DNA of 64,000 nucleotides from Mizuhopecten yessoensis. Taxonomy: Eukaryota. The notes under the pieces are model-generated. The model had not been told where the DNA came from. It saw only the letters and a list, made by a program, of their open reading frames with translations, and did not search any database. Below are positions 1 through 64,000 of the stretch, in pieces. Every line of letters begins with the position of its first letter. The first letter of the stretch is position 1. The position numbers and the translations under genes were made by a program. Location of the stretch: the NCBI RefSeq assembly GCF_002113885.1, contig NW_018403901.1:252755-316754 (forward strand), read 5' to 3'.

Positions 1-115
1 TATATATATCATATTCTCGATTCATAAATAGTAACAAATGACATTTTGTAAGTAACTAATCAAGTGTCGTAAAACATTTTCCGATTTTATTGCGACCTAT
101 ATCCGGCGCACGCAC

Positions 116-343
116 TCAACGGAAGCCCGCAGTAATCAGGTCAGAGTTATATTTGCAGTCCGGTATGTTGTTGATGTTGATCGTGCAACCGGAGAAGGTT
201 GAATTGGTGAAAAATCCAGGCGTAAAATTGTTTGTTGATCTCACAGACACTTGAGACAGGCAGCTGGTGTTAGGGATCAAAGCAGAAGATACCGATAAGT
301 TCGGTAGCGACACTGTTAAGTCGCTCGGAGGTGCAAAGACCAA
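116..343 (-). pseudogene. Possible C-terminal remnant of a Crypton/DUF3504-type tyrosine-recombinase ORF
   Basis: Ser-rich linker ending in GFFTNSTFSGCTININ, resembling the FxxCTIN tail I associate with Crypton/DUF3504 proteins; no catalytic residues visible. Confidence 0.35.
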
Positions 344-437
344 CTTCAGTTATACTCTCATAAGATGAAGCTGCTATTGGCAGTACTTTAGTAGTAATAT
401 ACATGTAGAAGGGCTTTGCCACTCCAAATGTAAATAT

Positions 438-3400
438 TACTGTTTACTGACATAAACAACAATAGTCCCCGCGGTTTACTGTCATAAACAACCATAATCA
501 ACATGGTTTACTGTCATAATCAACCAAAGTCCCCACGGTTCACTGACATAAACAACCATAATCCCCAAGGTTTACTGTCATAAACAACCATAGTGCCCGC
601 GGTTTACTCTCATAAACAACCATAGTCACCGCGGTTTACTGTCCTAAACAACCATAGTCATCACTGTTTACTGTCATAAACAACCATAGTCCCCGCGTTT
701 TACCCAGGGTTTCCTCTCATAAACAACAATAGTCCCCGCGGTTTACTGTCATAAACAGCCATAGTCCCCACGGTTTACTGACATAAACAACCATAATCAA
801 CATGGTTTACTGTCATAATCAACCAAAGTCCCCACGGTTCACTGACATAAACAACCATAATCCCCAAGGTTTACTGTCATAAACAACCATAGTCCCCGCG
901 GTTTACTCTCATAAACAACCATAGTCCCCGCGGTTTACTGTCCTAAACAACCATAGTCATCACTGTTTACTGTCATAAACAACCATAGTCCCCGCGGTTT
1001 TCTGACATAAACAACCATAGTCCCCGCGGTTTACTGTCATAAAAAACCATAGCCTCGTGGTTTACTGTCATTGACAACCATAGTCCCCGTGGTTTACTGA
1101 CATAAACAACCATAGTCCCCACGGTTCACTGACATAAACAACCATAGTCCCCGCGGTTTACTGTCATAAACGACCATAGTCCCCGCGGTTTACTGTCATA
1201 AACGACCATAGTCCCCATGGTTTACTCTCATAAACAACCAAAGTCATCACTGTTTACTGACATAAACAACCAAAGTCATCATTGTTTACTGACATAAACA
1301 ACCATAGTCCCCAAGGTTTACTGACATAAACAACCGTAGTCCCCACGGTTGTTTACTGACATAAACAACCATAATGTTTACTGACATAAACAACCAGAAT
1401 CAACACGGTTTACTCTCATAAACAACAAAAGTCCCTGCGGTTTACTAACATAAACGTCCCCGCGGTTTACTGTCATAAACAACCATAGGCCCCGCGGTTT
1501 ACTGACATAAACAATCATAGTCCCCGCGGTTTACTGACATAAACAATCATAGTCCCCGCGGTTTACTGTCATAAACGACCATAGTCCCCATGGTTTGCTC
1601 TCATAAACAACCAAAGTCATCACTGTTTACTGACATTAACAACAATAGTCCCCACGGTTTACTGACATAAACAACTATTGGCCCCACGGTTTACTGACAT
1701 AAACAACCATAATCAACACGGTTTACTCTCATAAACAACAATAGTCCCCTCGGTTTACTGTCATAAACAACCATAGGCCCCGCGGTTTACTGACATAAAC
1801 AACCGTAGTCCCCACTGATTACTGACATAAACAACCATATAAACAACAATAGTCCCCGCGGTTTACTGACATAAACAACGGTTCACTGACATAAACAACC
1901 ATAATTCCCAAGGTTTACTGTCATAAACAACCATAGTCCCCGCTGTTTACTCTCATAAACAACCATAGTCATCACTGTTTACTGTCATAAACAACCATAG
2001 TCCCCGCGGTTTTCTGACATAAACAACCATAGTCCCCGTGGTTTACTGTCATAAAAAACCATAGCCTCGTGGATTACTGTCATTGACAACCATTGTCCCC
2101 GTGGTTTACTGACATAAACAACCATAGTCCTCACGGTTCACTGACATAAACAACCATAGTCCCCGCGGTTTACTGTCATAAACGACCATAGTCCCCGCGG
2201 TTTACTGTCATAAACGACCAAAGTCCCCATGGTTTACTCTCATAAACAACCAAAGTCATCACTGTTTACTGACATAAACAACCAAAGTCATCACTGTTTA
2301 CTGACATAAACAACCATAGTCCCCAAGGTTTACTGACATAAACAACCATAGTCCCCGCGGTTTACTGACATAAACAATCATAGTCCCCGCGGTTTACTGA
2401 CATCAACAACATGGTCCCCGCGGTTAACTGACATAAACAACCATAGTTCCGCGGTTTACTGACATCAACGACCATAGCCTCGCGGTTAACTGTCATAAAC
2501 AACCATAGTCCCCACGGTTTACTGACAACAACAACCATAGTCCCCACGGTTTACTGACATAGAAACCATAGTCCCCGCGGTTTACTGTCCAAAACAACCA
2601 TAGTCATCACTGTTTACTGACATTAACAACAATAGTCCCCACGGTTTACTGACATAAACAATCATAGTCCCCACGGTTTACTGTCATAAACAACCAAAGT
2701 CCCTGCGGTTTACTCTAATAAACAACAATAGTCCCCGCGGTTTACTGTCATTAACAACCATAGTCCCCACGGTTTACTATCATAAACAAAAAAAGTCCCC
2801 GCGGTTTACTGACATAAATAACAATAGTCCCCGCGGCTTACTGTCATAAACAACCATAGTCCCCACGGTTTACTGTCATAAACAACAATACTCCCCGCGG
2901 TTTACTGCCATAAACAACCATTGTCCCCACGGTTTACTCTCATAAACAACAATAGTCCCCGCGGTTTACTGACAAAAACAACAATAGTCCCCGCGGCTTA
3001 CTGTCATAAACAACCATAGTCCCCACGGTTTACTCTCATAAACAACAAAAGTCCCTGCGGTTTACTAACATAAACAACCATAGTCCCCACGGTTTACTGA
3101 CATAAACAACCATAGCCTCGCGGTTTACTGTCATAAACAACCATAGTCCCCACGGTTTACTGTCATAACCAACCAAAGTCCCCACGGTTTCCTGACATAA
3201 ACAACCATAGTCCCCACGGTTTACTGTCATAAACAACCAAAGTCCCCACGGTTTACTGACATAAACAACAATAGTCCCTGCGGTTTACTGTCATAAACAA
3301 CAATAGTCCCCGCGGTTTACTGTCATAAACAACAATAGTCCCCGCGGTTTACTGACATAAACAACCGTAGTCCCCACGGTTTACTGACATAAACAACCAT

Positions 3401-5049
3401 AATCCCAACGGTTTACTGCCATAAACAACCGTAGTCCCCACGGTTTACTGACATAAACAACCATAGTCCCCGCGGTTTACTGTCATAAACAACAATAGTT
3501 CCCGCGGTTTACTGACATAAACAACCGTAGTCCCCACGGTTTAATGACATAAACAACCATAGTCCCAACGGTTTACTGAGATAAACAACCATAGTCCCAA
3601 CGGTTTACTGCCATAAACCACTGGGGAAGAAATAGAAACCATAGTCCCCGCGGTTTACTGTCCAAAACAACCATAGTCATCACTGTTTACTGACATTAAC
3701 AACAATAGTCCCCACGGTTTACTGACATAAACAACCGTAGTCCCCACGGTTTAATGACATAAACAACCATAGTCCCAACGGTTTACTGCCATAAACAACA
3801 ATAGTCCCTGCGGTTTACTGTCATAAACAACAATAGTCCCCGCGGTTTACTGACATAAACAACCGTAGTCCCCACGGTTTAATGACATAAACAACCATAG
3901 TCCCAACGGTTTACTGCCATAAACCACTGGGGAAGAAATAGAAACCATAGTCCCCGCGGTTTACTGTCCAAAACAACCATAGTCATCACTGTTTACTGAC
4001 ATTAACAACAATAGTCCCCACGGTTTACTGACATAAACAACCCCATAGTCATCACTGTTTACTGACATTAACAACAATAGTCCCCACGGTTTACTGACAT
4101 AAACACCCATAGTCCCAACGGTTTACCGACATAAACAACCGTAGTCCCCACGGTTTACTTACATAAACAACCATAGTCCCAACGGTTTACCGAAATAAAC
4201 AACCATAGTCCCTACGGTTTACTGATATAAACAACCATAGTCCCCACGGTTTACTGAAATAAACAACCATAGTCCCCACGGTTTACTGACATAAACACCC
4301 ATAGTCCCAACGGTTTACCGACATAAACAACCGTAGTCCCCACGGTTTAATGACATAAACAACCATAGTCCCAACGGTTTACTGCCATAAACAACCGTAG
4401 TCCCCCCGGTTTACTGACATAAACAACCATAGTCCCAACGGTTTACCGAAATAAACAACCATAGTCCCTACGGTTTACTGATATAAACAACCATAGTCCC
4501 CACGGTTTACTGAAATAAACAACCATAGTCCCCACGGTTTACTGACATAAACACCCATAGTCCCAACGGTTTACCGACATAAACAACCGTAGTCCCCACG
4601 GTTTACTAACATAAACAACCATAATCCCAACGGTTTACTGCCATAAACAACCGTAGTCCCCCCGGTTTACTGACATAAACAACCATAGTCCCCACGTTTT
4701 ACTGTCATAAGCAACCATAGTACCCACGGTTCACTGACATAAACAACCATTATAAGTCCCCTCGGTTTACTGTCCTAAACAACCATAGTCCCCGCGTTTT
4801 ACTGACATAAACAACCATAGTCCCAACAGTTTACTGACATAAACAACCGTAGTCCCCACGGTTTACTTACATAAACAACCATAGTCCCAACGGTTTACTG
4901 ACATAAACAACCATAGTCCCCACGGTTTACTGTCATAAGCAACCATAGTACCCACGGTTCACTGACATAAACAACCATTATAAGTCCCCGCGGTTTACTG
5001 TCCTAAACAACCATAGTCCCCGCGGTTTACTCTCATAAACGACCATAGT
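438..5049. repeat. Minisatellite, 32-bp unit (ggtttactgacataaacaaccatagtccccgc), ~140 copies, in an intron of gene A
   Basis: Directly visible 32-bp periodicity with variant units and higher-order block duplications. Confidence 0.97.
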
Positions 5050-5184
5050 ACGGCAGCTATTATTTGACCATCTACTTATGAACCTTAATTATAACAAATA
5101 TATCTTCATATATAAGTTATGTTTCGTTTGTTTTTTTAAACCTGGAGTTAAATTTACACAAACATAGAGTTACTTTTCCTTTAC

Positions 5185-5311
5185 CTGCGGACAATCTTTC
5201 TTGAGTCAACATCATCCATGATGCTGACAAGACAATAATCGCTCAGGCTTGTACAGTATTGCAAATCAGATTCGTCGTTTTTACAGTCCGTGTTGTTACA
5301 AACTGCGCAAG
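5185..5311 (-). CDS. Gene A exon encoding the N-terminal half of a Ly6/uPAR (three-finger)-like domain
   Basis: Polypyrimidine tract plus aag acceptor, gtaaag donor; L-x-C-x2-C-x4-C-x9-C-x6-C pattern ending RKIVR. Confidence 0.7.
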
Positions 5312-8300
5312 CTTGACAAGAAAGAGACAAATAAGTGTAAAAGAGTTATAAACATATGTGTATATATCACAATGTATCAAAAGTAAGAAAACTCCATTAG
5401 AAATCGACATAGAAAGCCAATAAAACACGACATTTTACTGAACTATATGGCCGTTTTGACTATGCTGGAGTACTCATCGTTGGTGTTAAGGGTCGTACAC
5501 ACATGGACACGCAGCAAATGAAGAACGATGCTGACAAAAATGTGCAAAACACATTTAAAACTGCTGGCTTTAGCAGATATGTTATTTTAAAAATAATACA
5601 TGTATTTTATGTAAACAGTGGCAGAATTTGGTCTAGCTAGCATGTTACAAGGTATTATATGTGTGTTATAGAGGATGCATATAGGTATAAAATATTCGAA
5701 CGAAACCTTGATATTTAAGACGTATAAGCAGGTTTCCAATCACTTTCCTTAAAAACGTTAAACCGCTAAACAATATACACGAATTTTTCAACTATGGTTC
5801 CTTTTTGTTTAAAAAACAAACACCACTTGCAAAAATACCCTGTTTTTTTACGGTATGAAACAAATCTTACTTACACAAATGCGGGTTTGGTGTTGTCGGT
5901 ATTGTAGTCTGTCGCGTCGTTAATGTTGACGCCGTTGTTGGTGCTTGTGTTGTCATAGGTTTCGGGGTAGTCGTTATTGGTTTCGGGGAAGTCGTTATTG
6001 GTTTTTGTGTTGTCATTGATTTCGGCGTAGTCGTTGTTGGTTTTTGTGTTGTCATTGGTTTCGGGGAAGTCGTTGTTGGTTTCGGGGTAGTCGTTGTTGG
6101 TGTATGGGCTGTTGTTGTTGGTTGTTGGATAGTTGTTGTAGGTATTATTTTTGTAGTTGTTGGTTTTTGAGTTGTAGTGGTTAACACTTGGGTAGTCAGT
6201 GGTAATTTTGTGGTGATTGCTACTTGAACTGGGGAACATTGCACAGGGTCTGGTCCGAGCTCATTTCTTGGCAGCCGAAGATACTGTGCACACACATTAC
6301 CCTGGTGATGTTTCAGAACTACAACACGAGTTAGAATCTCACAAAAGATGATCAAATTATGTGAATAATATTCAACCCCATTTAATCAAGATTAAATAAG
6401 ACATAATAAATTAAAAAAGAAATGTCCTTTCTACTGTTAATACCTATTGTCCATTAATGTCACAGAACAACTTTTTGACAATTGCTCGATGAAACAAACA
6501 TTTCTTCTATCTCTATCCATACCTGCTGTAATACCTACATTTCTCTTAACTCTTTCAACTTGTATATGAGGAATGTACATGGTATGAAACACTATAAGAC
6601 TATTTCATGTCAAGTGGTGCAGGGTAGGGAAATTCCACCCGAGGGTCACGTCATTGTTGAGCCTTTGTGACGTCACGCCCATGTAAGATTAATAGAATAT
6701 ATCGCTACTGGTTGTGTAAGATAGAGAAATCTCAACCCGAGGACTAAGATTTTTTGTCCAGAACGAGGCTTGCCGAGTTCTGGACAAAAAAATCTTAGTC
6801 CGAGGGTTGAGATTTCTCTATCTTACACAACCAGTAGCGATTGATTATTTTTCTCCCATATCTAACAGTATTTTAATGTGAAATAAAGGTAAACATGGAC
6901 CCAAAACACATACAGGCAATTTGTTGATGGATTGTTGACGTGACGTCATTGTATTGTTGAAGTGACGTCATGCCATTGTTATGAATAGGGGAATCCCCCC
7001 GTCTCAACCCTAGGGCGGAGACAGATAAATCTAGCACCGGCAAAACGGGAGATAAATCTGTCAGGTGTTGGAGAAAGACTCAGCAAGCATGGCTATCCTG
7101 CATGGCCAGCGTTATCTTACATGACCGGATATAAGAGAAATAGTTATTTTTTCTATAGTTTGTGTAAAAAAAAGATATTTCTATTATTTTCTATTGACGT
7201 TAAACCTACACTCCTCCTGTCTCCTGTTTTTCATTGACCTTAACCAGATTTTTTTTTTTTAATTGCGGTAAAATAAACATTTCTCCTTTAAACAATGGAT
7301 GTGAAATACACATTTTTCCTCTCTAAATTTGCTTTAAAACGCAAATTTATCTATATCTCTTTAGTGTAACTGCTTTGAAACAAATATTTCTTGTGGCTGT
7401 GATTACAAATATCTATTGTTTAACAACTTCTATATGTAACTGCTTCACATATATAACAAGTACTAAAATGTGAAGCCAAAACGTAATCCATAGCTCCTGT
7501 AAACATTGACATTTTCCTATCTCCAGGTGGTACTAAAACAAATCCTGTAGCTTATCAAAGTGCATTTTTTCCAATTTATTACTTTCCTATTTATTACTTT
7601 CCTATTTATTATTGGTGTAAAAACATATAGTTCTCCAGTGTTTAACTAGGGTTCAATTCAATGACAATTATACACAGAAATCCGCGTTATCGAATATTTA
7701 TAACGTCATTTTAAAATGGAGAAGATGGCGATTTCAATTTACCTTTTTTGCTTGAGTTGTCTCGCCTGATACGGTACAAATATATACCAAGGTATATTTT
7801 TTTAACATTTACAATTACGCATTGAGCTGTGTAAAATAAGGTACATGTATGTGATGTAGAATCGCGAAAACTTCATTTCACAAATAGGGTAAATGTATTC
7901 GAAATAAAAGTTTAAATCTTCAGAAACGTTTTATTTTCAGTGGCGAAATACATATGTGTGATGTTTATGTGAATTACAGTGAAGTAACCGGAAAAGGCGA
8001 TATTAACCGAAACGGAATTGGGGTTGATACTGCTTTTTCAGGTTCGTATAACAATATATTCACTGAAAAAAAAAGTTGAATTATCCTAGCATGTTATAAT
8101 GTGAAAAACGAATTTGTTATCATTTAAAAAACGAGCGTAAGCAGTTCGTAAGGGAAAAAGAAAAGCATTTGGCAGATAGCATTGTTTCATTACAATTGAA
8201 GTGACGTCATGAAGAGAACATGTTTCTCAAAATAGTAACACCGACTCAATTTCACAAACCAGGGACCTCTACCCAAACATGATTCAGCCAGTGAGGATGT

Positions 8301-11300
8301 TGGAATAAATGGTGTCATCTAACGTATATTGTTGGATATGTTTTGAGATAAGTAAAAGGCATGTGACTTACATGTGTTGATGAGGTACTCCAGCATGTTC
8401 AGACACACACTATGGTGATACTGGTTGGTGTATTCGACGCTCAATATAGCCTCATGGAATTCTGTGGACTTGTTACCTGTTGTTAAAATACTTTTATTAC
8501 AGCTTTTTTCAGAATAACATTTACGTAGATACATACATATATCATGTTTTCCTGAGGTTTTTTTGTATTAGATGGTACATGTATACCTGATATAGAAATA
8601 TGGTTACAAAGGTGCATGTGGTAGCTGTCAATGACACTTCCAAGACCAAACAAACGCGTGGGATACATGTGGTAGCTGTCAATGACACTTCCAAGACCAA
8701 ACAAACGCGTGGGATACATGTTATCCTGTCCAGTCCGGTATATGTAGGTCGTGACAACAGTGGTGTGTATTCAGTTAATTGTAAAAGGTTTGTACTTTCC
8801 ACATTTATGTGTAATAAGTTGAATACGTAGCATATGACAATAGGACCTGAAGAAGCGTAATATGAAAAGGGGAGAAAATCCATGACAAGGCGAAGTGTCA
8901 CCTATTATATACATTGTATACACAATAATATTGCTAGTATCCCTGTATTTGTATTATATTGTAGTTTTCACTTTAAAGAAAATTATTTTCATTACATAGA
9001 TTCCAAATCAATTATCGATATGTTATTTAATGAAAACAACCGTTTCAATTACTTTCATTTATAGAGCATGAACAATAACAGTATATAGATATGAAATGCC
9101 AGTCTTACCTTTCCAATGTTCGAGTAGGTATCTGTATCCGTTTTCAACATTATCTGTATTATATAATTGAAACAACCCTGATGATTTTCTTTCTCACTGA
9201 GCATAATAAGTTTATACTGAGGTCAAGTACATACATAATGAATTACCTTTAGCTGGCATCAACAGGTATGAAAGTTAATATTTACAATACCATTGTTATG
9301 ACATGGTGTCACTCATGTACTTCTGCAATCGACCTAAACTGTTATTCTTGTATCGTTGAATACAAATTATTCATACTGACAGATCCACAGTTTTGAATTG
9401 CATGATTTGTTATTGATTTGTAGAAAATATCCCAAATTATATAATATTCATAATCGGTGTGACTGTTAGTTGGATATTTACAGGGTAAATATGAAACGCT
9501 AGTTCCATGGTCACTTATATCATCACAAAAACGTAACGTAAAGCTGTCATTGATACACAACTCTTTAGAGTAGAAAAGTTTCAAGCTTTTGAACAACATT
9601 TATTTTATTTGCCAAACAAAGACGACGTTTTCGGAAAAATCCGAATATTGGTTCGATTCACATGCAATACTATGGCACTCTGGTACTCAGAAAGAAAACA
9701 ATCATAAACAAAATAAGCTATGTATTTTACGCTCACAAGTTTGTATTATATATATAGGATTTTACCAGGCCAAGTTTATTAGTGTAAGTTTTAATTAAAT
9801 GTACAGATGTAAGTTGAGACTGGAATGGACATGACTGTGTTGTAATGACCTCTATACGGACGTACCGAGAGACACGTGGCGCAGTTCTCTAATCCGAATC
9901 CGCAGTAGTTCGGAATCTATAAAACAGAAACAGTAGAGTTATTTACACTTGGGTGTTAACCTTAATATTTCACGTAAAACCGCACTGATACACACTATTA
10001 AACCCTTTGCTAACATCATGATCAGTGCGGGTTGCTTGTCGTAATAATATATGTAAAGAGATACATAACGGTAAACATCCGTTTGGACTGTGTATGTGTA
10101 TGGAATTACAATATACTCACATAAATATTCTCCATCCTTTATCCACTTGTTTGTTATAGAAAGAACATCTGAAATCAAACCAAAACACATTATATCCATC
10201 AGCATTATACCCTAAGCAACCTCAAAATACTAGCGTCACTATCAAAAGAGTATGTACACGCGTCAGTTCTGTGACTCTAACGTTAAGCCAAATGCGTTTT
10301 TTTATCTTGAATTGTTTTCTGTTCCACTTTGTTACAGGTTGGTTACATGTGATATTTTGATTTTTAAGTTACAATAATCTACCACATTAACAGGACCAGT
10401 GTATGGTATGTATACTATATATTGATGATAATCATTGTAGCTGAAAACATTTTACCTTCGAACTCTGACAGATAACTACACTCGTCAGGCAAAACACTCT
10501 CTGCAAGAAGAAAAATATTGATGGATTAACCTTGACTTTCGCCCTGATATATTGATTAAGTCGCATTTTTTTTATAACCCATTAAAAACCTGTTGGATAT
10601 AATGGTCAGCAAGATGTCAAAATAAGCTTTATGCATAAAATGTTAAAATGGTGATGATCTTGGTTTTTAAAAGAAACATAATTCGAATACGAAAAATTCC
10701 GTGTTATCATTGGTTAAGTCACAGTCAATACGAACATCCTTCAGATCACGTGAGCATAACCACATACTGCTAACAGATTTTGGTCAATATCTCTTCATGC
10801 TCGACTTTGATATCAGAGAAGTACATTTGCGACGCCGTGGATTTTTATGAAATGTGAAATGTATAATAAAAATAGTTTCGACATAAATTATTTAACATTG
10901 CAGACAAAACATAATACATTATTGTAATAATAAAAATAATAATGACCTTAATTTATTGAGGATAAAATACATGTTTAGCCAAAGATTAATCGTCCACATA
11001 CTCCTCTTGTTGGTAAAATACATGTGTTAGATAAAATAACATATTTACCCAATCGATATATAAATAAACATGGTTATCTTGCTAAAAAAATGCATGTGCT
11101 AGTTAAAAGTTACATGTATATTGGTGCAATCGACATATATAAGATTATATCACAGTTATCTTATCAAGAGTATCACAGATTGCATACAGTTTCATGCAAA
11201 CGTATTTCATCAATTAAATGGCATGTGCCTAAATTACATACATGCTAATATAACAAAACAATAAAATTAACATAGTTATACGCTAATATAGCATAATCTA

Positions 11301-12669
11301 AAATATTGATAAAATTCAGATAAGAGGTCTATTTAGAAAGTAAGATCTCGTTTGAAAGTGGTGAAATCGTTATCTTTAATATTCAGGCATTCTGATCATA
11401 TTGGATTACAAATGAAGATATGAGGTTTTTTTGGGTTTTTTTTGTATGTGTTTTTTTTTTAGGATACATTAATACAATAACAAGGTTATCTCGCATAAAT
11501 AATATAAAAAAACGAACACGACTTCATGTACAACATAACCTACCAAGAGTTGTCCCACCCTGTGGTCCGAACAGAAACCTCCTTCGATGTCCATCAGAGA
11601 CAACTGTAAAAACAAACGACTGTGCTTAGCATGTAAGATCGCCATATAAAGTATCTACGTACATTGCGGACACGTGTTGATGTTATCCACAGAGGTGGTT
11701 GGACAGTTCGACTATAACGTATACATATCATTATGTAATATTTACATTCTGTATGCTTAGACCCATTGACAAAAAAACATTCATAAATGCATAACACAGG
11801 TGTTCATAGAATCTCAGCACGTGGGAACTGATAGTAACCTGATCACACTGCGTAGTATACACTACAAAAACTACTCACTCGTAACGACCGACCTAGATGC
11901 TTAATTCTTACATCTTAAAATATTATTGAACTGTGCTTTGTGAAATATCCACGTGTTCACGTGTCCTGTGCTACAAATAAACATTGAATATGGTACTACA
12001 TTTTGTTGTGTTATTGTTGTTGACGGTTGCTAAGATCTCTCACGATAGTGTCACATTTCCCCGCGAAAAAACACTGTTCTCGCCACTGCGTTGTACCCGT
12101 GTATAAGCAGGAACAAACCCTGTTTATTTGTTTTATTCGTTGTTATATCGATCCACTGAAAGGATTCGTCAATGTAAATATAAGGAATGATATTTATTTT
12201 TTCAACATTTATGAGGGCATAACAACAATGGGTTTATGGACATATTGAATGAATTGCGTTAGCGATTCATGTAAAACATGTCCAAAAACCCATTGTTGTT
12301 ATGACCTCATAAATGTTGAAAAAATAAAAATCATTCCTTAAATAACCTTTTCTTACATGGTTTTACGTATAATGTAATACATTTGACTGATGTATACGAA
12401 CGCTGTGTTTTAAATGGCATACTTACGTATCACTTAGTTTATATTTTTAATATATTACGTGTATCAAGTTAAGTTCAATAATCTTTCAATGTTATACCTG
12501 CCACGTGACATAACGGGAACAGCGCCATCCATAATGTAAATACAGACTATAAAATATAGATAACGTATTTGAAATTGTCAAAATGTTAAAACATAAAAAA
12601 AATGTTTTACGTACCAGCCAAGGTTAGTACAAGGGCGGATAGTCCGATCAACATGATGTCACCAGCCAT
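5185..12669 (-). CDS. Gene A (3'-partial): secreted/surface protein with signal peptide, helical region, Thr-rich mucin stalk and Ly6/uPAR-like Cys-rich domain. Predicted exons 12669-12615, 11603-11544, 10500-10456, 10168-10121, 9916-9866, 9153-9109, 8476-8372, 6228-5875, 5311-5185; continues beyond the left edge
   Basis: GT/AG-bounded exons join in frame: MAGDIMLIGLSALVLTLA|VVSDGHRRRFLFGPQGGTTL|ESVLPDECSYLSEFE|DVLSITNKWIKDGEYL|YSELLRIRIRELRHVSL|DNVENGYRYLLEHWK|GNKSTEFHEAILSVEYTNQYHHSVCLNMLEYLINT|FQVAITTKLPLTT...TTPNPHL|SCAVCNNTDCKNDESDLQYCTSLSDYCLVSIMDDVDSRKIVR. All introns are phase 1 except the last (phase 2). The set of short internal exons is less certain than exon 1, the mucin exon and the Cys exon. 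Confidence 0.7.
5875..6228 (-). CDS. Gene A mucin-like Thr/Pro-rich exon (TTTPKP-type repeats)
   Basis: Lies inside ORF 5867-6355; acceptor gttccccag and donor gtaagt give a 354-nt phase 1-1 exon. An alternative acceptor at 6301 is possible. Confidence 0.75.
6598..7143. mobile_element. Non-autonomous hairpin element (Crypton-like) preceded by a truncated end of a related element
   Basis: Near-perfect ~64-bp-arm palindrome 6701-6841 with centre cgaggcttgccgag; right end gatataagagaaatag is an imperfect inverted match to 6845-6862; the related motif ggaaattccacccgaggg occurs near 6628; several TGACGTCA copies. The family assignment is recalled, not searched. Confidence 0.65.
8616..8720. repeat. 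Perfect 51-bp tandem duplication
   Basis: catgtggtagctgtcaatgacacttccaagaccaaacaaacgcgtgggata twice. Confidence 0.92.
12175..12345. mobile_element. Palindromic hairpin element (Crypton-like or MITE)
   Basis: taaggaatga...tcattcctta inverted arms of ~75 bp (12181-12340) around gaattgcgttagcgattc. Confidence 0.6.
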
Positions 12670-12768
12670 GAAAGGGCAACACGTAAGGTCACCAAGTCTT
12701 ATCTCTGGTCATGTCTATCAGTACGAGCACTCTAACTAACTGTCTACTTATGTAAATGTAAATATACA

Positions 12769-12783
12769 ACATTATATATAGCA
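12769..12783 (-). promoter_or_regulatory. Candidate TATA box of gene A
   Basis: gctatatataat on the - strand about 105 bp upstream of the ATG; weak evidence in AT-rich DNA. Confidence 0.35.
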
Positions 12784-13639
12784 CCAATTATAATTTACAA
12801 ACTTACTCTATTATCAAAACATGCAATCCCCTGTTCCTATTAGAAAATGGATACATATATGCATACAAATCCAACGTAGATGGAAATAAAAGCTCAGAAA
12901 AGTCAATCGCTTACTTATAACATTTTATTCAACAACCATAACATCCTGTACAGAATACTGAAATCGGTTTCATGTTTTATACATGTACATGTACCTCTAT
13001 AACACAAATAACAGGGTGTGTTGTGTCTGTGATCTTTGATTTGATGCTGATAGTGAAATTAATGGAGTATTTTATCTTCCTTTTTCTATTTATATAGTCT
13101 TCTGAACATTCTGCTCTGCTCAGACTATTTTCATTTCATTTAAATTGCAAAAATGTGAACTAGCAATATTTAACTCTATTTCCATCTTGTGAAAATTCAG
13201 CTCTGCTCAGACTATTTTCATTTCATTTAAACTTCAAAATTGTGAATTAAAAATATTTAACTCCATTTTCAATTCTATACATTACTATTTACATACAGTT
13301 TATTTTAATAGCCTCATTATTAAATTGTTTGACGACTTGACGAAATGCTGTCCCTAAATATATCGTTTATTTGTCACAGCTAATCTAGAGTATGAGTTAT
13401 TATATATTTGACAGAAGCGTCCCATTGACCCATGAGTTATTGGGTAGTATTTCTACAAGAAGGATTTCAATTTCCCTTGAAACGTTTCTAATCAATCTCC
13501 TGACTTGACTAACATTCTTTTCTTAGTTAAAAAAACCGCGTTCAATTGGGGAACATCTGGTTCGACCTCCATATTTGTAAGGTTAGTTATGTTTCTCCTT
13601 CTATTTCGGTGTCTCGGATTTAACTTCTATGTTTGTCTC

Positions 13640-14645
13640 GCTAGGTTGATGATTTGTATTTATTTTCCTTGTGTGTTGATGCTGTTCTCAATTGCATCCT
13701 TGCTCTTTGTCGTTGATGAATACTTTGATCGTATGTGCTGACGCTGTAACTCATTCTTTGTGCTGATACTGCTACAATTCATGTTTTCCTGCCTTCTAGA
13801 CGTTGATGAATACTTGGTCCTTTTGTAAGCTGCAATAATTTAGTTCTAGTGCGTTGATGCTCTGCTATCTTTGTCCTTTTCTCATGTCTTTTATCTTGTC
13901 GTTATGTGTTAGTGATGTGCTTTATGTCTGTGTGTCAAGGCTTAAGTATTTATTATCCCTATGTGTTGACTATAGAGTGCATGTTTTCTTACCTGTTACT
14001 ACAGTAAAATATGCCGTCGTTGTACGATTACGTTATTTTTGTGTATGCATACATATCTTGTCAGTTTATAAAGGTTCCTGTGTATATAGAGATGTTTATG
14101 TTAAGTATCAACCTTTTTAATATGTGTACGTAAGCTAATACACTTTGACCTTAAACATTGATGCAAGAATAAAAATACTGAAGAAAATATTTCGTGTTCC
14201 ATAGTTTACAATAGCTAATAATGAATGTCAATAAATCGATTGTTTTACGTATGCAACAATACATTGTTAGGACAGCTGATAATTTAAAAAATAATAATAA
14301 ACAGTGCATATTAAATACCGATTTGAAAAGCGAAACCGCTAAAGCAACATCGATGTCCAGTGTAGACAGGGTCCCAATTAGAAAGTGTTGACAAACTGCA
14401 ACATAGGAATACAAAATGCCACGACCTTATATCAAAACCAAAAAAGGCAGGGTTATTTGGTAGTGACCAATCTAGACAAATTAAAGTATGTATCTGTTTT
14501 CATGTGAGTTGGCATTGTTATTTATATTTTCGTTGTGTGTTGACGCTGTTGTAACCTTGTCCCTGTGTAGTGACAATGTGATTTATTTCGTACCTGTGTG
14601 TTGATGCTGTGCTATATTTTGTCCTTGAATGTTGACACTGTGGTA
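13640..14645. repeat. Degenerate ~31-bp repeat tracts (ttgtccctgtgtgttgatgctgtg-like) at ~13640-14100 and ~14490-14645
   Basis: Recurring tgtgttgatgct motif. Confidence 0.55.
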
Positions 14646-15260
14646 TTTAGAAATATTAAATATAATAAAATTTTGAATTTCTGATCTAACTTTGTGTAAC
14701 CATTGGAATAGCATTCTACCTATGCAAATCTGAAAACGACATAAACAGGGTTTTATCTCTCCGGGTTTTGTGAAAACACTTGTCCTTTTAACCTTTGTCC
14801 GTGTGTTCTTTGTGTCGACCAGAATGCGTTCATTACCAGAGCGCCGGTGATTATGGGTACCGCCTCGGTCTCACTACACTTGGTACACATATTCAATACC
14901 TTCGATATACCTATTTGCTTGTCACAACATTATATTCAGCACATAGAATTAAGCGTTCACATTTGTAGATGGGATGAAAGGCAGACTTTCTATGTAAATT
15001 GAATTTACTTTATGCTATACAGCCTGCCAATCCAGTACACGTTGAATTAAGTTATGAATATACCTGTAAGAAGGACAGGTAAATAAAAATGAACGTACCA
15101 CTCGCACAGAGACTGCAGTTTCACTGTAAAATCATTAAAGGTAGCCCCCACACGTAAAACGTATGGTCGATATTACGGTATTGAGAAATAGTGTCAGCTT
15201 TCGCCTGTTTACCTTCATAGCCATTGTGCCATTGTGCAATTGTTTAGCATGGTCGTAAAC

Positions 15261-18200
15261 ATGGCGGACTCCTTTTGGATTAGCAAGTATTTTGGACTGT
15301 TAGTGATGTTCACCAACTCCATGTTTCAAGGTAAAACACACATTTATCATTGCCATCATAATCGATACTTTTAAACGCGAGAAAGACAAATTGACTTAAA
15401 GGAATAGACTAAGACATTGACAGTATAGCAACTGATATTGTGCACAGTGTGTATATCAAGTTGTATACATTGTACATGTCAGACATTATAATACCAAATG
15501 TCACAGCATTGAAATGTAAATGTATTGATTATATGTCTACTGTTTGATGGCAAAAATAAAATGTAAATGTTTTGTTACAAATAGTTACAATGTCTTTTTT
15601 TCCTCAGTAAAAGCAGCTTGCACGTTTCCAACCGATTTTCAAAACACGTGGACTACGAATTCAAGAGGAACATGGACGGCCAACAGTTCCCATATCAGCA
15701 ACTTCCAGACCACTATGACAACTTCCGGTAACACCCTGTATACAATGGGCTGCCATGAGGCCTACAATAGTTTCTATGTACTGAAGTAAGTTCCTTACTT
15801 TATATACCATAACAGCATTAATCCTGGCAACTCAGAAATTAATTTGAGTGTCTGATAGAATAATATCAAAGTGATTGCATTAAATATCATGTTATTTAAT
15901 TCTATCTTTTTGGCTGGTTGCATTTGGTCAAATGACCCTCATGGTTTTTACATATTCAGCTAATGGGAAAACGCCTCACTTTTAGCCCACACTAAACCCG
16001 TTGATATGTTTATATGGAAACCTCAAGATTGAATACTGCTAGTTTAATCAAATTGCTGAGATGATTGATTATATACGTCACCAATAACCAATATATTATA
16101 TATTTGATGCGTAAACGAACATTTTATTTGCGGAAACATATTAAGCTAAGTTCAATATATTTTCCTAGGTCAGAAGAACTATTTAACACCACACAGAACG
16201 TCTACACGTGTTTATATATCGGGAAGCAGTCCTCTTCTAAGTACACATATTCCCTCCTCACAAGTAAGTAGCCAAGCACCAAATCCACTGGATTAGATTT
16301 CTATTACTGTTGAACCTTAAAGAACATATTGGATATATGACGTAATCCTGATCTTTACCTGGCAGTTTACGTAAAGAGATTATTTCTCCTCTATACGATC
16401 ATAAAAAATCTGAGTTTTCGTTTAACGTTGGAACGTTTTAGCTATCATTTTATCAATTATTGTTTCAGTATTTAATGTTGATTAAACTCTAAACTCTCAT
16501 TCTGACCACGGCAAATTATGATAGGTGTTGTTTTCCTCAGCATATGTGAACAATTTATATACAGATATGTCGCAGTTGATGAATATCCAATAAGTCTAAG
16601 TTCATACAGCGGTATTATAAATATGTATTATTCAGCGCTTCAAACCGTCTCGACGAGTGTGACCGAACGGGTCACCACTTCCGATTCAGCACTGACAGGC
16701 AGTGCCGTCTGCGATGATACGGAATACACGACATCCGGGGAGAGAACCTACATTGCTTTGTTGTCAGGTTTGAAACTGCATGCATTTCATGTTGTGTTTC
16801 CAATTTAGAAATAACAAAAGAGGGGTTCCAATTAGGGCCTTTTGGTAGCTATCACCGATAAAGTAGTTCATTGTATATACATAGCTTGTTTCATGAAATT
16901 AAGGTCAGCTTTGAGACCTTTCCGAGTTGTGAGGTAGTAAAAGTGGTGACCCAAAATCACAATCGACCTCTTTGTGACATAACTACATATTATTTTTGAA
17001 AGTTTCTTTATAATTGTTATTTATTGTGTGACACTAAAGCTGCAAGTAATAACAAATGGCTGAACAAAGTAGCACATAATTGATAAAAGGCTCATTGTGA
17101 TCTGTTGATATATTGGCTTAATTATGTCAACAATTGTTCATCTTTTCTGTCTAAATACATATTAGACCCATTCAATAATCTTACCAAGTTGTATTTATAA
17201 GTATCTTAACCACATCTTTACAAAAAATAACCAGATAGCCACCAGAAAGCCCAAATTGGCACCCCTTCTTTAGTTTCGTTAAAAGCAAAATGGTATTAAG
17301 ATTATATATAGGTATTCCCTCTGATATAAAAGTTTTTATAAAAAAAAGGAATACAAATATGCACAGCAGCACCTACCGTCTACATGTTGTCAATCATCTC
17401 AATTTATAAAATTACTGTTCAATGTATGTAAAAATGAAATGTAATTCTTTTATTTCTGTAGTGTTGAACTACGTATACCCTAACCTCTTCAAAGGCTGGT
17501 ATTTAAAATATTTATTTACGTGATATTTTCCTAAATACTAACGTTATCATTGTCTGTGGAAGGTCTCTAGTTTTACCGAATGTTGGATCAACTTTGCCTG
17601 CGATGATTATTATTTTGACGTCACATTAACGATGACGTGATAGAAGCCTAGCAGGTAACAACATTCAGGTAACTTCTCGTTTGACCGTTTTGTGGTATTT
17701 TTTTTCTAAATAATCGCCAGGTTTTGATGCGTCGTACATTATATCCTTACTCTAAGGAACTATGTTGGAATAGCCGCTGAAAAGTACATAAATATCATTC
17801 AATGCAGGTTCGGAGTCCCAGGATAAGACAACCTGTCCTGAAGTACTACAGAGTACGTTCACGTACATAGGCACGACCTGTAATAGCACATACCTGGACG
17901 TCTGTACCGACACGGGCACCCTCACGTTTAATACGGACACCTGTTCTCAGTCCATGATGTTCTCACGTAAGTAACTAGTGGTGAACTGTATTAGTCCCAT
18001 TTCTTTTTCTTATAAAAACTGACGAGTATCATGTCCAACACTCACCAAAAAGACACAAGATTGTCGTCTGATCTTGTCATATTGCGTTGATATGTTGACA
18101 TGTCCTCTATGACTTTTTAAAGACTTGATTCGCTGATATTGTATTGTTTGATAAGAAAGTGATATTTTGTGAAAATTAAATCATACCTGTATTATTTTGT

Positions 18201-20370
18201 TTTGATCAAGCGATATGCTTTTATGTTTTGATGATGTCATAGAATGTTGCCATGTTTTGTTACTCCAGCCATGTGGTGTCATTTGTAATATGTGTTACAA
18301 GTCGAAGTTCTGACATAGTATCTATGTGTGTAAAGTAAATCAGTTAGTCAGTGAGATAAAATTAAATGTAATAAGTACAATTTTATGAGTTTTACAAGAG
18401 TACGCATACAATAGTCACGTTAACAAGTTCACAGTTTGTGTGTAGATGAGACAATGTGTGCATTTAACAGCTTTTAGGTATTTCACTGTAATTGTGATAC
18501 TATTGTTGCTGTAGAGAACGGGACTCTGTATTGTGTGAACGACGTCACGACAGGCGGGTACTACTACGTCACACTATATAACAATGACCCCTCCACCCCA
18601 GACGGTGTCACGTACTTTCAGTTCTCATGTCTGGTAAGTCACTCCAATGAATTAGCCCCGGATCTTTTACAACCTGTCCAATACATTAAAAACATAGAAA
18701 TCGATCTGTATTTGCTTTTTTAATTTTTTCGATCGTCAAGTGTCCCTATCATTTTTATCCCCAACACTAGTACAGGTTTCCTCACTCCCAAATCATTTGA
18801 TTTACCTACTTAATGTTGGTTAACATTTCTGGTTACCCACTAGTGTATGTTATTACTTGGACGTGATTTCATTAGTCAATCTTCTAATGGTGACGTAAAG
18901 TGACAAAGCTTTGCAACGTCATCTTCCATTGTCACATCGTATTACATTTTTACCAATGAAATATTGAAAATTATTCATTCTAAAAAAGTGTGGCTAATAG
19001 TTTGATATCTCGTGCTGCGCACTCGTGAAAGATCTCAAAATATTAGCCTCTTTCGTGAAATACATTTGGTATTGTTACTGAAGATACTGTTAGATATCCT
19101 CCATCTATTTGATAGTTTTCCCTACCAGAAACAGGAACAATGTATTTCCAATAGAAACATTAGTTTTTCTAGATATAATATCTTAACTTTGACGGAGAAA
19201 AATACCCAAAAAAATGATGGCTGATAATCTTGTTTATCTAGCTCTCGATATTAATTTTTAAAATGTTAGACACTCAATAAAACTCGCGTCTTATACAGTT
19301 TGAATATTCTCTAACTCGGGTAAGATAAACATTATTACTTGTACCAACCATCACTCGTAGAGGAACTGCTATATAACTTACATTTATACCTCAGTAAATG
19401 AGTATCTTTCTCTACAGGTGCTGTTCAGCACCGATACGTATGTCCTGGTGAGCGTCAGCCCTATGGAATGTGCGTCCGGACAGACCCCTCTAATAGCGCC
19501 CTCTGGTGGTTACATCACGGCACTACAGAACGACCAAGCCTGTAAGTTTTATACGTTACATACTTACTTAATAGATAGGTAATAACACGGACTTAGATAT
19601 CTAATTTAACTCCATTGTAATACATTGTAATTAAGTGTTTGGGTATATGAAATACAGACTTAATATGGAATCTATGTACTGTACATTCTAATTTAGTGTG
19701 TAAGTGCGAGATATTCTGTGTTAGTGTTCATTTATATGACAAATTAACTTTTTGTGTAAGTTTATAAAAATAACAAGTCGAATCAATTAAATAAAAAAAT
19801 ATTGTAATATAATTATACATTTGGAATAAAATAAAGTTAAATCTTAACGCATTTTGTATCAAAAGACATCTTTTATATTCATTCATGTTTCATTTTTAGG
19901 GAGCTATTTCATATATAAATTCAACTGTTATATTTTCTTCTTTCTAGCAAGCTGTTGTAAGTATACATTAATTACTTTCCCTAATAGTATTGCAGCGACA
20001 GCTTTGTAAAATAACATTGATAGAAAATAAATATTAACTGATCATTAAAAGTAGTCATGTTTTGGATGAATTGATGTTTCTTTTTCTTTCTTTTTTTATT
20101 CTGAGGTTCTTGTTAGTTTTACGTGTGTAACTTGCTACGATCTAATAATCATACAATACTTAATGTAATATCATTTTGTTGTCTATGTCGTGCAAATGTT
20201 TCGTGACAGACACAGCACCTGCTACAGAAGAAAGCATCAAAACAACTTTGATCATTCTGGCTGTGGTGCTGGGAGTTATCTGTTTGATCCTCACAGTTGC
20301 CGTCATTGTCTGCATTTACAAATACAACCGAATCAGGGAGAGGAGAAGAACAGGCAGACTCATTCACTGA
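15261..20370 (+). CDS. Gene B: 348-aa type-I membrane protein with a 12-Cys ectodomain (CxFPxxxxxxW-type module, possibly DUF7042/7044- or APCDD1-like), TM helix and short basic tail. Exons 15261-15330, 15608-15785, 16169-16263, 16636-16767, 17808-17966, 18515-18633, 19418-19541, 19948-19956, 20210-20370
   Basis: aaacATGGCG start and signal-like MADSFWISKYFGLLVMFTNSMFQVKA; canonical splice sites (mostly gtaagt) with phases 1,2,1,1,1,0,1,1 sum to 1047 nt in one open frame; TM LIILAVVLGVICLILTVAVIVCIY followed by KYNRIRERRR; AATAAA near 20998; corroborated by paralogue gene C. The family name is from recall, not a search. Confidence 0.88.
18860..19110 (-). mobile_element. Degenerate hairpin element (Crypton-like)
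   Basis: - strand reads gaggatatctaacagt...ggctaatattttg...cacgagtgcgcagcacgag...caaactattagcc; imperfect inverted arms. Confidence 0.5.
19948..19956 (+). CDS. 9-nt microexon of gene B (S-S-C)
   Basis: ttttcttctttctag|caagctgtt|gtaagt; the equivalent 9-nt exon occurs in gene C. Confidence 0.8.
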
Positions 20371-20542
20371 AAACAACACCCTTCCCTATGTAAATAACAA
20401 CCGAATCAGGGAGAGGAGAAGAACAGGCAGACTCATGCACTGAAAACAACACCCTTCCCTATGTAAATAACAACCAAATCAGGGAGAGGAGAAGAACAGG
20501 CAGACGCATTCACTGAAAACAACACCCTTCCCTATGTAAATA
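20324..20542 (+). repeat. 73-bp triplication spanning the gene B stop codon
   Basis: Units start at 20324, 20397 and 20470 and are nearly identical. Confidence 0.95.
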
Positions 20543-21337
20543 GCAAGTGGATGCACCTCCATTTTTATCCGCTGTTTAATGTGAACTAAACATTTTCTGA
20601 TTTTTGTATTCAGAGCCTTGAAAGAATTATGATTTTATGAAATATTGCAGCAATCAGTTCAAAGCTAGACTTGAATTAATCGGTTTCAAAATGTGAGATG
20701 ATAGACAGAAAACAGGTTAACTTCTAGTTCGTGAGCTGCTCTATTTGAGGTTCCAAATTAATCCCTAAGCTTTCTTGCAGTGTCTTCCTTTCAGTCAATA
20801 CTGCATACTCGGATAATTACTATTGGCGTCGTGACAATCACTGTTCATAATCTTAAGTTTTGTATATTCAAATCATTCACAATCAATGTCTTTAAATCTG
20901 TGCCCAGTGTATCTAACTTCCCTTAGATATGACATGAGAAATATAATACAATTTATTTATCGTAATTATTATGTGTGTTTTGTCTTTTTCAATATTTAAT
21001 AAAGCATCTTTTCAGTACTATACTTATTCTTATGATTTTGACTTATGAAGAACGGGTAATCTAAAGACACAATATATACAATGTTCGTGTATATATGCTT
21101 TGCGAAATACATACACAGATGTAACAAAAAAGACAAATGGAATGGTTTGGCAGTATCGTTTATCTAGCGTTGGACATATTAAGTTTCTTTATTTAAATCA
21201 ATGTGTCATTATCGATACATGAATACAAAGTGTCAATGATAAATAGAAAATGTTTCAAGATGAACGTTTGACACGCGCAGGTTATCAAATCGTTAGCATT
21301 TGGTAATAAATACAGCATATCATATATGAATAACGCT

Positions 21338-21410
21338 TCAACATACAACTGGTTCTTTCTTCTAGGACTCATCAGTGATGCCCCGGGGCCAAAAGGGTTC
21401 AAATCCAAAA
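21338..21410 (-). ncRNA. Degenerate minimal type-I hammerhead ribozyme-like motif (Penelope-like remnant)
   Basis: - strand: gcatca CTGATGA gtcct aga agaaa GAAC cagtt gta tgttg; three changes from an intact CTGATGA-gtcct-aga-aggac-GAAA core. Confidence 0.45.
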
Positions 21411-23334
21411 TTGGTCTTAACTTATGCTAAAAACAAGTAAACAGCACTTAAATTAGTTAATTTTATAAATAAAAGGAGGTACGTGTATTCGTTAATTTAA
21501 AATGAACAAATGATTAGAATGATATATTATGAACCGTGTCACTACCACGAAAAATTACTGTGGCTATCAAGTTATGGCAAACCTCGGGCACAAAGAAATC
21601 TACCAAAGGAGTTTCTTTCATGAACAAATGCACAAAAGAAAAACACATGCAAAGGCAACTCTACGATCGATGACGACTTTAAACCTTAATAAACTTAAAT
21701 TATCTGCATCTTTGGAACCTCTGTGTTGTCAGTTCTTCCGTAAGAATCGACATCTATTTCGGAAGTCATGAAATTCGGAACTAGCTCTTGAATACCGAAT
21801 CAACTATGGTATGTAATTACCCTAGATTAGCATAGGGGATCAGAGTTTTACTATCAAGAAAGGGAAAGTTCACGATCTGAAAATCAAAATCGTTCTGTTA
21901 AGCGTTTATTTGTTTCAAGAGACAACTGTGCGTTTGCTTACATTTGTTAGTCCAAACCATGAAAATGAACTCTTTTATTACTATTGGACCTATTTATGGT
22001 CAATGCCACTTCCGTTATTTAGTAGTTGATCATTTAATGTTGATAAACAATATCTTTTACAATAATAATTTTGACAGTCCTGTAATAACAAATACTTGTA
22101 ACAAACCGATAGTAAATATAACTGGACCCTTAAAACACTCTTAACCTGAAATTTAGATCAATCAGAAAACAACACTGTCTTATTGGATTGATGGGCATGT
22201 TATGTCGGCGCAAAATTCTTGCTTCCTTTTTGTCCGACGTATTTAAAGTCTCGTACGTTATGAATCTGCTTCTGAAGGTAAGCATTTGTTAAGCGCTAGA
22301 TCGACGTATCTCCTAATATCTCCACAGTCAGCCATTGTAATCCATAATCCCCAACCGGTAAACATTGCAATTATGGACAGTTTTTATTTTACAGTTGTAA
22401 AATCTGCTCACATCTGACATTAACCAAACGTACGTGCAGTCCGAAGTGAACAGTGATCTGTTATTTTGCGATATACATGTAGTTATCTGCATATCAAATG
22501 GTAACTATAGATATAATAGTATGGGACGTATGCCCCAGACAGACTTGGTCGGAAGCCTTAATACAGATGGACGGAAAGCACACCTACAGTTACATCCCGT
22601 TATACCACTGGAAGAATGACACATCTAAAGAGCTGGCGAAGTGTACTAGATTTCTAAATTAAAAAAAAAAAATGTTCGGTATTCAAGTGTCAGAGCAACA
22701 CAATTGGCAGGTACATGTTAAGTTCGATAAGTAATAACCTGACACCATACAGCTATCATTTCGTTTTATTCGGTAACGCGGACACTTAGATAAATACTGA
22801 GGATGGAAGTTGATATACTATTCATATGTAAATGTAACAAGGAGATGAATATAGACACTCTAAACATTCACAAAAGGATATAGAGCTGCGTAGAAATATT
22901 GACACCCTGTATGACAAACAATATAAATCTGTAGACACCAATAAACGTCCGTGATACTCTGCAATCACTCCCAATAATAATCATTAACTGGTTATAGTTG
23001 TCAATGTCCTTTATAACTTCAAACATTTGATTTACTAGTTCCATAATGACAATATGAAGTGGATTTAACGATTTTTTCATTCGTTCTTTGTGATAGAATC
23101 CAATTTAATTATTTACTTCGACATTGGTACCTATATTTGATTATTAAATGGAAATAACAATAACTCTATATGAGTTAATCATTCATCACTTCATAAACCT
23201 CTTCCTGCTGGTAGTTTGTTAGCTTTACCAAATAATCATCATTCTACAAATACCAGCGGCATATCTGACAACATCACCAACCACAATATCACTTTACAAA
23301 CCGGTAATAGTCGCTGGTCAGACAGTGTTTTTAA

Positions 23335-23662
23335 ATGAAACAAACCCTTACATACCTTATTAGCCGCTAATTAAACAGCAATATTCAAATGAAACATCCC
23401 CTTACAAACCTTAATATCCGCTAATTAAACAGCATACTCCAAAAAAACATCCCCTTACAAACCTTAATAGTCGCTAATGAAACAGCTTACTCCAAAAAAA
23501 CATCACCTTACAAACCTTAATAGTCGCTAATTAAACAGCAAACTCAAAATAAACATCCCCTTACATACCTTAATAGCCGCTAATTAAACAGCATACTCAA
23601 ATAAAACATCCCCTTACATACTTTAATAGTCGCTAATTAAACAGCAAACTCAAATAAAACAT
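23335..23662. repeat. Tandem repeat, ~53-bp unit, ~6 copies
   Basis: aaacatccccttacaaaccttaatagtcgctaattaaacagcatactc repeated (cccttac at 23345, 23399, 23452...). Confidence 0.9.
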
Positions 23663-25619
23663 ATAAATTATATCTGACTGTATTACCGATTTTTTTTTTT
23701 TACCGTAAACCTGTACTATCTGATGTTTTTTTACAATACAAATTCATTATCAAATAAAACACCACAATCCCCCATTGCCTCCTTGTGTGACCAAATATAT
23801 TCTAACTTAAAAAAACACACTTTATTTTGACAAAAATATCACTTCTCTTTTACTCGGTTTCTTGATGATATTTATTTCAACAATCGATATGCGATACAAT
23901 ATACTGGTAAGTTAGGTTACACTCCAATGTGTTACTCACGTGGTCTAGTTTTCTTGTTCATGTTTCAGAGAGACTACAGCATACGACTCAGTGTTGACGT
24001 CAATATCTTTTTTCTGATTTTGTTTACATATATCTAGAAAAATATAATAATTGATACAGAAATCGTTCGTATTCTTTATAAAGGCTGAAGTATCGTTTTA
24101 GGTGCTCTATTACAGAGCATTTTTGTATTGGAAATAATTAGTAATCAATTAACAAGCAACAGCTTCACGTTGTGCTCAATCCACCTAACGGTAATAACAC
24201 AGCTATACAGCAACACCATTTATGATTTATACATAATATGTAAAAGGGTCGGAAATTTTGCTGTTTCAACTAGTTTTCAATAACTATTTTGTCCAATTAT
24301 GAATCTTTCATTTGTATGTAGTATATAATGATTATTAAGAAGTTAAGACAGTAACTCAATTATTTTATTGGCCCTGACTGCCCTATTGGACACACTGAAA
24401 TTATCTACATACAAAATAGAGGTCATCTCCCTTGTGACGATACAATATGTCCATGAACTTGCTTATAGCCTATAAGCCATGTCGACAAAGGAGAGCTTGT
24501 TTCCCCCGCTCAATTATTTCATTATAATATACCATACAGAAGTATGCATTGAGTGTAAATGTCGGTTAGTGGCTTTATGTGGACACACTGCTTCTTTTTC
24601 ACCCGCATTGATTGTGTCCTTGTCTCTGGAACTGTTCATTATATATATATCACACCGGACGTGACGCATCCGGACCCGTTAGGAGAGGCCATTGTGCCAA
24701 ATTTCTGGACAATTATGTGGCTAGAAGTATCGATATTGATTTCTTAACATTACCAGACAGTATTGTTTGACAATTCAAAGGAGTATTGAGGAACTTCAGT
24801 TTGGTTCTAGTTTTTTATTTTATCATAAAACCGTTATAGGGATTTGTAAATCGTTTGATTGATTTAACAGGTTAGTAATTATACATCGACAACAAACTGC
24901 CTACTACCGATGTTACATCGATATGGGAACTCCAGCAACCCATACCGAGTAACAAACAGGAACTCGTAGTCCGTTACTAATCGTTCCACTTAATTAACGG
25001 AAACATGAAAAAGTTTTTAAATTTCAAATTCACCTTTAGTATTGTTCTGTACGTATTAATCCGCTCTCCTGACCAGGCTTTGGAGCGTTAAACAAAACCA
25101 ATAAAAGATTATGATACTAATCACTCCTACACCATACTAGTAACACTGCTAGCGATTCATTTCACAATTAGAAAAGGTGAGAGTTTAAATGTCCACGACA
25201 ACTCGGCGTGAGATGTGTATTGGTGCGGTGGCCGTTTCGTTTCTGTTCGTTTTAATGTGAACGCAGGTAAGGACGGATCTTTCTTAGACAAGCTGCCAAC
25301 TCCGTAAACTACGGCTGTAGGCAGACCGCCAGCTTCTCACAACCAATCCAGGGAGTCCCATTCTAGTGCTCTCTTACATACAGTATATGGTTTTACCTGT
25401 CGTAGACCTTAGAGTTTAACTTCACCCGTCCACAGGGGTATTATGCAGTCTCTATAGTGATACGTCACCTGTGGTGAACTATTTATAGAACCACGCGAGG
25501 AGCGCGAGCCTGTCGTGATACGACATACGCAAATCATGACTTAAGAGAAGACGTATTCGTTTGATTCTAAATAAGATATATTTTATTCAAATTTTGATGT
25601 TCCTCTGACAGAAAAAAAA

Positions 25620-28600
25620 ATGACAATGTGGACAGGGATTTCTTTATCCTGCTTCATCTTATGGATCCTTCGATCGGCACATTATGTTGGTGAGTATGAT
25701 TTTTTTATACACAAATATGTATACATTAAAAATCTTCTATCAAATTGTGTGTCCCCCATTTTTCCAATTTTCGCTTGTGAGTACATACTTGTTATCTCTG
25801 CATTTCCATCTAAAGACAATTGATTCCGGAATGTGTGTAGCACTGCATGACCGATTGTTATTTATTTGCACATATCCTAATACAACCAGACAGTAGTATT
25901 AATACTCATCACTCTCTTTCTCTGTCGACATGTTTCTACAATCAACCTTATATTCCACTCAATTCATTTCAAATGATACTAAACTAAGTTATAATGTCAT
26001 TCGCCGGGCACGTTACCCGGTATTCCTCATTGACGTGTGTAGTATGTCTATTGCACATTCAAACTACTAAAGAATAATACTTGATTGAGAAATGTTACCC
26101 TCCTTTTTCTAATATTTTATTACCTCCAGTAAAGGTTACCGTATCGGGAACTTAATAACGTTGCTGCCTAGTTAATCCTTAAACCGATCTTGTTTCCTGT
26201 CGTATGGTAATCACAAAACTGTATTGCTGTAGTAGGGCAATCATTGTATTCCTGTAGTAGGGCAAGCACTGTATTCCTGTAGTAGGGCAATCATTGAAAC
26301 ATGTTGAAGTAAGATGAGATATCCCTTATACAATATTATATATTACTTTGGCATGTTATGTTATTATAATTGATGTGTCCGTATTATATGCTTTTGAATG
26401 ATGTTTGAAGTTCATTAGTAAAGAGTCCAAAATAATAACCTTGTTTGCTTTGTTTGGCTTCCTGTATCTACGGCCATTCGGTAATATGTTGTCACATTTC
26501 CATTTAAAGTTAGCATCGCATTACTTTGCTGTTGGACACAGGTACTGAAATATTATTTTCAAAATAAACTATGTTATTTCGTTTATACTCAGACAACGGA
26601 AAATAGGAGATGCAGACTTTTTAGAGAGTAAAACATTTTTTTGCTTATTCCAATAAGTGTTGCAGAAAGGTACACTGTATCATAATATCAAATAAGCGTC
26701 ATGATGTATAATCAAAAGGTCATTGGATCGATTCTTCTTGTTTGTGAAAAGGAATTTTATTTTCGTTCTTAACTCTTTTCCGTTTTAAATGGACGAACAA
26801 CTCTAAGTTGGATAGTCATAAGGACAATTTTCTTTTGTTTGTTGGAGTTAAAAGCAGATAATATGTCTATCTGCCTTGTGTTTTTGTATTTCTATGTGAT
26901 CTTACCTAACGCTTATATTTAAATGTGTATTTTATGTTCGAACTTATGAGTATAATTAAACGAGATGTTTGTGTTTTTGTTGGTAGTCGGTTGGGCTATG
27001 CGTCTTTCTGAACAAGGTTAGGTAATAAATGCATTACTACCATGTACATATATGTACTTCAATTAAGTAAGATATTTTCATTGCGGTTTTTTCCAAAAAA
27101 AAACATCTGTTTGAGTTTGAATTGCATTCTCTCTCTTCTACCGGGTATTTATTAAATTAATGCGAATATCACTCATACATTTCATGCCCATACTACTCCT
27201 GGGAACTTATACTACCTATAGGCGATGTTATAACTTTAAATTGCATTAACGTACTGATAGCAATTTGAAGTCCAGTCTTCAACACATTTCGAATATGTAT
27301 ACTACATGGTACAAGGAAGTAGAGACATTAATGTATTTGTGTTGTATGAGTATGCTAGCAGGTCTAAATAATTACCATATGTATGAACAAATTGATGGAA
27401 GGTCTAAACATTTATTACATGTATGAATACTTTGATACTATTCCAATTCAAAAATTCAAAACATACTAATAAGTCATTTTTAATTCCTCTTATTGAACTC
27501 GGGAGGGGNTGTATTTCAATATATACTTTGAAACAGTCCTAAATGAACAAAACAGTTAACATATTTTCTTTGTTTGGCCTTCTTCGTCACCTTTCCTAAT
27601 TCGTAATGAATATCTTATTACTTTCCAAATTAGTAATGTATATAAAAAATGTATTTTTACATGAAGTTGTAGTGATATGTTTCTACCTAGTACAAGAGAT
27701 CTGTGCCGTTTCTATGAACAGTGAGAGGGTTTTAGAAAGATAAGATAATGCTCACAATGACATAAGTATAATGATACAATATCATAATTTCTTATATTTC
27801 GACCAAGACTGATCAACTGTGACCTCTCTCTGTATTCAGATAAGATAAGGTCAAATGGTACTACCCGTAAAGGTAGTCGACGACCCGAAATAAGTCGAGG
27901 TAGATCACAGGTGAATAAATCAGACTGTTGACCGCTAATCCGGTACAATAAAACCTCATTATTCTAAGCTTACCATGAAAGGCGTGTGTAATAATGTTTA
28001 TTCAAATAAACTGTATCAACACGTTAATCTTATCAGCATAATAAGCTTGCATATATTAGTTGATTATGTACACTTGTATATGTGATCTTACTATTAGACT
28101 ATGCACAATCATATTTGAAATGCCATGTTTAATCCGTTCTAAAGAAACCTATCCCTTACCAAACCCTCTAGTTTTTTATGAATAATATTGATACATATAC
28201 ACATTTTGAAATCCTTACGATATTTAATTTTTAATTTGTATATACGCGTGGAAGCCTATTGAACCATAAAATTTGCGTAGTATTTGTCTGTTTATCGTAA
28301 GTGTTCACTGCCAGTGATGATTTTCATTGATCACATCTCGTCAATTTATGTGTCACCTATATACCCCCTATAGGACATAAGAACGGCATACACTCAGTTG
28401 TATTCGTTACACATTATAACAAGACCGACAGAGGTGTTCTGCCATTTTATTAAATATAGTTATGTCTTGTTTTGTATCAATACATAACAACAAGATATAT
28501 AAGGATGTCATCTAACTGGACCTCCGGTACAACGAATCTCTAATCAAGCTAACCAAACGTACACACTTTACTCTTATAGGGTGGGCTACCAGTCAGAATA

Positions 28601-31600
28601 ATATCTGTGAATAATATATGTATTTTGTTCTCGTGTGAAATAAACATGCATTTCTCTTCACATCTACACCGTAACAAAGACGAAGGCGTGTGTGGATCAC
28701 AGCTGATTGTACACTTCATGTTAAAGCTTTTCACCGTATTGATACCGTGTCTGTGCCTTCCTTGTGTTTTCCGCTGTGTCTGTGTAAAGGGACTACGGTA
28801 ACATTACAGGTACATGCATGTACCTGACGTTCTGTGGAGGTATTGCACGCCGTGTAATGCCTAGACAATATGTAGTACCTACACTATTGCTTTGTTACCA
28901 ACTGTTTCCATAACAAACGTACGGAATGAACAATGGTGGAAAGTGTTTTATATAACTCATTTCAACACGTTGTTATCCCCTACAAGGCTATGTTATCTAG
29001 ATGGAATCAGTGCCCCTAAGTAATATGGCCATTCTGGATCCTGTAGTTGTAACCAATGGCACGCAATACGTAGCGGTGTGGTATGAACCTTGGTGCATTT
29101 TACAGTATAAAACAAAGCTAGGTGTGCAGTATTTCTATATCAAAACAAATTGAACCATGTGATTAAACAAAAATCCAGGTAGGCATTCCGAGAATGAAAT
29201 ACGATATATATGTATAATACAGCTGTACATAGTTATGTATCAGCAGATGTTGCAGGTTGCAAGTGAAGTATATAGAACAAGACCGATAGATCAATATCCT
29301 GAAATGTTGCAAATATAATTTGTTGAAGTTATTTGAGTAATGTTCATATCACAGACATCATTTATTACATAGTCTAGATGAGGATGTACATAGCGTTTCG
29401 ATAGTCTGAAACGCCGTCCGTTAATAGCCGAGGAATAAGGCTAATCTGAATGATGATCTTGTGAAAGAAAAGTGATTAATTGCAAGAATAATTAAAAATT
29501 CGTGTGAACACGTAATATTTGGGCTTGATAGAAAACTTATGAATACTGGATTATGATAAAGTAATAATTTTAAGGAGTTCGGGTACATCTTACCCAATTA
29601 GAAAATTGTCCTGAAAATTCGTATTTGATAAATAATGAATTAATAAATGTGTACAGATAGGTTAGAGAACATTTAGAAAAATAGGTAAGAACTGTTAGAA
29701 GAAAACATCAATAAGTATCCACCTAAGCCTAGGGAACGGTATCACTACATTGTATGTATAATGGTTCGTACATTGTGTTAAGCATTTATTAAACAAAACT
29801 AACAAAATCAACGTTAACTACTGTTCAAGCTAACAAGTTAACTACTGTTCAAGCTAACATAACGTTTCACACTGTTTGGCACTATATTTCTCTCCGATAG
29901 TGTATTAACATTAGTATACACTCGCCAACTCAAGTACTCTGATATTCAAACATCACTGGCTAGTTACATGTGTCAAACTTATTATTACTGTCCAATTAAG
30001 GGGAGAGTGAACCATGGTTTTCGTTAGACTATTGTATAAACACAGTTTTGAAGCCTACTTGGCTAACTTTTGATGTTTAACAAGATGTCAAGGAGATATC
30101 TCCGGTATATTTGGAGTACATAGCCCAACTCCAATTTAAAACATTCGTATAGACTTAGTCGTATTTTTATGTGCGCTTCATCCATACAATTAAGTGTATA
30201 CCCGTTATAGTATGCATTGAACTCGATATAATCGGGTGCCAATTAATATCACTGACATCCACTTGCAGACATCGAGTGTTATAACAAAATGTCATATACA
30301 TTAGGTTCTCTCAAAGAACCCAAAGCACCGAGGAGTCGATATCGAGAGGTAAAAGTGACCGTTGACTAGTTCAAATGAATTGAAAAAAGCAACCTAAGGA
30401 AATAACATGCTTAATAACATATCCAACGATGGTTGTAGAAACCGGGTATCTTTAACAGTGTTGAAGTATATCACTTGATATCTTCTAACGATAAGAAAGA
30501 AATTGTTAAAATTGCGTTATAGTTCCTGTATTTCATTTGGAATGCGTCACATCCAGTAAAAATCAGGAATGTTTATTAACCTTTAAGTGTGGACACTATA
30601 AATAGATATTCGATATAATGACAGACACTTATTCTCATGTTCTATTTACATGAAAGTGTTTGTTTAAAATTTTATAACTTAGAATATAGTAGCCACGCTT
30701 GTAGTAATCTATTTGATATGTTATTTAATGACACCGTTAATTTACTATAAATATTCCAAGTAAACTAGCAATACATAGTTCCTTAATACTGCAAGTCGAT
30801 AATCCATCACTCTCTAGTTCCTATGGACTCCAGGGAAATATTTCTATATTATTTCTATTATACATTGTCTTTATTTAATACAAGTTAACGATCGATATCT
30901 ACTTCCTATTAAATTAAAGTTAGATATGTAACTATTTACACATACTACCTATTAAATCAAGCTACGTATGTAACTATCAATACATACTACCTATAACATT
31001 CAAGTGAACTATCAATGCATACTACTTATACAATACAAGTTAACTATCAATACATTCTACCTTATCAATCGTGGTTAACTATTAATTTGTATTATCTATA
31101 AATCCAAGTTTCATATCAATGCACACTACCCTTATAATTCAAGTTAAATATTAAAACATACTAACTATAAAATTCAAGTTAATAATCCAACTTTCTACCT
31201 ACATTTGAACCACTTTTATAACGTTCCATTCATATATTGTACATTATCCAAGTTCACTTTCAATACATACTTCCTACATGTATGCAATACAGGTACATGT
31301 AAATTATTAATACATTTTACCTATATAATGGAAGTATAATCATGTTCTCTATTCAACAGCAGCTATAGGAAGGCGAGGCAAAGTTAGTTCTAAAAACCGA
31401 ATATTATAGAACGTTTATGTCAGACGTGTCGACTTTTTTCCAGCATTTTTTACACACGCGTTACCTGTATTTGTTTTGCCTATTTTAAATATATCGATGT
31501 GAAACCTGAGTAAGTTAATATGTTGGTTTTGTAATTGACATTATTCATGGATATTTCATTATAGCAGGATTTAAATAGCATGTCCTTAAACCATTACTTA

Positions 31601-34600
31601 CATGTTGTCCTCATTAGGATTTTTCACGTGAGTAAATGTATTGTACGTCGATCAAAGCTCCACAGGAAAATCACAGGCTCTGACTAATTACCTTAACTTT
31701 GAATTATACACTCACTTTTACCAAAACGACATTAATGTTCCGTGTAATCAACATGGCTGACTGATTGAAATGTATGTCATATTTCCATCAGCTGTGACAA
31801 GTTGCGACCTTAACGGGTAGTATGATAAAGTGGGTTGATCTTGATTGTGCTGTATCAGGTCTTGCATTTATATCTTGACCTGCTCTAAATATATCACTTT
31901 CACCAACAACAAAGATATTACAATGATAACATCAACATGCTGAATTTATACACTACTTTTTTAGAACATAAGTGACTTAGCATTTTTTTGTAAAAAACAA
32001 CAATGGTTAATTGTTAATTTGTGCTATTGTAGAATGGTTTATTCGAAGATATATCGTATATAAACATATAACACGTGAGACATGTTATTCTTGAGTATGA
32101 TAAAAATAAATCCAGTTGGAGTTGTTAGCGGATATTCTGGAATTTTAAAAGGTGAAATTCCCTGTATTGCCATATTAAACAATAATATCTTTTACAAATA
32201 TCCAATTACCATGTTTATCAAAGGATGATATATGGTGCGCCCTCGTCGTCATTTATTGGCAATAATACCCTGTATTATATATAAATATATGAACTATAAA
32301 CGTGACATCTTTCACACCTCACTGGTGTTAATACTTATTAAGTGATTGCTTTTGAAAAATGAATTTGCCTACTATTGATTACTGTGTAATATATCTTGTT
32401 TAATAACCAATATAAATTCAAGCCGGTGAAAAATGCATGTTAATAGTTAAATTATATATGTAATAAGAAGCAAAATTTACGACGGAAACCAATTTCTGAC
32501 TCGTGTCCTGTCCTGCCTCGAACTCACGAACACCAGCACCAAATTACTTAACCAAGAAGCATCAGAATATTGCATCGTGCACGCCTCCTCAAAAATTGAT
32601 GTTTTTGATATTGTTATCATGGTCAACAGTCCGGTTATCTCGACATGATCATAGAAACTTAATTTGCATAAACATTAGATATTAGATGCGGTATAATGAC
32701 GACGGGCTGTTAGTATCTTTAACATTCATATCCTGTAACATGGAAAAACAACATACACTTTGTTTATACTTAACTTCTATATATCTTTAATGTTTTAGAG
32801 AGCACATGCTCACAACCATCCTCGGAATGGTCAGGCAACTGGTACGACAGTCAGTTTGATGGGACGTTTGGAATAACTTGGTCCAGTAATGTTATTACAA
32901 TAACAGGCTGGTCAGTCACGGCCTATTCGTCCACAGTGACCAGCTGGTCATGTGTGACAGAGGATACAACAAACAACTATATAGTGTTCCTGTAAGACGT
33001 TTAATGTTTTAATTTTAAATATGAATATAGATAACTTATAACTGTATTCCTCAATTCCTTCTAAAGAGTAATAAAGAAAATCAAGGATGGGTTGCTTAAA
33101 GGATCATCCTATATGCTATCCAAACAAAAGCTTTAATTTTCGTTCTCTGTTTCTCTCAACATTTAGACATTTCTCTTTGATTAAAGATTAATTGGAAATT
33201 GTCGATTGTATTTGATTAATCAGTAAATACCCTCCGGAAATTGTTTTAATTTTATGAATACTCAAACAGTATAAAAGACAACGAAAAAACGAAAACGTTT
33301 TACTTTGCTGATAATAGTAAATGTCATGGGAAGAACTCATACGGTGTGGAATGTCGTTTTTTCAAAAAGCAAATAAAATTTGATGAATTTGTACCTGGAT
33401 ATTACGGTGGATTAAAAATTGTGATAACGTAACTATCTAACAAATACCGTAAATGATTAATAGATGGTTTATTCCATTATAGGGGAGACCAGACAGTGAA
33501 CTTATTTGGACAGCCACAGAACGCCTATATATGCATGGCGTGGACCCAGGTCAGCACTTATTCTTATGTATACTACCTACAGGCAAGTAAGTAGCCAGTG
33601 CAACGGCATGTTTATATGTTAATTTCCATTGAAATTTAGTTCAACACATTGTTACAAATTTCGTTCTCATGTCAAACTAAAACAATGTTTTTGTTTTTCT
33701 TATTTAAAAACTAAACATTGTCAAAATTAATGCAACTAATTTCCCTTTTCAGTGATTTTTTATATGAGTGCTTTACAGTTTGCCTACCTCATACTTTTAA
33801 CAGGATATCCACCATGCTATGCGTTGTATACTTGATGCGAGAATCAGATAATCTGATAGGTAGAGGCGATTGTTTTCTCGTATTTTCACTTCGGCATTCA
33901 ACACAGTGTCAATGGGAAATCTATTAATAAGGAGTGATAGTGTAAAACTTAACCGATGAGAGTGTAAACTATAAATGAGTGACAGTACAATTTAGCCAAT
34001 GCCAATGTAAAATATAAGTGGGTGTAATTTACCAATAGCTGACAACAAGAAAATCAAAAGATGACAGTGTAAAATATAAAGGGAATGCAGTTTAAAACTT
34101 CAATCGGTCAATTCGTACATATTCATATTGTATCCATTACTAAATAGTTATGTATTTATCTTATTATCTCACATCAGCTGCACGAGGTCTAGAAATGAAC
34201 AGTACTGTACATTTATTTTTTATGGTCACATATTGTCTAAAAAAAAGGTTCTAACGCTAACTATGCTACCCATTTCCAATGATTAATTATTGACTGTAAG
34301 CAAAATCTTTATAATTATAATATCAATCCATTATGTCCATATATCTACATTGTACCACCAATGGAGAGGACTCGAATAGGCTATAGGCCTGTTGTTCAGT
34401 CCATTTGGCAGTGTAATATTCTTCTTTGTCGATCAAATATGTTGAAATTGAACTGGTGAAAGTGCAAAATAGCAACTGGTGACCATGCACAATATTTATT
34501 CTTAATGAATGTGGGGCAAGTCTGCATGTACGTATGATTGTTTCCACAATGTCATCCTTTTACCAAAGGTATAATACATTTTGCAAACATGTTTAATATA

Positions 34601-37600
34601 AAACACCCGTTGTTACCTTGGACAATGCTTTGCATCGAAGCTATCATTATCTTTATATATAACTTTGTAGATACGGAGGCCAATGCGGGAGAATTCCGTG
34701 TTTTTATAGAGGAATCGACCATCGCAACGGGGGCGGCCAGCAAATACTGTGCTCCTACCTCCGGTCCGTCCACAGCTGAATACCACACCCTAGTCAAGCA
34801 AAGTAGGACAACCGGCTCTTAACATCAGTATTTACTTGTTATAAAATAAAAATGAAAACATTTTCAATTACTGATCAAATATGGTAGCGCTTCTGAGGTT
34901 GTTACTTTTTAATACACATGATATTAATATTCAATCATTTTTCTATATATAGACGTGATACTTTATGAGTTATGATTGGTAAATACTATTATTACTACAT
35001 AAGGACATACAATGTAGTATCAGTCAACATGTAAAAATCGTAGTAGTTTTCCGTTTCAGCTAGGTGGTTATGTAATAGTTGAACCTAAGGTCTCGTATTG
35101 ATATCATGCCGTTATAATTTTGTTTCATAGGTCACATAACGAGTGTAGGGCAGTACTTTCCAACTCTCCTGCTGGGCACGTACGAATATACAGCTAATGA
35201 TGGCTCTAGTTCTCTATGCGGAACCGGAAGTGTGTGGGATAACTGTAATGACAGAACCATTACAGCCTTCAACTACACCCAGTGTGCAACTGTAATGGCA
35301 TATTCAAGTAAGATATTTCCTTGATTGTTAGTGAACTTTTAACAGGAAACAACAGTCATGAGACTAGAGAATATGCGTATAGTTTGCAATGCAGTATGAT
35401 TAAAAGAATACCTAACAACACCATCGTACAGTCATACGTGTTGCGTTAGAAACCTCTATGATAAAACCGGTGCCCATAGAATGAAGTAGATTCCTGTGTT
35501 GAGTACACTATATACTGTTATGTGATAGTTGAAAAAATAACCTTTAGTGTTTCACTTTTGTCCAACAGGTGGTGGTACTTTGTACAACGTATACTCAGTC
35601 GTCAGTGGATCGTACACTTACGTCACCCTGGTCAACGCAGACGCAACGACTGACGAATCAACTACTTACAGATTTACATGTTTGGTACGTTATATTTAAC
35701 TACCTATTAAACATGATTAATATAAGTGTATGTCCAACCTATCCATGTTTCATTGTGTTGCTTGCCAAGTGTCATTACCCCATTACAAGGACGAGACGGC
35801 AACCTGTTTCTGGTCTTTTTAATATTCTACTGCTTTGTGTTGTATTTAATTTATTTATTTATAAAACAAATCGTGCTTATTAAATATACTCATGTTTGAA
35901 GTTTAAATTTTAATTAAGGTGTTATACTTAATTGTCTTTGTAAAGATACTATTGTATAAGTAATGCTTTTGGCATTATATTTGCAAATCATAATTCGACA
36001 ACACAGAAAGCATACACACCAAGTATTTACATCGAATTTTAAGGTAACATTAACAATAATAATCACATGCTCATAATATTCTGTTACAGATTTGTCAGGC
36101 CTCTGGTTCGAATGTCCAGTTAAGCATTGACCACGGTAGCTGTAGCACTTCGGGCAATCCCTCTACTGTCCCCGCTGGAGGAATGACTGCAACGCTGACC
36201 CCCTATGGTATGTACTGCAGTCTATTGACTTAACATAGAGTATTACTTTTTTGAATAAATCTTTCATAAGTGCGTTAGAAGTAACTCATTTGTTGATTTT
36301 ACATAGATTATCATCTAAGCACCAATCGATGCCGTGACAAAATATATAATTGAAAAGAAAACGATGAAAAACAAATCTGTTTTTATTCCTTTTGGTAGTA
36401 TGTTTTATAACTACCTGGTTTTCTAATAATTTGTTACATTTTATCAAGTGTATGACATCAACGCTTTAATAATATATTGTTTTTCTTTATGTGTGCCTTC
36501 CTTGTCGGGATAAACAGTTACCTGCCGTAAGTATATATTTCTCAATTCAGATAAACTATTTCTTAAGTACATGTTTCACTGGCATCGAGTTATTGACGTC
36601 TTTTTTATCTTAATTTCGTACTTAGTTATTCGCTTTTCTAAAGTATCATATATATCGAATCAATGACGTGCTTCGATTTTTAATTTCCTGATAAATTATT
36701 CGCTTGTGATTTAACCTATTATTAGATTAATAGGACATGAATGAAGTATTGTTAAGTATGAAACCGGTTCAATTGTCTAACTAGTAACATCACTTCTCCT
36801 CCAAGGGATACATGCCGTTAAGGCTATCTCCAACTGGCATAGCTTCATCAATGGTTATCGTAAAAAGAATTATATGTTTGATTTCTTTGGCAATAATTAC
36901 CATTTATCACTAATTAAGATTGAAGTCGACTTTCCCGTTCATTCTGGATTGTATTTTTTGCTATTCCACAGCGTTCACAACGACCAGTGCTACGACAACA
37001 TGTAGGGAGCATTTGTTGTTTTATTATCACTTTTTGGGGGTTTTCTGTTTTGCATGTGCTTGATTTGTATACCACTTTTAACAAAACTTGTGTTTGATCT
37101 CACAACTTAATATCACATCTTCTATACCACTCCCAAGTCCCTACCAATACATGGACTGAAAGTTGCATGTTTAACTGTGAATTGCACTGAATCAATTATT
37201 TAACCATACGCGTACCAATGGGAACACATGCAAGCTTGCATTAATTTCTCGACGTTTAAATCACTTGTTGTCCCTGGTTACTCTCTAAAATAAATGGTTT
37301 GTTATGTTTCGGTTTTTCGAAGTATATCTTGAAATTGTGTAAGTCGGGTTAATATGAGCGAGTCTAACTCATTCCATCGTATCGTGTTTCTCGAGTCACA
37401 GGGGATTTTCAGTATCACATTTGTATGCCAACACAAATATACTCTGACCGACTCCCTCGCCATCTACATTTCCAGTCAAACGATAGCCTGGTAATACTTG
37501 GCATGTCTTTTATATCCTACTTTTTCCTTGTTTGCTTACCTTTTTGGAGACTGATACTATTTGTTTTATCAGCATAATTCCTATATTCACTTGGTTGTTG

Positions 37601-40600
37601 TAAATTGCCTCACCTAAATAATATCATATATGGTACCCCCCTGATGGGGAGATGTTTTGTTTTTGTTTTCGTCAATATCAATCTTTTCCGCCTCACAAAT
37701 TGCACATTCCCCAGCTCTCTCTCTCTACTATCTGTATATCTTACTCGTTTAAACGCTGACTAATGAGATGGTGTTGATTTCCATTGTTATTCCAATACTC
37801 GCGATGTTCTTAATTTCAATAAATATTGAATGAAAGTTATAAATGATTATATTGCACGATTATATACATTCGATTTTTAACTGAATCATTTACATTCTAT
37901 GTATGGATGTATTTTCTGTAATTTGTCTATTTACCGCTATTTACGCTATTTACCTGAGCGGTGGCGACATCAATATATGTTGCGCTATGTACATATGTTT
38001 GCTGTATTGTAGAATTAGTTTATTGATCGAGTCCAGTGTGTCTTTTTGTTCAATTGGCACGAATTCATGTTAAAACTATTTTGACGGTATCCTAGTTCAG
38101 TTAACTTGGTGATTGTCAATCGTGTCCTCTAGACGATTAATTATCCACATATCAAAGCCATTATAATTATTCAATATACGCATTTTTATTTGTTTTTATT
38201 TTACTCGTTTGTTGTTTTACAGCCTTAAAAACGACCATAAGGGCTAGTGTATTAAGCAGATTTGTTGGTATAGGGATTGTTAAGTACTTTTGTTTCAGTG
38301 ATTCACTACAACGGATGTCTCCCCTCTTCTAATCCGCATGTAATCGAACTGCACACATCAGTTTATCTTATAGAAAGCAGTAATATTAATTTGATAATAA
38401 TTGAAGATATGAACTCAATATGTGTCATTAATACATAATCAGTGCAACGGGATTTGTTCGCCATTCGAATGCTGGAGAATAAATATTGGAATTAATCAAT
38501 TGATTGATTGCCACTTTATAAATATTCTCTGCTGTGGAGGATCATCCGTTTACTCTGTGCGATTTGTTGTTTCACAGCGTTAGCAACGACGACCAATACG
38601 GGTAACACTTTACTATTAGATGTGTTGAGACAAAGGTTTCATTTCCTCCGATTCTATTTTCCTTATTTTCTTTATATATATATTTTTTTAATATTTTTTC
38701 CTCTGATTATACCAACCCAAGTAATGTATCCTTTCCAAGTTGTAACCATTATTTCAGTTACCTGTACATTGTCATCCCTTACGTTCAGGAATATTCTGTT
38801 GAAACAAAATGTAAGCCATATAATGCATTGTTAAGCATGCATGGATGGCTGTAGATAGTTGATTTACTCGCATGTATAACTTGAATTACATAATTGTATT
38901 ACTAACCCCCTAGTCTAACATACTTGCGATTTCATTTAAGAGTAGCGTCGTTTGGTTATTGCTAGCAACATGATGCCATTTATTCATTACACGTTATGAA
39001 ACTATAGAACTGATCCATCCATTATATATATATGATTATTTGGTGATATTAAGGGATATATAAGAGAAGAGTATAACGTTGAAAATAAAAGACATAAAGT
39101 GTTTAAATACAACCCTTAACAAAATCAAGTCTATGCTATAATTCTCAACCCAGATAAACTATTTCTTAAGTACATGTTTCACAGCCATCAAGTTATTGAC
39201 GTCCTTTTTAACCTAATTTCGTACTTAGTTATTCGCTTTTATAAAGTATCATATAAATCGAATCAATGACGTGCTTCGATTTTTGATTTCATGATAAGTT
39301 ATACGCTTGTGATTTAACCTATTATTAGATTAATATGACATGAATGAAGTATTGTTAAGTATGAAACCGGTTCGATTGTCTATCTAGTAACATCACTTCT
39401 CCTTACGCGCTATCACGTGATACATGCCGTTAAGTCTGTCTCCAACTGTAATAGCTTCATCAATGAGTATCTTAAAAAGAATTATATGTTTGTTTTCTTC
39501 GGCATTAACTACCATTTATCACTAATTAAGATTGAAGTCGACTTTCCCGTTCATTCTGGATTGTATTTTTTGCTATTCCACAGCGTCCGCAGCGGCCAGT
39601 GCTACATCATGTAGGGAGCATTTGTTGTTTTACTATCACCTTTCGGGTTTTTTCTGTTTTGCGTGTGCTTGATTTGTATACCACTTTTAACCAAACGTAT
39701 GTTTGATCTCACAACTCCATATCACATCTTCATAACCACTCCCAAGTCCCTACCCAAACATGGACTGAAAGTTGCAAGTTTAACTGTGATTTGCACTGAA
39801 TCAATTATTCGACCATACGCGTACCAATGGGAACGCATGTAAACTTGCATTTATTTCTCGACATTTAAATAACTTGTTGTCCCAGGTTACTCCCTGAAAT
39901 AAATGGTTTGTTATGTTTCCGTTTTTAGAAGTATATCTTGAAATTGTTTACGTCGGGTTTATATGAGTGAGTCTAACTCATTCCATCGCATCATGTTTCT
40001 CGAGTCACAGGTGATTTTCAGTATCATATATGTATGCCAACATAAATATACTCTGACAGACTCCCTCGCCATCTACATTTCCAGTCAAACGATAGCCTGG
40101 TAATACTGATCCCAAGTCTTTTTATTACTGTAGGAAAATACTAGGCATGTCTTTTATATCCTACTTTTCCCTTGTTTGCTTACCTTTTTAAACACTGATT
40201 ATATTTGTTTAATCAGCATAATTCCTATATCCACTTGGTTGTGGTAAATTACCTCACTTAAATAATATCATATATGGTGCCCCCTAATGTGGTGTTTTTT
40301 TGTTTTTATTTTCGTCACTATCAATCTTTTCTGCCTCACAAATTGCACATTCCCCAGCTCTCTCTCTACTATCTGTATATCTTACTCGTTTAAACGCTGA
40401 CTAATGAGATGGTGTTGATTTCCATTGTTATTCCAATACTCGTGAAGTTCTTAATTTCAAATAATATTGAAACGAAGTTATAAATGATTATATTGCACAA
40501 TTATATACATTCGATTTTTAACTGAATCATTTACATTCTATGTATGGATGTATTTTCTGTAATTTGTTTATTTACCGCTATTTACCGCTATTTACCTGAG

Positions 40601-43600
40601 CGGTGGCGACATCAATATATGTTGCGCTTTGTACATATGTTTGCTGTATTGTAGAATTAGTTTATTTCATTTGGCACGAATTCATGTTAAAACTATGTTT
40701 GCGGTATCCTAGTGCAGTTAACTTGGTGATTGTCAATTGTGTCCTCTGGACGATTAATTATCCACATATCAAAGCCATTATAATTATTCAATATACGCAT
40801 TTTTATTTGTTTTTATTTTACTCGTTTGTTGTTTTACAGCCACAAAAACGACCATAAGGGCTAGTGTATTAAGCATATTTGTTGGTATAGGGATTGTTAA
40901 GTACTTTTGTTTCAGTGATTCACTACAACGGATGTCTCCCCTCTTCTAATCCGCATGTAATCGAACTGCACACATCAGTTTATCTTATAGAAAGCAGTAA
41001 TATTAATTTGATAATAATTGAAGATATGAACTCAATATGTGTCATTAATACATAATCAGTGCAACGGGATTTGTTCGCCATTCGAATGCTGGAGAATAAA
41101 TATTGGAATTAATCAATTGATTGATTGCCACTTTATAAATATTCTCTGCTGTGGAGGATCATCCGTTTACTCTGTGCGATTTGTTGTTTCATAGCGTTGG
41201 CAATGACGACCAATACGGGTAACACTTTACTATTAGTTGTGTTGAGACAAAGGTTTCATTTCCTCCGATTCTATTTTCCTTATATTCTTTATATATATAT
41301 AGAATAAAAACAAATTTTCAGATCCTCCCTTAGGCTTTTCTGCCTTCTAGGGCTTCTTCAGGCGGATTGTATGTATTATATATTTTTTCCTCTGATTATA
41401 CCAATCCAAGGAATGCATCCTTTCCTAGTTGTAACCATTATTTCAGTTACTTGTTCATTGTTATCCCTTACGTTCAGGAATATTGAAAAAAATGTAAGCC
41501 ATATAATGCATTGTTAAGCATACATGGATGGCTGTAGATAGTTGATTTACATTTTACTCGCATGTATAACTTGAATCACATAATTGTATTGCTAATCCCC
41601 TAGTCTCATTGTTTTACAGCCTTAAAAACGACCATAAGATGTAAAATTTTATTTTTATATTTAGATAATATCCAAACAGTGATTATTTAAAATGATATAT
41701 ATATATATTAAAATGATATATATATATATATATATAGCAGGGCGACTTTATTCTACTAGGTTCAGCAAGTGACTTCTTTTTGAAAGAAGAACAGTATATT
41801 TCTCAAATTTTATTACTCTCGAAACATAAACATTATTTTGCGAGCTTGCTTTTCTCTGTAATAAATGCGGACCTTTAATTTTTTCAAATTCATAGAAATT
41901 ACAATGTATTACGAAACGCAAAATTTAAAGTCTAACGCCCAAATCGGATTTTGACATCACACAAATGGTATTTCTCGACACTGTCCAAATGTCTTCTATT
42001 GTCTTCTGGTTTGGGGTCAAAGTTGTTTATAGATAATAATAACAGCCAAAAAAACGTAATTAGATTATGTATGCTCATTTGATTGGTTTCAGGACCTTCT
42101 TCACACATTTCACTATGACGTACGTTTATTCAGCAACGACTTTGCTTTTTTGCCTTACCATGATATAGTAGTCATATCTAGAACATTTTGAGGAGAGGAA
42201 AGAATGCTATTTGTTTTAATAAATTGTTTGATACTTTGCCATGATATTCCTAACATTACAGGGAAATACTTTATATAAGCACAAACGAGCTCATATTTGT
42301 ACAGCGTTAAAAACTCCAACGGTTATGATTTAATGAAAAGATGTAAAGATATAATAGAAATGATATTGAAATGAGTAACCTTTATTTGATTTGCTGTCAA
42401 CCTTATAACAGAAGCATTTTGTACTTGTCTAAATTTTAGCTACAACTGAAACCAGTAGCGGTGGTATTGGACTTTATATCGGAGCCGCCATCGGAGGGTT
42501 GCTTTTTATCCTCATCATCATCGGCGTTATCATCATCTGTCTTAAACTCAAGAAAAAGAAAAATGTTGTACAGGACGAAGAAAAGAAGCAGGCGCCTCCT
42601 CAAGGTAAAGTCTTTTTCTCTGGATTTATTGTTGTTTCTGGAATATTGAATAAATCTACAGGACGTCCCACCTTAAAGGTGCCATCTTATCATATAATAA
42701 TACTTCATCCTATTATGGCATCTGCATACCACTAAAGTCGTTCCGAATAGCACGATTGCCTCCATTACATAAAAAGAGTATTACACTTTATATTAAGTAT
42801 TGTGAAGCTCACGCACATTTGAAGGCCTTACGATACCCTCCCTCCAGCAAGTAGACGCATTTTCAGAAAGTCTTTCTAATCCTTCCTTTCAAATTTTTAT
42901 ATCATATTTATATATCATCTTGTATCAATGACATTGTTTTTGAGGACTTTAAATAAACATTCATCCTTTGTGTATATTTAGTTCGTGTATTTCGAAAAGA
43001 CATTTTTGATATTCGAAGATTTCCAGGTAAGATCACCGCTAATGCATGACTCACTTCGGTAACCGGTTTGGTTAAATGACTGCCAGTCACATCAATCAAT
43101 GACAATGATTGTATGGCGTAGGTTTATGCATGTTAGTTTATAATTTTGTATACATTTGAAAGGTCAAGGTGAAGGAAAAGACAACAGGGACGCTTATTTG
43201 TTTCCAGTCATATTGTCGGTCACTGGTTGCAGTGAATTTATTTCATTGTAAATTAACGTTCAGAAGTAATTCGTGAGATCAGCCATAATGTAGCTCTTCT
43301 TTATATATAAAGGTATGGAAAGCGTTTGCTTATTTTAAGCTTCTTAATTACTTTTTATTGTTGATGACAAATAATTCCTCTGTACATATATGTTATATGA
43401 TTCCTTAGAGATCGAGTGATGTGCTATTGCTTATCACAAAAACGTCCTCAGATTAGTACTAATTAATGCGTCTCTTAAAATCATTGATAATGTAATAATT
43501 GATCTCCAACACATTTACAAAATTCATGTCGTTTTACATTTTCTATCGTATTTGTAATGTGTATATTCATTCCTTATTCAGAATTATGCTAGGTACTTAC

Positions 43601-46600
43601 TATCATGACTATCATCCATCTTTTTTCAGGGAAATATTTACCACCCATTAATGGAGGTAAACTATGTATTAAGTAGAATATACTATATCTATACATAGAT
43701 ATTTTTTCTCATTTAACGCATGTTCATCAGGTTTCTTCTATTCATTTGTTGGCTTCTTTTAACCATTTAAACGAAATGCATGTTGTTTGAAGAGAAGCAA
43801 TGCTCTTTTCAGATCCGGCAATATCAGCATTTTGTCACAATGCATGTTAATTATGTATCACAAAATCTCAGCTCTTTCACATGCATTTTCAAAAGCGATA
43901 TATGCCATTAATATTTGCAGATAGTCAAAAGATGCTAAAATACGTGTAATGGGTTGCTTATGCGTGTAAAATGTAGCTTATATCATATGCTGCAGCTTAA
44001 CATGCATGCAATAATAAGCCGAATTATTCCATGTGAAAGCTAAGCATAGAGGTAGGAAACGACTGTTATGATATACTTAAGTATTGGTTTTCGCCCTGGA
44101 TGGACACTTTCTGATACAAATTTAGGCCTGATTTAGGACAGAGGTAGTATAATCATTAAAGCAGTTCTCAGTGAGGCAAATAGGAAAAGAAAGGAAATTT
44201 TTTTGTAAGCAAATATGAAAACGATATATATTTCTAGTAAGAAATGATATTCACACAGCCTCAATCATTATTATTACAAATATGTTATAGTTGATATCAT
44301 TGAAGTCTATCAATTTCCTGATATTTGACAACTGAATGTCTAGTTTCAACGACACAGCGACATCATGAATATGACTAGGGTGTTTAGGCCTTAATGCTTG
44401 GATACTTTCATTGCAATTTGCATCTCGTTATGAGTGTTATATTCACTTTGTTATTGGGGAGCGATTAACAGACTCTGACAACATATATTCTTGATTGGAA
44501 TAAGTATGAAATGTTCTTAGATTAGATTAGCCTATGTCTTTTTCATTATTCTGTGTATAGTATATATCGTAGAGCGTGATCTGAATATTATTCTCTCATC
44601 GTTGTACAATACTCGAACAGTGACCTTGGAATATCATTATAAATAAAGATACTATTTCATCATAGTTTACTTTATATGACAAAAAACAGTTTTGTAATGG
44701 AAACGATTACAAAAATGTTTTCGTTTATCAATTAACAAACTTGCCAACCAATGTGTTGGAATCATATTTCATTTAATTGTGTTTAACATCTAACATGTAA
44801 CATGTTCGAGTAGTGTACATGTATGACTCAACAGCATATGGTAACAAAATCATATGAACTATTACATCTGAATCGAACCACTTAAAGATACAAGAGAATA
44901 GTGTTCCAATGTATTTGAATTATCAAATACATAGTTCGGTATCACCGGAGTTTACCTATATCATATGCCTATGACTTATACTCAAAAATGTGTTTCCCCA
45001 TATACAAAAAGGAACTCATTTTATGATTAATTAACATTAATTTGTTCATTTATGTGACGGCTCTGTCTTTCATTTTCTTTCATTTTCATACCCCTTGGAT
45101 ATGATTTTTGTAAGTATGGTTCAACACACTAGAAGTCCCTTTAAGATACTTTAAATAAAAACATACCATACCCGAGGGAATTGCTGTGTTGTACTCCAAC
45201 CCAAATAACATGTTTTCACCTTAGTAGGCCAAACCGAAAACTATTCAATCTTACATAGTACGCTATATTGATTCTGTTTGTATTGTTGTGTATAGTTTTG
45301 ATTCTTATTGTAAATGTATTTAAAACGTTTATTTCATCAACAATCAATTGCAAGGTCGTATTATATTGAACGCTTGAAGAGGCAAACACTAATTTAACAA
45401 TCAGTTTCTAAACTACATGCCATGGTACATGGCACGAACTTTTAGATTTGCAATGAGGCGGTCTAACTTTAATTCCTATACAACAAAGTGTACACAGGGC
45501 CAATTAAGCTCCGCGGTCAAAGAAAATAGTCAAGTACTTGATTTATCAATAAAGGTGGAAGTCGTTGATGACAAGCTTTTGTCATTATGTGGCTAGCACT
45601 GTCGTACTTTGTTTACCCTTGGTAACACACACACCACGAGTACCTGTTAAGTAGGGGGCAGGCAAGGGCACTCGAGGTGTGGCAAGGGCCCACAAGTCAT
45701 CATTACACCGTGTCGCAATAGCTTCAGTTATCTTACAGCTTGGCAACTATGTTAAAAAAACTTAACAGTGTGTGGTTTGTTGTACTTTTGTTATTAGTTA
45801 AGGTTCAAAATGTAAGCAAAGTTTGATTGTTCCTCGCTATAGTTCAATATAGGAACCTGTGCAGCATCAGACTGTTTTATACCAAACGATCTTTTGCGCT
45901 ATTCTTCTTTGCGCTTTCACTATCATTAAGCAGTTTCTTCAGAAAAAAAGAACAAACTTTTCCATTTTCAAGTAAATCTGTACGTTAGCAACTTTTACAA
46001 TATATATTTTATATCGGGTTATAGGGTTTCTGAGAGATGTAGTTAGGTAGCGTTGATATCACAGTACATTTAATGTATATATAAGATAAATGCCTGGGGT
46101 TATATGGTGTCTAAAAGAGGTAATTAGGTAGCGTTGATACTACAGAACATTTAAGGTATACATAAGAGAAGTGCCTTGGGTTATACGGGTGTCTAAGAGA
46201 GGTAGTTAGGTAGCGTTGATACCACAGTACATTTAATGTATATATAGTATAAGTGCCTATGGTTATACGATTTCTAAGCGATGTAGTTAGGTAGCGTTGA
46301 TATACCACAGTACATTTAATGTATATATAGTATAAGTGCCTAGGGTTATACGGTGCCTAAGAGAGGTAGTTAGGTAGCGTTTACCACAGTACATTTAATG
46401 TATATATAGTATAAGTGCCTGGGGTTATACGGTGACTAAGAGAGGAAGTTAGGTAGAGTTAATACCACAGTACATTAACTGGATATAGTATAAGTACCTG
46501 GGGTTATACGGTGTCTAAGAGAGGTAGTTAGGTAGAGTTGATACTACAGTACATTTAATGTATATATAGTAAAAGTACCTGGGGTTATACGGTGTCTAAG

Positions 46601-49600
46601 AGAGGTAGTTAGGGAGAGTTGATACTACAGTACATTTAATGTATATATAGAATATGTACCTGGGGTTATACGGGTGTCTAAGAGAGGTAGTTAGGTAGAG
46701 TTGATACCACAGTACATTAACTGGATATAATATAAATACCTGGGTTATACGGTGTCTAAGAGAGGTAGTAAGGTAGAGTTGATACCACAGTGCATTTAAT
46801 GTTTATATAGAATATGTACCTGGGGTTATACGGTGTCTAAGAGAGGTAGTTAGGTAGAGTTGATACTACAGTACATTTACTATATGTATAGTGTAAGTAC
46901 CTGGGGTTATACGGTGTCTAAGAGAGGTAGTTAGGTAGAGTTGATACCACAGTACATTAACTGGATATAATATAAATACCTGGGTTATACGGTTTCTAAG
47001 AGAGGTAGTTAGGTAGAGTTGATACTACAGTACATTTAATGTATATATAGTAAAAGTGCCTGGGCTTATACGGTGTCTAAGAGAGGTAGTTAGGTAGTGT
47101 TGATACTACAGTACATTTAATGTATATATAGTAAAAGTGCCTGGGGTTATACGGTGTCTAAGAGAGGTAGTTAGGTAGAGTTGATACTACAGTACATTTA
47201 CTATATATATAGTATAAGTACCTGGGGTTATACGGGTGTCTATGAGAGGTAGTTAGGTAGAGTTGATACTACAGTACATTTAATGCATACATAAGATAAG
47301 TATCTGGGGTTATACGGTGTCTAAGAGAGGTAGTTAGGTAGCGTTGATACCACAGTACATTTACTATATATATAGTAAAAGTACCTGGGGTTATACGGTG
47401 TCTAAGAGAGGTAGTTAGCTAGAGTTGATACTACCGTACATTTACTATATATATATTAAATGTACTGTGGTTTCAACGCTACCTAACGACCTCTCTTAGA
47501 CACGGTATAACCCCAGGTACATATTCTATATATACATTAAATGTACCGTAGTATCAACACTACCTATCTACCTCTCTTAGACGCCGTATAACCCCAGGAA
47601 CTTATACTATATATACATTAAATGTACCGTAGTATCAACACTACCTATCTACCTCTCTTAGACACCGTATACCCCCAGGTACTTTTACTATATATATAGT
47701 ATAAGTTCCTGGGGTTATACGGTGTCTAAGAGAGGTAGTTAGGTAGAGTTGATACCACAGTACATTTAATGTTTATATAGTATAAGTACCTGAGGTTGTA
47801 CGGTGTCTAAGAGAGGTAGTTAGGTAGAGTTGATACTACAGTACATTTACTATATATATAGTATAAGTACCTGGGGTTATACGGTGTCTAAGAGAGGTAG
47901 TTAGGTAGCGTTGATACCACAGTACATTTAATGTTTATATAGTATAAGTACCTGAGGTTGTACGGTGTCTAAGAGAGGTAGTTAGGTAGCGTTGATACTA
48001 CAGTACATTTAATGTATACGAAAATCGACTCTATGCAAACCCTAGACATCTACATGTCAGTGAAACACAGATTAATATCAAGTCTCTTTCCTAATCCATT
48101 TGAAGGACATTTCCTTCCACGGTTATAATTACTGAGGATAAATATTAACGTTAGTAGATCGTTGTGATGTTGCTTTATAAAATACTTTTGAAATTCGAGA
48201 AGGTCATATTTTTTTCATTTTGTCCATTTGCTTTTGAATTTGTCATTTGTATTGGATTTTTGTACAATGCCCAATTTGCCTACTTTCTATATTTTAATTT
48301 ATGGCAGTGCTTTGCCTGTTGAGTCATGTTTTTACTTGTCGGCTTGAACACTCTATGCATTAACGTAAAATGATATTACATTCTAAACATAACATATACG
48401 AACAGGCTTGTCTATTATTACAGTCATGTTCTCTCATGATGTTAGCATACTTTCTGCCAATATTGAACCATTTTTTTTAATTTCATTTCTCTGTTTCGAA
48501 ACGTCGATGTAACGTTGGTCAGAGGCATTGTTAATTTCAATGGACAAATTGATCTTTGAAATGGTGTCATTAGCAAACCGGAAAACTTCCAGACTATTGA
48601 TATTAACACAGACAGTGGAATAAATCATCAGTGGATAATGACTATACGTTACATCTCCTTTTAACAATATATTGTACATCAATACACACGTCATTAACGA
48701 GGGAGGGTTTGGTAACGCCTGGCTCCACAGAGGAGTAGTAATCTCCTGGTACAACAATGTACCAATGGACTAGTATATGACGATGATAATACGTATTGGA
48801 GAAATATAGAAATCACAAGCCAATTACTGTCATTGTTATAACGTCGCACGTTTACATGGTATTGATTTAACCGAGTCTTTGATCAAACCAGGTAATAAAT
48901 ACTACGGCATATATCATTACCAGTCAATCAGACCCTTTAAAATGATACCCAAAATATATAATTTAACATCCAATATCCTGAACTGGATAAATAAGTCTAT
49001 GTTTAACCCATACTTTCCTGTATGCGTCTGTATATTGGTATATATTGTTCCTACCTTAAAAGCATTTACTGTTAATGTGTGACCTACTTCTGTACTTACC
49101 CTTGACTGAATAACAACATCCATATTTTTTCCTCTTTTCATTTTGTAATTCTGTCTTTCTACCTCATCATTGCCAACCTAAATTACGACAAATTTTATGA
49201 AATTATCTTTATTACATTTTGATACCTACCCAAGTTTATTCCGGGTAAAACAAGAAACCAATCTCATTTAATGATAAACAGATGTAAAGATCACTTATTT
49301 TATATGTTTTTTACGATGAAAATATATCTAAGTTACTGAGCACCACTGTGTTCATATCGTCACCAATTTCAATTGCTAGCACATCAATCAGAATGAATCA
49401 ATGTCTATACTGTAACCAACATATTATCTTTGAAGAATTAGCGATTATCATAAGGAATATTGGCGATGTGAAATATTTGAAAGCTTCACTCATTACCACG
49501 AAATTTGAATATTGTAAGTTATATTTCTTACAGAATGTGTTATAGAAACGATGTCCCCGCGAGATGCCCTCGAGATTGGATCACCTGACATTGACAACCG

Positions 49601-49691
49601 ACTAACACCTTTACCGGTACAGCCTATCGCCCCAGTGACAGCACCACAAACGGACAAACATCCTCTTCCGCCCATCACAAACAATGGCTGA
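25620..49691 (+). CDS. Gene C: paralogue of gene B, type-I membrane protein (up to ~480 aa) with a microexon-encoded Thr/Ser stalk and Pro-rich cytoplasmic tail. Exons 25620-25689, 32799-32991, 33483-33586, 34671-34802, 35131-35307, 35569-35684, 36090-36207, 36518-36526, stalk microexons (36972-37001, 38223-38246?, 38578-38601, 39584-39610, 40840-40863?, 41195-41218, 41620-41640), 42440-42604, 43630-43656, 49534-49691
   Basis: Signal peptide MTMWTGISLSCFILWILRSAHYVES; ectodomain TCSQPSSEWSGNWYDS...LFGQPQNAYIC...YVTLVNAD...YRFTCL aligns exon by exon with gene B, same phases; TM IGLYIGAAIGGLLFILIIIGVIIICL then KLKKKK; tail GKYLPPING...HPLPPITNNG*; AATAAA near 50602 and 50865. Confidence 0.85.
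30860..31330. repeat. Degenerate ~30-33-bp tandem repeat
   Basis: Recurring aagttaactatcaatacatactacctata-like units. Confidence 0.7.
36518..36526 (+). CDS. 9-nt microexon of gene C (V-T-C)
   Basis: aaacag|ttacctgcc|gtaagt; same size, phase, position and Cys as gene B 19948-19956. Confidence 0.75.
36539..41606 (+). repeat. Intragenic direct duplication: ~36539-38916 and ~39142-41606
   Basis: Long near-identical blocks (e.g. cagataaactatttcttaagtacatgtttcac at 36548 and 39151; near-duplicate ORFs at 38508 and 41125) separated by ~225 bp of unique spacer. Confidence 0.95.
36972..41640 (+). CDS. Array of 21-30-nt phase-1 Thr/Ser/Ala-rich stalk microexons of gene C
   Basis: Each follows a strong acceptor (ttccacag, ttttacag, tttcacag/tttcatag); peptides FTTTSATTT, LKTTIRA, LATTTNT, SAAASATS, TKTTIRA, LAMTTNT, LKTTIR. 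The donors of 38223-38246 and 40840-40863 (gtgtat) are weak. Confidence 0.6.
41322..41367 (-). ncRNA. Degenerate hammerhead ribozyme-like motif inside a ~75-85-bp segment unique to duplication copy 2
   Basis: - strand: atccgc CTGAAGA agccct aga aggca GAAA agcc ta agggaggat; atcc/ggat can close stem I. Confidence 0.45.
42440..42604 (+). CDS. Transmembrane exon of gene C
   Basis: aaattttag|...caag|gtaaag, 165 nt, phase 1-1; hydrophobic helix followed by a poly-Lys stop-transfer segment. Confidence 0.88.
46015..48018. repeat. Minisatellite, ~81-bp unit, ~25 copies, with three units inverted; in the last intron of gene C
   Basis: Unit ggggttatacggtgtctaagagaggtagttaggtagagttgatactacagtacatttaatgtatatatagtataagtacct (starts 46581 and 46662); reverse-complement units at ~47450-47693. 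Confidence 0.96.
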
Positions 49692-51474
49692 CGATTCTAT
49701 ATGAAAACATCCAAGCAGACATCTGTGATACTTATTCCTTATTCATTTACGCTGGTGTGTTGAAACAAGGTCATTTTATATTGTTACTTGATCATTAGTG
49801 TGTTTGGACATGTTCGACTAATGCTCCAAGGTGTAAAAACAAGTGGCCAATGGTCAAAGCCAATGACCATGCGTGTAATTTCTTGTAATCATCATAATAC
49901 TCTGCGTGTTTTGTGATTGACATTTCACAGTATTTAACAATTGTGTAGCGTATACTTATCAAAAGGTCTATACATACCTTTGAATTTAAAAAAAAAATGT
50001 GACTGAAACATTAGAGGTGCAAATGTGTGTCTTAACCACGTTAAACTTTGTAATAATGAGTCGGTTTAAGACAAACAGTTATACGTATACCTTTATGAGC
50101 GCTGGACAGCTGCAATCGTGGTGTAAACGATTTGTCATTTAGGATTTTTTAACTTATTTTTTGGTTACTCTCTCAGTGAAGATATGCTTCTAGTTACCAG
50201 CACAAATAATGCAGAAGATTCGAAATCCGGAACACCGATGAAAACACGTGACCGGATTGGATATGATGTGAACATATAAACAAAACGCCACATGTGTGCG
50301 CCGAACAGTACTCATTGATATGGTTCGTCAGTTTGTACATATCTGTGTATATACGTTATCTCTGATAACGTCTTTGCCATATCACTGACAATTATATTGA
50401 CTATAGATGGGATGTATTATCACTGAGTGAATTCTGTGTGTTGTGACGTATACTCGTATAACTTTATTGATATCTTTACCAACATGTTATGAACATGATC
50501 ATGTCACCTACGTACTTTCCTTACTGTATGTATACATTACGTTCCGCAAGATTCCATTTCATGTAAGCTGACGGTGATCGTTACCAAATTTTGTATTTGT
50601 GAATAAATTCAAATGATATACTAGATGGAACTGAAGTCCACAATTTCGTATGGATTTTTAGATTAGATGTAAGGCGGGCGGACCTATCAATATGTCTCTA
50701 CGCCTTTAACAGTAATTTCTATGGCATCATCATACCTCATTGTCCCATAAGTTTGTATTAAATTCCAGTGATACGTGAAACTAAAATTGCTATTGTCATA
50801 TGTCTTTCTTTCCCCTTCCACCTGTGATATCAAATGTACTTTATTGAAAATACCATGTCTGTTTAATAAACTTTGTTTGTTATATTTACCTAGCTGTGTG
50901 TACAGGTCTACAGATTATACTATATAGTACAAGGTGGCGAAGAAACGGTCTGGGTTAGGATGAATTGAGATTAAATAAAGTTTACTGAGTCAATGTCCTT
51001 ATAACGATAAGATACCGAAGGATTATTACATTCCAATTTAACTTAATTTATTTGTAAATATATACAGCATTAAGGAATGACATTATTATCTATATTATAT
51101 TATTGTATTATCGACGATTCTCCTTGAAATGTAGAACTTTTATACAGTCGTGTTTTTGCTTTGTGAGGAATAAAAACAACAACAAATATTAATTGGTTAA
51201 ATAGAAGTTCAACAATGAGTGACGATATCGCTTATTATGATTATCTAATTCGACTGAATTAGTCCTTTTCACAATTTTCAAAACAACGAGGTTTTACCAA
51301 AAGTAATTCGTATTTATAATGGCATTGCAATGAATTGTGACCGAGCAGCTTGTGTGCTGTAACATAACATTGTTAGCTTAAAATTAGGTCTGTTTATTCC
51401 AAAGTTGTAAAGAGAGTGAATTAACCTATAACACTTTGGGGAAAGCTTAATTCCATTTCTTCCAATATTTAAAG

Positions 51475-52720
51475 AAGATAGTGAGCTTTAACCAAGATAG
51501 TGAGCTTAAACCAAGATAGTGAGCTTTAACCAAGATAGTGAGCGTTAACCAAGACGCAGTATCCGTCGTCCGCCATGACATTTTCATTTACAAGACTACT
51601 ATTGAAATGCAATAAAATTGACTAATTTGACCAAGGAAATTTAAGTTTCCCTAAATGAAGGATGTGATCACTTGGACCCTGTGTGCTAAGAAGTGGATAA
51701 AAACAACAAGGGTTAATCTTAAACAGACTACCTCTTTTGCGTTGAAGGTATTTTCACGGTTCATTCATAGACTGAGGACATTCAATTTGTAAACACAAAG
51801 GATGTGTGGATCTAAAACCTGTCCACTCCTACCCCATATACTTCCCGAGGAAGGGGCGACCGGGTGCAAAAGGATGAATATGGGTTATATTTGACAGATC
51901 ATTTTTTTAGTAAGGATTAACTTAATATTACTTATACATAAATGGATTCAAACAAATTTGTCATGGAACATTCCGAAACTAAGTCAATGGTGGAATAACT
52001 GCAACCCCATTAGGATATAATTCTTTCTGCATGAAGGGAATTTTAAGTTGCAAGAATTACGAGATTTCGTCTCAATGAGAACAGAACGGCGGGACCCTCG
52101 AAAGTTGTATCATGTGACCACATCTGTTATTTTCCGATTGCAGTTACATTCCTGTAATTGCCATATGATATAATAGTGTGCTATGTAAGATCAACATGAT
52201 AAGTGTAATGTAGGCTTGGAATGCACCGTAAAAATTATTTAACATGTGAGAACTTTCTTAAACAAATAAATAAATAACTGTTTAAGGTACACTATACATA
52301 GTTTAACTGGAAATGTACGCCATTGGTTAACATATACCCTTGCACCCCACTTTAATCAATGTTTAGTTAGATAATTGTAGCCATTTCGTTATCTTGTAAT
52401 AGACTTCAAGTTCCTGGACCAAGCATGAGAAATTGCGATTGAAACGTTTGAAAGAATAGGTCCAAAATATCCTCAAGTTGTTATCAAAACCGTTGTTCCA
52501 AATAAAGAGACCAAGACACCTGTACTGTGAACCCCTTAAGATGTACGGCCTTTAATTTTTGTGTTCATAACATTCATAAGAAGTTTTAAATGTGCGGGTT
52601 ATGGTAGGTATGTTATTGTACCTTGACATTTAAGCTTTGAACCCCCTATTAAATTCAGAAGCCGTAATGTACAAGTTATGGACCGAAACATGTTAAAATA
52701 CTGGGTATAATTATTTTTCT
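51475..52720. mobile_element. Highly degenerate Helentron/HINE-like non-autonomous remnants, starting with a 19-bp x4 repeat
   Basis: aagatagtgagctttaacc x4 then gtatccgtcgtccg; later aaggggcgaccgggtgcaaaagg and ccttgacattt motifs resembling bivalve HINE internal repeats (recalled). Confidence 0.3.
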
Positions 52721-54439
52721 AAAGCATTTGACATGGTAAGTCAATCATAACAATCACATAAATTCAAATCATATTCGATGTAAGGAAATATTATTAAAAT
52801 GTTCTAAATTAATATCTACCAAATACGACAGGCAACAGCGTAATAAATGCGCCAACGTTGAGTTGGTGTGGCGTAATTTTTGGGGTTTCACCAGGTTGAT
52901 TTTTAGACCAAAGATTTGTTTTTGCCATGTTTTATTGATCCGCCATGTTTTAAAACAATTAAACGCGTTACTTTTTGCTGAAGATCGCAACACTCTGGTA
53001 GAGATATATCAGATTGTGAGCAATTGCAGAAAAATATTGGAAAGGTGCATCATTGTTGCAAAGGTAAGAAATAGTTGCCGAACTGTATATTTTCTTTGAA
53101 GAAAAATTAAATAAATACCTTATAATAGGAGGAGAGATCTTGATAAAAAAAAATTGTGAAAGCATTGGGTCTATGTTTGACTCTAGATATAAATTTTAAT
53201 GTTCGCAATGGGAAAAAAAGTATCTTAATCTATGCAAATGTTAAGGATTTTAAAACGTTCATGCAAACGTTTTACAAATATTACATATATTTAGACTTTG
53301 AACAAAACGTTTGAACTTAGCTTAAGTACTGTGTTGAATTGTTGATTTCTTTCAGTCCTTTTTATACATTATTTTGGAATGGCCAAATGTATTCTTAATG
53401 ATTCCTATTTTAAAGCAAAACTGAATTCAGATGCCAAATCATATTCAATGTCCATAAGCGTTTTAACTTTCAATATTTGAAAACATTTATAAACCCTGTT
53501 TTCCCTTTTTAAATGTATCCTCTTTGTCCCGTTCTTATTTCATTTTGCAATTTTTATCACATATCACGACAGAAATTTTAGACATTTTGCAAAAGTTCAT
53601 TTTGAAGATTTTATATATTTCCTCATAAGTCAAAGACATTTCAACATTGGACCATTTATTCTGAAATATCAGGTGTTACAATTTTCGCTATTTACTGATC
53701 GTCATTCTGTTGTTCTTGCGTTTATCTGTAACTACGTCACACTGGCTACAAACCAAGTACCTTTTTATATGATAGGTTAAATTCACCTGATTTGTTGTTC
53801 TTACGGTGTGCAGCGTGGCTTTGGCAACTATAAAACATAAAGCAATTTTAAACACGAAGCATGATCCAGTATGCATATTAAAGTGTTACGTCACAGTGAA
53901 CTTGATCTTTGACATTTGTACGCAACAACGTGTAGGGCTATAAAGCCACCATTTGGTAGGATGAATGCACATTACAGAGTACTCGGGTTATAGTCACTTT
54001 AACTGAGGTGGTGAACCCAGCGTTTTTATTTAACTTTATGTTGTGTGTAGGGGTGATCAACTATGTTTTTCTCAACACACAAATACAGACTTAGAACTCA
54101 AAATATATACAGTGTACGAACAGACACCATTAGGGGAAGACGAGGCACGGACATAATGTTAGATCAATTGTGATCTGGTTTAATTGGCATGGATGATGTC
54201 ATTCTTGTTTTATGTGCATGGCACAAAAATAAACTTCCTTACAAAGTGTTTGTGCATTCAATACCAACACACACCGATATTAATATTATATCAGCTTTAT
54301 AGAAATAAACTCGCGTGTTATACATGAGATAACGATCATGTCATTGAAACCTTTGGACTTTGTTGTATTTCTTAAGTATGTTTTGTGTTTCATGGTTAAG
54401 GGCATATAAAAGGAATACTGCGTGAAATGCCGATATTGT

Positions 54440-54517
54440 TAAATATGAGCTTCTTAGAGTAATTTTGCAAATTGGATAGGGCGCTATATAAATGTTGTGT
54501 ATCATCATCATTATTAA
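54440..54517 (+). mobile_element. 3' tail fragment of a CR1/L2-type LINE or SINE
   Basis: ggcgctatataaatgttgtgtatcatcatcattatta. Confidence 0.45.
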
Positions 54518-54879
54518 CGCCATTACCACATTTATTACTACCAGAGATACCTTAGGAACTTATAAACCATAAAAGGAACAAGTTATGTATCAATTTTTAA
54601 CGTTAATCATAATGTTATTTGAAGAATCTCGTTACTTTGTAAAGCTTTTTAATATTTCTGAATATGTGTAGACCATATATATGCTTCACAGTCATAATAT
54701 ATATACAGTATGTAGATCTTCACAATGTTGGTCGGTCCCAATTTATGTGTAACATTTACAGCTCCGTAATGGCCGCCGTTGGTATATTAAGTATATACAC
54801 ACATATATATTGAGGTACTGTCATACAATGACAAATACAATGTATCAGTTCATGCACAAACACATTGTATATTTAATTA

Positions 54880-55080
54880 AGTTATAAAGAAAACGAAGCA
54901 GAAACCACAAAAGAAGAACTTTGAACGTAAAATCGATATTTGAAGACAAAAACAAGAACTCAGATATTACTATTTTCACCGGAACGGCACCGTTGACATA
55001 GACACATAACCCGGATATATAAACAGGTATTCCGGAAAGATAGGCGTTTCTTCAACAATATGTGGCACCTGTCATAATGT
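54880..55080 (-). mobile_element. Possible Penelope-like element end fragment (a related fragment lies at ~60140-60215, +)
   Basis: - strand ggtgccacatattgttgaagaaacgcctatctttccggaatacctg resembles a common bivalve repeat end (recalled). Confidence 0.3.
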
Positions 55081-55664
55081 CCCCAACCAGGGGAAGTGTA
55101 TTAGTCCTTAATTATCCAGGTTGAATGTACAAGTCTTTAGTAATGATATAAATATAAACCTTATTTGTGGAATCGGGTGATGATACATGTAATATCTAAC
55201 ATCTGATGAAAGTATGTCTGTATATTTTTTTTTAAATTCCTATACTTAGAAGAACATGCTCAGGACTACGTGGTTTGCGGACATGTATCTTCTGCTGAGC
55301 ATTACAGGTACTGTATTAATTTAACAATAATATTAAGTTACACCGGTTATAAGCATTTACGTCAACCAAGGTTACAAGCAAAATGTCTTATTATTATCAA
55401 TCAGTATGATTTTAATTTTAATTTTACTACAAAATGTAGCTATACAGATATCAATATAAACGTAATCAAAGGTCACACGTCAAATAGGTCAAATGATAAA
55501 GTTCTGAAAAGTATTTGCATTATAATGAAACAAATCAACCATTATATTCGATAACTGAGACCTACTAAATGATAAATAAGGGATATATGTTGCTTTCACA
55601 TGTGAAATTATTATCTGATGATTATCAATATAGTACTTATGACTTAATATAGTACTTATGACTT

Positions 55665-57220
55665 AATCTAGCCCTCACATCATCTTTCTTTTATATCATC
55701 TACCCCGCAGTTAATCTAGCCCTCATATCACCCAAATGTCATACCATCTAACCATTATATCACCAACCCTCATATCACCCAAATGTCTTACCATCTAGCC
55801 ATTACATCACCTAACACTCATATCACCTAAATGTCATACCATCTAACCATTATATCACCTAACCCTCATATCACCCAAATGTCTTACCATCTAACCATTA
55901 CATCACCTAACACTCATATCACCTAAATGTCATACCATCTAACCATTATATCACCGAACCCTCATATCACCTAAATGTAATACCATCTAACCATAACATC
56001 ATCTAACCCTCATATCACCTAAATGTCATACCATCTAATCATTATATCACCTAACCCTCATATCACCCAAATGTCATACCATCTAACCATTATATCATCT
56101 AACCCTCATATCACCCAAATGTCATACCATCTAACCATTATATCACCTAACCCTCATATCACCCAAATGTCATACCATCTAACCATTATATCATCTAACC
56201 CTCATATCACCCAAATGTCATACCATCTAACCATTATATCACCTAACACTCATACCACCCAAATGTCATACCATCTAACCTTTTTATCACCTAACCCTCA
56301 TATCACCCAAATGTCATACCATCTAACCATAATATCATCTAACCCTCATATCACCCAAATGTCATACCATCTAACCATTATATCACCTAACCCTCATATC
56401 ACCCAAATGTCAAACCATCTAACAATAATATCATCTAACCCTCATATCACCCAAATGTCATACCATCTAATCATTATATCATCTAACCCTCATATCACCC
56501 AAATGTCATACCATCTAACCATTATATCATCTAACCCTCATATTACCCAAATGTCATACCATCTAACCATTATATCAGCTAACCCTCATATCACCCAAAT
56601 GTCATACCATCTAACCATTATATCTCCTAACCCTCATATCACCCAAATGTCATACCATCTAACCATAATATCATCTAACCCTCATATCACCTAAATGTCA
56701 TACCATCTAACCATTATATCATCTAACCCTCATATTACCCAAATGTCATACCATCTAACCATTATATCAGCTAACCCTCATACCACCCAAATGTCATACC
56801 ATCTAACCATTATATCACCTAACCCTCATATCACCTAAATGTAATACCATCTAACAATAACATCATCTAACCCTCATATCACCTAAATGTCATACCATCT
56901 AATCATTATATCATCTAACCCTCATATCAACCAAATGTCATACCATCTAACCACTATATCATCTAACCCTCATATCTCCCAAATGTCATACCATCTAACC
57001 AGTATATCACCTAACCCTCATATCACCTAAATGTCATACCATCTAATCATTATATCACCTAACCCTCATATCACCCAAATGTCATACCAACTAACCATAA
57101 TATCATCTAACCCTCATATCACCTAAATGTCATACCATCTAACCATAATATCATCTAACCCTCATATCACCCAAATGTCATACCATCTAATCATTATATC
57201 ATCTAACCCTCATATCATCT
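55665..57220. repeat. Minisatellite, 48-bp unit made of three diverged 16-mers, ~31 copies
   Basis: aaccctcatatcacct / aaatgtcataccatct / aaccattatatcacct repeated; explains the 16-aa-periodic ORF 56023-56694. Confidence 0.96.
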
Positions 57221-57941
57221 TTTCTTTTTTTAGTTTAACCTTTGAATCATCTAATCTCCGTATTACTTAATACAAATACATGCATACCATACTATTTGAG
57301 TTTTAATACCACTCAATAAATCAATTATTATAGGTACTGTGATATTACAGAAAGTCAAACATTAGAGCTGTTATTTAAATGTAATTCAATACATATTCAA
57401 TCTTTTGTTTCCCAGCATAAGAGGAAGGAACTGATTATCAAAGGAACGTGTCCATTTTGTTAGTCTGTTTTCTATTTATGAAATATCTTATCAGGATGTG
57501 GGTCCCTACAGGTGTAAGTTTATAAGTGGCAAACGATCACGATATCCATTATCAATGACATTAGTAGTAAACCTGCTATAAGCTTTCTACCTTTTACTTC
57601 GACAGTTGTTGTATTTTAGGTTATAGAGTGCGGATTGTTTTTTTAATCGTTGTATTCCGTCTTTGCGTATTGCAGAGTTATCTTCTGTTGCGAGTAGATA
57701 TTGATTGTAACGTCATTGGTTTGTGTGAGAAAATTACGTCGTTTTCTCAAAGATTGATGACGTTACACTCACAAAAAAATGACGAATCAATACCTGCTCA
57801 CAAGAGCAGATAACTCTGCAATATGAAAAGACGAAATAACCTGGGGTGTCGTTGGTTTGTCGTCTAAGTGTACTTTTTTGTTGGTATTTAGATTTTAATA
57901 GAAAATAAATACACTGCTACAATATGATTATGATTGACTTT

Positions 57942-58296
57942 GCTTCGTGCGATAGTCTAGTGGTAGGACACCGGGCTCGTGCTCGAAGGGTTGTGGGTTC
58001 GAGTCACGGCACGGCACTGTGTTGTATCTTTGAGCAATTTACTTTACTCCTCTTGTTCCAGTCTACTCAGCTGTAAACGAGTACGCGGTTGGGCAGTGCT
58101 GGAATTGTTGAATGCTAGTTGTGAGCGCCGAAATAGCAGCACCGGCTGTATGCCCCCAAGGGAGTTGAGAAAGATATTGGCTGGTTGCGAGGGCCCTATA
58201 ACCGCGAATAATAATTTGTGAACCTCTCTGAGATGACCTGCGAACTTGATTGTGATAAAGCGGTATGTAAGAACCTCAACTTATTATTATTATTAT
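57942..58296 (+). mobile_element. tRNA-derived SINE with a CR1/L2-type 3' tail
   Basis: A box tagtctagtgg, B box ggttcgagtc, body gtgttgtatctttgagcaa...ctcagctgtaaacgagtac, tail taaagcggtatgtaagaac...(tta)n. Confidence 0.8.
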
Positions 58297-61200
58297 AAAG
58301 AGAAACGACCTAGAATAGTGGTAACCATGAACTAAAGCTACAAACCATACGAATCAGGAATGTTTTCATCTCATTTTGAAACATATTAAAAAATGTCTGA
58401 AATGCAATTAAACTATTCAAACTGGATTTATTGCATGGAATAAAGATATGCTGAAAACAAGTGTTAAACAGAAAACAGCTTATTACCAAGGCGGTTAATG
58501 CTAGGAGAAACTAGTTCAGATAGATAATTGTAATCAGACCATTATAGTGAAATTCTAATAAATGCTTTAGATTTTTGATTTTAAAAAACGACTTCATTAC
58601 AGATATACCCAATATTTAGTCAATCAATATACAACCTTCGATGAAGTTACATTAATAAAATGATTTTTCTTAATTGTATACTTTTAAGCATGCTTACAAA
58701 CGCAGATAGTCTGTAATATGAGATATTTCCTCATCACAAATCCAACTTTGAGAAAGTTCATTGTTTCCTAACGACAACTATACTCCATGAGGATGTTATG
58801 TGATGTTAAATATAGGGTCAGGCCACAGATACAGAAGTTTACTTATACTTCGTGCTAACACGTCATTTAAAAAATTATTGTTATTTGTTTAAACTAATAC
58901 GTGTTTAAAACCTCAAGAATTGACGTACGTAATTGACATTGAATGCATGCTATCCTGACTTAGTAATTGTTGGGTGACTGTGGTATTTCTATTCGGTTCA
59001 TATTATATTATACAAAATTTAAAATAGTAAAATATACAAAATTGACCCACAATCAATTAAAAGTACTTTTCCTTTTTTCAATTTTTTTTGTAATTATTTG
59101 AAAGCGTATCTCAACGCAATAAAAGTTTCATCTTATTAACTGATTAACACATTACATATACATTGTGTTTGATAATAATACTAAGTGTTACAGGAGGTGG
59201 ACTCGCTTGTATACTGCATGACAATGTCTTAAGCGTTACAGAGAACTGTCTTAAATATATGTCACTTTACATCATATGTATTGTTATGAAGAATTGAAGG
59301 ATTTGCACTCTGTTTAGAGTTTTAGAGGATTGCCACATATCTATGCATTGCTATACACCCTAGTTATTTGTATAATATCCTTTCTGTGTGTCTGTCATGC
59401 TATCTACACCCAGTTCATAAAGCTTTTACTAGTCATTGTGAAATCGATGTCGTTAAGATATTAATACCATTCTTTATTATCGATTGAATCCGTTCTCTAA
59501 TATAAATTCACTTGTAAATATAATGCCATAGTTTTCTGGTATGTTACGTCATTGATCTTGGACTATAGGCATTAATAACTCCTGCAAAACACTAATTTGT
59601 CAGCCTTGACACTTGGATTTACTTGAAATGAAAATTACTTCAGCAGATTTACTTCGCTTACGAACTAACCTGAAATGAATGTGGCTCTAGATCTAACTAA
59701 AGATGACCACTAATTGATTAAAAGTACTTAATAAAAGGGCTTATCTGTAATAAATACTTAATAGCCAATGAGTCGAAATCACCTGAAATGCATGTCGCAC
59801 AATCCAAGTTCTTCAATATATACCATGAGTTGTCACCTTAACTGGCATCATATAGGTTAATCACAACTAAATGTAGTTTTTAAATCTAGATTCTTTTGAT
59901 TTTCCAAACAGATATTTGAAGGCATAATGGTTCCTTACCTCGGTAACATGCTATAAGATTATTTGTCCGACAGATTTAAGCAATCCTTTATTACCTTTTA
60001 TAAGATCCATTATCATGACATAAAATTGCTATAAAATTAATAAAAAATCAATATAACATTATTTCCTAACCTGATTATTTGCTAAAAATGTCAGTGTCTA
60101 CCATCACTAAAGTCCTTATCGTTGATGGTGTTTTATTCTCGTGGATCTGACGTCAGATCTTTTGGTAGGGAGCCACCTTGGTTACATGAATGCTTATCTT
60201 CTGAGTACATTGTTGTGGTATTTGTCCTATTGTTTTGATATATTTTTCGGTTTGTGATATTTACTTTGATCTCCATTTTGACACGTTGATTACTTCACCA
60301 AACTGAATGGATTTCAAATATCTTTTCCAAAATCGAAATAAAAATGCTGTGTTAATGATGGTTTGACCAATCATTAAAATAACATATCAGACTTGAGCAC
60401 AAGTCGGCGATTAAATCCATATTAGATATAATTACATATAATATAATAATTAATGACATATTAAACTTGTATGCTTTAGTGTTATTGGTATTTATGAAAA
60501 TTCGGTAGCTCTTCAATTCCAGATAACTTAATCACAAAATTATCTAAACATCATACAAATGGTATATAAATTACTTGTGACGTTAAATTGAACTTCTGGT
60601 CCAAATTATTAATAATCGATACCAAAATATTTCTTTTGTAAAACATGATTAATGCAAAAGAGAAGGACCTATAACTGTACAAGGCACCTTTACAAATCAT
60701 GTTATCACTTTCAATAGCGCTCCCAACCTTTATGAAGACATTCATTCTTCTGTAGTGTCATGCATGCGCATCGATACTAACGAGTTATGACGTCACACCA
60801 CTATAGCGTGACAATGGTTGGTAGAGCAGGCGAAGTCCCCCCTATAATAAGACATTATCCGTTCAACGTGAGGCTATTGATCACAGCTGTCTGTCTATCT
60901 AATCCGTGGTATACTTTTACCTGCAAGTCAACGGACGCTCTACAACGTTTATTATCACACGTACCGACTTAGTCCAAAATCAATGACATACTGAAGAAGT
61001 TGAAATCAAACCTCAGCTATTGTAAATAGTACTCCGGTCTAAAAAGATAGGTGCTACGAGCCATATCAAAGATAGCAATATCTTATATGTACAAAGTTCT
61101 TGAGTAACATATTTAATCGTGCTGTTTCTTCACGATAATATCCCAATACGTCGGCAAGTGACATTTTATACATAAAAGAGAAAAGAATAGAATTCGAAAA

Positions 61201-63469
61201 ATTGTATTCTTATAATGACACTGCCTATTAATGATATGCTTATGGTAGTCATTCGTTGGCTTTAGGCCTCTCCTCCTCGCAACGATACAATTCAAATATA
61301 TTTTACTAGGATCCTTAACAACAATAAAATGTATAAAAATGTTGCGAATTACTGTAAATTATACTTTTAAATATATAGCTAAAACTTATTGAAAGGAAGA
61401 GCACGAAACATTCCTCAAAGAGTTCAAATGAAACAGAAGTAACAAGATGGCACTCCAAACATAACATAAACACAACCATATGAAATGAAATAAAGCAGTT
61501 TTCTCAGATAAAAAAAATCAACAAGACACAACTACCAAAAATACCACAAAATAGTATAACTAGAAATACCACAAAATAGTATAACTAGAAATACCACAAA
61601 ACACTACATCCTTTGAAGAACAATTGAAACCGTACTTAGAACTAAACAACAAAAAATAAAGAAATAACACAAATCACGACACACCGACACAATACAAAAC
61701 ACAAATCCAAAACATAGTGTACTCTGATACATAACTCAAGAAGTACTCTTTGAAATAACAAAATACACAACTCCCAGCGATACAATAAAACACGTCTTCC
61801 AGAAATAGCAGCAAATAGTAACACCCTATACAACACAAAATCGTACTCTCAAATAAACACAAAAATCTTCTCAGAAATGGTCCACAATACATCTCCCAAA
61901 AATATATAAGACGGTACTACCAGAAAAAACAACGAATATCAATACACTAGTCCGAAAAGTAAAATTTACACTGTTTTGTCAATTCATATAAGTTAGAGGT
62001 GTTATATGTTGGCTAGTATATAAGTGTTTTGTAATCCTTTTTCAGTATTAATAACCTATGTAAATGTGTGTATGTTATATAATGGATCCCACATTCCGCA
62101 TTAAGTTTAAAATCTATGACTATAATTGACTCTGTGTGTGGTCGTCTTGTTTCATACACAATGATCAATATCAGATCAAAGAAAAGATAAATCTTCCAAA
62201 GACAGGTCTAGATTCTAAGTAAAAAACTGTTTTGAACAGTATTCAACGTTTTTGATTATTAATTCATGTAAATGTCATTTACCAGATATTAAATAGGCTT
62301 GATGAAATACTTTCAAACTTTTTAACCTCCAAATCAAATAAATTTGTGCATGAGGTCGTGACATTGACGATGTATAGTAAGAATTGAAATATCTATATTG
62401 TGATAACAGCTAAACCAAGGTATTGGAGTGCAAATTAAAATATAGAATATAGACTTCGATTCCATTTAATATATTCAGTGACGATGTAAATGTGAATGAA
62501 TATCCTCCGTTTAGATCAATACACAAGATATCATACTGCGATCCGTTTTAATCATTGAAAACCGCGCTACTTAACAGATGTCAAAACATCATCTACATGG
62601 GATTGAAGGAGATAGTTCTAAATACTAGTGATAAGTTCCGTTATAAGGTAGTATAATGGAGGTTAACACTTGTATTGATAAGTACAATTCATTAACGCTT
62701 CTTTTCTTGGTTTTTGTTACTCTCGGACTGGAGTTTTGGATCCCATGAAAAGATTATTTATATGTGATTGTACATTCCTATTTGTGTAATAGCATAGAAT
62801 GTGAGCTGGTGTCACGACACTTCTCTAATCTTTTAATGGAAGACGTACATTGCAAGGTAGACAGAGATAAAATATTCTACAGATAGTTTTAATATACGAA
62901 GATATGAACGCCTGGCATAGTGGGGGAATTATAGGGTATATACTTCCATTATATCAGTAATCTAATCATTTCATTCTGGCTGTGTACGTAATGAACGAGC
63001 TATCAATAATGATACGATCTGGGTACAAAACCTGACCAACGTACCAAAGACCTTTACAAATCAAGGACCGGGTATTCTATTGATCATATTGCCTGTAGAT
63101 TCATACACTCTCACGTGTGTATTGGTGTCATATGAACCGAAAAACTACAATAATAACGGTGCGAGCATCTGGCGAGTTTCATAAATTTCATAATAAATAA
63201 AACGAATGAAAGATCCTTTTTATCACATTATCAAGATGTGTTGCATTTATTCGTGTTAAACGAGAATTTTCATGCAACCTTGAAATATAAAAAGTGGCCA
63301 TTTTGACTCCAGTGTGAAAGTATGTGACGTCTTGTACTTGTCCTATGCGTGACGTCACAATTGAAACAACCAATCAGAGGGCTGCTACATGTAGGTCATA
63401 TTGCATGGGTTTATACGCAAAATATATGACATTGGTATATTCACTGGATAACATAGCACATTATGTGAA

Positions 63470-63955
63470 AAATTATATTATCATTGTCTAGCTTAACGGG
63501 GATTATATAAACAATAATAAAACCATATTATCATTGTGTATTGGCTACAGGCTAGGGGTCGTATAAATAAATAATATAACCGTTTTATCATTGCGTAAAG
63601 GCTATATAGGGTTGTATTAAACAAAATAACAATATTACATTTGGCTATAAGCTTAATGGGACTACATAAACGAAATTAAAACCATATTATCATTGTCTTT
63701 AGTTTTACTGGGATTGTATAAATAAGAATAAAATATTAATTATCATCCTATATAGGCTAACGAGGGAATGTTAAATTTACTAGATAACCACATTATCATT
63801 GTCTAAAAGCCAAAGGGGATCGTATTAATAACAATATAATCATATTATCATTGTCCATTGGCTAAAAGAGATTGTATAAATAAACACTACAGCCAAATTA
63901 TCATTGACTAGCTCAACGGCGATTTTATCAATTATAATTAAACCATTATACTGTA
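63470..63955. repeat. Degenerate ~52-bp tandem repeat, ~9 copies
   Basis: Recurring accatattatcattgtct...gggattgtataaa. Confidence 0.8.
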
Positions 63956-64000
63956 TAATTACCTACTGGCTTATCTACACACACCATATATGCTATGTAT

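What the first reader, a model, noticed from the sequence alone, without database searches (positions are those of the whole stretch)
36972..42604. Combinatorial microexon cassette building a length-tunable mucin stalk in gene C
Seen in sequence: between the ectodomain and the TM exon lie up to seven microexons of 30, 24, 24, 27, 24, 24 and 21 nt. All are multiples of 3, phase 1-1 and Thr/Ser/Ala-rich. Each one, and the TM exon, begins with C (cg, cc, cg, cg, cc, cg, cc, ct), so any junction codon is NCN (Ser/Pro/Thr/Ala) and never a stop. Any subset therefore splices in frame and stays mucin-like. Full inclusion reads PFTTTSATTT-SLKTTIRA-TLATTTNT-ASAAASATS-STKTTIRA-TLAMTTNT-ALKTTIR-STTETSSGG. 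Established knowledge: this resembles schistosome micro-exon genes and variable-stalk receptors such as CD44, CD45 and CD46. Inference: alternative splicing tunes receptor height and O-glycan load. Paralogue B has no such cassette.
Basis: partly seen in the sequence, partly recalled or inferred. Interest (0 to 1): 0.85.

Follow-up and report, generated by a model that had tools for sequence, protein, structure and literature searches.

The report
Scallop receptor with variable sugar stalk
A scallop cell-surface protein of unknown function changes the length of its sugar-coated stalk by including or skipping tiny exons, much as human CD46 does, but only three of the seven proposed tiny exons are shown to be used.

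Summary
The seven short phase-1 segments are there as described, and all 128 subsets are stop-free. The gene is Mizuhopecten yessoensis LOC110457484, a type I membrane protein with a DUF7042 double beta-barrel ectodomain. Alternative splicing of the stalk is real. RefSeq isoforms use six subsets of m1, m3 and m4, and a public-run contig splices m0-m3-TM. Pecten, Argopecten and Ylistrum each have three orthologous or equivalent stalk exons, all starting with C, with skipping seen in Pecten models and Argopecten transcript contigs. The seven-exon version is not supported. m4-m6 are copies of m1-m3 from a 2.6-kb tandem duplication not seen in the other scallops. m2, m5, m6 and m7 are in no isoform; m2, m5 and m7 lack orthologues and have donors weaker than all 52 reference donors. 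Shown range: 17-36 stalk residues, not up to 67. The layout (skippable Ser/Thr exons before the TM, plus alternative tails) matches CD46; it is not a schistosome-type micro-exon gene. Function of the length change is inferred, not shown. Read depth was too low to exclude rare use of the extra four. The scan's other notes on this concern the same DNA only.

The parts
25620..25689 (+). E1, start codon and signal peptide
   Evidence: matches N-terminus of RefSeq isoforms
32799..32991 (+). E2, ectodomain barrel 1
33483..33586 (+). E3, ectodomain
34671..34802 (+). E4, ectodomain
35131..35307 (+). E5, ectodomain barrel 2 (DUF7042)
35569..35684 (+). E6, ectodomain (DUF7042)
36090..36207 (+). E7, last ectodomain exon
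   Evidence: loose end of the X1 contig reads E7 then m0
36518..36526 (+). m0, 9-nt Cys-bearing microexon, present in all 10 annotated proteins
   Evidence: conserved in three other scallops and a mussel homologue
36972..37001 (+). m1, 30-nt stalk exon, shown to be alternatively spliced; orthologous in four scallops
38223..38246 (+). m2, 24-nt candidate; weak cryptic donor, no orthologue, in no isoform: probable pseudoexon
38578..38601 (+). m3, 24-nt stalk exon, shown to be alternatively spliced; orthologous in four scallops
   Evidence: joint to the TM exon, contig depth 40.6
39584..39610 (+). m4, 27-nt duplicate of m1, shown to be alternatively spliced; five non-synonymous changes (three Thr to Ala) and a 3-nt deletion
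40840..40863 (+). m5, duplicate of m2, same weak donor: probable pseudoexon
41195..41218 (+). m6, duplicate of m3 with the same donor; acceptor TAG here, CAG in run X1; use not shown, plausible minor exon
41620..41640 (+). m7, 21-nt candidate sharing 30 identical bases with m2; weak donor; use not shown
42440..42604 (+). TM exon: short constant stalk, transmembrane helix, basic stop-transfer stretch
42982..43026 (+). c0, 45-nt cytoplasmic exon; alternatively used in Pecten models, not annotated in this species
43630..43656 (+). c1, 27-nt alternatively spliced cytoplasmic exon
49534..49691 (+). last coding exon, with a second acceptor 12 nt inside
36534..38916 (+). copy 1 of the 2.6-kb tandem duplication (carries m1-m3)
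39137..41606 (+). copy 2 of the duplication (carries m4-m6); 5.8% substitutions overall

Best explanation
Gene C is a single-pass receptor-like glycoprotein: signal peptide, two predicted beta-barrels (DUF7042 family), a Cys microexon, a Ser/Thr stalk, one TM helix and a Pro-rich tail. Shown: three symmetric phase-1 microexons (m1, m3, m4) with weak-to-middling donors are skipped in different combinations, giving stalks of 17-36 residues with 9-22 Ser/Thr. The tail is varied separately. Shown by comparison: scallops share a three-exon cassette (A, B, C). This species kept A and B, has no recognisable C, and regained a third exon through a 2.6-kb tandem duplication. m2, m5, m7 and m8 are decaying relatives and m6 is a spare copy. 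Inferred: the Ser/Thr residues are O-glycosylated and the stalk is extended, so splicing sets how far the ectodomain stands from the membrane (about 4-9 nm at 0.25 nm per residue, a textbook figure from my own knowledge), and with it ligand access or protease shedding, as in CD46.
For: Ten annotated proteins show six stalk subsets built only from m1, m3 and m4. Contig length 591,364 ties them to this scaffold. An X1 contig joins E7-m0-m3-TM by a GT..AG joint. Pecten has 30/27/18-nt exons in five subsets. Argopecten-matching transcript contigs have 30/27/48-nt exons, the 48-nt one skipped in 2 of 5, plus a NAGNAG shift. Intron flanks of m0, m1 and m3 align across four genera. Donor scores: m1/m4 5.3, m3/m6 4.4, m7 2.1, m2/m5 2.0, m8 -0.1, against a leave-one-out minimum of 3.6 and median 8.1 for 52 reference donors. 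Fold: pLDDT 83, lipocalin-like barrels, DUF7042 cluster TM 0.86.
Against: RefSeq isoforms are predictions chained from reads; I could not see their read support. Raw RNA runs gave only 2-7 reads, so there are no isoform frequencies and no tissue pattern. Absence of m2, m5, m6 and m7 from annotation is weak negative evidence, as microexons are often missed. The donor matrix is small and built from related genes. No evidence on glycosylation, ligand or function.
Confidence: 0.7

Rival explanations
1. All seven segments are working exons, giving a large combinatorial ladder (up to 128 subsets, 9-67 residues), with the extra four used in tissues or stages not sampled.
For: All seven keep AG/GT, a pyrimidine tract, 3n length and an open frame. 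m6 has the same donor as m3. m2 and m7 share 30 identical bases amid unrelated flanks, which could be constraint.
Against: None of 10 annotated proteins, nor the listed X1 joints, holds m2, m5, m6 or m7. Donors of m2, m5 and m7 score below all 52 references. No orthologues in three other scallops. The identity between m2 and m7 stops just before the m7 donor.
Confidence: 0.1
2. The skipping is real but functionally neutral: weak-donor exons in a tolerant spacer are born by duplication, splice leakily because they keep the frame, and decay.
For: Fast turnover: exon C is 18, 48 and about 45-51 nt in three species and unrecognisable here; exon B peptides differ widely; relics m2, m5, m7 and m8 exist; m4 lost most of its Thr. 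Oyster and mussel homologues manage with a short stalk and have single annotated isoforms.
Against: A three-exon cassette, with 3n lengths, C-starts, Thr-rich content, weak donors and conserved intron flanks, is kept in four scallop genera. The m1 peptide is identical in Pecten, with differences inside the exon at synonymous or junction positions.
Confidence: 0.17
3. The second set of exons is an assembly artefact (two haplotypes placed in tandem).
For: The assembly is fragmented (82,659 contigs). One X1 contig runs from the end of copy 2 back to the end of copy 1.
Against: The copies differ by 5.8% plus 13 gap blocks. Annotated isoforms hold m1 and m4 in one chain. Six large runs of two studies hold 0.86-0.90 of the words of the whole stretch. 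The X1 back-joint rests on 33 shared bases and may be a graph artefact.
Confidence: 0.03

Closest known systems
CD46 (membrane cofactor protein) STP-A/B/C exons and CYT-1/CYT-2 tails
   Same: Type I membrane protein with three skippable Ser/Thr-rich exons between ectodomain and TM helix, plus alternative cytoplasmic exons, and only a few subsets in common use (PMC2118878, PMC5064401). Exon choice there depends on 5' splice-site pairing with U1 (PMC5064401).
   Different: No homology: CD46 has four SCR domains, this protein has DUF7042 barrels. STP-B is 15 residues against 6-16 here. No complement function is implied.
Schistosome micro-exon genes (MEGs)
   Same: Symmetric exons of 36 nt or less that can be dropped in frame; signal peptide; exon duplication (PMC8293314).
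   Different: MEGs consist mainly of microexons and are reported only from schistosomes (PMC8293314). Here the shown cassette gives 27 of 449 residues and the rest is a folded ectodomain on ordinary exons.
DUF7042/DUF7043/DUF7044 proteins of molluscs and arthropods
   Same: PF23069 above its cut-off; Atlas clusters match by structure (TM 0.86) and features (0.93).
   Different: The oyster and mussel homologues seen have short stalks. In a mussel the m1-like peptide opens the TM exon; in an oyster it sits in one 33-nt exon together with the Cys. The multi-exon cassette was seen only in scallops.
APCDD1 and other lipocalin-like beta-barrels
   Same: Barrel 2 aligns with APCDD1 at Z 6.3, rmsd 4.0, 119 residues; both are single-pass proteins with two barrels (own knowledge).
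   Different: The match is tied with many unrelated barrels (best Z 8.9), and Foldseek gave nothing at E <= 0.001. It shows no function.

Membership tests
Variable-stalk type I glycoproteins (CD46-like architecture) | Signal peptide, folded ectodomain, one TM helix | tested here: met
   read from sequence and model
Variable-stalk type I glycoproteins (CD46-like architecture) | Ser/Thr-rich juxtamembrane exons alternatively spliced in frame | tested here: met
   for m1, m3, m4 and their orthologues
Variable-stalk type I glycoproteins (CD46-like architecture) | Alternative cytoplasmic tails | tested here: met
   c1 skipping and a 12-nt acceptor shift here, c0 in Pecten
Variable-stalk type I glycoproteins (CD46-like architecture) | Stalk is O-glycosylated and isoforms differ in function | not testable with these tools
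   needs glycoproteomics and binding or shedding assays
CD46 / regulators of complement activation family | SCR (Sushi) domains | tested here: not met
   Pfam scan finds DUF7042 only
Schistosome micro-exon genes | Coding sequence made mainly of symmetric exons of 36 nt or less | tested here: not met
   27 of 449 residues in the shown cassette, 58 of 481 even with all seven
Schistosome micro-exon genes | Microexons symmetric and skippable in frame | tested here: met
Schistosome micro-exon genes | Raised dN/dS | tested here: inconclusive
   m1 vs m4: 5 of 27 sites changed, all non-synonymous; P 0.016 against the whole-intron rate, 0.07 against the local rate; other pairs not significant
DUF7042 (PF23069) | Score above the Pfam gathering cut-off | tested here: met
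   37.8 bits against 27 for P0062
APCDD1 family | Specific structural or sequence match | tested here: inconclusive
   Z 6.3, rank 19 among unrelated barrels

The most novel reading that the evidence does not exclude
A scallop receptor whose stalk cassette is under regulated, adaptive splicing and is still expanding: the duplication added working exons (m4 certainly, m6 and m7 as tissue-restricted ones), and m4 was selected to lose O-glycan sites, so that length and glycan density are tuned separately.
Probability: 0.15. Interest if true: 0.6.

Novelty: new member of a known kind. Interest (0 to 1): 0.35.

Why it matters
It is a clear invertebrate case of an independently evolved CD46-like layout in a protein family with no known function. 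No paper in the library names DUF7042 or this locus, though the isoforms are already in RefSeq. The four-species comparison shows stalk microexons being born and lost. A specialist would find it neat but not surprising; it does not open a long-standing question unless regulated inclusion and a ligand are found.

Tried and rejected
Raw RNA runs X22-X24 gave 2-7 reads each, too few for junction counts; read laying was held to 5,901 nt, so E7 and m0 lay outside the reference. A search with the stalk part for short transcript-derived proteins found nothing. m2, m7 and the 220-nt spacer as dispersed repeats: rejected, they match only this locus. m7 or m2 as the orthologue of exon C: local scores lie within the shuffled range. 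Foldseek against PDB: no match at E <= 0.001. Paper searches for the locus, DUF7042 and scallop microexons found nothing relevant; the original MEG paper was not held. The spliced model was searched exon by exon by reference, and the joined model was sent to no search tool; full-length queries were database proteins given by id.

Full report
Observation. The seven segments exist at the coordinates given in the parts list. Each lies between AG and GT, is a multiple of three, enters and leaves in phase 1, and starts with C. All junction codons are Pro, Ser, Thr or Ala, and none of the 128 subsets creates a stop. A scan for such segments finds 6 in the interval against 0.19 expected. They are not seven independent objects. 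A tandem duplication, 36534-38916 against 39137-41606, with 5.8% substitutions, makes m4, m5 and m6 copies of m1, m2 and m3. An eighth, frame-shifting relic lies at 42305-42321.

The gene. A search with exon 2 alone led to full-length relatives and to Mizuhopecten yessoensis LOC110457484, whose scaffold length of 591,364 equals that of this window's contig. The protein has a signal peptide, an ectodomain of about 290 residues, one TM helix and a Pro-rich tail. It scores above the cut-off for DUF7042. The model (pLDDT 83) is mostly beta strand. Its second half resembles many lipocalin-like barrels about equally, APCDD1 among them, so the fold does not give a function. The Atlas places it with mollusc and arthropod DUF7042-7044 proteins.

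Which segments are exons. Ten annotated proteins of this gene all contain m0 and use six stalk subsets: m1+m3+m4, m1+m4, m1+m3, m3+m4, m1 alone and m3 alone. None has m2, m5, m6 or m7, and none skips all three. An assembled contig from public run X1, guessed to be RNA, reads E7-m0-m3-TM with a GT..AG joint at depth 40.6. The three raw RNA runs gave only 2-7 reads. The tail also varies, through exon c1, a 12-nt acceptor shift and, in Pecten, a 45-nt exon that is intact here at 42982-43026. Against 52 donors from this gene and its homologues, m1, m3, m4 and m6 fall in the lower fifth, like the cassette donors of other scallops, while m2, m5, m7 and m8 fall below all of them. The matrix is small, so this is supporting evidence only. 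m6 has the same donor as m3 and may be a minor exon.

Other species. Pecten maximus has stalk exons of 30, 27 and 18 nt in five annotated subsets. Five transcript contigs that map exactly onto the Argopecten irradians locus show 30, 27 and 48 nt, with the last skipped in two and a three-base acceptor shift in one. Ylistrum balloti has 30, 24 and about 45-51 nt. All begin with C. m1 and m3 are the orthologues of the first two, with aligned intron flanks. The third exon has no detectable counterpart here, and m2, m5 and m7 have none there. The oyster and mussel homologues seen have short stalks and single annotated forms or no TM part. In a mussel the m1-like peptide begins the TM exon, and in an oyster it is one 33-nt exon that includes the Cys. 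I infer that the cassette grew from the 5' end of the TM exon and expanded in scallops, which also explains the shared first base. Orthology of the oyster and mussel genes was not tested.

Mechanism. Shown: in-frame skipping of m1, m3 and m4 gives 17-36 residues between the Cys and the membrane-proximal Gly-Gly, with 9-22 Ser/Thr. Inferred: these residues carry O-glycans and form an extended spacer of roughly 4-9 nm (0.25 nm per residue, from my own knowledge), which sets the reach of the ectodomain or its exposure to shedding. m4 differs from m1 at 5 of 27 sites, all changing the amino acid and three of them Thr to Ala; with Pecten as outgroup these changes fall on m4. The excess over intron divergence is marginal (P 0.016 overall, 0.07 locally). 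Neutral leaky splicing in a tolerant spacer remains a serious rival.

Comparison. The layout matches CD46: three skippable STP exons, alternative tails, and few subsets in common use (PMC2118878, PMC5064401). There is no homology to it. It fails the main criterion for schistosome micro-exon genes, which consist mainly of microexons (PMC8293314).

Limits. The spliced model was searched exon by exon and the joined step was left out; full-length queries were database proteins by id. Reads were laid on 5,901 nt only. 

Verdict. A real three-exon variable stalk, conserved in scallops and already visible in public annotation, with four extra look-alikes whose use is unshown and, for three of them, unlikely. 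New member of a known kind; interest 0.35.

Noticed in passing
window 38260-38574 against 40877-41191: A run of 315 identical bases inside the duplication; the 5' half of the unit differs by about 8% and the 3' half by about 3%, which suggests gene conversion or unequal crossing-over.
   Followed up: partly
window 41488 joined to 38806, run X1: One contig goes from the end of copy 2 back to the end of copy 1: a third copy, a recombinant allele, or a graph artefact, as 33 bases fit either side.
   Followed up: no
window 41192: The m6 acceptor reads TAG in the assembly and CAG in run X1, so m6 strength may be polymorphic.
   Followed up: no
window 41331-41372: A short insertion found only in copy 2 draws very deep contigs with loose ends, so it is probably a piece of a dispersed repeat.
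   Followed up: no
window 15612-20370 (gene B); L009 420-7282; L014 1-5501: The upstream paralogue has a 9-nt Cys exon at 19948-19956 but no cassette; a DUF7042 gene also lies just upstream in Argopecten and Pecten, so the pair is syntenic.
   Followed up: partly
G000:C2206:812730-858100; protein P0002: A relative with two copies of this ectodomain; the Pecten protein has about eleven EGF repeats between them. Further paralogues lie on C5592, C5593 and C574 near 340-345 kb.
   Followed up: partly
window 5873-6320, minus strand: A long Thr/Pro/Lys-rich tandem-repeat reading frame, a mucin-like stalk encoded in one large exon of a neighbouring gene.
   Followed up: no
window 20320-20546: A 73-nt unit repeated three times covers the end of gene B's TM exon and its stop codon.
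   Followed up: no
L010 5818-5841 and about 3875-3884: The Ylistrum RefSeq model omits the conserved 9-nt exon and the 24-nt exon B, both intact in the genome; probably annotation misses.
   Followed up: partly
window 442-5049, 46016-48018, 55714-57217: Large tandem arrays with periods of 32, 81 and 48 nt; the 81-nt array lies in the last intron of gene C and contains an inverted block.
   Followed up: no
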